A DNA stretch of 64,000 bases from Phoronis australis (taxonomy: Eukaryota; Animalia; Phoronida): contig NMRA01000031.1 in NCBI GenBank assembly GCA_002633005.1, positions 557,411 to 621,410 of the forward strand, written 5' to 3'. Below the pieces are notes generated by a model. It saw only the letters and a list, made by a program, of their open reading frames with translations. It was not told where the DNA came from and did no database searches. A program made the translations under genes and the position numbers. How positions within the stretch are numbered: position 1 is the stretch's first letter; every line of letters begins with the position of its first letter. Shown here one piece after another: positions 1 to 64,000 of the stretch.

Positions 1-574
1 TGTACTGTTCGTCCGGAAATAAACATGTGTTCTGTCTCGTTACGAGAAAAACTGGCGAACGATGGTGCTCTCAACTCATAGTCTATTATTAAAAGCGACA
101 ATAAATAATTAGGTATCACTTTATTAAGCTGAATCACGTTGAAAACAATTGAAAAACGTCAAATCTATCAGGAAACAAATCATCTGAAAACAGTTTCACG
201 AAACCAAAACATCCTGTGCACAGTGGTGAAAAGATACACTGGACTAGTTTGCAGAGGGACCAGAAGTACACTGAGAGTACACAAAAAGTTGACCTGGTCC
301 GTCACGAGACCAAGAGTTCACCTGTGCTTATTATGCCTATAAAAATAGTCGATCTGTCGCGGGACCAAACAGTACTGGCTGAGATAAATAGTTTTACAAA
401 GCACATTTTGGTAAAAAATCACAAGACTAGTTCGCCGAGGGACCAGAAGTACACTGAAACTCAACATCTACACAAATCAAGCTGGCCTGGTCCGTCGTGA
501 GACCTAAAGTGTACTATGCAAAAAATTTGAATTGAAAACTTCTTTCTAAAACTTTAATCCCCAGTGGTTACTCA

Positions 575-895
575 TACGTTAGTCCTGTCGGCTTCTGTTG
601 TCTAGACTGCCGAGGAATTTGTATATCGGATCCAATGATTTACTCGTCTTGGAACCATTCTACCCAGATATCTTGGATGTTTATTCCCAACGCTTGCACT
701 TCGTCAACTGCTGTGTCAATGAGCTTGTGAGCCTCTACAATGTCAGCATCTCGTTTCGCAGCTCAGTTGACACTAAGACCCTTGAGGTTGCCAAGGTCAT
801 TCGAAAGACTTATATATGCAACTAAATTTGATCCGTTCATCATGTACTACTGAACCTTGACGAAGCATCCCAGGACCTATTTGCATGTCTTGCAA
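575..895 (-). pseudogene. Degenerate hAT-superfamily (THAP12/ZMYM1-like) transposase fragment
   Basis: Manual minus-strand translation gives RSWDASSR / MMNGSNLVAYISLSNDLGNLKGLSVN*AAKRDADIVEAHKLIDTAVDEVQALGINIQDIWVEWFQDE*IIGSDIQIPRQSRQQ, resembling the LSxxLQxxDxDIxxA...P-R segment of hAT transposases; contains stops and a frameshift. Recognised from memory, not searched. Confidence 0.55.
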
Positions 896-1085
896 TTTTC
901 GAAATAAACGTCCCAATGTCTGAAAGCTTGAAACCCGAAGTACTAATATCAAATAAATGCCCATGGGCATGAGCGTTTCATCGGGTGAGCCTTTCTGCGG
1001 AAATTCCCAGTATAGAAGACGGCAGTGTGCTTATTGCAGGTAGACAGACGGTAGGTGTTGAGGTCGGCACTAGGGCTCCTTAGGA

Positions 1086-1400
1086 NNNNNNNNNNNNNNN
1101 NNNNNNNNNNNNNNNNNNNNNNNNNNNNNNNNNNNNNNNNNNNNNNNNNNNNNNNNNNNNNNNNNNNNNNNNNNNNNNNNNNNNNNNNNNNNNNNNNNNN
1201 NNNNNNNNNNNNNNNNNNNNNNNNNNNNNNNNNNNNNNNNNNNNNNNNNNNNNNNNNNNNNNNNNNNNNNNNNNNNNNNNNNNNNNNNNNNNNNNNNNNN
1301 NNNNNNNNNNNNNNNNNNNNNNNNNNNNNNNNNNNNNNNNNNNNNNNNNNNNNNNNNNNNNNNNNNNNNNNNNNNNNNNNNNNNNNNNNNNNNNNNNNNN
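1086..1400. other. Assembly gap (315 N)
   Basis: Run of N. Confidence 1.
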
Positions 1401-1589
1401 AATCAAATCAAAACATATCTAAGAGTAAAGAAGCTAGTTACCTAAAGAAATCAGCTATAGAACTGCTCTTTCAGCGGTGAATCCATCTAAAATGCTTGGC
1501 TACTTCAGAAGTGTCGACGGAAGCGCGCGCACCATAAATCCCCGCGCGTTTTGCCGATGAGACACAAAGACTCAACAATTCACAATGCA

Positions 1590-1776
1590 AAAAACTATAT
1601 TTTCAGAGTGAACCCCCCCCTCATTTTTTTCCAAGTTGGTTTACTTGGGGTTTACACACGCTGGCGGTGCCGTTTTTGTTTTGCTTGAGACGCTTTTGTT
1701 TTTTTTTTTTAATTTTTGGGTCCTGGCCCGAGGGGGGGTTTAAACCCCCTGAACCCCCCCCGTAGATCCGCCACTG
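1590..1776. mobile_element. Right end of a GC-rich MITE-like element ending GATCCGCCACTG
   Basis: G/C homopolymer runs followed by gtagatccgccactg, same terminal type as the element at 19701-19905; left end not seen (possibly in the gap). Confidence 0.5.
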
Positions 1777-4583
1777 ATTAAATTATATGGTTTAAGAAGT
1801 TCAGCAACAGAGTACTCAATCGATTGATGTGCGACGGTGGTTGAAAGCCGCGGTCGGTCGACCGGTGAGCGGCGTGCCCGATCGACTAGGGCTGAGTCGG
1901 CAGGCCGGGATCTCGGATTACAATTCATTGACAAATAAGGAAGCGAGTCATTACCGGAAGTCGCCCGGTTCAGTAGGCTAACACTCAAGCGGTGTTCAAC
2001 AAGCGCTCTTGCCCAATACCTACTCGAAAGAATACCTAGGTCTAGGTTAGTATCAATTGCGTTATTCACTTAAAAAAGTTGTTGAGGAACGTGATAAAAT
2101 GATCTTGTTTTCGGCAGCCTGACGTTCAGCGCAGGCCACGGAGTTGGTCCGATACGCTTGCCGGACTAGACAGTACTCCACAGTAGGCCTACTCTGTACT
2201 AGTGACTAGTGGCCTACCACATTGCCCACAGGCACCGGTCGCCGAAGCCTTTCGGCGAATTATGCCTCACACTGATTAAACCGGCATCAAAGTCTCGTTT
2301 CTATAAAAACCTTTTGTGCACAGAGGGGCACCTTATCAAGCCATTGATTCAGCTTGAACAGATACTCTCCCAAACTTGTTTTCGAACTGAATTCGTCCAG
2401 TTGCCCAAATTGGCTACTGGCCATTTTTACACTGCGCGCGCCAGGACATATGACTTCATAGGCCTATCTGACTGGCTGCAGAAGACCAATCCCAAAATGC
2501 TTGGCCACATGTTAAGAATCTTCCAATTATCCCCATGTTTTCTTACGATCAGACAAAGTCACATTTTTTGGCCAGGTCATGTAATTTATAAGAATAAAGT
2601 ATGGCTGTGATTGATAGCAATTTGCATGTAAGTGTCAGGACAAATTTCACTCTTGAGCAGCTTGTATAGTGAAAACAATGACTTCAGAGCGACGACTTCA
2701 ACCACTCATGTAAATGAATGAGCATGTAATCGGGACCAAGAAACATAAAACTTATGCAGACTCGAAGAGTTGCGCAATGTCGAGGTTGCTTGTACAAGTA
2801 AAAAATATATTTTGACGCTAGTCTACATAATGTATAGTCGATCTACACAAAGCTAGCTGGCACTGCTTGAATATAGTGGTTTGCAATTTAAAGGGCCAGT
2901 TTCTTGCACTGAACAATAAACCAGTTATTCAGTGATTAGATTTTTCTCAAAATCAGGGATCGCTTTGTATACAACTTGTGTTGACAGTGCGTTGTTGTCT
3001 GTAGCAGAAATGTTCCTCTTCCAGCTGCTCAACTGGAGATCGCTAAAGAACAGAAGAGCCAATCAAACTTGTATTATTCTATATTAATTTTCTGTTCATG
3101 TTGGTGGTAAGGTTGCAGTGAAGCTCCTTTTGTGCCATTCTTCTGGAGTGTAAAAATCAAATTTCCAGTAGCAGGATCTAACCTAGAATCACAGTCGATT
3201 AAACCTGTCATGCAAGCCTTTTGTGTTGGTACACAATATTGTGGTTTACCTGGTCAGAGCTTACAGTACAGTCACATTTAAAGGAATCAACAGGTGAAAG
3301 TTAAGTCTAATTTCTCTGAAAGTCAACAGTTTTTCTCCAGATTTTACAGTTTTTTGGTGAAAGTATTTCATGCAAAACACATCTGCTTCACGACATGTGT
3401 TGAAAGTCGTTTGCAAATAGTATTTTTAAATATCCGCCTCCGGCTCACTGTTAACAACATAATCACTGGATTACCTGAGCTTATCAGATGAAAACAGACA
3501 ATAAGAGAGCTAGACTATGAAAACACTGGTTTGTCACTGTCACACTAATAATGCCATGGCTGTATCCCCACTGACCCACCACTCAGTGGGGATACTCATT
3601 CCACAGCGCGTGCGTAACGGATGACAAATCCTACTTAGACCAGCTGAGACGATAGCATTGCCTACCCTTGGTACAAAACTGTATGAATATGGAACCCCTA
3701 CATTTTAGCAATCTGAATAATCTGGAAATGATGACAGCCAGTTATTTCCACTAATTATCAGATGTAAATGGGTCTCAGTCCGTTCCGGTTGATTTAGATG
3801 GCTAAAATTTAAGATTGCCCATAAATACACAGATCGGGGTTCGTGGTTGTAAAAATCAGTAAAACAAAATCTCACAAAAACTTCATGCCATTAAAAACTG
3901 CACTTAGCTGTGACTGAATTTTGAGTTGACTGACTCTGAATGATGTTGAATCATTGGGACTTGAATAGTGGTCACCAACCTCTACAGACCATGTTTGCAA
4001 CATCTTTGTCACCCTCGATGACATTCAGTGATAATTGCTGATTGGCTGTGTTAGCTTTGCACGTGATGGCCCAATGTTACTATTAGGATTTTCTTACAAA
4101 ATTTGAAGAAATTTTAAAAATCGAGTGCCTATTTTTCTTTGAGTAATTTTAGAAGTGTATGCACAGTGTTAGTATGGCATGGAAGTTCTGGGAGGTTTAT
4201 AGTCAACTCCTCAGGATAATGAATGAGTCTTTAATAGGTTAGGTTGAGCACAAACCTAGGCTCTTATGACTTCATTGGAAAGTTTTACAGTCTCTCAAAC
4301 ACTTGCCTTAAATGCTGAATCTTGGAAATCGGGCATCTTCCACTTTCAAAAAGTCAACCCACATTTAGACCAATAATGCCCCAAAAATTAATATCTGATC
4401 CGTGCGTTAATGTTTTGCTTTTGCTTTGTTTTGACAATAAATGCCTTTTTCTGGCTTTTGACATTTTTCTCAAATAATGAGTGTGCTTGACCTTTTCGAA
4501 TTTTGTTTTGTTATGTGAGCCGCATTTCAACTTTTTTAACGTACCTTAATTTGTTGTTTCATTGTTTCAGAAACTCTTGTGTA

Positions 4584-6557
4584 ATGGCTGTTGAGGAAAA
4601 CAGGGACTCTTTTGAAACTTTCTTTGCTGCAGTCAACGAAGTCTGTTGTAGTGACAGTTTCGTCAATGTTTTTCGGGATCTCAACAGTGACGAAGAGCGT
4701 GTTGGATATCTCTACTCTCTGGAGGTAGTTAAAGAGTACAACGTTGAAGCAGATCTTCACTGGACCAGAAAATCTCAAGAAGAGTCTGTTAAGCTTCGTA
4801 ATGAAGGCAATACATTTTTTCAAAAGAAAAAGAATGTCGCTGCGTTGAGTAGATACAACAAAAGTGTTGCATGTGCACCACTAGATGGAGATAAAAGAGA
4901 ACTGGGGCTTGCGTTAGCCAATCGGTCAGCTGTGTTTTTCCATTTGAAGAAATACAAAGAGTGTGTGGCAGACATTGAATGTGCGTTTGAGTGTGGCTAT
5001 CCCAACGAATTAGCTTACAAGCTCCATGATCGACAAGGAAAGTGTTTACTTAGGCTAGGACAGGTAGATAATGCCAAGGTGAGCTTCGAAAAGGCAACGA
5101 CACTGTTGGGAAGTTCTAAATTGGATGACAAAAAGAGGGCATCATGGTTAAGTGACTTGGGATGCCAAATGAAAAACTGCCAAATTACCGATAACAAAAA
5201 GGTTAACTGTGAGATAAAATCTGTTAAAGCGCACAAACTTCCTTCATTAAAATGTCAGAACCCTAAGTTTCCTTCTTTGGCTGCTGATGTTGGCGTGAAT
5301 CAGAGTGAAGAGAGAGGTCGCTTCCCCTATGCCGAACGTGATATCAAAATTGGAGAGATTGTTGCTATTGATAAGCCTTATGCGTCAGTTGCAGTTCCTG
5401 CTGAGATATTTTCTCATTGTCACGAGTGTTACACATTTGTGCATGCAGCAGTGCCTTGTCAGCATTGTTCATTTGTTGTTTACTGTAGCGAGCAGTGTCG
5501 CCAGTCATCCTGGGACAGACATCATTCAGTGGAGTGCCCTCTATTGCCAGCTGTATACAGCAGTGATGTTGGGCTTGGGCGCCTGGCATTGAGAACAGCA
5601 ATTGTGACTGGGATGAGTGGAATGAAACAAGTTCACAGCAACTCAACTACTGACACTGATGGCATAGTGGGCTGCGATAAGGATGGTGTGTTTGGTACTA
5701 GCTATGACTCCATCTATCACTTAGTTAATCACTCTGATAAGCGTGCAGTTGGTGATCTAGTTCGCATGACAGCAGTCACGGTGTACCTCACAAAATTGCT
5801 GTGCAAAGTGAATTTTCTGGATGAATCTGAATCCGATTTTATCCTGGTCGCGAGTCATATCTTACGTAATATTCAGATGATGCCGTGTAATGCTCACGAG
5901 GTGTCTGAATTAGAACTGGATAAGAGATCTGTAGCCACATCCAAAAAGATTGAAATTGGTTCAGCTATCTACGCTACGTGCAGCTTATTCAACCATTCAT
6001 GTGACCCTAATGTTGTGCGTCACTCTTATAAGGACGTCTGTGTTGTACGCGCCATTCGTCAGATTCACAAAGGTGAGGAGCTTGTTGACAACTATGGCTA
6101 CCTGTCTGCTATGACCCCTCTACAGAGGCGTCTGTTCAGACTCAATAAGCAGTATTTCTTCACATGTTCTTGTATAGCATGTGCCAATGACTGGCCTCAG
6201 TATTTAGAGATGGAGGATAGTCTACCAGTATTCAAGTGTGTCAAGTGTTCAGGAGCGGTCTGTATCCGTAGCGACAGTTACGACAACTTGTACTTATGTG
6301 TTGACTGCAACCTTCCACAGGACATCAGCGGTAAATTCGACGTCTGGAACCAGTCACACATAAAGTATTCTCGCGTCATGGAAGCTCTTAAGTCATCATC
6401 GAGTGAGTTGGATGTGAAACCGTGGATCAAAATCTTGACTAGCCATTTGAGGTTGTTGGATGATTTGGCATGTCGGCCATGTAAGGAGTACAATGAATGT
6501 CAGGAAGCCTTAAAACAGTGTTGGAGCATTAAAGCCAACTGTCATGTGGTGAATTAA
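4584..6557 (+). CDS. SMYD4: SET and MYND domain-containing protein 4-like lysine methyltransferase, single coding exon, 657 aa
   Basis: N-terminal TPRs (LRNEGNTFFQKK, LALANRSAVFFHL), split SET (RGRFPYAERDIKIGEIV; FNHSCDPNV; GEELVDNYG), MYND finger (CHEC, CQHC, YCSEQC, HHSVEC), post-SET YFFTCSCIAC. Acceptor tgtttcag at 4570 just upstream of ATG 4584. Confidence 0.92.
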   Translation: MAVEENRDSFETFFAAVNEVCCSDSFVNVFRDLNSDEERVGYLYSLEVVKEYNVEADLHWTRKSQEESVKLRNEGNTFFQKKKNVAALSRYNKSVACAPLDGDKRELGLALANRSAVFFHLKKYKECVADIECAFECGYPNELAYKLHDRQGKCLLRLGQVDNAKVSFEKATTLLGSSKLDDKKRASWLSDLGCQMKNCQITDNKKVNCEIKSVKAHKLPSLKCQNPKFPSLAADVGVNQSEERGRFPYAERDIKIGEIVAIDKPYASVAVPAEIFSHCHECYTFVHAAVPCQHCSFVVYCSEQCRQSSWDRHHSVECPLLPAVYSSDVGLGRLALRTAIVTGMSGMKQVHSNSTTDTDGIVGCDKDGVFGTSYDSIYHLVNHSDKRAVGDLVRMTAVTVYLTKLLCKVNFLDESESDFILVASHILRNIQMMPCNAHEVSELELDKRSVATSKKIEIGSAIYATCSLFNHSCDPNVVRHSYKDVCVVRAIRQIHKGEELVDNYGYLSAMTPLQRRLFRLNKQYFFTCSCIACANDWPQYLEMEDSLPVFKCVKCSGAVCIRSDSYDNLYLCVDCNLPQDISGKFDVWNQSHIKYSRVMEALKSSSSELDVKPWIKILTSHLRLLDDLACRPCKEYNECQEALKQCWSIKANCHVVN

Positions 6558-7036
6558 TGACCAGTTGGCTCATGCAGTGTGAGATGCCATCATAACTCAG
6601 TACCAGTGTGGGTATCATGTTATGTCATTTATACTGCAGGGCATAACAATTAGCAATCGGACAAAGTGCCATTTTCCTGTCATAACTGCTAATTCTGTTA
6701 ACAGCAAAAATGACTGGTAATAAATATGGCAGAAGAATTCTAATTACCCTTAGCTACATCACTAAATGTCCTGTTTATTCCCTTTCATTCTCAGCGGTAA
6801 CGGAAGCCTACTTTGATGATGAATTTAGCTTCCGCTTAGCCGTCATGACGGGAAATACCGTGTCAGTTTATCTGTACTTTTGATATGTACTGCAGCTCAG
6901 GTGTACTCTCCTTCACTTGGTAGGTCAGAACGAGGTTTCTATTTGAAGAGGAGATTTTGCATGGACACTTCTCTTGGGTATGACTTGATTTTATTAATAA
7001 CAAGCATATTTCAGTTTGTAACTTTTGTAACTTGCA

Positions 7037-7200
7037 GGATCCTAGAAAAATGACCCAATTTGGCTTACTTCAGAACATCATATCTCAAAAATGGTCTTTC
7101 GGATTCAATATGCAATGTTCTCTAAAACCCAGTTGTGTTTAAATTGATCCACTTTAACATGTGGGACTATCAAAACTATGACTTATGTTTTTACGAAAAT
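7037..7200 (+). repeat. Dispersed repeat; inverted copy at about 9910-10110 and direct copy at about 32905-32970
   Basis: Shared core cctagaaaa..ccaaatttggcta..ttc.gaacatcatatctca at 7037 and 32905, and as reverse complement near 10110. Confidence 0.55.
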
Positions 7201-9224
7201 AAAAACAGAAAGTTGCATCAAACTAAAATGTAATAAATTGTAACAGAGTTTTTGAATGAGATTCAAATGAAATTTGGTGAATATTGTTGGTAACATTTTT
7301 GCAATGATTGTACCTTTCTTTTTCCTGAATTGTTTTTAAAAAATCACAAATTAATTTAAGTCAAAACTCAAAATCTACAGGCTTTTTGCTTTCAGAAAAT
7401 GTAATACTTTCTCCAATTAAATTTTATTGTAAGTTATAAATATTTGGCTGAATGCATTTAGCGATAAAGTCCCACATAACAGTCTAATAGAAATTAATAG
7501 GCTTTTTGTTGGGTAGTAACAGTAAAGAACAGACATCTGTGCTTCTTGTTTTAAAGTCTGCGAGTGAAATTGTCAAAAACCTGGCCCTTAACCTGTGATA
7601 CAACATTGAAATCCTGGCTTAAGATTTGTTATCAACTGGTCACAATTTAAAATGCAAGAACCGAACTCAAAGTTGTATGTAGCCAATTTCCGTTTTTGGA
7701 ATATTTTAAAGTACATGCACTTGAATTTTTTTGGTGTGCATTTTTGTTGTGTGCCAGTATTGACCATCTTGCTACACTCTGATACTGTTAACATTAGATT
7801 AAATTACATTGTCTGGTGTTAACAGGGAATTTGTATCACGTTTAGTCCTCATTATAACTTGTTGATTTAGAAATAAGAGTGTCTGTTTTAGGTAATACAG
7901 ATACTTCCGTTTGTTGTTCGCTACAGGAAGTTCCATACCTGAACAGTTACTCTCGTTCCATTTAGCAACTAAGTATGTGACTCGATGGCTGTAGACATAG
8001 CAAGAAATATATCCAGGTTTAATTATGAAAGCATCTTTATTAACCACTAATAAGATGATAACAGATAATGAGCATTATGTATTCAATAACAATAACAGAT
8101 TAGCGTTATGTTACAGTAATACTGGTTATCAACATTCAGACCATTAGATTAACACCATACTATGCTTACACAATCAATCCTATAAGGCACTGTGCATATC
8201 AGTGGGTATTACTTTAGAACATAATCTGAGTAGCCATTTTACGACATAGCAAGGACATAATTATCAAAGCTAGAAGGTAATAGAGTAGTTGATGAATAGT
8301 GTTCAGTGTTCTCGAATAGGGATTTAATAGTGTGGGATTTCCCATTTTTTAGAGTCCGCCATCATGCTGTCAAATTACCAGTTGTACGGAGGGATGTTGA
8401 AATGATTTCCGTAAAAATCTGATGTCCAGGAACATGAACATGGAATAAAGAAGCGAAGAAGCAACAGAGCTTCACCATAGATTAGATTAATTAATTATTA
8501 ATTATTAATCTACGGTATCACATAGTAGTTTATCTCGTGGAATCCGTCCATTTATAATCAGAGACTGACATAGGTGCTAAATATGTAGTGTGCACATTAA
8601 ACCAGAAGAATCTATTTAGTATTAAAGAGTTCTTTCACTGCCTCTGCCAAACGCTACTGATCATTTTTGTGTTAATCCATATTAATTAAACAAAGCTTAA
8701 ATCATTGGTTTATATGTTAACTGTACTGTTTCAACAGTCCCGTTCTTACATAAACACTCGGATGCGTATACATTCAAGGTCCATACAAACATATTTAAAT
8801 AAATCTTGTAATTTACAATTGACCTATCGCAAGTTCCGCCCCCTTGTGAAAAGTCGACAAACAATAACTTTTACCCGACAACGTGTTATTGGTCGGGTAA
8901 AAAGGTGGCTTGGAAACGAAGGTAGGTCGAGAATGCTGCGTTCTGATTGGTTAGTTAAGCCGTCACTCAAAATCCTGGCGATAGGTCAATTGCTAGCTTA
9001 ACAATGTTAACCTATATAAACTTAACATATTTCATTACACTTGTTCAAAAGCCAGCATTGTAACACCATGGAAACAGAGATAAAAGATTTTAACAGTAAA
9101 TGGTAAACAACACTGAGATCTCATCGGCAATAAAATACTAGCAACACCATTTGTAACAATAACATGACTAGGTTACATTAAAGTTTCTCCAAACAGAAGA
9201 TTAAGTGAAGTTAATTCAGACCAC

Positions 9225-9358
9225 TTCAAACTGACCTCGTTAATCCAACTAATGAGAAGTGATTTTTGGTTTTGCAAAGAACTCGCTGTTCGTTATTCTT
9301 CAAGACCACGCTCTGTGCATAAAATTACACGGCGTGACACGCCCACTTGTAGGGCCTA
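9225..9358 (-). repeat. About 150-bp dispersed repeat family; other copies at about 11680-11820, 24039-24175, 27119-27250, 35330-35460 (+)
   Basis: Shared core ggtctt..ggaataacgaac.gc...tttgcaaa.cc.gaaatcacttc preceded by ccaggctctac/caag in each copy. Confidence 0.65.
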
Positions 9359-11019
9359 ATCTCTAGCATTTATGAACTATTAGGTCTCTCGAAGCACCAA
9401 ATTCTTCAGTTTACCTGAGGAAAAGTTGAAAATGATTTCAACATGGTAAGTGGGCTAAATCAAAAGTTTTTTAAGATGGAAGCTAGGTTTAATGCCACGT
9501 TCAATTTTCTTTTAAATTAATAATGTTATGACATATTTTTGAACGTGAAAGACTTTCTGGTCACCCAGTGGGTTATTTATAATAAACACATGACAATAAA
9601 AATCGTATTAAAAAGTATGTATTTGGACAAATATTAAAATAACTAATAAAATTTAATAAACTATGAAAATGTATTATATTTTCTAAATCTGTGTATTCAA
9701 GTTACTTCATACCAAGCTACTATTAATTGGGTCATGTGGTCACTTCCTTTTCACAAAATAAGAATACATTTATGACAATAACATATAACCAAAATGATAC
9801 AAATCTATGAGATGAAATCTCAAACAAATGCATTAAGATTTTCTAAATTATCCTAGTTTTCATTTTATGCAAAATTAATTTATATTTTTTCCCAAAAAAA
9901 GCCTGTAAGTCCCAATTTTTGATAGTCCCCAAAGTGGGTTTGATAGTTCCTAATGCCAAAGTGGGACACTATAAAAGACAATATTCCTGATAGCGGTTTG
10001 TTTCAGAGCAGTAAATAAAGTACATTATCCAAAACTTTCATTGAAATCTGATCAGTCATTTCTGAGATATGTTTGAAAGTTAGCCAAATTTAGACATTAT
10101 CCTAGGGTCTCACTTCACCCTAAAATATTAGGCTGATGTTGCAGACGCAACAAATTATGCACAACGACACAACGGAAACGTTTTTTCAAGAGATCCCATC
10201 CATTTATCTTTGTCGATCTCTGATGCCAAAAATGAAATTGTCAGGCATAGCTTTTCATTTCGCATGCCGAAAGCAATTTGAGATCCAGGAATTGACTGAA
10301 TCAATGCCCAAACACTAGATGGAGTAACCAGTCTGTGCGTACCGGCTTGGGTGACCTCAACAAACCAATCTGAGACTGTAATATGCAACGTTTTTCCAAC
10401 AAGTGCGGTATAACACGGTAAAAACTCCCCAGTTTGGGATACCGAAAAAGCATTATTTTGCTCAAGGTCAGAGCTTGTACCAAGTTTTAGAAATGGGCAA
10501 TATTGAGCATTCTAAACTGATCATTTACCTCAACGTTACACCATGGAAGTGCATAAAAACATTACGTTGGCAGCTGTTTTATGCACCTCCAAACCTGTTT
10601 TCAGGTTCTGTTGATACAAAAGAAAAAGTCTATTACCTGAGAAAGATGCTGGATGCCAAAATCGCAAAAGGATAAATGGCAAAAACCTTGAGAATCACAA
10701 AAATTCAACTTCAGCTTCAATTTCAGCATTGTTTATTTTAAAGACTATCACAAACTGGGAAATTTTTAGCATAAACTTAATAAGCACATATTAAAACCTA
10801 AACTAGGAAAAAGTTACGATAGAATTAAAATATAAAATGAAAATCAACAACACTACACAGTACTACTAAACTGACAAAGTAATCAAATAACACATCCCAA
10901 TACTACCTGCCTCATCACATGAGGCTTTTAATAAAAAAGTTAACAAATTTTACCACAACAACCAGAAATTTCGCTGACTAGAAATTATTCTCACACACCA
11001 TTACACACGACATGCAAAC

Positions 11020-14000
11020 TCACTTGGGCTTTGCCACGGTCACTTCATTGCAAAATGTGACACTCTTTTTGGTACTGATCTTGTTTGATGAGCTGAAACT
11101 TGACTCAGCAATGTCATTTGGCACTGAACACACACAGGGCACCTGTTCGCCACCTTCAGGGTCAGTGCAGAATGCTCCATGTCGGAACTGCAGTGAATTT
11201 GAGCCACTGAACTGATTTACGTTGTTTGCATCATTGTCGGCAGTATTTTCCAAGTCAACCACAACCTGCGCAGTATGACTACTATAGGTGACTTGACTAG
11301 TTGAACGATTCCTCTGAGAATGGTTTCGTTTTCTGTTACTGAAATACGACTCGAACTGAGAAGACCCAAGAAACCTTTGATACTCAACGTCAATTTTCGG
11401 TTTCCTAAACAAAAAGCATAGACAGTTAGATACAACAAATTTTACTTTTAATACTTTGAAATCTTTAAATGGAAAGGAAGAATTTCCTTGCCATCAACTG
11501 CTAAGCACAAAATCAAGAAAATCACTAATTAAAGCAGTGCTATAAATCCCCCTTCTATCACAAAAAATACTTCAGATTTAAAACTCTTACCAAAACGAAA
11601 TTGGTTTAAAATTGTTCTTTAGTCAAATCGGAAATGATTTCGGGACTACAAATTAAAGAACAGTCTGCTATTCCTTAAGGCCAGGCTCTACGTGTTGGTT
11701 TGTTACGATGTGTTATTTTATTAGTCAAGCTTCGTCTTGAGGAATAACAAACTAAGTTTTCAGCAAATACAAAAATCACTTTTCACCTGAGAAAGGAAAA
11801 AGTCAAGACCAATTTTATAGACTCTGAGGTAAAGGCTATTATTAAAATCTCTTGATCTATTTACACCAACCTCTTGTAAACAGACCAAGAGATTTTAATA
11901 ATAGTTGTAACACACCACCACCTCAGAGCGGTTTAGAAATTTATAGAGATAAAGGATCTTCAAAAGTTCGCTTCTTGGGCAGAATGGTGGTTTATAGCCA
12001 TTTTAAACCTATTAAACTGGAGTTAAAATTGCCTAGCCATGATATCAACAGTTTCCATATTGAGTTGGAAATGAGAAGTGATCTGTGATTGAATTGGGTC
12101 GGTCAAATTTTGAAAAGGGTGTCCGATCCTATAATTTTCGTAAGCATTTTTGGACTTGTTATTACAAAGGATCTCTTTGGTAGCATATCATGGTAAGGAA
12201 GTTTTTGATTTTGTTGTGACAAGGGACCTAGTTTTGTTTATTTTGTAAACAGCTAAGAAAGAAAAGTTGCAGTTATTGTAAAGATATGATGCAATACATT
12301 TTATGCCAGAAGATGATATTTATGAAAACAATAAAAGTCAAAAGAACGATAATAATACAAATTGGTTAAAGCTTAACAATTTCTGGGGCTGCACTCATTT
12401 TTTACTAATTTCATTTTTGATTCCCATTATTTACGCAATCTCACTCAGCTTTGTTGATGATGCCCAGAATTTCTAGTGACTCTTATGGCAACTCCAGTAT
12501 TGAGCTTGAAAATGGTAAAGCATTGAGAAAACAATATTTCGTTTGCCTTCCATATAGTTTCCTGCATTGGTGAGGCTTTACTGCATCATATCAACTATTG
12601 TACGTGGTCAGTGTAGCATGATGGATTATAAACGGCCCTACGGGTACGTGGATATGGCTCTCCGCGGTGGAGAGATAATTTAGACAGGAAGCCATCTTGA
12701 TGATCACACGTCTGTTTGTTTCTTTCGTTAACAGTCATCACTTAACAAAAGGCAATAAATCCGTTCTTTCTGTCAAAAAACCCATAATCTGTCCTGATTC
12801 CATGAATGTTTAATTCTGAAAACAGAACAATACAGAAAGCTGCATTAACCTTCTATGTTGGTCATGGAGCGTTCCCGTCTCCTTAACCAGTGCCAGGGTG
12901 TTGGCCTTGCACTTGCCCTGTATAATTCGTTGAATATCCTCGGTGATCACACAAGACTGTAGAAACAGGTGGGTGGCAGTGGCAGATAAGAACTCGTTGA
13001 CAGAAACCAGCCTGAAACACAGTATTGTAGGAATCAGAAACACACAATTATAAGCGAATAAAATACTATATTGAAGCAGACACTTGATGTTGGTATATTG
13101 ACAAAAATGAGACTAAACTACAGTGATTTAACAAATCGTTATAACTGATAGGTGGCACCACAGTACCATAACCACATCAATTTATGATATTATATGATTA
13201 AAGCTGCAACCGCTTTCACAGACTCGTGTTCTTGCTCTTGGCTGATTGTATGAAACAATAACAATAACTGCCAGTTCTTCCTAGAAAAAATCAAAACTAA
13301 GAATTACCAAATATTATGGATTTCAGAATCATCATGGTAAGTGCTGTAATGACTGACTCAAAAGCACTTAGAAGACTAGAGTGGAATATGTGTTATGTGA
13401 ACTAGCTATCTGAATTTTCTAAACTGAGCAAAAACCATACCAACTAATCTGCAAAGTCACACAAGTCTATTAGTTTCTATTTCCCAAATTCAACAAAGCA
13501 ATGCAGAAGAGGAACAAGTTGCAGCAACAGTTACACACTTGGCCAATAGGGGGCTTTCAACAGCTGTTCAGTGAATAAATTCTCAATATAAAGAATCAAC
13601 TGCATTCCATATAGCGCACTCATGAATGGAACTGTTATAAGATGGCACTGCCAGACAGGAAGTCTGGCCACAAGGCAGACCCGGAAGTCTGGCCACAAGG
13701 CAGACCAGGCGCTCAACACCAACGTCCACAATGGCATCATATAATTAGCATAACATCAATGCACAAAATTCTAATAATCTAGTCAATCACCTTCAGTCAT
13801 CATGGATGGTCTCCAGCAAATCAAGAAACATGAGTTTTATGTAAATGTTGTCACTTCGACTGAAATTAAAACATGTACGAACAGACATGCATTATGTCAA
13901 AAATAAAGCACTTATTAGAAATCAAACAACGTTACTTTCATAACACGTTGACCCTGATAGATACCTGTTGACGAATTCTTCAAGACCTTGCATTCTTAAG

Positions 14001-17000
14001 TGAATAAACGCTGGATCAAACCGGTTATGGAATAACTGTAGAACATTACGAGATGGAAGTCGAGGTACTTTCCTGAAATCAGAAATAACAAATCAAAAAT
14101 GGCAAATTCAAAGAAAAAAGTTGGAACTATCAGGCAACATGGCCTCATTCAACAGAATCCCAGAAGCTGCATAGTTTGTTCCTGCATTTAAGATCTCACA
14201 GACAACATTTTCAAATCAAACTCAGTGTAACCAAACCATTAGTTAACTGCTATGAATCTTGTTTATAAAAACAAGACTTCTGAATTAGACTACGTATATC
14301 TCTTACTCAAATTTGATAAATTTAAATAAAACTGATAAATTACTATTGATATGGTTGAACGAGTTATGTACTCCTGAAAAAAGACAGGTACGCCCAGAAC
14401 ATCTGAAGAGTTAACAATATATTTAAGCGACACAGACTTGTCGATATAGTGTCATGCCAAGCATGGTCTCGGGCAACAACAAACTGTCAGCTGTTTCCAA
14501 TTCAAGAGACCACCTCTCACCTGAGTCAAAAACAAGTTGGTACCAAGGACCTGATTCACAAAATGTGACTTAAGATTTAAAATTAAAAATCTGGTCCAAT
14601 GCCCCCATTCACGATGACGCAATAAAAATTTAGCCAAGTAATTATGAGAGCATCACAGTCATAGACATTATCTCCACTTAAGGATATATTTTCAGAGAAT
14701 TGATATTTTTGCTCAAGTTAGATTAAATTATTTTTCAAAAATAGTTGCATGGAGGTTGAGGTTTAAAAGTGATCTTAATCAGATATCTTAAGTGTTTTGA
14801 TGTAATGCATGTTTCTAACCTGAAGCTGCTCTAATTGGGCCACTTATCACTGAGCGCTAAGCAACAAGTCTCATCAAACTATTAATATCTGAATGCTTTT
14901 CTATCATCACCTGTTTACTGATCCTAAGTACCGTACAGTGATTCTGGCTTTATGCTGGCTTAAGCCAGACCTGATAACAATTTTACAGATAATACCCTAC
15001 AATGGCCACAACCCAATACCCCAGTTGACACAGCTAGCTCTAACAGAAGACTGTGAATTGATGGCCCCAATCTGCAAAGTACTGTGAGGTTCAGTACAGT
15101 GAAGATGAAGATGACAAAATCTGCCTTTAAACTCACCCAACCCCATATTTTAAAGGCATGTTTTTGTACATAAAACACAGTTCTTCCATAATTTGTTACA
15201 ATTTCGGCCAGTTTTCACCTATTACAAGAAGTGCTCTGAAACAGTAGCACTGCAAAATTAAATGTCTGCAGTGACCCATGGTACCCAAAAGCTACAGTAG
15301 TGATCATTACTAAGCCTGTGATAATTGTCGTGCTTAAATGCATTACTAGGTCAGTGAGTGAGAAGATGGATAGCTATTACACCTGTCCAATTACCAAAGT
15401 ATGCAGAGAGCAGACAATATCACTCTTGTTGGGGTAATGGTTGGATATAATGTGCCTGAATTTTGAGAACCAGTTTTCTTCTCCACTGTGTAATGGGCAT
15501 CAAACTGGTTCTCAAAATACGGGCACTTTATATCAGACTATTGCCTCTCTTAGAACAACAAGTAAGCTAATTCATGTGTTTTAGATCTTGGCATCTCATA
15601 CCTTTTCATTAGAGGGATAATTAAATGCTATTCTAAGATCTATGCATGCTTAATTAAATATATCCTTCTCAACGTAAGTGCCAAATACTTAATACAAAGA
15701 ATATTAACAATAAAGTGCAACTTGCATAAGTCGCATCATAGCACAACTCAGCGAAAGTAACGAACTCATTGATCAAAATAATGGAGTATGGTCATTGTAG
15801 TTCGAGCAATCAACAGTCTCCGTACTAGAATAGAACGTTTTAATTAGCATGGGTCTGACTTATGCAAGTGCTTAAAATAGTCGCGTGTAACTGTCTCACT
15901 CTCTGCCATTGTAGTTCTCTAAAATGTCCTTCAACCATGCAAACTCTGAGTATCTTCGCCGGACACATGACTTGAACAGCGTGAATGCTGGGTTGTTAGT
16001 CTGCAAAACCAAGAAAAATTTTGCAGTTTGTAAAACACACAAAATTGATGCTTTCTATAACAACTGTAACTAGGACAAATTCTAATGACGAGTCAGCAAA
16101 TAATAATTGAGTGCAAAAAGTAGACAACGGTAAGTCAAATGAGTTCAGAACCCATGAAGCAACAAAAGCATGCACTATAAATGACCCTTTAGTGCATCCA
16201 AATAACTGACAAAAGGACAGCACTTGTTACAGTCAAGCAGCAAATTTCATGACGTCTTTAAGGCAAACTAACAATTGAAGCTAATTTGAAATTCCAGCAT
16301 CGGAATCAATTTTTTTCAGTGGACAAACTCATTCTATCAGACTCAGTTACACTTTAAGTTACTGCACACACACACACACACATTTGGTATGGTACATTGC
16401 ATACTACAAGATTAAACTTTGTAATGAACTTCAGTGATAATACCATTATCAGCTGATCCAAATTGGATGACATTCAGTATACCACGTCTATCTTGCCACC
16501 AAAACAATAAAGCCGACAACAAGCTGTTGTTAGGTCTCTTATGAATATTTTTCCTGAACTAAAATTGTGGTTAGACCTCCCTTACGGCTTCCTAGGTACA
16601 CCAAAGTGGCGCATATCATAACCAAAACAAGAGAATTGTTACCTCAATTGAGATCTCATAAGTTGTGTATTTTCCACTGTCCCATGTGTTGTGGGTTATT
16701 GGGTTACACACTCGAACACGCGTCCAGATCTGAAAATATAATATACGGTAATATTATAAAAACTGATCACCCATGAGTCACCAATTAACCCATTACTAAT
16801 TATTATTAATGTGGTTAATTATAGTCTATCAGGTTAGAATAGAAACAAATTAAGTAATTTAAATGGTAATAAACTTGCCAAATTTCACAAAGATCCTATA
16901 CACATGTGGTTTAGGGGATCTATACAGTCGTAGATGCAATACAGGCATTTTGGGCTTGGAAGGGTAAGTACCTGCAGATGATTATAAATCATGGGTGTCA

Positions 17001-20000
17001 TTCACACACAATAAGCCTTTTGAAATTGACATGCAAGGTCAGTGAAGGCAGTTCTTTGTGAACCCTGCCCTTAGTCATACAACTCTCCCAGTTGAACTGT
17101 GTAGTAAGCACAACATAACAAAGGGTTTATTTTCCTGGTTGAGAAGTTTATGCTTTATTACCCCATATAGATTCTAAATAGCAGAGCTTGCAATGGGGTT
17201 ACCACAGAAGTTCGGTGGACATGTTTGAACGTCAAGGTCAGTCGTGCACTAAGTGTTAGAGCCAACACACTGCCAAATTTCATGGTCATCTTCGAACCGG
17301 TTTGGCAAATAATCAGTAAGTATAATAGAATGGCCACTAGGTGGCCCATATTATGTCAAATCCATCTCAAAATGAAAAGTGTTGTTGTGTCCATAATAGA
17401 AACCTAAAATTCATGAAAAAGCACCAAGGATCACTGACAATACAGACGCAAATGTAAATACTAAAACTGACGCTAAGGGGTACAGTGGTTGTCAGATTCA
17501 TCGAAATGTTGCGGTCAGACTTTGTCAAATCCAACAGGAAAAATTTGCCAAATTTCACAAGGATCCTCCAAAGAATTAACTTAGGCGAAACGGCCAAAGT
17601 AAGGGGGTGCAATAACAGATAAACCTGTCCGAAAATCAATGTCAGCTGTCATGGTGGTTTCAGGAACACATCTACCAATTTTCATAATAATCTTTATCTA
17701 AAGGAATTTGGCAAGTGAAAAGTGGAAAGGCAAAAAACAGACCAAAAATAATAAACAAAGACGCTGGATGGCACAAAATATGTTAAATCCATCCGAAAAT
17801 GAAAAGACTTTTTGTCAAATTTCATGAAAATCAATTCATGAACTCAGAAGGTACAGAGGTGGTAAACACAAAGTAAGTTGCTACAAGGGGCCACAGCAGT
17901 AGTTGGATAGGTGCGAAGCTCATAATCGTCCATTGTCAGCTTCATAGGCACACATCTGTAAAATATCACAAAGTGATTACAACCACAAATCCAAAAAACA
18001 GCCAGTAGGGGGCACCACAGAAGTAAGACCCATATGCCTGTAACTATTCTGCAGCAGATCTCAAATTTGGGGACTTTCAAGTTAGTAGCAATGTGACAAC
18101 TGATCCCGCGAGACTAGACAGTATTAGTCTCTAGAGGGACCGCAAAGGCAATTTCGTATTTGTTGCATCATGCGTAATTCCCTTATTCTACACATGAAAA
18201 AGTATACTTCTACAAGTCCGACCCTCATGTGGAGAATTTCTCGCTTACACTGGTCACCCCTCAGATTCCCTTAGCCCCAGACAACTTTTAGGATGCCTAT
18301 TCAGCACGTCCTTTGTATTGATGTAGATCTGAGCTAATGAAGTGGAAAGGTAATTACTGTTTCAACAATGGTTGTTGTTAGAACCCCCAACTTGGTTTTC
18401 TCTGGCATTTGCAGAGTTACAGCCTGCAACTCTGGAGAGTAGTTTTAACTTGGTACATTATAAATATTACAAAATGACAAAAAAAGGTTAACTTGTGTTT
18501 ATCTTCACAAAGGGCCACTTCCTAAAGGAACGATATGTTTCATATTGGTTTTCATTATTTAATTTTTAATGCTTCTGCCCACTTGTTTTTTTTCTTACCA
18601 GGAATGGGTTGATAATTAACTTTTTATCCAAGTTTCAAACTTGAAGTACCAAAACAGTGGTAGATATCATGTGCGCACCCATAGCCTTCAATTTGGGAGG
18701 GCTCGAATTCCCGGCGTTGTGGACCTTTTGCTTACAAAAGAGCAGGCGGACTAACAAAAAGGGAGCACCACTAGTGTGAATCGTGTATTTGGCTTATTTA
18801 GTGAAATTTTTGTCCCATTTCCTCGGACTTTTTGTCTCTCAGGGGCAGACCTTTTTGCCCACTTCGCCAAAGGAGGGAGCTCATTCGAGACCCCCGAGCC
18901 CCCCCTGGGTGCCCGCATGGATTTTGATTGTCAGCGAAACTTATAGTTAAGTTCATTGTGAGCCCATCCCTAAACTTTGCACATTACAGATAAAACAGTC
19001 ATGTGTCATTAAAGTTTAAAATCTTTATTAGAACTCAAATCATAAAATATATACAAAATATGGTGATAACCAGAACTGAAGATTTGGAATCTCTGGACAG
19101 TTTTGGTGGCACTGACTATATAACTATTCTAGCTATTTGTCATTAATAAAAAAATGATAAGTGGGCACAAGTTAAGTACAACTGTTTCCTGTTTCTGGTT
19201 TAACGAGATCGAAACAATATTAAAAAATGAATCCATGTGATATTATTAACACTGATCAGCATTATATCCACGGAGTATATCGATACGCGCTTCAATCGTA
19301 CCCAATGGTTGTAGTTTTTAGATTTTTAGTTCATCGATTTTTAAAAATCGAAAACTGTACTTGATTGTTTTTTCCAGCTGAATACCGCCGTGGTGTTCGT
19401 TTTTAATGAAAATTAGTGGTTAATGCATTTTGAAAATTCGCCATTATATACAGTCAGCGATGTTTAATACAGTTTATGGTTGAATAATTAAATTTAATTG
19501 GGTCTTGCTCGCATCGGGCAATGCGGTTTCCACAACTGTACCTGATTCCGGCACCACGCTCTCTTTAATCCTAGTAAAAGCTGCTCAGAAGGACAAGCGG
19601 TGAAAATTCCCACATATCTTTAGAAATGCGTGACTTCCTTGTTAGCGTATTATTCACGGTTAGGCAATGACGATCATTGCCTACACGGTATGCTATGTAC
19701 CACAGGCGGATCCATGGCAGCTAGGATTTTGAGTTACGGAGGGGGGGGGGGGGGNCGGATTTTGAGTTTGGGGGGGCCAAGGCAGAGTATTAGCCAGAAT
19801 TTTGCCCGCCAGATGTTCACACCCCAAACTGCCAAATGGAATCGGGGAGAATTTTAGGCGGGCCATGGCCCCCTTGCCCCCCCCACCCTGTTAAATTCAC
19901 CACTGTTTACGAGTCCCAGTGAATAACTAAACTAGTCTACTCTACGCTCACCCAAGATCCATCTTAACCCTAACAATGAGACAGGCAGTACTGGAAAAGA

Positions 20001-20138
20001 CACAGTGGCATTTGTGCATTATTCATAAGAACAGAAAATGAAACAAAAGTCCACACAGGTTAGAAAGAGATCGACTATAAAAGTATAAACAACATCCCGA
20101 TCAACGAACATTACCGCTTCGTTATCCGTCAGCCCCAT
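11020..20138 (-). CDS. Sorting nexin 10/11-like (PX domain plus PXe extension), 288 aa; exons 20138-20115, 16729-16643, 16000-15900, 14072-13965, 13011-12850, 11404-11020
   Basis: Spliced translation MGLTDNEA|IWTRVRVCNPITHNTWDSGKYTTYEISIE|TNNPAFTLFKSCVRRRYSEFAWLKDILE..|KVPRLPSRN..FIHLRMQGLEEFVNR|LVSVNEFLSATATHLFLQSCVITEDIQRIIQG. SCVRRRY-EF-WL and HLFLQS are SNX10/11 hallmarks; all introns GT-AG and phase-compatible (867 nt total). Confidence 0.88.
15445..15534. repeat. Short palindromic (hairpin) element; related inverted copy at about 22905-22965
   Basis: gtgcctgaattttgagaaccagttt ... aaactggttctcaaaatacgggcac arms are complementary. Confidence 0.6.
18668..18919. mobile_element. MITE with about 14-bp terminal inverted repeats
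   Basis: Left catgtgcgcaccca, right tgggtgcccgcatg; GC-rich interior unlike flanks. Confidence 0.6.
19701..19905. mobile_element. GC-rich MITE (CAGTGGCGGATCC-type ends, degenerate)
   Basis: Starts cacaggcggatcc, has G and C runs, ends aaattcaccactg; contains a single N. Confidence 0.55.
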
Positions 20139-20544
20139 CGTCAGCTTCCAGAATGTGCTGTAGTTAGTATCTAGCACCTAAAAGTGGTGTTCACTCTGTG
20201 GTTGAAGCAGATAATCACCCATCACATGATGGGGATTTTGTTTGGTTTCGGCATTACATCTCGTAGTAAGTAAGAGCGTGAAGCCTTCCTCATGCATTGA
20301 GTGTTTACTGAACAGTGCGGATAGTTCTCCTAACAGTCGGTAGAGGACAGGACAGTACACTGATTGGAGTTCCTCTCACTAATAATACTTCACAATTTTT
20401 GTATTTGACTAAAATATTAAAACTTTTATCACGTAATTCTTTTATTGATACCATTTTCTTATCTGTTAGCGTAACAAAGATCAGGGTTGAGGCGTCGTTA
20501 AAGACGTTTTTCGACCATTTTTGATTTGTTCCATTTTAAGGAAA
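20139..20544. promoter_or_regulatory. Putative bidirectional promoter / 5' UTR region shared by SNX10/11-like and PFDN5
   Basis: The two inferred start codons diverge with only 406 bp between them. Confidence 0.65.
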
Positions 20545-23500
20545 ATGGCTGCCAAGGCTTCAGGATCCGGCCAGTCAGGTCAACAAATCGACATTTCCCA
20601 GTTATCTGCTCCCCAGCTTAGTCAGCTTTCTCAGCAATTAGACCAGGTATCCCCTTTTAAAGATGATCTCTGGTCGGATATAGCGGTCCCTGATTTAGAG
20701 AAGCAGACAATCATTGAATAATGGACCCGTCAATGTGTCATTTAATGATTCAGCTACATTACCTTGGAACGCCTGGAACGGTAAACTTGAAGTCGACTAC
20801 TACTACTAGTACTAACGAGTCGCTTTTGCAAATGGCGACCCAGTGTTTACTGAAGAGCAGTAATGGCAGAGGGACCCGTATACTTGACTTTTAGTTTATG
20901 GGATGAATCTGGTTCTCTGAATCGCCCAATCAGGGACTGCTATACTCGATCATCAGATTGACAGTTGTTCAATTTGAGGGAAGGTGTCACTGAACTAGCA
21001 AATCAGCTGTTGAGAGTGACCTCAAGCACTTCTGTACACTTGCAAGTGCTTGCTCGCTGAAACTGTTCAAGAAACGAGAGCTTGCTGACTTGTGCTATGG
21101 AAAATTTGTTTGCTCCGACGTATTTACCGCTAACGAGTTTATAATGTTATAATTTGTCCAAATCATATAGTAATAGTCAATATTTAATACAAAGTACACA
21201 TTTTCAGGAAATTGAGTTCTTTGTCAATTCCATGACTCAACTAAAAGGTGCGCAAGCCAAGTTTGTGGAGTCTCAAGATTGTCTGGAGAAGCTTACTCCA
21301 GATAACAAAGAGAAGGACATCTTGGTACCTCTCACAAGCTCTGTATCCTAGCAACAGTTGAAGAGGATATTGGTGCTTGGGATTTGAAGGCAATGCCTTG
21401 ACAGGCATTTTGGTCTAGGCTGTTTACACTTGGAAGTGAAATTAGCTCGTACCCAAAATTACTTGAATGAAATTCAGAATATGTTCTTTGCTTTATTGTT
21501 TTTAGCCCCATGCTCTGCCATTTTTGAAAATTATTGGTTATGTTTTGGATTGGAACCCTTTGTTTTTGTGTTCTGTTTTAATACAGCAGGTTAATATTCC
21601 ATGATGACATCATCGCCTGAATCAGTGCATCCCCTGATGGCTTCAACAATTAGATTGTCCACTAACAAGTTGTCGGATTTATTTGAATTTGATATTTGTG
21701 TCTTCAGGCTTCTCCTAATTAGCTCTGCTTGGATCTTAGTTAGTGACCAATGCTGCTCAGTGACAAACATTATTTCATCAAAAATAAATCATTGTACTCC
21801 CAAAGGTTACTCCATTTTCCTGGTTAAGCAATTGTATACAGGGCCCTTGATGGCTGGATTTTGGGGTTGAATATCTTGAGAGTTCTTTGATGGATTTTCG
21901 TGAAAATCGACTTATAAGTGTGTATTAAGAAGATGATGATGTGTTCTGTGCAATCCACCAAGTGATCAATTATTTTTGACTCCATATTTGGCTTCCGTCA
22001 CTCTAGTCACCAAACTGCTTGAAAGGTCATTTGGAAAATTAGGTTATTTGTTCCAGCTAAGATATCCACAACAGACCTTGATTTTGGGATGGGTTTAAGT
22101 ACTGTGGTACTCCCTAGTGGCAATTGTGTTTGTTTTGCTAGTTGTGTCCATTGTTTCCTTAACTCCCATGCAGATGTATGTACCAGGTCAGATAAGTGAT
22201 GTAGAAAATGTTCTCATAGATATTGGAACAGGTTACTTCGTTGAAAAGGTAAGCATAGTCACTCACTTCACAGATCAGTGATAATCATAAGATATGCAGT
22301 CCACCAAGAAGAGAATGTTTACAATGTGAAGTCCCGATTATAAATTGGAGTAACCACGTCGTCAAAAACGAGCATTTAAACAGCATAATTTGAAAATTCA
22401 AGGGTTTTAAGCAGGGTGAACATGTGATTTCAGCTCAAGTGACCTAATTAGCACTACATGGGTCTTCAAAACAGCTGTACTCAGTGCTGTACACAGTCTT
22501 CTGTGGCTAAGTCTGTTCTTGGTGAATGTATCTTATTTGGGGGGTTCTCCTCTTTGTGGTAACTGTGTCATTGCTGTTTTTGTATGTCAAGTGAAACATT
22601 GTACTATAAACATTGTCATGACGACACTTACGACTTGTTAGTTTAATGCAGACTTTAAATTCTCACACCCTGGATTCAACTCTCCTCTTGTGCGGAGGGA
22701 GAAAAACGTATGAGATTGACTTGGATAGTTTAAACAGGTCGGATCTGCAACACACTTCTGAGCTCAGTCAGACAAGTAAAGAGCATTTTTATTACACCTC
22801 GCTTGGCTTTTCAAATATCTTGATGTCTGCATCAAGGAACTCACTATGCAGCAGTAGAACTTAACTGGTAGCGGAATGACAGGCAAGAATAGTCACTTAC
22901 ATGGGTCGTGCTTTTTAGAACCAGTTTGATGCCTGTTATTCAGTAGAGAAAGCTGGTTCTCAAAGTGCTGAACTCCTTATTAAAGTGACTATTACTGAAT
23001 GACATGCTTATAATGCAAGAAGTGATTGCTGTGGCAGCTGTGTACAACTGCGTACGAAGAACCCTATGTGTGCACAGCATTGTGGATAAAATGTTGCAGA
23101 GTCCGAGAGTATTCTAGAAAGTGGTTATAAAATGGATTGTTTTTATCAGTTTGCAATATGTGTCGGAATTGTTTGTTATGACATCTAGCACATTATCGTC
23201 ATAGCAGCTGTCCACCGTGAACAAGAATGACGGGCAATCTGAAAGTGGCAAGTCATTACTAGTCATTTTTGCTCAAAGCGGAATTGACTGTTACTACGGG
23301 CAACCAGCATTTTGTCTGCTTGCTCTTGGGATGTACTGTACTTCACGTCATTTAAGTTAGGGAGACTGTTGAGATCCAATATCACCCTTCTTTGATGAGT
23401 CACCTTATTCTGTATCTCACACACAGCACACTTGTATACTATTTTACTCAGCAGTTGTTGTCATTAGCAATGGAGAATGCTGTGAACACGTGACACTTAA

Positions 23501-24433
23501 CCACTGATGTGAGATACCTAACATTTATCCACTTCAACTTGTGTCATGTCTTCACTTGATGTGTAGTAATGCAGAACAAGTGTTCACTTATTACCTTAGT
23601 TGTTATTGTGGACTCCATTAACAGAGCGTGGCTGACGGCAAGGATTACTTCAAAAGAAAGGCAGAGTATGTAGCAGATCAGATCAAGGTGATACAGCCCG
23701 TCATGGAAGAAAAATATAAAATGAAGCAAGGTAAGGGAGAAAGTGATTTTTCAGCTTGGAAAAATAGCGTTAGATTTCTGTTTGATAAATAACTGGACTT
23801 TTCTTTGAAGGATTGTTTACAAACCTGGGAAAAACCCTCTTGTCTGTGTCATGTAGTGTTCTGATCTTACATATCTTTAAAAAAACCGCTGGCTAACTGT
23901 CCTCTGCCCCAAAAACAATGTTTGATTTAGACAAATTACCGTTATGAAATTGGTCTTAAATTGTTTCATCTTCTGTTAGCCAAATTGAATGTGGATTTCA
24001 GGACTTTTAAAAGAATCGACAGTCCGTCTTTGCTAGAGACCAGGCTGTACATGTTCACTTGCCTCGTCCTGTCATTTTATCCATTAAGAACAGTCTTACG
24101 GAATTACGAACTGCGTGTTCTTTGCAAACTCTGAAATCACTTCTCATTCGAGTTCGGAAAAGGTCGAGACCAGTTAATATACAACTGTGTAAGTGGCCTA
24201 AATGAAGTTTGCTTCTTGTACAAAATGTGAGTTCATGGCCTTTGTAGCCGTTTTAAGGCATGAACACTTAGGATTCTAGTTTGGCTTTCTTTCTAGGCAA
24301 GACTAGGAAGTTTCAGATTCTTTGTTTTGATGTGTCAATTGTCATTACAGTCGTTACAGAAATGCTTCAGTTTAGAATACACGCCCAAATGAAGCCTCAG
24401 CAGCTGGCACAGAACTTACAAGCCAAGTCCTAA
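20545..24433 (+). CDS. PFDN5: Prefoldin subunit 5, 166 aa; exons 20545-20646, 21208-21342, 22174-22248, 23625-23730, 24351-24433
   Basis: Spliced translation includes [20 protein letters not shown]|[34 protein letters not shown]|[25 protein letters not shown]|[12 protein letters not shown]; alpha-prefoldin PLTSSMYVPG and DIGTGY motifs; phases consistent (501 nt). Confidence 0.95.
21343..22173 (+). other. U12-type (minor spliceosome) GT-AG intron in PFDN5
   Basis: 5' site GTATCCT, branch point TTCCTTAAC about 10 nt before the AG, no polypyrimidine tract. Confidence 0.85.
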
Positions 24434-25299
24434 AGTAGTCCGTGGCGTCGTGATAGCCTAGTGTCCCCTACAGGCAGTCTTCAAGAGAATTACAGTCCTT
24501 GTGTTCAAACGTGACGACAGTCAGAATCACCAAGACTCATCATTACAGATGGCCATGGTCTGCACGGAAGTGGATGTATCGTGATATATAGTTAAGAACT
24601 TTTTTCAATCAATGGTACATAATTTGTAGAGTATACTCAATTCTGACAATCTTGTGAGGGGACCGAAGAGGTTGTTTGCTTTTTCAAGTGTATATGTGTG
24701 CTTAAAATGTTGAGATATTGTGTAACGTAATGTATAATTTACATTAAAACACTAAAATATGAATGATATAAATATTGTATTAAGTAAAGCTTAAAACAAC
24801 ATTTGGTTATCAAACCACAAATAAATTTTCTTTCAAGTATGTTATCACAGATCACAAATAAATGTTTTCACAACATATAAAGACTAGGTAATGCTGAAAA
24901 GACTTGGCATTACCAATAAATAGAACTTTGGAATGCAGGAATATTTTTTAAAATTCACATTCTTCATAAAATGTGGAATGTCTACAAAACATTTAATTAT
25001 ACAACAAATTGCGGTCTCTTAAATCATGATTACAAAAGAATTAGAAGCAGAGAAATCCCAACATAAAATAATTTACTCAGATGCACAGGTTGGTCCATGA
25101 ACACCCAGCAGGCACAAGTTCAAATTTAGTTTTATTTAGATGATTTCCACACAATATTTTCATGCTGCATATCATATAACAGGAATTGGTAAATGCAAAT
25201 CAAAAAGTGACCTCCCTGGGCAGCAAGTCTTTGAAACAAAAAGACAAGTACAAAAATATACTGAATCAAATTACGCATGGACGGAGTAGGATCAGAAAT

Positions 25300-28200
25300 T
25301 TATGGACAATACGCGCCCCTCATTTCCGCAACTTTCTTCAGGAAATCATGATGGTTTCCATGAAAATTTTCGTTGTCGATAATAGACCTCCAGCTGACGG
25401 CCAGTTCTGAGACACCAGGCTGCAGAAAAGAACAAAATAAGTTTATTAACAGTACTAGGTATGTGCCACATTTGAAACAATGATGCCTACCTCGTGTTAA
25501 CGTGATTACTAGTATTCACAGAATAATCAAATCATTCAATGATGGATTAAGAGTAAAACGCTTAATTAAGACGCAACCATAACCTCAAGAAGAAAATGAA
25601 CTAAATTTTAACGAGTGTTGAACTGTAAATTCTCCAATGGCCGTGTTGGTTAAAAGCAAAAACGTATTGTGCTGTCTTCAAAACCATCTATCAGTTTGTA
25701 ACAATAAACCAAATTACTCAACAGTACAGTTCATGAATATCTAATCAAACGTATAGAGGACCCCTGATTGACAGGTGCGGACTGTTACTGACAGCAGATT
25801 TATGATCCCCTTTGATAGGTGGCTGGCTGCCCCTCGCAGTCCTTCAGATGTCCAGGCATTGCTTTGCTGCTGTCGTCAAACAACAGATTTCTGTACTACA
25901 TCCTCTCCTTCACTTTGAAAAGTTAGTGTAAACAATTTGTGAATTCAAATGTCAATATCTTGTGGTCAGGAGACGTGACTCATGCACATGTGAACAAAAT
26001 GTAGTTTTGACTTGTTATGCAGAACATGAATTTTTGCCTTGGGAGGGAACCATCACACAATTGACCTTAAAGTTGAACACAATTGACCTTAAAGTTGACA
26101 GCTGATAATCTGAAATTACACACTGCATTCCAAGACGCCAACCAGCAAACTTACATCGAACAAAATCTGATCGAGTGTATCCCCAGTGTTGTCGTGGAAA
26201 TTAAGCACAGTGGTCTCAATCCAGGCATTGTCCGTATTTCTTGGGTCATCAGCGTACCCTTCAAACACCTGTCAATGAATAAACCATGATTATCCACAGG
26301 ATGGATTGCTCGTCTTCACTTTTTAAAGGCTTCAACTCTCAAAAAGAAAATGGTTTCAATTAAATTAATGTATCCAAAAAACAAAACGTTTTACTGCATG
26401 AGAAATTAGAAATAACTTAAAATTCCATTAATAAAGAAATAGACAAGTCATATTATACTATAAATTTGTAACTTGCAAGTCTCAAGAACATAAACTGGCC
26501 ATAAATTTGCCTTTTAAGTCTGAATTGCCATTTATTTGAGTTAGTGTGCGGTCATTTACAGGAGTAAGTACAGCTGACTATAGGTTAAAATTAGAATTCG
26601 TAAGTAGTTCATCACAACAGAACTATCATGAAGTCGAAAAGCTGCAAAAGTAGACTCCTTATGTTGCAATTATCTTTGTCAATAACTACAACTTTAGAAT
26701 TCAAAGAATTAACAGTACCTGGGATAACAAAAGTAATCAAAGAAAATGACCCAGAATTTCCTGCCGAACACAAGTAGTGTTCAGCGACACTAGCTATCCA
26801 CCACAGTTAGGAACGGCAGAGAATTTACAGTCAAATGGTAAAAAGGGTGTAGACAGAATGACAAGCCACTACCAGTTCACAGTTAGTGGAATAAGCTGTC
26901 ATGAAATGAAAATTGAATTTCATCCGATTACTTAAAATGAGATGTACTCCATTCTACATATTGGTCATTTTTTACAAGAAGGGGCTCTGCTACAAACGCA
27001 CAATCCATGTAAAAAAAATCTTCTGATTTTGATCACTTAACCTTATGAACTACATCTCAAATTGTTCCATAGTCAAATTAAAGTTGGTTTTTTCAAAGTT
27101 TCAGTTGTTATTGCTCAAGACCAGGCTCTGCAAGTTGGCTTGTCATGGCGTGACATTTTATGATTTCTATGAATTATGAACTGCCAGTTTTTGCAATCCC
27201 AGAAATTACTCCTCGTCTTAATAAGGAACAAGTTGAGGTCAACTTTATGGCGATGAGGGGTCTACAAATCAAAAGTTGGATATTGGACGGAACGCGGGTT
27301 TAAGTTAAGGCCTTCCTTTATATAAGTGGATTTCTTTGCATTTATTGCACAGTTCGGGAAGGTATTACTTAAAAGGATATCAAACCCAGTTTTGGGTCAT
27401 CAACAGATCTCTGAAAGAAAAAAAATGCTCTCTAACTCTCGACAACCCTCAAAAGTTTGGAGGAAAATTTGAAAAATCCTTTCAAAGTCTGCTAAACGCG
27501 AAGCGTGTCCTATGCTTTTAGCGAATTACATGGCCAACATGGGAAAAGACCACCCATGAAGGAGCATAATGTCCAATCTGTGACATAGGGAGCATGAGTT
27601 TTTTTAATTGATTCTTGCCTTTAACTTGGAAGATTAACGCCAATGATGCATTGGCAGGTGACAGAACGTGGACTGGTGGAAATCAACAAAATGGGGTTTA
27701 AAATCCTTTTAAGCAGCAACACAACAAAAGACGATTTAAACACTCAAACACGTCACATGATAAATGAATCAGAAGTAATTTTTATGCACGATACTGCCGC
27801 GTCACTGCACAAAAGCAGTAAACAAAGAGCAGCTGATACATTCACCAGTACCACGGTGGACATAGGTATCTGCCGCGGATACCAGAACATAAATACCAAG
27901 TGAGTAGATTTGCTGCTGATTGAATCAACACAGTGACGCAGATGAAAATCCAGTAATAAGCCTGGACTTGCATTACGTTTGGGAATTCATGACTTATGTG
28001 TGGTCAGATTGAAGCTTTTCAAGTATTATAGGAACTAAATTTACATGTTGTGGTATATCATTCAAGGTAGGCTTTAATGGAAATGTCTTTGCAACAGCAT
28101 CTGACACTGTGACAACTTCACATTTCTACCAATTATAAAACAGAATGGCCCATTAAACATACCATGTCTCCATGCTTGAGAAATTCTAAGATCTTGGCCT

Positions 28201-31200
28201 CGGCTTCAGACCTTCTCTCGTCAGTGAACAGGGTGGCCATCACCTTCTCGTCCAGGATACGTATAATACTCTTGCTCACCTCTTCACCAGGACTCAGCAG
28301 GTGCTGTAAACAACAAAATGCATGATTATCACTGACTCATATTCTGTTTTCATTCAGATATAATTTCCATTTTCCATGAGTTAATTTCACCCAAAAAGTA
28401 GATTTATAGCAACTTGCAAATTTTGTTGACAACATGAGTCCCAAAATCCCGAGGTGTTACAATATACTGACTCTCAATGTCCCTAACAATTGAGATTTCA
28501 ATTATATCACAAACTTTAATACTACAACATCTGTCGGGCAGATTCAACACATTCACGTCTTGGAAGACTCGAGTCATCCATGAATCGTTTACCTGACCGA
28601 GCACACTGTCACATGTACGCATGGCAGAAAAACGGGTAGTAATTCAACGAATTACACAATGGTACCGGAGATTTCCGAAAGAACCCCACCAAGAACGAGT
28701 CTCCATGGGTGCTCTTTTGAAAAAAGTTAAAAATGACAGCATGGGGCCTCAGTTTGATACAAACAAGGAATTTTGGGCAAAATGTCATGCTTTTCTGATA
28801 CTACTGAGATTTCAATTCCATTACTTGTTAACTGAGGCATCTCTGGATTTCTCTTATCATCGCCAAGCTGTCAATCAAGTGAAACCTCTATTTAAAAGTT
28901 ACTTTCAAAGGCCATGCTGTGTGTTAATGAGGGTGCTGCGGCCAGCAATACAGGTTTCCAAAAGATCCTCATCACAATGGTGGTGGTTTATACACACAAT
29001 CGGAAAGTTCACTCAGAAATCCCTGGTAGCGTCTGACACAAGATTGAAAAACGTTGAACAAAAAACTTACACCTGGTATAGACCATGACTTGTTGTCAGC
29101 TCTTAATACTGAGATGAACTCAAGAATAGGGAGACTGTTCTTGTAAACATTATTCCCACCAGCATCCTTCTTCCACCTTGAACAAAAACCAAGAAACTCA
29201 ATGGCACACAACACTACCATCACCCCTTTACAGCACTCTTTTAGAGTTGCCTTCAAATTAAATTATAGTTTAACGTATTTGAGAATGGAGAAAAAATTTA
29301 AGACCATTTTATGTGATATTTTATTTTTGTATTTGGTCTGAGGATATGAACGGAACGGAATAAATGATTTTCAATAATGGCAAGTGTTGCGTCTTCAACA
29401 ACTTTTGCATAATGGAAAACATCCCACTCAAGTACAGCAAATAGAGGCAAAATATAAGTTTTCCAGGTGATTTTGTCAATTTGGCATATTTTACTAACTA
29501 CACAATGTTTGTTTTCAACATTTTAGAATTTTTACAAGAAAAAGGAAAAACTAGAACTCATTAGACAATGTAACATTGTTTAATTGGTTTCAACTATTTG
29601 TCCATCTACACTAGTACGGAGAGAATCAGCTGACTTTACCTTGTAACGATAGGGTCCCCTGCCTTGTTGACACCCCACCGCCCGAGACAGCCACGCCCTA
29701 TCAGCCCTGTACGACCTTTAGGGTTCCTCGGTATGCCCTCAATCACTTGGTAGTCTCCAAGGAAACTTTTCCTGTCCACTTTCTTATCATCATCATACTG
29801 GTTAAATGGCAGAGCAGGTCGCGTTTCAGGTGTACTGAAGTGAAAACAGGTAGAATTATGTGACAGAGTGAACTGCACGCTAAATAGTAATTGTTAGGTT
29901 CAGGTTAATACTTAAATTTTTCCCAAAACAATAATTGCTAAAATTTGGTTAACGTGGTTAGCTATGCTGTAATCAAACTTTCAGCATAATGGACAAACTG
30001 GGTGGAGCATGACATATCGTTCTTATCAAACGCATGAATGAATGGACTGAATGATACTGACGTGTGTTCAACTGTCAGGTTTAAAGGCCTAGTAGCACAC
30101 GTTTTTAACCCGGTTAGAAGTTATAAGGAACCAAGCAGTACCTATCCCATAATCAATGCCCAATTTGTACTCAAGGAAAGTTTAAAATAATAGACGTGCC
30201 ACTCATGATTCCGAACAAAAGAACACACCGCCATTTAGAACTAACCGCGAAACCGGAAGTATAATTCATTCAGGAACCCAGGCTTAAGAACGCCGGCTGG
30301 AGCAGTGTCTGTTACAGCCTGCAAATGGGGATAAAATCATCGACAGCAAACCTTAACTTTTAAGTTAATAAACCAAAATAGGGACAATTTGTATTGAAAT
30401 TGCTGACAAAATGTGGCAAATAAATTTTGACAGACATTATTTTGCTGGACTCGGACCTGTAGCTGATGACCCGGTGCTGGCTGAGACCAGCACTGGCAAA
30501 AGGCGAGGGCACACGGTCGCCGGCTATTTTATTGGAATACATGGGTCAANATCATAAGTGTTGTATATTACAAAGGTAGTTTCATACACTTGCATAAAAT
30601 TCCGGACTAGTCACAGTCTTGTGCCAACAATTGAATACCAAGGCCGCTGGTAATTAGACTATATTAAGTGTGCTTTACTTGGAGTATCTCTGGTAAACAA
30701 ACATAACAATGAACATGCATTATCAAAATAATTGAAAAAAATTGCTATACGATTAGAATATCCTGACGACTACACTTGCAAAAATATTCAAAATAAATTT
30801 AGACAGGGATACTAAGATACCGGTGGTCTCCCGCGACTTCCGTCATTCAGGAATCGTTCCTGAACTGATGTACAGGAACTTAGGTCACAGAAATAAACCG
30901 GAGTAGTCAATGATTTTCTGATCTCGGCAGAGTTACAAAACTTGCTCAAAAGGCTTCTAGTTTGATAACAGAAAGGAGATGAACATTTTGCCATGCTACA
31001 TATTACTTAATTTGGTATATATTTTTAGTTTTTAAACTAGATTACCCTTTGAGATAAGGACTTTAAATGATATAATTTAACAATATTTGAAAAATCAGCA
31101 CCCACCCCAATGTGCTTATAAGTCACTGTTATCAGTTAAAAAATAAAAATTGTCAGCATTTCAAAAATGTATTATGTCAAGTCCATTTCACCAGTCAGAA

Positions 31201-32758
31201 ATATTAATCCATCAAAAATTAAATCAATGATACAATGCACTTTTTTACTTCCAAGAAAGAGGAGAGCTGACTTCTGAATATGACTTAATTGTACAGTAAT
31301 ACAAAACAAATTTGAGTGACTTACTATTCATCGCTCATTAAATTGACATCAGCATAGTATGGTTGCTCCAAGACTGCTTGTGTGGTGTACTTGATAGGGT
31401 CATAGCCCAAATACTCATCCTGAAATGGGCAAATCGTACTTTTAATAGAGATATCCACCGATAGACAAGCATCCACAATGGAAGAAGCAGCTGTTCCAAA
31501 AAACAAAACTAAGTGATAAATTGTATCCAACCGGAATGTGAGGTTTTATAGAAGGACTTATCTGAAGGTCCGAGTGGACGCACTACGCACTAGAACAACT
31601 GCAGTACGGATCTTCAGTGAAGTGATGATCTGGCTTATACACGTCATATATAAGCACTTCTCATTTAAAAAGAGACTTTCCCACTTTGTCCCAAACTGAA
31701 ATTTAATATTACAATATAGATAAATATCAACATTTTGTCTTTAAATTTGGTTTGTAATCGATCATTACCCTTCTCGATTACAAACCAAATTTAAAGACAA
31801 AATGTTGATATTTATCTATATTGTAATATTCCATTTCAGTTTGGGACAAAGTGGGAAAGTCCCTTTTTAAATGGGAAGCGCTTACATGTGGATGCTCTAC
31901 TGAATCTTGAATTTATTAGTGAGGTGACGATCTGGCTTGTATGCCTAATACATGTGCATGCTCTACTGAATCTTTAACTGAGTTTCAGGTACTCATTTTA
32001 TCTTCAAAATCTATGAACGTATTTTACGAAATAGGCCAGACTTAAGTTGGTCAGGTCAATATATTTTAACTACTAATTAGCACTTTAATAAATCAAGAAC
32101 AAGAACTTGCCGAAATGACAAACTTGAAATAAATTCTATGGCGCCCTTCTGTCGACGTAATGGGCAGGTCTTCTCATTGCATGCATCTACTATTAGTTAT
32201 AACCTCAGGACACTGTTGGACTCTACACTTACCTGCAGTACGGTTACCTAACATAATCACGCCACTTAAGTTTAATACATTCTTAAGCCTCAGTCGCACC
32301 ACCACTTTGATTTACATTCTTAAGCCTCAGTCGCACTACCACTTTAATTTTTATTCTTAAGCTTCAGTTGCACCACCCGCTTTAATTTACGTTAAGCCTT
32401 AATCGCACCACCACTGAGTTAGACTCTCAACATAACGCATCTTAACAGGTCACAAACATCTCCCACATTCACAAAGAAACGACTGCAGATGCAGCACTCT
32501 CAACAATGCAGCTACAGATTGAAGCAAAATCTGCTTTAGAGTCAGTCACCTAGTTTTCTGATTCGTCAATTGAACTAATCAACGCAGAGTGAGTACTTAC
32601 ATCCCAGAGAACCTTGTCGTCGGGTACTTTGAATCTCGTGAATGCTGTGCCTGGGTAGGGTGAGATGCGAGCCTGATAGTGCAACAAACTCCTCTTTCTC
32701 ATCAAATCCTCCAAGTGATCCTTCTCTCGTTTTAAACGTTCCTCTTTATCTTGTTGTT
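25300..32758 (-). CDS. TRPM2: TRPM2-like gene: seven exons encoding the NUDT9-homology domain
   Basis: [56 protein letters not shown]|[37 protein letters not shown], ends [12 protein letters not shown] at 25300. Confidence 0.9.
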
Positions 32759-35700
32759 CTGTCGACACATTATTATCATTAGTCTAATATGTACAGTAAA
32801 CAATAGGGGTTACACATTGAAATTCAAGAGCCAGCTGAATGCATGTATTAAACATGGTTTTGCTGACAGCAAAAGTATACATTTTCTTCCAACTGGTCAT
32901 GTAAGACCCTAGAAAACGTCCAAATTTGGCTAAGTTCGGAACATCATATCTCATAATTATGAAACTCACGGGCGCTATGCTTAATGCAACGTTCTCCAAA
33001 ACACTGTTGGTAATTTGCTTTAAAATATGCAGCTGCAGTATAAAAACTATGACTTATGATTTCATGAAAAAATGCAAAAAAAAAAACAAAAACAAAACAA
33101 CAAAAAAGACTGGTAAACTGTTACAGCCTTCTTTTTTGATATTTCATCTTGAAATGGAATCTGGTCATGCTGTCGATACCATTGTTTTACTGTCAATGTA
33201 CCGTTCTTTTTTGCTAAATTTTTAAGACATGGTCACCCAACTGATGACAGATTGGTAAAATATCAAAAAATAAATTCTACTGGCTTTCTACCAAATAAAT
33301 AAAAATATTTTTTTCAGTTAAAATCTCGTTTTGCATATATGTGGCTATATACACTGACTTGGGTAAAGTGCTTCATAAACCTTCATCTTAGGAAATGAGG
33401 GGAAATGAAGTATGGCAAAGAAACTTACAACCTTAAAACTTTTAACAGTTTTGTGATATTCTGCAAAAAGCGCTCATTGCTACTAAGCTTTGTCTTAAAA
33501 TGTTAAAATATGATTTTGCCCCAGTTGACACCCAATATTTTGGTATATATAGTTAAATGTGAAAACATTATAACACAGATGCAGCTGGGCAATACTCTTA
33601 TTGATGGAAGAGCGGTACCTATAAAAATGCTGTTCAAATACTTCAATGTGAAAACATCAATATCAGATTCTATCTAGCAACCTTAACGACGTATAGCCCA
33701 ACTAAACTACCCAATAAAAGAAATAACCACCTCCACATTTACTGGATTTTGCGCAAAGCTAACTAGCAAGAAGCAAGCTTCTGATGAGTTTCCACACAAA
33801 ATCAATAATTTTTATTTCAAATGTTCACTGATTCATAAAATATGGGGAAATTGTGATATGTTAAGTTTTTGTTAAATTCAGTGTATAACATCATTTACAG
33901 ACACTCTGCTGCAGTCTGCAACCGTGCACAGGCAAAGGGTTATGCCTGAAGTGTCCACATCTGTGTCAGTTTTACACAGTTAGTTACGAATAGTACATGA
34001 TTACAACAAAAAATCAAAATGTTTTGTTCATTTCAGTCAACATAATGCCATGTTAAAACCTAAATTCTAAACCAGGTCCATGGAAATTGGGAATCACGTG
34101 GTCTCCTAATGATTTTAACGTTGCTGCGAACCTGAGCCACAAATTGTCATGAGGTTTAACACAGGACAACAAGTCCACTGAACAACAAAATGACATGACA
34201 AACAACGAGAATTGATGAAGCAGGAAGGATACTAGGCAGAGACAGCACACTATGCACCATGTTTAAATTCAAAAAATGATTATCTATAAATTGCTATATT
34301 TTATGCTTTAACCATAAGTTGCTTTTAGCAACACTTCCATGACATAATTATACTTTCACGGCAGCCAGTCCTCCTTCCTCATGATCTGAACTCACTAACA
34401 GTGTTCTTTTCCCATGAACAAAACTTTTTTCGCGCAAGTTGTATTCCTTTCTTATTCACCACAACTGAACACATTGCATGCCTCAACAATCATAGGTTTT
34501 TAGTAGCATTTTTTCAGCAACAATTCTATTGATGAGAAAAGAAAGTTGTTAGTGAGAATGCTCAAGTGGTGCGTGAGGGAGGAAGGCTGGATAGTGAATA
34601 TCGGGCTCTGGCTCTAGCAACACTGAACATGCCAAGCACAATAATCTTGCATAATACCTTTCTCAGCTGCAATAAACAAGCGACAAAAATGAATGCAGTT
34701 TATTCACCTATTTATCAGTCATCAACCAATCACAAAGAAATCACAAAGAAATGAATACTTTGCAGCAAAACCGGAAATCTTTACACAACACACACCACCA
34801 AAAACCAGTATGTACTCACTACAAACAACTCAAAGAAATCATACAGAAATGACTAATATTTTACAGCAAAAATTGAAACCTTCATAAAACACACGCCACC
34901 AATGAAGCTCACTTATTATTTTGTAATTAATTCCTGAAACGTAACAGGTATCGTAAACATTCACTTAGTTTCTCTCTTCTGCTTATTTGGCATTACATCA
35001 ACACGATCAACGACATTTGAAACAGTTCCCACACTGTGGAAGCAACAAGTAGCATTTAATGTCCTCGACTGAAAGTCATATTATGCAGAGCTATTTCAAA
35101 AAAGCTTTCTGACTATCTTAAAAAGTTTTTTAATCTGGGCAGTTACAAGTTTAAGGGTAGATTTTCTGTCGCTAACTTATTAAAAGAGCTAGAAACCTAC
35201 TTTGCATCACAAATTTGATGAAGCCAACTTATCATGAAAAATCAAATTAGTCTCAAATTATAGTTATTTAATCAAATTTGAGGTGATGTCAGGGCACCTG
35301 AAGAATGGACAGTTCGTTATTGTGCAAGACAAGTCCCTACAAGTGTCATGCATGTCATTGTATTCGCAGAGCTTGGTCTTATGGAATAACGAACAGCTTT
35401 TTGTAAACCCAGAAATCACTTCCAATCTCACTACGGAATAAGTTGATACCAATTTTATGTTCATGTTACAAATGATTTAAATCAAAAGTTTGTTTCTAAT
35501 TGGACAGAGTGTAGGTTTATAGAAAGTATTTATTATAATTTCATTTTGAAATTAGTTCATTCTGACTTTACCACGACACTGCATTACCATAAGTACTGTG
35601 CACCTAAAAGTGCTCACTAGATAAACTGACCTGAAATTCCTGTCATAAAGGTTGAGTGCAAGCAGTCTATCAATACCAATACTATGCTTTCTGGACACAA

Positions 35701-38700
35701 TTCCAATTATTCTAGTATATTTTTCATAACCAACATTTTAAAAAATTGAGACAATAAAGAATTTACTAGAGAGTTAAGACACTGAAAACACTAGGCTGAC
35801 TAATCTTATTAGAAAGAAAAGAGTATCAAAATTTTTTCTGAACACTTTTGGCGCACACTACAAGTTAATTAATAGGTACCTTGTAACTTGTCTTGGTCAA
35901 CATCGCGCAGCTGGGGAGGCTCCAACTTCTTGGAGGACAGGTTGTTCTCAAGCAGGGACTGCATGATGAAGTTGAGTGCCTTGGTTGTGTGCTGCATCTG
36001 TAATGAGGTCATGTCAGGTCATGTCAAAGGTTAATGGAGATGGGTCATATGATGAAAGTCCATTATATGACCATGTTAAGGAATAGGGGAAGACACACTC
36101 CCCCACCAAATTACACAACAAATAATTATTTCTACACTACTCCCAGGATATACTGAAATGAATGGTGTAATAAATTCAAGTGAACAAACCTGATTCTCCA
36201 GGTATGTGAGCCTCTCGTCTAATTTCGGAGATATTCCACTCTTTGGGCCATTCTCAGCAAAATCCTCGAAATCTCTGGTGAGCACATCAAGTCTAAAACA
36301 GGAGAAACAGACATTGAAAACCGACGAGTGTAACTTTAAGTACGAGAGGAAAACACTTAACAGCTTAGTTCCTCCTTTTATAATCTGCTCCTAATTGCTT
36401 TTCAGCCTCAAAACTAATGGGAAACTCGTAAAATGAGTAAGTGAGTATTGCTCAGATTTTTATCAATTAAATCTAAAGTAGACAATCAACTGCACCTAAG
36501 AGAATAAACTCTCATGCTCGATTGAAGTTGGGAGACAATAGTTGACAGATCAAGAGGCAGAAGTGTGTTCAAAGTCAAGAGGTTGACTCAGTGGTTACCA
36601 TGGAGACTGACCGAGTGTAAAGTCAATGTACACAGTTATACTGGAGAATGCCATCACCATCACAGAGTTTCAACTACCATCGATTTTAAAGTTTAACAAA
36701 CAAGGAACATGAACAGGGCATGTGGACGACAGAATACCTTTCCTTAGCAAAAGCCACCCTGTTTTCAGTGGTCTCCCCATCCAAGTACTGCGCCTTCCTA
36801 GTGTAATCTTCAGCCTTAGAACTCTCCCACAGAACAATCTGCTTGTCATCATTCTCATCTTCAAATCTCATCTCTACAACACCACAGCACCCATTACTTT
36901 TCCAAGTATTTCACATTAACACTGACTGGACGCATGAAAGTATAATTATAATTGTTTTCTGTTGTAAAGATTTATACTGACTCATTCACAGTTTATTCTA
37001 TCAGCACGGACTTGCTTTAAAGTAGAGCACGCTCAGCAAATAGACAAGTAAGTGGTTAAGTTATCCACGTCGGTTGTTTTTACACAACTACGCAATAAGA
37101 CAACATTGAATGTGCATTCAATCAAAGATTTTATGAAAAATAACCATAGAAGTAATTGTAATAACTCTTTAGTTTATCAATTATACTGAATTGAGTAAAG
37201 ACATTAATTAAAATGACCGTGAATATTATCTATCAGTCAAATTCAAGAGGAAAACATTCAAAGTTGAGTAATTAATGACATTAATTAAGATCAAATATAG
37301 ATACAGATACAGATACAGAGAAACACATCACTACACCTCAAACATAGTTCATACAACAATACTTTCACAACAGTATGTACAACATGCAGAGTCGAGGGCT
37401 ACAAAGAGAGAGGGAGAGAGAAAGAAAGGGGTATAGATGACTACAAGTGTGTTAAGCAACAAGACCAAGATAAGTTCCACACGTCATTAAGATTTAATCA
37501 GGATTCAGTTTCTTTCCTTCCAATTTTCTCATTTCCCATAATTCTCTAGCATCCAATCCTCAATCTCCCATAAGCATATTGTTCTGAGCATAAACCTGGT
37601 CTTTCATTTCCATTTTTCGTTTTTCAGATTTCACAATTTGTCCAACTAATCTACCAATAATCAGAAAACTGTATTTCCCACAAGCAAGTTTGTATTCTGT
37701 GCATAAACCTTGATGTGAGTCGGTTAATAAATACTAAGATATATGGTGAGAATGGGTGAAACTGAACACACAATTCAGCAGATTTATAGATACTCGCAAG
37801 TTTAAGAAAATTTGAACGTAAACTTTAACAAATGTACTTATCACTCACACGAAATCAACAAATTCTGCTAAAAACAGACAGAAATAATGGGAAAAGCCAA
37901 CAGAATCAACTCTCTCATATTCCAGAAACTGCCTCTTGGGGGGTACTCCAACTATTTACTGGCAGGGGAGTGCAGGTGAAGACTCAAGATACCTACCCTA
38001 TATCCAGTACACGAGATATCAATTTTGAACCATGGTCACCACCAAAACATAACCATTTAAAAATGAATCCTACTATTGTAGGAGAAAAATGGACGCTGAT
38101 AACATGCGACCTTTGACTCTCTTCAGCAGCACCCCCCATTCCATTTGTTAGTGAATAGGAGTATTCTCCAGGAAAGTCTCTGTTCACTTACTAAATCCCC
38201 AAAGTCTTTGCTCAGAGCAACGGTAAATGCAAGCTCGGCAAGCAAGGTATGCATGAGACAAAATGATAAAAGGGGGCGCTAGGGGTGGGTGCTCGTAGTA
38301 TTCTAGCACCAGGTGGTATCGCATGAAGTGCCAATGTTTGTCTGTCTCCTCCTGGATTCTGTCAAACGTGTAGCTGTGGAAGAAGAAGCAGTCAGTTTGT
38401 ACGACATCAAAAGCGGAAAGCGAGCTGCCCGAGAAGGACTGAGTGCAAGGAAGCTGACATGAGGTCACTGAGTACAGTGACCTAAGAGGTTCCAGGCTGG
38501 ATTGAGCTGGACTGAGCCGGCATCAGATGGAATGATCTGTCATGTGCTTGAGTTAGTAGGAGCTGGATTTAACCACACAGGACAAAAATGCATTAGTTTG
38601 AGGAATAAAGAGTGAAGTTTATTGGAATAACATCCACTGAGCTCAATGACATCAGCTGCTCAGGAGTGAGCAGACGTGAGCTGACATGAGCTTCAACAAA

Positions 38701-41700
38701 CATCGTGACATTAGCCGGATTCAAGTGATGGTGATTACATAGGATCAAGCAGAGAGTGCTAGCTGGTAAAGAAAGGCAGCTGAGAGTTAAGACAGACCAA
38801 AATCTCTTTTGCAGGCATTCACACGAGAGGCAATTATGCTATTTGTAGCCAAACTTCCAGATAAAAGTCAACACACCAAATAAACTATTCATCAAAGGTG
38901 TAAAAGCATTTTGATACAGGATAAAACGTATTTATGCCTTACAAACTGTTTTTGGTCTGGTTTACACACAGAATAGGAAGAGTGGAGTAGGCATGATGAT
39001 TTGATAAGAAATACTACTTAGACTATAGACAATGGGTTACTGAAAGACAGGCGACTTACTGAAACCCCCGATGGCTGGGGGTAGCCGTTTGCACTTGCGG
39101 ATGCACCAGCGGATTAGCAAATACAGGTGCGAGATAACGATAACAGGGGGCACTAGGGGAGGTTGCTCATAGTATTCGCGCACCAGGTGGTAGTACTGGA
39201 ACTTCCAGTAGCGATCAGTGTTCTCGTGAATTTCATTGAATGTGTAACTGTAAGAATACAGGCCAGGAAACTTGGGTTAGAAAAGGGGGAGTAAGGATCA
39301 GTTTGCCTCAAATTGGCTGAATGTCAGTGACACACACACACACACAGTGTCCGGAGACAATGGATCTATAGTGGCTCCAGACAATACCTGGAAAAAATCA
39401 TTGACTACAGGGTCCCATTTCATGAAAAGTCAGAAATTTGGTCTTACGTTACCGAATAAAGGATAGCCATTAACTATTAGCACACACACACATAGCCTAG
39501 AATCAATGTGTATATCCTCAGACTTTCCTTTTTGTTTGTATTTTTGCTCAAGTGAAATTTAGACTATAAATTTCTGACTTAAGCATCAAATCACTTTTTA
39601 TGGAACAAAGCGACTGCCGGAACTGCACTTCAACTGGGGATAAAAGCTGTGACAACATACAGGTGATTGGACCTAGTTGGCAGTGATAATTAACAGGGCC
39701 CAAATAGGTTAATTTCCCAATGATTACACATCAGATACTTAAAGATTGGAAAGGAAATAGCAGTTCATGTGTTTGCAGCACAAGCTCAGTCCATACAGCC
39801 CGTGTGTATGCAAGCAGCTTTTTACCACAATCAAAGCAAAATTCCATGCAGCACATAAAAGGCCCATATGCCAAAGTCTGAGATAATTAACATCTTCCAA
39901 GTAAGGCAAACCTTCCTCAGTTTTGGAAAAACAACAACCCATATAACGCATTTTCCAATTTCAAAGGCTGACACGAGTACAATTCACCAATCAATAAAAA
40001 TGTCAAACAAGCAACAATGACGGTGCGCACTGACAGACGACAAAGGGCTGCCAATCACCCGTTGAAAAACAGCATGCATCAGTCCAAAAATATTCATGAA
40101 CTGTGCTGTTGACCTTATTGTCAAACACTTTGACAGCACTTTGGTAAGCCATATTGCATTCTGATAACTATAGGAAGTCTTCATAACATCCATGTGGTGC
40201 TAAACAGAATTCGACTGACACAGCATACAGGCCTTAACAACAAAATTAAGCAGTGTGTAGCGAAAGTCAAATAATTCCACAGCTATCGTTTCTTCGGCCT
40301 CCTTCTGACCCGGAAGAAAGTACGAATAACAGGTCAGTTGTAAACTAGAGACTTGTATTTTTCCCACAGCGAATGCTGTTGGCATTGGAGAATGACAACA
40401 ACAAACAGACAAGCTAAGACTACACACAATAGAAAACTTGATTCAGGAGAATATCATCAAGAAAAACAAAATAGGCCATTGCCAAGATCAGGCCCAAGAG
40501 ATATTTGCCTGGACTATTCCGGTAACGTTATAAATAATCGTAAAGAAGACCAGGCCAGCAGTCCCTTTGCTACCCTGGCATTTTCATGACTATGAGACCT
40601 TGAGCACTGTCTGATAAACTGTCAACTGAATAGAAACAGTAGTTCTGTGCTTGCCGGTCTCTCTCCAGTCATAATTAAATGAATGTGTTAAAGTGATAAC
40701 TGCATGTGGACAGTGAACTCGTAATGATTCATCTTTGGACTAGTCTTGACTATGATCAGGCTATAAAAGAAGTTCCAGCTAAAAGAGTACGATGACAGAA
40801 AATAGCAAAGACGACTGTGAACGCATTATTGAGCATCAAGTATTAATACGAAATATTTTCAAAATTCTAAAAAATTAATGTAGAATAGTGCGTCGTCACA
40901 TTTGACCAGTGAGCTGAGTAATGGTCCACAGTCTGAGACCAGCCTGCTGGACAAGCCACATACAAAGTAAGTCACTGAGCCATGGGGGACAGACTTACTG
41001 AATCCAGCCACATGTGGCTTGCCCTTACACCTCCGTATCGCGGTATTCACGACAAGGAAGCTAAGGTAGAAGACGTTGAAAGGGGGCGCTAGTGGTGAGA
41101 ACTCGAAGTATTCGAGCACTAAAAAGTACATCTGGTACTTCCAGAACTGGTGTGACTTCTCCTGAATTTTGTTGAACGTGTTACTGAAACATCAGGAGCT
41201 TGTGAAACACAGATACATAGAGACAAGCTAAAGAAAGCAGTTTCACCATCATAGTTTTCACTCTTCTCATTAAACAGTGTTATTTTCAAGGACATTTTGA
41301 AGACGGTCCAACCTACATATTACAAAAGCTTAGTTTTCATTAATTGTACTTAATATTTCCCAAGTAAACAAACATGGTCCAAGCAATCTTAAGAAACAAT
41401 TATTAATAAAGAAGCAACAGAAAATCTTGTTGCACAATCAAAGCATGTGATGAGAATCGAGGACTTTTCAGGACTAGTGGTAAATTCATTGCAGGTCAGT
41501 AGATTCAAGGACTTTTCAAGATCTCTTCAAGTGCAGCAGTCAAATTCATGGACTTTCCAAGGAAGGGGCAACCCCGAGGGTATCCAAGTTGCTACAAGCA
41601 TTTTGTCAAAGAGTGTTTTTCAGATGCATTTAATGTTAAACATAATTATATCAAGTCAAAACCAACATGATTAGTTTAGGGTTACGAATTCCCTTTTTAA

Positions 41701-44700
41701 CTTTTTGAAAAACAGACACAGCATGTAAGCAATGTTACAAATATGAAAACGACAAATATATCCAAATATTAAAAACCTTATTAAAGAATGTTTGCTAAAT
41801 TGAACAAAAACATCTCCAGGAGTCTGGTCACAGTACACAGACCAAGTAATTATTAAATTCTGTGTATAGATTAGTATGGGCAAAATAGTACCACGTATAC
41901 TTAACTAGATATTACTTAGCTGTTCACTACAACTGTCTAAGATGACAACAGATGACTGACTAACAGTGATCATACCTGAACATGGCAATCAACAGGTTGA
42001 ACATGAGAACATTTGTGAAGAGAATGTAGACACCAAGTAGAATGGGTGGCAGGTCCACGTTGGCAGGGCAACGGGTCATGGTACCGTTAAGGTACAGCGC
42101 CTCATCATTGGTACACTGGCTAGTCACTGAAATAATTTAAATAAAGTACACGTCAGAGTGAAACCCACCTAACCAATGGCGAGTGATGGTTCTCATTTCG
42201 GTCATTATCAGTGTATTGCGAGATTAGACCACGACTAGCTTGCACCAATGGTCCTTGCGATTGCCAGATGGCATTATTGCTGTTGTGAGTAGTCTAAAGA
42301 ATTAAATTTAGTTTCATTTAATTAACGCTATGTACATTACAGAGTATATGGCAGCTAGTTTTATCGACATAGTACATATCAGGGTAATGAAGGCAGATTG
42401 CCTTATAATCCACACAGACACAAATACTTGACTGCATTAAAAAACCCTTTTCTAGTGATTACTCAGAGCTAATTGAACGTATAATATTGGAAATGCAGTC
42501 AGCTTTGTTTAGACTTTCGTGTAATTTTCACAGACAATTTGAAAAGCAGGGAACTTTAAGTCATGCAGAACCTTATCAACAAGTTCATTCAGCCAAAAGT
42601 ATTGATTTTAATTCACTAAATTAAAGCAAACAGATTCAGAAAGTGGAATTTTTTACTGGTATACCAATCTGCCATATTTTTTAGTAAAACTTTAATTAAT
42701 AGCAAACAGCTACAAAACAACGACATTAACAGCAAGTGACCAAATTTTGATATAATTATTCAAGGTGAAGATTCCGAAATGCTGTTGCACTTTTCTAAAT
42801 TATTTTTTCATTGTTTTAAGTAACTTTGATTTTTTTCATAAAAATCATGAGAACCAAGTTTTATAGCCCTCAAACAAATTTAATTTTAAGATACATTTTA
42901 AAAACAATTCCCAACAGGATTTTAGAGAGCAGTGCACAACAGATTTTTCCAGGGTCCTGTAAAATCTTAAAGATTTACTCACATTGTGCACAAGCATTTT
43001 TCAGCAAAATGTAACCTACTAACTTCAAGTTAAAGTGAGATTATGTCAATCAAGTCGGTACACGGTGTGACAACTATGAGTGACTGAAGAATGATATGTG
43101 TCACTCACTCTCCAGTTCCTCCAGGAAAAGCTCGCCAAACATTTGAAAGTATGCCTTCCTAAGGACACCAGTGACGAGTGCAAAATCCAGTGGAGAGTTG
43201 GGGTATATGATGGCCTGTACGGCCACGCCATAGGCGGTCACAAACACCATGAGAATGATGATAAAGGAGAACAAGTCTACCATCTGAAACAAATAAGGAC
43301 ATTACATAATCTTAGGCCAATCATTCGTTTGCCGTACTGTCCTTCACCCTTTGAGATGGACACTATGGATGCATGTGTCAGCTAAAGTTATATTGCGTAC
43401 TTCTTAGCTAGCATGACTACTACCTTGGCACACCCCATGACAGAATTGACCTTCATCACTACAACAGTGTTGCCTATTTTTCATATAATGGCAAGTCTAG
43501 TGTTTATGAGCTTAACTACTAAGACATCTTTTAGTAACAAGAACGAATCACACAGGTGAAATGTATTGGCCCAATATGAGGGTCGAGCAATTAATATATT
43601 ATAATAACCAATACTGCTACACATAGTTTGCTACGAGGTACCAACAATGAAAAATAAAAGAGTTCTGGTTGGGTATACCGTATTTCAAATCATTCACAGT
43701 CTGGTACAAAGCTGCACCTCCATTTTGATTGATATGAATTTGTATCCGGCTGATGACAAATGATCATCAGTCATGCATTATTCATTGGAAACCTGTTTTG
43801 ATCATTTATCAATACTCAGTGACAAAAAATCATCACAATTATCACGATTGACGATAAACCTTGCTTGAATAACTATATCAATCAATATAAATTTTCATCA
43901 ATCATTCATATCATATATTATTCAATAAAATTTATACAAAGGCTGACACAAATTCATATAAAAAATTCTTAAGATAAATAATGATGAACCAAAATTTCCT
44001 GCGTATACCATGCAGTACGGACTACGCACCATTCTGCCAATCATCACCAGCTTAGGTCCCAAATTTTTGCTGACTGAGAAAATGCGAAGAATCCTGAAGA
44101 AGAATGTCATAAAATCCAGAGATAGGATGATTCTGGAGGCCTCTTGACAATCTAAGCAGACGTTGGGTGGGATCAGTCGCAGAATGTATCCAATCAGGAA
44201 CATCGTTATTGTGATGACGTCCAAAATGTTCCACGGGTCCACGATGTAACGAACGATCTTTTGTCGAAAATCACTGGATTCGACCGTGAACAACTGCAAC
44301 AGATGAGTAGATTGACCTTAATGAATCGGACAGGCGATGTGACTCACATACACTAAGCGTGTCAAAAAGAAACGACAATTTCTTAAGTTATCAAAATGAC
44401 CATTGGTCCAATGTTGGTCCATAGCTTTGCCAGTTTCAAATTACAACAACGCAGACCATACTAAAGACTTCCTGGTATTTATAAACAATATTCTAAGTAA
44501 CATACAGCGAAACTATCATTTTATGTACTCCAACTGTTGCACGATTATACTGCAGACACAAACTGACATTAACTGAGTATGTTTAATAATTTCTCTAATG
44601 TAATTTTCTTTTTAATTGATCTAGCTTAAAGTTGAAGTTTTTGTCCAGTGTATATTGTAAAAATTTCCCAATATTTCTAAAGCTCTCAGTTGTAACAATG

Positions 44701-47700
44701 AACTATGTGACCCAGAAGAAATTAATTCAGTCGGACAAACTGGTGGCAGTCACTTTATTCGTCCTACATTTAGGAATAAACTCACACTTTTCCATTTAGA
44801 AAGTAGATTGTTCAGAGTTTCCGACGATGGAAAACTTGTGCGGAAAGCTGATGGTCTGCTACCCATAATACTCACCTGCCTGAGTTCTTCTGCAAACAAT
44901 GTAAACACCCATCCAATCAAGATAAACTCCCAGAAACTGATGGTCTCTCTAAAGTCCGTCAGCAGGATGCCAGCAAACAGTAACAGGAAGAGTATGTAGG
45001 AGATCTTCAATAAACAAACATTTTGTTGTTAGTACTTGACTAGAAGGACATGCAGTACAAACTAAAAGTATTCAGACAAAATGGCCTCAAATTATCCATC
45101 ATGACTGACAGTTGAGCAGCAGCCAAATTTATGACCAGGACAGCAGGAAAGTAATCTTCTCAAACAACCACAAATGATCGGGAATGAACCGGAAAGTTAG
45201 CAAAGTGCTGAAGCTATTCTGCAATTAAAATTCTGACCCTAATAGTTATCACCAGTAAGCTGAACACTGCAACTGACAGCATTACGTCACTTTCACAGCA
45301 TTCAATCTGGTGAGAGCATGGACCAGGATGAATAAAGGATTTAAAACTCTTTTTTCCACTTACACAGTTGTGTATGAAAGTAATGACAGGAGCGTTGTAG
45401 AAGAAGGCGATCCTTTGGTACCACGTAAGTCTCTTGCCACTGTTGGTGATGTCCACACCGTGGTTCATGCCACTATACACTGTGTCCTGACGGTGCACCT
45501 TCTTAGGATTAACAGAGCTGTTGGAAGGGACACGAGAAATGGACGTCATCTCAACTGCATCGCCATTGGTCGTTATACGTCCTGTCTTGATCTGCGTAAA
45601 GAGCGGAAGTGATGCATTGTTCACATATGAACAAGACTACTTTATACTCTGGACTAGCCATATACTAATCAAAAGTAATTATTACTGTAACAATACAGCA
45701 TTACTAGTTATCTACCTGTGAAATGGAGCTGACATACCAAAGCTAGGTGCTTAAGTCTGACTCGAATTGAAGTTATTAAGCGGTTCCATCAGTCATAAAA
45801 TTTTGCTCGCACTTTCTTTAAGACATGAGACTGCCTCCTAGCAAAGGCCATTCTCATGAAACAACATTTGCAAAGTGTCACTATGAACCATTGTGCAGAC
45901 TCAACAAGGCTTTATTAAGGGTGATACCTGGTTGAAAACATCAGGGAACAACTGCAGAGCCTAACGTACAGGTGAGTGTACAAAGACAATGAATCTAGAA
46001 ATTCCCAATTCATAAGTTAAAAGCTACTGGCACGCCATAGACAGTTTCAGTTGGAAGCTCAAATCTTCTGTTTGCTGTTGTCAAAGGCCTAACTAACTGA
46101 CTGTAATTGGAGCAATTGTCCTAGTGTGCGGCTTTAAATAACAGCAGTGAAAGGATGCCACAAGGTCAAATCTTGGTTAAAAACCCATTTCTGCGCATAT
46201 AAAATAGACTACATGCAGACAAAAGTAGATAAAATGATCAATTTTAAGAGATCAAAATGATATCTTAGACAAGAGTTTTAGTTTCATTGAAAACAAAAAC
46301 AGACTACAAGTCAAGAGGACAATTAGGAGACAGCAACTATAAGTCATTACTATGCTACCAACTGTAAACAGAAATAGATAACAGACCTAAAACAACAAGG
46401 AACAAGAGTCCAAACACCTTCAAGGTAGTGAAAACATCAATACTTACAGGTTGTTTGTCTGAGGTCTAAAAATGCCCAAAAGAACCATGAATATGGTGAT
46501 GCAGCTCCCAAAGGTATACAATGCTTAAATTAGTACAGGATGCATTTAAAACTTACCACTCATCTGACAATAGTACACGTCACCTCTATTACACACCTTC
46601 CAAAACACACTGTGAGTGGTCGTACATTATATAACAGACAAGTAACATCCTTCAATGAATGAATGGCTCACCTTTTTCTTCTCAATTTGCTGCTGAAGTC
46701 TGGCATCTTTTGTGATCTCATCCTCTCGGTAGGAAATCAGCAGGAAAATGAGTGGTGGACATAAAATACATACCCACATCTGAAAAAGATAGTGCGACAC
46801 CTATTGGTGTAAACTAACACCTGGTTTACAGTACTGAGAATGAATTGAAAGCGTTAATCTATAAGCATTAGGTTTCATGGTTTCAGGTATAGCTACAAAG
46901 ATGGTGGAATGGGCGTGAATTGTTTTGCAATGTATTGGTTGCTAATCATAAAACTATAAGTCTCTTGACTGCTCACAAAGTTATTTGTTGCAGAAAGCAA
47001 TTGGTTCATGTTCAACATTAAATTGACAATACATCAAGCCGGATTATTACCACCAGTTATGTGAAGTCAGAAAAACTGAGGACAAGTCGACATGACACAG
47101 CCATGCGATTGCCCAGTATTTCAATACCATACGTATTCTCAGTCGACTTATCAGTGAACTGAACATTTCCCAAAATTCACATTTTTCAAAAATGCAGTGT
47201 TTGACATTCCTAAGTTTCTCAGTTTGAATGCACTGGGCATAAACCGCAACGCTATTGAAGCGCCTTGTAAGAACACGACCAGAGGCCTTGCCTACCCGAA
47301 GGGAGTTGACCTGCGAGGACATCTTGCCATTCCATATCTTATAGAGAAGACTCTGACAGCACGAGTGGGAGATGAAAGCCTTATTGTCCGCCTCTACTGC
47401 CATCAACATGGACGTGGACGAGCCGTACGACTTGAGCTCACGAATTAACAGTAGATGTGCCTTCTCCTCCTCGGCAAGGTAACAATGATCCAAAACACCA
47501 ACCGCTAGCTCTTCAAACTCACTGTAAACAGTACAAATAGTAGGCATATAATGGAAAGCCTTATTGTTTGGGTCATTGGTGAACATAGAAAAACTATCAA
47601 CAGAAAGGTGTGAGTTCAACATCTGACTCTTGCAGTCAGTGTAATATTTTAATTTAATTTATGCATTGTTCCAGATGACTTGTAGGTGTATAAACGAGTA

Positions 47701-50700
47701 TCAGACAAAGCTGTGGAATACGCTGTAATGGATTAGCATCCTGCACAAGGTGAGTCAACAACCTGTGATGGATTACCATCCTGCACAAGGTGAGTCAACA
47801 ACCTGTGATGGATTACCATCCTGCACAAGGTGAGTCAACAACCTGTGATGGATTACCATCCAGCGCAGGATGAGTCCACAGACACTCATCCAATCACACT
47901 ACAGAAATCAGAATTAGCAACAGGCCCCAGGTGACGAGCCTGGTGGCTCACCAAAGATTTACTTTTAAAAACATACCTTTGACCAAAACCACCAAATTTA
48001 CTAAGTTTGAGTTTTGACTAAAAAACTGACCAATCACACCTCACGAAGTTTGAAAATTTAACTCAAAGGGCGTCAGGAGATTGGTCAATTTTCAAGTTAA
48101 GTTTTGAACAAATTTTGGTGGCCTCTGATCTCGACTACACTAAAAAATGGTAAGAGTTTAAACATCAATTTTTCTAATTTTAAAATTAGAGAAAATTTGG
48201 GAATGGTTTGTGTACACCGTTGTGTGAATCATGCAAAAGTCAAACAACTAAATACTAAACAAGGACAGAAATGCTGGGTTTCATTAAGATCACACTCATT
48301 TAAAAACTGTTGCTGCACCAAACATGATACTCGAGGAGGCAGTGTGGCCTGGTTGATAAGTGCCCGCTTTCTTTACTCGAGGTCGTGGGTTCGAGTCCCA
48401 CCAGGTCACACTGCTAAACCATTGAGCCAGGTTTCTAGCTCCACAGCTTGGTTTTAACCATAAAGCATAAAAATATTTCCAGGTGATCAGTGCAATGGGC
48501 CCACATGCGAGGCCTGCGCACGTCTGCTACGTGTATCAGACCGCCTGCAATTATTTATTTTTTATAAACATGATACTGGAATATTTACCAGCTACTCACC
48601 TGGCTAAAACGAGAATACCGTCATGTACCTCAGTATCATCAGTCTTGTCAGACATCTCCTTCAGGATTTTGGAGGCTAGCAGAGCTGGTGCTATAGATTC
48701 CTGAACAACAATATGGAAAGAGGTAACTACAGCAACATCATGTATTGTGGTGACAGACAAGTCACAATCACAAAACTGACTACAGGATACTTATTTACAT
48801 ACTGTGGTGAGCTACAGGGTGGACTAGTTTGTTCAGATTCCTAAATGTTATGATTTAGAAAAACGGCAAAACTTTTTCAGACTATCACTAGATACTAAAA
48901 TAAAAGAGGACACGGCTTTTGCAACTTTTAAGTTAACATTTGAGTCACTTTTTAAGGTATACAGAACCTACCTTTGTCTCCTCCCAGAAAATCATAGCCA
49001 TGTCTCGACGATTCATCAGTACCGACCATATGAATAGTTCACGTGCTGGGTCATCAAAACATGGCTCTTGCATCGCGTGCTTACTGGATATACGTGCAGC
49101 TAAAAATACAGAATGTACCGTTAGATTGGCACAGTCAACAAGTATCGAATTTGGAATCTCACTTACGTAGGCAACAAAAAAATGGCTTACCAAAAAGAGG
49201 CCATCCTTAAAATAGTTTTATTTCTTCTCATCCTACCCTCACTCTGACATGGGTTTATAACACATTTTAGGTTTTCCAAATTTTCCACTCAAGAGGAACG
49301 CACATTTCTGTCGTTTTGTCAGACTTCAGATAAAACCATTGAGTTGTGCACAAGCTTTACAGTCAGTTGTGGAGGAGGAAAATATTGAAGGATTTTCATT
49401 TTATGTCTTTTCCGTTTTCTTGTATTTAGAGCTGCAAAAATATAAAGCTTCTTCAACCTATTGCATGTGACACCTGAATAAAAAAAATAAGTCCGATAAC
49501 TGATAAAAGGAAAAGTGATTGTTTGAGACCAGTGTCAGCGCAGAATCGAACCTAGAATTTCTGTGGTCGCAGTCTAAGACTTTGCTGCTGGAATTAATCC
49601 TACTTGATAAACGGCAGAATGTTTTAAATGTATCTAATTGGTTAAGTCACCAGTCATGACTTCAGCAAATGTCTGGAAGACAGCAATGAGAATTGGACAT
49701 TTGAAGAAAATAACAAAACAGATTTTCTTGTTCATAGCTTTGGTCAAAACCAACAACTTCAAGAAGCCTATGCCATCTATCAGTAATTCCAGAAATTTGA
49801 TCTTCAAGACTGAGGTAAAACTGATAAAGTCTCTTTAAATTCTCTGTGCTCTTTAGACAGTTCACGTAACAGATATATTTGACAGAGGTACCACAACATT
49901 ACACCAAGGTCTACATTCCAATTCTCCAATAACACCAAACATTTTACAAACAACAATAAAAACTAATTGATCGCAACAGAACTGGTAACGATTTTTGAAA
50001 AAAGAGAGCTGATATTGATGATGTCAGAAAAGAGAGTTGATATTGATGATATCAGAACTGCCAGCTGAGGTCAGCCCTTGCAAGCAAGAAAAATAGCTGT
50101 TTAATTCTGTGTCAATGAACACACCAGTGTTCATAAATTAGTGCCCAGTCCCCTGACTAATAGTTACTCACTGTCTGCTTGCATGCAAACAACAAAAAAT
50201 AGCCTCAAAAATCTCCTCAACATGCAAAAATTAAATGAATTCAGTGCGCACATCTAGGCAGCATCACGCTTAGTCAACATACTCGCCAAAAAAGCAGACT
50301 TGCGAGATCTCACATTTTAGCAACTTTCTGGCATCTCCTTATAAGCTTAACATGAGAAGACAATAATGTAGACTGGCAGAGTTTCTTAATATCAATGTTA
50401 AGAAAAACAACGTGACAAATAATTTTTAAAGAATATAAGAAACCATAAGGACAAATTTACAGTGATAATGAAAACAGTTTAAATAAAATGCCAGTGCTGA
50501 AACAACACCTAAGTTCCTTACCAGCCCGTGTTGTGCTAACTAAAACAGGACTAAAATGTAGTCTGATACGACTAAAATATACTACTGTGTAGTCTAGTAT
50601 GAGTTCTTTGTAATCTAATATGGCAACTTAAAGGAAATTCAAATGCAATATATGACAGATTTCTGTGCACTATTCATGGTGAACGTCACCAACCACCAAG

Positions 50701-53700
50701 TACTGCGAATTTCTAGGAAATAATTTAAAAGTGAGACGAAATCCCACTTAAATGCAAAAGATGAATATTGCAATCCTTTAGGAATATGCCCATGTGAGAT
50801 CATAATTGAAAAGAGCAAAAAAAAAACAGGGTTAAGGATATACATAACACGTGTGCTTCCTGTGTAGCACAGTTGAGGACAAGCCCATGTAGGCTTCTAC
50901 AATGATCGTGAAAACCCATGATCTAAAACACAAATCATGCTTCACATAGCATGTGCTTTCAATCACACTCTGTCAAAATATACTTTTGTGAGGCAGCTTC
51001 AAACTAGCCTGTCAAGCAAATAGCTTGCGAGCCAGACTATAGGTCAGTCTAAGAAACAAGAAGAATGGACTAATACCCGAGGAGAGAGACTATACCAGGG
51101 CTTGGAATTTTCCGCGGAAACGCGGATTTCCACTTTTTTCAAATGTTCTGTCCGCGCATTTTATTATATTTCCGCGTAAAAAAAATCGGATTTGATATAA
51201 AATTTCCACAGCAAAATCCTTTCTTACCGTGGCGTTGCAGGCGACGTTCACCTCGAAAAGCGGAAGTTGCTCTTTATGTTTCGGAGGAACGTAAATTGTC
51301 AACATTGCCAGGGCATCTGGGATAGCGTGGTGGGATTTTCAATGGCGTCTCGTGTTGTTGTAAACCGCGGCGACAAATACTGCGGTTCTGCAGCCAAAAA
51401 TGTGTGGGTTGGGAGTGGACGGACGAGCTAAAAGGGCGCAGACGCATGGTACTGATGGTGGTAACGTTTTTTTTTTTAGTCCTCCCGATTTTTGTCGGGG
51501 AAAGGTTCACATCGACCATTTCAAGGCTGGGTAGCCCGCATGATTTGGGCCGTAAAAGTTCCGCTTTTTTGTCATTGGTCATTCCAAGCCCTGCTATACC
51601 CAGGTGGGTTTATACCTGGGACTTTTCCTGAGGACGCATACTATGCCCAGGTGGGCTAATACCTCGGGCGTTACCTGAGGGTGGAGGCTATACCCAGGGG
51701 AGCTTATAACTGGGACTTATACCTGAAGAGGTAAGCTCATACCTGGGCCAAAAAAAGAAGTTTCCCATTTGCAGGGCTCTCTAAGTCCTACGAATTATAC
51801 CACATTTATAGTGTAATGAGTAAACCATTACTGCGATTGCATCGTATGAATTTCAGAACAACAATTTCATAGTCAATTGGTTGTTATTCAAATGCAAAAA
51901 ATGTGCAGTGAAATAGAAGTTCGAGATATTTAATGAAAATGAATTGTAGAAAACTAATGTGCAGATAGACCATGAAAACAATAAAGTCGAATTACAATTG
52001 CAATAGACGCATTCAATATGCTCTTCTGGGTTCTGAGGTCAGAAAACAATATTCTTCAATTGGCGTAGAAATATTGATTTGCACCAATGCGTGTAGAATG
52101 TCACGACACAAGAGCCCAATGGTAACAAAGCACTGTTGGTAAATGAACGTGTGCATTCTGCATGCGGCTATTGCAACTGTAACATTACAACTTAAATGTA
52201 ACCATAAACGCAAATGCCGGACATACCTGCAGTATAGAGTGGGTCATCTGAAGTAACAGGAGGCACCGTATGCTCATTGACAAACGTAGTAGAGTCTGTG
52301 ACTTTGTTAGTCCTCTTTGACCTCATTTTACCCTGACTAATTGGTCGACTAGGCACGCGATTATCAACAATAAAATCAGCATCAAGTGTTCTGTACTTTT
52401 CATCAAAGTACAATGGCTTATAGAAGTCCCCCACCAGATCTTTCAGTAACTCGCCAATATCCTCAAAGTTAAAACGAATTCCCTTCGATGTCTTGGCCTT
52501 CTCCAATAGAGTCATCATCAAACTCTTTTCACTCGCCTGAACAAATAGAGACAAGTCAACATATAAGTTTGCAAAGCGCAACTATGGAATATGACTAAAG
52601 AATAAGGGCGTAACATAGGTTTGCTGAAGGTATTTCGGAAAATATTTATGATAATTATTTAATTGCGAAATGTTATTCAGCTATCCTTAACAGCTTTTGC
52701 TAAATAAACAAAGAACCCTAATTTAAACATGACAAAAAAGTTTATTACAGTCAACATCGCATTGAACAATAGACACACACACACGCACACGCACACACAC
52801 ATATAACAAGATACTTACAAAGTTATAAAGACTCAGGAGGCACTTGTATGTGAGGAAGTCTTTCAGCACGAGACCGTTCTCAAGGAACAGTTTGACAAAA
52901 TCCACCTTGTCTTCTAGTATGGCTATGTACATCACTTGAGATAGTTCACGAGACTGAAACAACAACCACACTATCTGTTGATAGGTTTGTCAACGTCTAC
53001 TTGCAAGTCAACTAGGACAGGTTACTAATTATCGAAAATAAAGTTGCAGCAAGTTAGTTTGCCTGGGTGGACTACTAGCTATTCCCTATGACACAGTATG
53101 TAGTAGTGACCAGCTTAGTTACTTTGAGGGATACTACTGGGCTAACAACAATTCCAGGCATGATAATAGGCAAAAGAGGAATTGAATTTAAATACACAAT
53201 GAAGAGAAATTAAAATGAAAACTAAAGGTGAGTAACAAAACTACATGGAAACTTAGATGATGAGTGAACACGATAGCCCCTTGGGAGAACTACCTCACAA
53301 ATAAGCGAAATTCCTTTAATCAAACACTCATCAGTCAAATTTAAATCTCATAAATACCTGGAAAGTGGACTCAGTTAACCTCAAATGAGCAAGATTTTAA
53401 TGAAGGCATAAGGACAACATGGGCACCTNAAACTAATGTGCAGATAGACCATGAAAACAATAAAGTCAAATTATAACTGCAATAGACGCATTCAATATGC
53501 TCTTCTGAGGTCAGAAAACAATATTCTTCAATTGGCGTAGAAATATTGATTTGCACCAATGCGTGTAGAATGTCACGACACAACAAGAGCCCAATGGTAA
53601 CAAAGCACTGTTGGTAAATGAACGTGTGCATTCTGCATGCGGCTATTGCAACTGTAACATTACAACTTAAATGTAACCATACACGCAAATGCCGGACATA

Positions 53701-56700
53701 CCTGCAGTATAGAGTGGGTCATCTGAAGTAACAGGAGGCACCGTATGCTCATTGACAAATGTAGTAGAGTCTGTGACTTTGTTAGTCCTCTTTGACCTCA
53801 TTTTACCCTGACTAATTGGTCGACTAGGCACGCGATTATCAACAATAAAATCAGCATCAAGTGTTCTGTACTTTTCATCAAAGTACAATGGCTTATAGAA
53901 GTCCCCCACAAGATCTTTCAGTAACTCGCCAATATCCTCAAAGTTAAAACGAATTCCCTTCGATGTCTTGGCCTTCTCCAATAGAGTCATCATCAAACTC
54001 TTTTCACTCGCCTGAACAAATAGAGACAAGTCAACATATAAGTTTGCAAAGCGCAACTATGGAATATGACTAAAGAATAAGGGCGTAACATAGGTTTGCT
54101 GAAGGTATTTCGGAAAATATTTATGATAATTATTTAATTGCGAAATGTTATTCAGCTATCCTTAACAGCTTTTGCTAAATAAACAAAGAACCCTAATTTA
54201 AACATGACAAAAAAGTTTATTACAGTCAACATCGCATTGAACAATAGACACACACACACGCACACGCACACACACATATAACAAGATACTTACAAAGTTA
54301 TAAAGACTCAGGAGGCACTTGTATGTGAGGAAGTCTTTCAGCACGAGACCGTTCTCAAGGAACAGTTTGACAAAATCCACCTTGTCTTCTAGTATGGCTA
54401 TGTACATCACTTGAGATAGTTCACGAGACTGAAACAACAACCACACTATCTGTTGATAGGTTTGTCAAAGTCTACTTGCAAGTCAACTAGGACAGGTTAC
54501 TAATTATAGAAAATAAAGTGTTTCATGCTTGCAGCAAATTAGTTTGCCTGGGTGGACCACTAGCTATTCCCTATGGCACAGTATGTAGTAGTGACCAGCT
54601 TAGTTACTTTGAGGGATACTACTGGGCTAACAACAATTCCAGGCATGATAATAGGCAAAAGAGGAATTGAATTTAAATACACAATGAAGAGAAATTGAAA
54701 TGAAAACTAAAGGTGAGTAACAAAACTACATGGAAACTTAGATGATGAGTGAACACGATAGCCCCTTGGGAGAACTACCTCACAAATAAGCGAAATTCCT
54801 TTAAACAAACACTCATCAGTCAAATTTAAATCTCATAAATACCTGGAAAGTGGACTCAGTTAAACTCAAATGAGCAAGATTTTAATGAAGGCATAAGGAC
54901 AACATGGGCACCTGCTCAGAAGCAGCTACCACTTGCAGGGGAGCAGTTGAAACAAAACACCCTTGGCCAGAATCCAGAGGGACAACCATCAGGAATGCAA
55001 AACTAAAACTGAAGCTTGTTGACTCCATATTTGACAACTGCATTCACAAAGAATTCCATGTACAAAATCTGATAACACTGTAGCCTCTCCAAAACGAAAA
55101 TGGACTTATCAGAAAAGCTATAATTAATTGATGTTTCAACTCACATCCCATTCATCTTCAGCAGCAAACAGTTCAGTTCTGGCCACATCAACACGGTTCC
55201 AGGCAAGGGCTAACTTCAACTGATCCAACTTCTTGTACTTCTTAGCTAGAAGAGCAACAACAAAGCTCTTGACTTTGAGAGACAGAGTTAATATTAATAC
55301 TAAATATTGCCAAGTTAGTACCGATTTTATTTGTAAGTTTAGACTATACCTTCACCTCGGTTATCATTATCGTTGCTGTCCTCACATTTGAAAAACAACT
55401 TAACTCTTTCAATTGATTTAACTTACACTGCTGACAAATAAGCACCTAATGTAAACTAATGAGATTACGAAATATTCCTGTAGTACCTGAGAGGGCCAGT
55501 TTACAAACAGATTATCTCTGCACATAACAAGTATAGGATGAATGAGTGTTAGTGTCGTAATGACTGATCAGGAGGGAAAGTTCACTTTGGTGCAAGCTCC
55601 CGAGTCAAGCTAGTGCGAAAACAGTCCCTCTTGTACATAGAAGTGATTGACCACACGGTGGTGTGTGGTTGGACACTCTTTCAAGTCACCTATTGAGAGA
55701 ATCACCAACATCCCAGAAGGTGCCAACACACACCTTTGGTTCTGCAAGATCTGCAGTCCTCATTATTTCACAAATGAATGTTACACATTCTTAAGGCTAC
55801 CTTTGAACAAAGCATGCAGGATGGCCAGATCGATGTCTTTGGAAGAGTTTCCAGTGGCGTCAATGTTATAGACACTCATCAGGTGGGGTTTCTTCACACA
55901 CTCCAAGACCCACTGTAATCGTTGGTTGAGGTCTGTCTCTCCCCACTCACTCTTAAGTCTCATCGACACTTCCTCCTCGTAACGATCATCTATCAACACG
56001 ACTTTACTAAAAACACAATTAAAGGATGATTATAGCAGAAATGTTACAANTCCTCACATTTGACAAACAACTTAACTCTTTCAATTGATTTAACTTACAC
56101 AGCTGACAAATAAGCACCTAATGTAAACTAATGAGATTATGAAATATTCATGTAGTACCTGAGAGGGCCAGTGTACAAACAGATTATCTCTGCCCATAAC
56201 AAGTATAGGATGAATGAGTGTTAGTGTCGTAATGACTGATCAGGAGGGAAAGTTCACTTTGGTGCAAGCTCCCAAGTCAAGCTAGTGCGAAAACAGTCCC
56301 TCTTGTACATAGTGTACACACGGTGGTGTGTGGTTGGACACTCTTTCAAGTCACCTATTGAGAGAATCACCAACATCCCAGAAGGTGCCAACACACACCT
56401 TTGGTTCTGCAAGATCTGCAGTCCTCATTATTTCACAAATGAATGTTACACATTCTTAAGGCTACCTTTGAACAAAGCATGCAGGATGGCCAGATCGATG
56501 TCTTTGGAAGAGTTTCCAGTGGCGTCAATGTTATAGACACTCATCAGGTGGGGTTTCTTCACACACTCCAAGACCCACTGTAATCGTTGGTTGAGGTCTG
56601 TCTCTCCCCACTCACTCTTAAGTCTCATCGACACTTCCTCCTCGTAACGATCATCTATCAACACGACTTTACTAAAAACACAATTAAAGGATGATTATAG

Positions 56701-59700
56701 CAGAAATGTTACAAATGTGTCATAGCTATATATCGGGAGTTCCACTCGCATTTAAGGTTGTCTATATCAAGAACCATGCCATAAAGCTTTAAAACAGTAT
56801 TAAGAATACACAAAATAGTAACTTTCTCAGCATCATTTTATAAAGTACTAATGAATATAAAGATTTCTGACCCGCCCAAGACTCAAACCCAGGACCTTCT
56901 GGCTGGGGGCAGAAAAATTTCCAGACTTATATTCATTAGGTCATGTGATGTGGCCAACAGATAACATGCTGACCAGACTTAAAATGTGTTCAACATATTT
57001 TCCAAGCTGTATAGAGATTGACATATGCATACACACTGAGGAGGTCAGGGGTGATGCATCTACTAAGTCTGACTGGATTTCTGTGTTTTATTGTTGGTCC
57101 CAATGGCTCAGTGGCTAGAGCATATGCACGGTTAGCAGAAGGTCCTGGATTCGGAGCCCAAATCAGGCAAAGAAATCTTTTCAGACCAATATTCATTAGG
57201 TCACATGATGTGGCCAACAGATGGCATGCTGATCAGAATTAAAATGTTTGCAACATATTTCCCATGCCGTATTGAGATTGACACGTTTATATAGTAACTT
57301 ACATTTTCTCCTTCTTGTTCATGTGGTTAGTTACTTCAATCTCTTCTTCTCTGATTTGCTGGTAGGCCCAGGCTAAGATGTCAGCACATCGGCCTGAACC
57401 CTACAAAGAGTCAACGGTCAAAATTCAAAGGTCAAAGTTCCTACCAGTTAGCTTGGAGCTAACAAGGCTTGTCTGGAGAGTGACATTATACTAACTACCA
57501 AGCAAAACAGTTAAAACACAGGGTGATTTTAACAACACTGATCATTCACAAACTACAATGCTGAGATATCTCTTCTTGGAATAGAAAGTGTCAGTATCCG
57601 ATCAGTTACACTGGTATCCATTTTGTTTGTGTTTGGCTTGCAACATTTTGACCATGCTAAACTCTCAAAATACTTGCCTTATTGAAAACATCCTAGGTAC
57701 AGGTTAGACTGTCGGAGAGAATTATTGAGAAGTAACATTTTCCTAGTAGCTAGCATAATGATCGTACCATTTAGATTAGGAATGCTATGTCTTTAATATT
57801 TTAATGAAACGACCAGTTGTACCACTCAAATGCACACAGCCAAATAACTGAGGATCCTGTCACATACTGTTGACAAAATATAAGAAAGTAATTTGCAAGT
57901 TTAGCCACCAGTAGTGTGACTGGTCAGAGATATTGAATTTTAAACTCAATGACTACTTACTGCAACTACCACAGCAGGTGTATCATTGGTGATGGCTTCA
58001 TACACAGTCTGTAGTGTGCCCGGCCCTCCTTCTAACACTAACTGGACAATGGGGATCAACACACCACCTAGTGTCAATGAATGGTACTAAGTTAATGCAT
58101 TGCTTCACACAGAAGTCCATGCATTCTTTTTAAAATTACGTGGACTATGGGGAACGACGCACTACATTAGACAGATACATGATGTTGCTTCATTCAAAAA
58201 CCAAACTCAACACACAATACCAAGACAGCAAATTTTCAAATATTTTCCTGGAATGGAAACTAAATTTTCCACTTTCTAAGATTCTTGTGCCCATAAAATC
58301 CTCAAACAACCAGAACAGCGAAATACATTATGTTACATATGAGATCACCAAGTTCATGATTTGTTTTCATTTTACTTATGTATTCCCTAGCAGGTAAGTA
58401 CTAAAAATGAACATGCTATTGGCAAAACAGGCCTTAACAAAACAGTGCACACACCTGTGGTCCTCTGTGATATCGCGTGTTCCAATCGACCACGGAAGGG
58501 AATCTCTTTACCAAACTTGTGCAACGTGCCATCATCGACCAGGATGAAATGGGAGTGGTTTTGGTCAAGGGGCGACTCTGATCGTACGTTTCCTTCAGCC
58601 TTATACTGAGCTGGCCAATGTCCAGTACCCTGAGAGAAACATAACATTGAAACAGCCATATAACTTACATGGTGTTGAATAAGCAGTTTCTGACACACTT
58701 TTAAGTGTCAAACACCAACTAAAACTTGCAATTGTTTTCAGATATGGCACTGTGTCGTTAAGATCTTTTTCTGTGGTATTTGAATTTACAAAATTTAATG
58801 TGGAAATACTTGAGGCTAGTTTATTTTTGCCTCATTTGTTTGCTCATGTTTTACAGGTTTGGAAACAAACTGAAAGACAATTTAATCCTGCCAATAAAAT
58901 TCAACACAACTTTCTAACTCACTTCCTCATTAATCAGTGTTTGATTTTCCTGAATGATCCCCCAGGTGGCGATACCAATCACATGCACTTTGTCTTTGGA
59001 TGAAGCAATACTGGCCTCTCTGGCAGCCTTACCAACATACTTCATGACACCAGCATTGGTACCTCCAGTAATGATCCAGGCACCTGAAGAAGAACACATC
59101 ATGACAGACAGGATACATGCATTCCTTATGGCGTAGCATTCCACAAGTGTCACAACACTGCAAGAAAATGTCAGACAAGAATAGTTTGAAAATGAGACAA
59201 ATTTAGCGGCCTTAATTTACATGAGTGAAAATTTAGTTTGGTGTTGCGTCAAAGGATGCATAAGCACAGCCTGGAGCCAAAACTGCATACATCTAACTGC
59301 TCGTGCTATTTTCACTTCGTTACGCTGTGAAAGCAAAACCATACCAGTGCTCTGTGCAGCCTTCATCAAGCCTCTGCCAAAGACCTTCTCAAGTCGGGGA
59401 GACAACTTGAAGTTCTTGGCGCCACCAGTGACTGATATGAGCAGGTTGGGACTGGACAGTCTCCAGCGATCCAACATGAGACGCAATATGGTCTCCATCT
59501 CTTCGTTGTCGGCAACACGCACATACTGTAATTCATAGGACCAAGTAACAGTATAAATCTGAACACTAAGACTATTTTGCATAAATAACCCTTGACGCAA
59601 GTATTGGAAACATTAACCTCATTAAACATCTCATTAACATCTGAAAGAAGTGAAAAAGCACATCAGTCACATTTGACTTGTTGCTCAATACACAAAATCA

Positions 59701-62309
59701 TTGACAACTTAAAAACAGAGAGAATGACGTTATTACAGTCAACAGTTTAAGGAAAGATTTCTTTTCTGCGTGGTCTGTTCATAAAATTGTAGAACAAGAG
59801 CTTACAGTAAAAATTCTCCAGTTCGGTACAGGAGCTCATACAAAATTTTAGAAATAGACAATATCGTCTGTTCCAAATTTAAGAATTGTGATCAATGACA
59901 ATCAACATTACCACCAACGGGGGCATGTAAACAAGTTTCCAAGACTATTTTTGACACTTTTTTGAAGTGCCACGTCTACTTTCAGACTCTCTTTAAACAA
60001 ATAGCAGCGTCCGATACTATAGACATGTGGTAAACGCTAACATCGCCCATGTCCCAATCTTTGAAATCAAGAAATTTCATTTTCTGTTTGAATTTGGTTA
60101 CTCCAAATTTGAGAGACTGTCCAAAACTCCAGAATAATTGCTGCATTTAAGAGGGCACACTTCTACAGCTTCAAGTTACCTTTGATTGTATATTGTAAGG
60201 AGTATGTGGCACTAAACTGCAGTGGTGACAGAAAAATAAATTTACTGTTTCTAGACAACTTACTAACCCTTGCTCATCAGTAAAAATCCCTTTGCAACAA
60301 GTCATTTGCTAATCCTGTCTTGTGTTTGTCATTATCACCAAAGAAGGGCTACATCACTCCACAGACTTCAGGGTCCTCTAAAGCCATTTTTCCACCAGCC
60401 AATCGCAACACACATTTTATAACCACATGACAAAAAGTATCCAACTTACTTTTCCAATTTTTGAGCTGAAACCGATGAATTCAATTTCTCCAAACGCGTT
60501 CGTCGGAACATTCCTGGTATGCTTGGACACGATCCAGTCCTCGCCAGTGGATCCCTGGCGTAAGAATGTTTGATCATGCTCAGCCTCTGTATAACCACAC
60601 TTGCACACTCCAGTCGGCTTATCATCTTTACTAATTGTTTGCATGTAACGTGTACACACTCTCATGCGAACGTTGTTTGGAATCCATTCCTTCTCAAGCT
60701 CTTGCTGTGAAACAAGGTGGAAGACAGTTAATGTTAATGAGCCAAGATTTTATTCAAGTGGAGAGGTTTATGGTTTATGCAAATAAATTTAATAATAGTT
60801 TTTTTGGACATGCTGTTGCAGACCAATTGTTTACTAGATAGTATTCTTAAGTATCACGTTCTACCCACGAGAAAACTTTATCCATACAGAAAGGACACGA
60901 TGAGTCATAATGGTGACGGCCTTGGGATCTAAGTATAATTTGGACCAGTTCCACTTTAGAACTTTCATGTCTTTTGGTCATGACTTGAGTTTGAACTAAT
61001 ATGTCAGAAGTAGGCTGACACTGTTCTAAGTTTAATAAGTTTTAATGTTCTGTTTGTGATCTAGCAGGTAGCACTTGATTGACATGACCCATAATGTCAG
61101 GACAATTTATTTACAATAGAATTGTTAAGGATCATTCTAGAAGATTCTTGTTTAGTGATTAACATAGTCTGGAACATTTTAGAGCCTAGCATATGTTAGT
61201 AGAGTGATTGGATAGATTCTGGAAAGTTCTCGAATGCAAATGCACTTGAATTGGTGAAAAGCTCTAGAACATTGTAAGAGACTCACACTGATCTCCACCT
61301 AGTGAGAAAATGTGACTGAATGAGTGCATGAGACATAATATAGAAATTTTACCAAGTTTGTACAGCACAACTAATAGTATGCATATCAGACTTCTAATAG
61401 GATCAAAAGCGTATTCACACACACAATATTGTGACTTCTCCATGCAAATAACAAATAACAAACTGCTGAAATCATTCCCGGACAAACGGAATTAGGTTAA
61501 TCTCAGACATGACAAAACAAAAAATCAAATATGACATACAAACCTATTTTTGGTATTTTCATCACATCCAACAGTCAATTCCTGATTGAGGCAACTAGAC
61601 CCCCTCCCCACACATGAACAATTTAAACACACAGTGTCAGTCAGCTGGATATGGTTGTCTGGGAACGACGTCACAGAAAGACTGAAGAGTGTCTATTTCA
61701 GAACACCAATGAGGCTTAGACTTTTTGTGTCACCTGTGATTTCACTTGTACTTTTTTATTTTTTTTATTATTTTTGTTTTTAATTTTCATGTATTCACCA
61801 ATAATTGCCTAAGTTAAACTGGGTTCTTGGAAAAATTTTATGCGCAATTATTGTCAGAGATTGGGGATTTTTAGTACTCGCATCAGAAGATCACGATTTG
61901 TTTTCATGGATAACATTAAAAAATTATGTTCAATTTGAATTCTAGTCACTCTATTTGCCAAACAAGGGTCCAGTAATTTACAAAGATTTATTGAATTCTA
62001 ACACTTATTTGAAGTGAAATATTACAACCACCCTGTACCCTCGTACAAAGATTTATTGAATTGTAACACTTATTTGAAGTGAAATATTACAACCACCCTG
62101 TACCCTCGTACAAAGATTTATTGAATTGTAACACTTATTTGAAATGAAATATTACAACCACCCTGTACCCTCGTACAAACCTGGGCCAAGTCTCGCTCAT
62201 TTCCACTGCCTAAGTCAAGGATCAGCTTTTCAGTGTCTTTTGTTGCTTGACTTTTCATCAACACCGAGCTCTTGACGGCTTTACTGGCCCGTGCAAATGC
62301 ACGGCTTTT
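25300..62309 (-). CDS. TRPM2: TRPM2-like cation channel with C-terminal NUDT9-homology domain, at least 1612 aa, 5' end not found
   Basis: 31 phase-compatible GT-AG exons (4839 nt using one TRP exon and one copy of each duplicated exon): 62309-62181, 60704-60450, 59525-59345, 59083-58923, 58629-58455, 58067-57961, 57400-57303, 56006-55801, 55245-55145, 52953-52819, 52536-52227, 49099-48972, 48700-48600, 47521-47296, 46779-46672, 45591-45364, 45004-44876, 44293-44030, 43283-43109, 42126-41976, TRP exon, 36873-36738, 36292-36190, 35997-35880, 32758-32601, 31419-31325, 29834-29640, 29176-29071, 28303-28163, 26268-26155, 25419-25300. Motifs: [68 protein letters not shown] and WNILD (Ca site), [11 protein letters not shown] filter, [33 protein letters not shown]. 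Confidence 0.93.
31651..31884. mobile_element. Foldback / MITE-like element: about 111-bp inverted arms with a 12-nt loop, flanked by TA
   Basis: Left arm taagcacttc...tttgtaatcga (31651-31761) is nearly the exact reverse complement of tcgattacaaa...gaagcgctta (31774-31884). Confidence 0.85.
32260..32415 (+). repeat. Degenerate tandem repeat, about 40-bp unit, about 4 copies
   Basis: Unit approximates ccactttaatttacattcttaagcctcagtcgcacca. Confidence 0.8.
38192..38373 (-). CDS. TRPM2: TRPM2-like TRP-helix exon, variant C (182 nt)
   Basis: ccacag|[62 protein letters not shown]|gtaagt; phase 2 in, phase 1 out. Confidence 0.9.
39060..39247 (-). CDS. TRPM2: TRPM2-like TRP-helix exon, variant B (188 nt; missed by the ORF track)
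   Basis: ttacag|[64 protein letters not shown]|gtaagt; phase 2 in, phase 1 out. Confidence 0.9.
40999..41183 (-). CDS. TRPM2: TRPM2-like TRP-helix exon, variant A (185 nt)
   Basis: tttcag|[63 protein letters not shown]|gtaagt; phase 2 in, phase 1 out. Confidence 0.88.
41976..45004 (-). CDS. TRPM2: TRPM2-like gene: four exons encoding transmembrane segments S1-S6 and pore
   Basis: [21 protein letters not shown]; [31 protein letters not shown]; [26 protein letters not shown]; two pore-loop cysteines (QCTND..TRCP); [18 protein letters not shown]. Confidence 0.93.
46448..46465 (-). CDS. Candidate 18-nt in-frame microexon (TSDKQP) in the TRPM2-like pre-S1 loop
   Basis: tttttag|ACCTCAGACAAACAACCT|gtaagt; phase 0-0 matching the flanking exons. 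Confidence 0.55.
47670..47965 (+). mobile_element. SINE remnant (Deu/Nin-core-like) with an internal 40-bp tandem repeat
   Basis: ggtgtataaa..., acctgtgatggattaccatcc repeated at 40-bp spacing (about 47722-47880), then ctacagaaa...gagcc...ggctca...tttacttt tail; resemblance recalled from memory. Confidence 0.5.
48333..48568 (+). mobile_element. tRNA-derived SINE, copy 1
   Basis: A box TGGCCTGGTTG, B box GGTTCGAGTCC, body shared with the copy at 62403-62644, AT-rich tail. Confidence 0.8.
50522..50539 (-). CDS. Candidate 18-nt symmetric phase-1 microexon (VSTTRA) in the TRPM2-like MHR region
   Basis: cctgttttag|TTAGCACAACACGGGCTG|gtaagg; in frame, no stop. Confidence 0.45.
51096..51593. mobile_element. 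Non-autonomous DNA transposon (CAGGG-ended, hAT-like), 498 bp, 6-bp target duplication CTATAC
   Basis: TIRs cagggcttggaa / ttccaagccctg; ctatac directly on both sides (51090-51095 and 51594-51599); CpG-rich interior. Confidence 0.85.
51951..54913. repeat. About 1.48-kb direct duplication joined at a single N (53429), duplicating two TRPM2 exons; probable uncollapsed haplotype overlap
   Basis: Copies offset by about 1475 bp, identical exon translations, a few SNPs and small indels. Confidence 0.85.
55380..56714. repeat. About 0.67-kb direct duplication joined at a single N (56050), duplicating one TRPM2 exon; probable assembly artefact
   Basis: Exon copies 56006-55801 and 56671-56466 encode the same peptide; offset about 665 bp. 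Confidence 0.85.
56850..57292 (+). mobile_element. Second tRNA-derived SINE family: copy at about 57096-57292 plus a rearranged partial copy at about 56850-57030
   Basis: A box TGGCTCAGTGG and B-box-like GGATTCGGAGCCC; body attcattaggtca..tgatgtggccaacagat..catgctga occurs twice; an inverted head fragment lies at about 56850-56900. Confidence 0.6.
61979..62179 (+). repeat. Tandem repeat, 65-bp unit x3, abutting an exon donor site
   Basis: Unit tacaaagatttattgaatt.taacacttatttgaa.tgaaatattacaaccaccctgtaccctcg starts at 61979, 62044, 62109. Confidence 0.92.
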
Positions 62310-62402
62310 CTAAAAACAAAAATATAAAAATGAGACACAAATCCTTACAGTTTTGTATCAATTTTCCATGATGAATACAGTTGGTCAACTCGTTCACTTA
62401 AT

Positions 62403-62644
62403 GAGGAGGCAGTGTGGCCTAGTGTGATAGGTGCCCGCGTTCATTACTCGAGTTCATGGGTTCGAGTCTCGCTGGGCTAAGCTACACTGCTAGACCCATG
62501 AGTCAGGTTTCTAGCTCCTCAGTTGGATTTTAACAACATAGTAATAAAATATTTCCAGGTGACCAGTGCAGTGGGTCCACATGGATAGCCAGTGCACGTC
62601 TGATACAACATGTATCAGACTCCCTGCAATTATCTTTTTTTAAA
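62403..62644 (+). mobile_element. tRNA-derived SINE, copy 2
   Basis: gaggaggcagtgtggcctagtg..gggttcgagtctc..caggtttctagctcc..aaaatatttccaggtga..tgtatcagac; colinear with 48333-48568. Confidence 0.8.
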
Positions 62645-63783
62645 CTCATTCACTTCTTCTCAGTTAGATAAATGACTTTTGGAACATTCTTTCGCTCCAA
62701 TTTTCATTTAGTTGTTGTTTGGAACTTCCCTCACTTCTTTGCGATAAATGTTTTTTCATACAAGTTTCTAATTTTCTGGAGACAAAATTTTTAATTTTAT
62801 GTTTTGATACAACTTTTGGATTTTCTCAAGAAAAACAAGTTTTTGTAATTAAACAAATTAAAGCTGCTCTCCATGCTAAATAAAACGAAGCTAACATTCT
62901 TTAGTCATGCAAAATCTGTGCTGACAGTTTACAGCCACTTCACATTAGGCTAAAAACAAGCTTATATAAATCAACTTATAAAACAATTCTACCGTGAACA
63001 TGTTTTACATCACTGTGTCTTTAAAGCTGCTAAGAACCTAGTTTCTGTGAAGAAACAAACTCAATTCAAAGCATTTACCACAACAAAACTGGTCTCAATG
63101 TGTTCTATTCTCAGCTTACAAGTTTCTGGGCATTTTATGACTCTAAATATTCTCCGGCGTATAATGACAAACCAGTCAAATCATCATGATGTATCGAAAT
63201 GTCAAAAAATCATGCACACGGTTTGTCTAATCTTCTGAGCTTACTGTGGCCAAAACACAATGCTAATAGTTATGATCATAAAATAAATGTTAAATTCTGC
63301 CACCAATCAACACTAGCTGGCATCAGTTTGTGGAACAGGTTATTACACAAAGCATTACTTTATCACCACATCGATCAATGACAAAGACATTCTAAAGTAG
63401 ATTGTGTAAAAACACATGGTCAATATTAACAAGGTTATTGTCGCCAACTAACATGAAGTTAATGTAAATTTTAATACAATCAATTGATTCCATGAACAAC
63501 AGGAAACCACTGAAATACAGAGACATGTTCTGGTTCAATGTAAAATCAATAAAATCTACACAGCAAAGTATTTGAAGCAGTAATACACTTAAAGTTGCTG
63601 ATGTGAACTAAAATGGCTAATAAAAAGAACCATATTGTTAACCATAGAATTTGGTCTTTGAATGTAAATTGATACTGAGTCAGAGTCAAAGTAACATATT
63701 TACCATGTTTTGCTTTGACAACATTCAAATATATTTTCAAAATCATCATGACTAATAGATCTGATGTAATTGGTTGGCATAAC

Positions 63784-64000
63784 CAGGGCTCGACGCTATT
63801 CAAATCGCCAGATTGCATTTTGCGACCTAGCCAAAATCCCAGGTTGCATTTTCAAAATCCAGCTCGCATTCTTAAATGCCAGGTCGCAAAAATTTCCCGC
63901 CATTTTTACGCTCCAAAATCGATTTTTTAGATTACCGAGAAAATGTATAGATTATGCTCTTACCTGCAGCGTTAAATACTGACAAATTTCAGATCGCAAA
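63784..64000. mobile_element. Probable left end of another CAGGG-ended non-autonomous DNA transposon, truncated by the window
   Basis: cagggctcgacgcta start followed by an abrupt CpG-rich stretch with repeated tcgc/gcga motifs. Confidence 0.45.

Follow-up and report, generated by a model that had tools for sequence, protein, structure and literature searches.

In the phoronid Phoronis australis, the TRPM-beta gene carries three tandem versions of the exon that encodes the TRP domain of the channel. In RNA reads, two of these copies (B and A) are joined one at a time to the following exon, and the third (C) is likely used as well. We consider it probable that exchanging the copies retunes how PIP2 and calcium are coupled to the channel while leaving the gate unchanged. 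We analysed a window of 64,000 nucleotides (the whole stretch of DNA), and the coordinates below are positions within it.

25309..60710, minus strand: approximate coding span of the TRPM-beta (TRPM2-like) gene (tblastn of full-length homologues, Pfam, and a tree)
44873..45004, minus strand: approximate S1-S2 coding stretch, with the calcium-site Glu and Gln (equivalent to nvTRPM2 E893 and Q896)
44030..44278, minus strand: exon for S3-S4 and the S4-S5 linker, with the calcium-site Asn and Asp (RNA gives donor 44030; the start is approximate)
43109..43283, minus strand: exon for S5 and the pore, with the FGE filter (RNA joints on both sides; translation)
41976..42126, minus strand: constant S6 exon, ending in phase 2 (sequence and RNA)
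40999..41183, minus strand: cassette exon A, 185 nt, the most diverged copy, minor form (sequence; 3 reads of run X1 show its joint to 36873)
39060..39247, minus strand: cassette exon B, 188 nt, the predominant form among the RNA runs analysed (both RNA joints)
38192..38373, minus strand: cassette exon C, 182 nt, intact (sequence; no joint listed)
36738..36873, minus strand: constant exon that follows the cassette, phase 1, from the region of the stretcher or rib helix (RNA, splice-site inspection, tblastn)
36190..36292, minus strand: further downstream constant exon (RNA joints on both sides)
29639..29836, minus strand: NUDT9H coding stretch (E = 4.5e-16 to nvTRPM2, 5.9e-16 to NUDT9 structures)
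28163..28303, minus strand: predicted Nudix-box exon, with the box RILDEK (184 long homologues compared, best E = 1.3e-6)

To assign the gene to a family, we used the published criteria for TRPM-beta, which are based on domains, NUDT9H, and clade membership (PMC13143021). The gene encodes, in order, a SLOG/melastatin region, the six-helix channel domain (S1-S6), the TRP domain, a coiled coil, and the C-terminal NUDT9H domain that the definition of TRPM-beta demands. It has Pfam matches (PF18139, PF25508, and PF00520) and PDB matches as well; Pfam gave no match for the three cassette exons, the NUDT9H stretch, or the Nudix-box exon. In a FastTree tree (914 columns), the gene clusters with the TRPM-beta of cnidarians, echinoderms, amphioxus, and lophotrochozoans and with vertebrate TRPM4 (support 0.914), and paralogues that lack NUDT9H fall apart from it. 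The rows of this tree include no TRPM-alpha, TRPM-gamma, or TRPS, and its outgroup label ("beta-like") was assigned in this analysis. A word-based search with the S3-S5 exon gave 26 candidates, which led to only 3 partial proteins. We do not classify the protein as a catalytic TRPM2 chanzyme, because the predicted Nudix box (RILDEK) departs from REUXEE, which the available part of PMC6461439 gives as the canonical box of the catalytic invertebrate enzymes. (Inactive boxes include RILGEE and RILRQE.)

An earlier note, made from the sequence alone, had proposed that three homologous open exons of 185, 188, and 182 nt are located between the S6 exon and the constant exon that follows, and the coordinates, phases, and tblastn results confirm this. 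Each copy is open in frame and is flanked by an AG acceptor and a gtaagt donor, while gtaagt was found at 0 of the 5 constant donors examined. Within the 64-kb window, tblastn finds exactly three copies (E = 1e-12 to 1e-19), and the next match has E = 0.17. The copies are separated by introns of 1751 nt (A-B) and 686 nt (B-C), and, as had been claimed, their surroundings are unrelated: we found no extended similarity among the four cassette introns. Tandem, homologous internal exons of similar length and the same phase are what is expected of a mutually exclusive cluster. The sequence motif that the note had described is loose in its spacing, with W and Y five residues apart.

Since the reading frame enters the cassette in phase 2 (donor 41976) and leaves it in phase 1 (acceptor 36873), and all three lengths are 2 mod 3, including just one copy keeps the frame. 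When the exons were joined by a script, all three single-inclusion forms remained open across the three exons that follow, and all five other forms (none, the three pairs, and all three) had a premature stop. So the claim that only exactly one copy works was correct.

We looked for these choices in four RNA runs from the species; the three runs with raw reads all come from one study. The analysis covered about 18-19% of each run and listed joints with 3 or more reads. The joint from B to 36873 was found in 11, 4, and 7 reads from the three runs (22 in total) and in one contig, and the joint from the S6 exon to B was found in 6, 0, and 1 reads (7 in total). A was joined to 36873 in 3, 0, and 0 reads. 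At this low depth, the S6-to-A joint was not listed, nor was any joint into or out of C in any of the four runs. Among the 7 joints listed at this low depth, none skips the cassette or includes two copies; the constant joints totalled 8-24 reads, so rare wrong joints could escape. These results support the one-at-a-time use of B and A.

Could the copies be an artefact of the assembly, or pieces of paralogous genes? The same gene does contain two false tandem duplications, which are near-identical (97.7% over 1491 nt and 97.6% over 671 nt) and adjoin single Ns. The cassette copies are just 56-61% identical as DNA and, as the note had stressed, they are away from Ns: the nearest are at 30550 and 53429, with none within 7 kb. 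Also, RNA spans the introns between the copies, and A and B splice to one downstream exon. This explanation is largely refuted, and we consider its chances negligible.

The amino-acid sequences of the copies are 41-53% identical by global pairwise alignment and 44-55% identical in a MAFFT alignment, and all are stop-free, which agrees with the earlier description of strong divergence. Synonymous divergence exceeds non-synonymous divergence for all three comparisons (dS = 1.0-3.3 versus dN = 0.45-0.53). We also mutated B at random until it reached the observed nucleotide distance. The observed amino-acid identity was reached in 0 of 20,000 trials for A and 0 of 20,000 for C, and 7-8% of the mutated sequences stayed stop-free. 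A profile search found no near-identical relative of any copy among the best 150 of 1085 matches. With exon A, a word-based search gave 4 candidates, none of them significant, and all matches in the ESM Atlas were below 0.8, which is uninformative. All three copies end with GF, which we considered as a sign of recent triplication, but this is not diagnostic because exons from Owenia and Lineus and the alternative exon of scallops also end with GF.

The note's proposal of one locus encoding three channels is supported for B and A, which have joints in RNA; for C, it rests on sequence conservation, and a third channel that contains C is likely. C could instead be dormant or decaying, so that B alone (perhaps with A) is functional. 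Consistent with this, C lacks a listed joint in 4/4 runs, and the RNA depth over C does not rise above that of nearby introns. However, the depth is too low for a minor joint to be listed, and C is stop-free with canonical splice sites, its acceptor is preceded by a long AG-free stretch, and its dN is well under dS versus both A and B. Also, C scores about as well as B against profiles of the orthologues (85 versus 78 bits, and 84 versus 85 bits). Dormancy of C seems quite unlikely to us; instead, C is likely used singly too, in other cells or stages.

How might a single copy be chosen? Two known mechanisms do not fit. Docking and selector elements of the Dscam type are not apparent: no element is common to all three flanks, although weak pairings could escape our comparison. 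Steric exclusion requires introns that are too short to splice, while those between the copies are 1751 and 686 nt. The acceptor at 36873 is pyrimidine-poor, and exclusivity probably arises from three equally strong donors competing for this one weak acceptor. Commitment is probably slow, which would leave the cassette introns unspliced in many RNAs, and any wrong combinations would be removed by nonsense-mediated decay.

Across the cassette introns (37320..41863, minus strand), the sense-strand depth is about 0.1-8.7, versus 0-0.12 for bins in neighbouring introns (42148-42715 and 43284-43851), and this coverage ends near 37320. Such coverage is what would be seen if the extra copies mainly regulate expression, with retained introns or unproductive joints lowering the amount of full-length channel, or with a product truncated behind the TRP domain. 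But A and C would not have to be conserved as proteins for such a role, the reads splice A to the following exon in frame, the exchange in mollusc records is productive (see below), and there is no listed site where many RNA molecules end. We view a mainly regulatory role as very unlikely.

A two-way version of the cassette is present in molluscs. Among the 20 clusters of RefSeq proteins that we read, at least 5 include isoforms that differ only in a TRP segment of 56-64 residues:

Pecten: XP_033724836.1 and XP_033724821.1
Mizuhopecten: XP_021362499.1 and XP_021362498.1
Crassostrea virginica: XP_078332505.1 and XP_078332504.1
Haliotis: XP_048236492.1 and XP_048236491.1
Pomacea: XP_025081227.1 and XP_025081224.1

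These are automatic, predicted annotations, and we found no paper about them. As annotated, these pairs exchange the same TRP exon as the Phoronis triplet: they share the family, the segment (which begins just past the S6 gate and reaches the TRP loop), and the one-for-one exchange, but have two exon types instead of three. A Nucella model carries both copies in tandem. Among the members listed, 14 of the 20 clusters have the usual exon type only, one (Saccostrea) has the alternative type only, and none has three types; for the large clusters, we compared 15 of 75, 15 of 27, and 15 of 18 members. Six isoforms from Lineus and three from Liolophura show no second exon type. In the clusters for Mytilus, Dreissena, Lytechinus, and Asterias, we attributed the differences to species, paralogues, or splice sites and not to an exon swap.

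The presence of such pairs in five bivalves and gastropods indicates, as far as predicted isoforms can, that molluscs have had an either/or choice of TRP-domain exon since ancient times. A, B, and C fall outside a clade formed by the mollusc alternative copies (bootstrap 100), but these exon trees rest on 48 columns, which is too short to order the duplications. In topology tests, none of the five constraints was rejected (AU p = 0.42-0.51), including grouping with the mollusc alternative copies. Tentatively, and with the odds against us, we suggest that the exon was duplicated independently in molluscs and in the phoronid lineage and was retained over hundreds of millions of years as a means of setting gating through splicing, with the PIP2-contact arginine repeatedly dropped and the calcium-site acid kept.

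Which parts of the channel are exchanged? The cassette exons span the last part of S6 plus the TRP domain, as the note had claimed, but the gate residues lie upstream. The cassette begins at the equivalent of residue 1087 of Nematostella TRPM2, past the gate residues I1082 and N1086. The constant S6 exon encodes the gate Ile and contributes two bases to the codon for the gate Ser, and this split codon encodes Ser in all three forms, so the gate is unchanged by the exon swap. The region also covers TRP helix 2, which is re-entrant, and the first part of the TRP loop (per the available text of PMC5976436), and that is where A, B, and C differ the most.

The calcium-site glutamate is present in all three copies. 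In nvTRPM2, the mutation E1110A reduces calcium affinity (PMC5976436, available text). In TRPM8, PIP2 sensitivity is reduced by K995Q, R998Q, and R1008Q (PMC9805079, available text). With TRPM8 numbering transferred by residue spacing rather than from a printed alignment, C keeps the equivalent of R998 but not K995, A and B show the reverse, and none has R1008; C is the sole copy that retains the TRP-box arginine. The copies differ at positions 15 and 18 of the exon. Of 222 distinct homologous segments, 206 have Arg at position 18, and 216 have Arg or Lys at position 28. Because the calcium-site Glu is kept while the basic residues linked to PIP2 differ, the copies probably tune lipid-dependent gating, and PIP2 dependence, run-down, and open probability would be expected to vary among the forms.

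Alternatively, the cassette could be real, with all copies used, and the swap could have little effect or could alter some other property, such as calcium access by the peripheral tunnel, the response to temperature or ligands, trafficking, or assembly. The concentration of differences in TRP helix 2 and the first part of the TRP loop would fit with this, as would the main form B, which already lacks both arginines. (The rules from TRPM8 may fail to transfer.) The position-18 Arg is retained in 6 of 11 mollusc alternative copies; it is absent from the other 5, versus 0 of 36 other orthologous exons. Against this alternative, the copies vary at positions 15 and 18, the latter of which is strongly conserved elsewhere. 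We judge this alternative to be unlikely and continue to favor retuned coupling to PIP2 and calcium.

Ion channels are well known to use tandem, mutually exclusive exons, and the surprise is limited to that extent. As described in the available part of a survey of tandem duplicated exon substitution, CACNA1, SCN/para, slowpoke, and NALCN also have homologous exons that are used singly, and such substitutions are enriched in ion channels and often arose independently in orthologues (PMC9741552). The exchanged part here is the TRP domain, and "TRP" is absent from the available main text of that survey. Within the TRP family, exons 12 and 13 of Drosophila TrpA1 are mutually exclusive and alter heat-sensitivity gating, but that is a different subfamily with two exons, and the exchange is before S1 instead of behind S6 (PMC4843867, available text). 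Nematostella TRPM2 (PDB 6co7) shares the clade, the domain order, the calcium-site residues, and the FGE filter; in the available parts of PMC5976436 and PMC6461439, no choice of TRP exon is reported for it. Its Nudix box is catalytic, while the predicted box of the Phoronis gene carries the same EF-to-IL change as vertebrate TRPM2. We found no description of an exchangeable TRP-domain exon in TRPM in the literature. The note had suspected as much for the three-way cassette but missed the mollusc records.

The TRP domain couples calcium, PIP2, and the cytosolic ligand sensors to the gate of TRPM channels, and it has usually been studied with point mutants or with chimeras across subfamilies. 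Phoronis and the molluscs offer natural, selected variants of this module on an identical backbone (three and two, respectively), and the mollusc sources (scallops, oysters, abalone, and snails) are easily obtained. Recordings from these variants would be a direct test of the role of the TRP-box residues in PIP2 dependence and desensitisation, and studies of a single isoform of a mollusc TRPM2 may overlook a second channel type. In Phoronis, one gene likely yields channels with differently tuned gating. If so, these channels would differ in their dependence on lipids, and three types of subunit could mix within each tetramer.

The TRPM gene in the window carries a real cluster of mutually exclusive exons for its TRP domain. 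Three homologous cassette exons (A, B and C) lie between the donor of the S6 exon (41976) and the acceptor of the next constant exon (36873), on the minus strand:

41183-40999, minus strand: exon A, 185 nt, AG acceptor, open frame, gtaagt donor
39247-39060, minus strand: exon B, 188 nt, AG acceptor, open frame, gtaagt donor
38373-38192, minus strand: exon C, 182 nt, AG acceptor, open frame, gtaagt donor

These lengths and donors are as the earlier note described them. It had also claimed that only the inclusion of exactly one exon keeps the frame, and this was borne out: A, B or C alone leaves the frame open across the three exons that follow; skipping, all three pairs, and the triple lead to an early stop. 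The encoded segments are 41-53% identical (pairwise protein alignment), and tblastn found no fourth copy in the window.

The gene also contains two tandem, near-identical duplications:

51951-54913: duplicated TRPM exons, about 98% identical, split by a single N at 53429
55379-56714: duplicated TRPM exons, about 98% identical, split by a single N at 56050

These are probable assembly artefacts, which would double exons in gene models. The cassette exons are unlike them, as the earlier note held: they share just 56-61% of their DNA and the sequences of their introns are mutually unrelated, which speaks against an assembly duplication.

Matches to full-length homologues cover the window from about 60710 to 25309. 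The gene has Pfam matches to SLOG, TRPM2-like and ion-transport domains, and its NUDT9H stretch matches Nematostella TRPM2 and NUDT9. In a tree built on 914 constant-exon columns, it falls among the TRPM-beta proteins (a name taken from the accessible part of PMC13143021), beside Lingula, Lineus, Tubulanus and Owenia (support 0.905) and not within the clade of bivalves and gastropods (support 0.992). By its position, the host is probably a lophotrochozoan from outside these two mollusc groups, though the placement is weak. The predicted Nudix box (28163-28303, minus strand) reads RILDEK, showing the EF-to-IL change by which vertebrate TRPM2 is inactivated, even though PMC6461439 calls the boxes of invertebrates canonical. 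A canonical box is also missing from several other lophotrochozoan orthologues (Owenia, Pomacea, Patella and Elysia). The pore retains the invertebrate FGE filter. Tail to tail with the TRPM gene is a prefoldin subunit gene (Pfam PF02996; 20491-23792, plus strand), presumably subunit 5. A 688-residue uninterrupted frame (4491-6557, plus strand) has what we take to be a TPR plus SET and MYND look, similar to SMYD4.

We examined RNA from region 35900-44400 in three raw-read runs from a single study (about 18-19% of each run was read) and one contig set, with a threshold of 3 reads for listing an exon-exon joint. Seven joints were listed, including four constant ones with 8-24 raw reads each. The joint from B to 36873 had 11, 4 and 7 reads in the three runs, plus one contig; S6 to B had 6, 0 and 1 reads; and A to 36873 had 3, 0 and 0 reads. 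B was used in 22 of the 25 downstream raw-read joints listed, and splicing from the donor of A passes over B and C. The earlier note had proposed that S6 joins to each of the three exons and each of them to 36873. This held for both sides of B and downstream of A, but at this threshold and sampling, no joint was listed from S6 to A, on either side of C, or for skipping or double inclusion. A and B are in use, and C probably is.

Sense-strand depth in the cassette introns (37320-41863, minus strand) was about 0.1-8.7, and in intron bins 42148-42715 and 43284-43851 it was 0-0.12. We read the cassette-intron RNA, whose coverage ends near 37320, as slow commitment of exon choice; alternatively, it could be a retained-intron or early-ending transcript. 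Among the differences listed, the only one in a cassette exon is synonymous (39079, in B). The intron before B contains a short inverted-repeat element (39426-39560), which may be a small mobile or polymorphic repeat; loose read ends and a contig of high depth occur there. The last cassette intron has one ATTAAA (37498) and one AATAAA (36997).

Between copies, dS is 1.0-3.3 and dN is 0.45-0.53. When B was randomly mutated to the observed DNA distance, the observed protein identity was reached in 0 of 20000 trials, for A and for C, and 7-8% of trials were stop-free; this control leaves out mutation bias and indels and does not separate present from past constraint.

How might just one exon be chosen? 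Steric exclusion is rejected because the introns between the copies (1751 and 686 nt) are too long, and no selector element common to the cassette flanks was found. All three cassette donors are gtaagt, whereas none of the 5 constant donors examined is, and the downstream acceptor shared by the cassette exons has the fewest pyrimidines of the 8 examined (9 of 20 positions). The copies' donors may compete for this one pyrimidine-poor acceptor, and frameshifted products would be removed by decay. Of 19 C. elegans clusters with non-3n exons, 14 depend on this kind of decay at least in part (PMC4165533, accessible part).

A two-way counterpart of the cassette is already in mollusc annotations. We searched with the Lingula protein and looked up isoforms in 20 clusters of homologous records. 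Five of these (Pecten, Mizuhopecten, Crassostrea virginica, Haliotis and Pomacea) have two versions of the segment from one locus, with proteins that are identical except for 56-64 residues starting directly after the S6 gate; three types were seen in 0 of 20. A Nucella model (P0174, residues about 1178-1290) has both versions in one chain, the alternative one first, and is probably a mis-annotated mutually exclusive pair. The alternative type is also the one present in single models of Littorina, Batillaria, Lottia, Mactra and Saccostrea. The 11 alternative copies, from bivalves and gastropods alike, group in a single clade (bootstrap 100), so the mollusc pair is older than the split between these two groups. 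A, B and C fall outside this clade, yet none of the 5 constrained topologies is rejected by the AU test (p 0.42-0.51). At position 28 of the exon, 47 of 47 orthologous exons have a basic residue and A, B and C have none, so this one character favours a separate triplication in the window's lineage.

Position 1 of the exon is residue 1087 of Nematostella TRPM2. By the Nematostella structure in PMC5976436, gate residues I1082 and N1086 precede the exon, E1110 contributes to calcium binding, and the segment encoded by the exon holds TRP helix 1, the re-entrant TRP helix 2 and the beginning of the TRP loop. The equivalent of E1110 (position 24) is kept in all three exons. By spacing, TRPM8 residues Y981, K995, R998, Y1005 and R1008 fall at positions 1, 15, 18, 25 and 28, a mapping inferred from match coordinates and orthologue residues rather than a printed alignment. 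In TRPM8, K995Q, R998Q and R1008Q lower PIP2 sensitivity, R998 touches PIP2, and Y981 determines the gating energy (PMC9805079, accessible part). Positions 1, 15, 18 and 28 read:

Exon A: N, K, M, F
Exon B: Y, K, Y, Q
Exon C: Y, H, R, H

Of 222 distinct homologous segments, partly gathered with a profile of these same exons, 206 carry Arg at position 18, and position 28 is Arg or Lys in 216. From these residues we infer that the swap most likely retunes how lipid and calcium are coupled to a gate that all forms share. Arg 18 is absent from 5 of 11 mollusc alternative copies vs. 0 of 36 other orthologous exons. On the other hand, six alternative copies keep it, and B, the major form, lacks both arginines. 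The TRP box of A resembles unnamed TRPM fragments (P0036, P0078, P0091, P0116, P0133 and P0153) that also lack Arg 18, and 5 of these 6 lack the basic residue at 28.

In the accessible parts of the sources, ion channels often have homologous mutually exclusive exons, which have arisen independently more than once (PMC9741552), invertebrates have clusters of three or four (PMC4165533), exons 12 and 13 of Drosophila TrpA1 alter heat sensitivity (PMC4843867), and Drosophila trpm has six alternative exons (PMC2865541). In the full-text literature searched (main texts, largely open-access), we found no description of TRP-domain exon exchange in TRPM. It goes unmentioned in the available parts of two TRPM phylogenies (PMC13143021 and PMC7306681, the latter taking isoforms out ahead of analysis) and of three invertebrate TRP surveys (PMC12980990, PMC8539334 and PMC13483504). 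An earlier mention, such as in exome-wide lists, is possible. The general device of homologous mutually exclusive exons was already known; what is new here is the exchange of the TRP domain in TRPM, whose two-way form was already in mollusc annotations.
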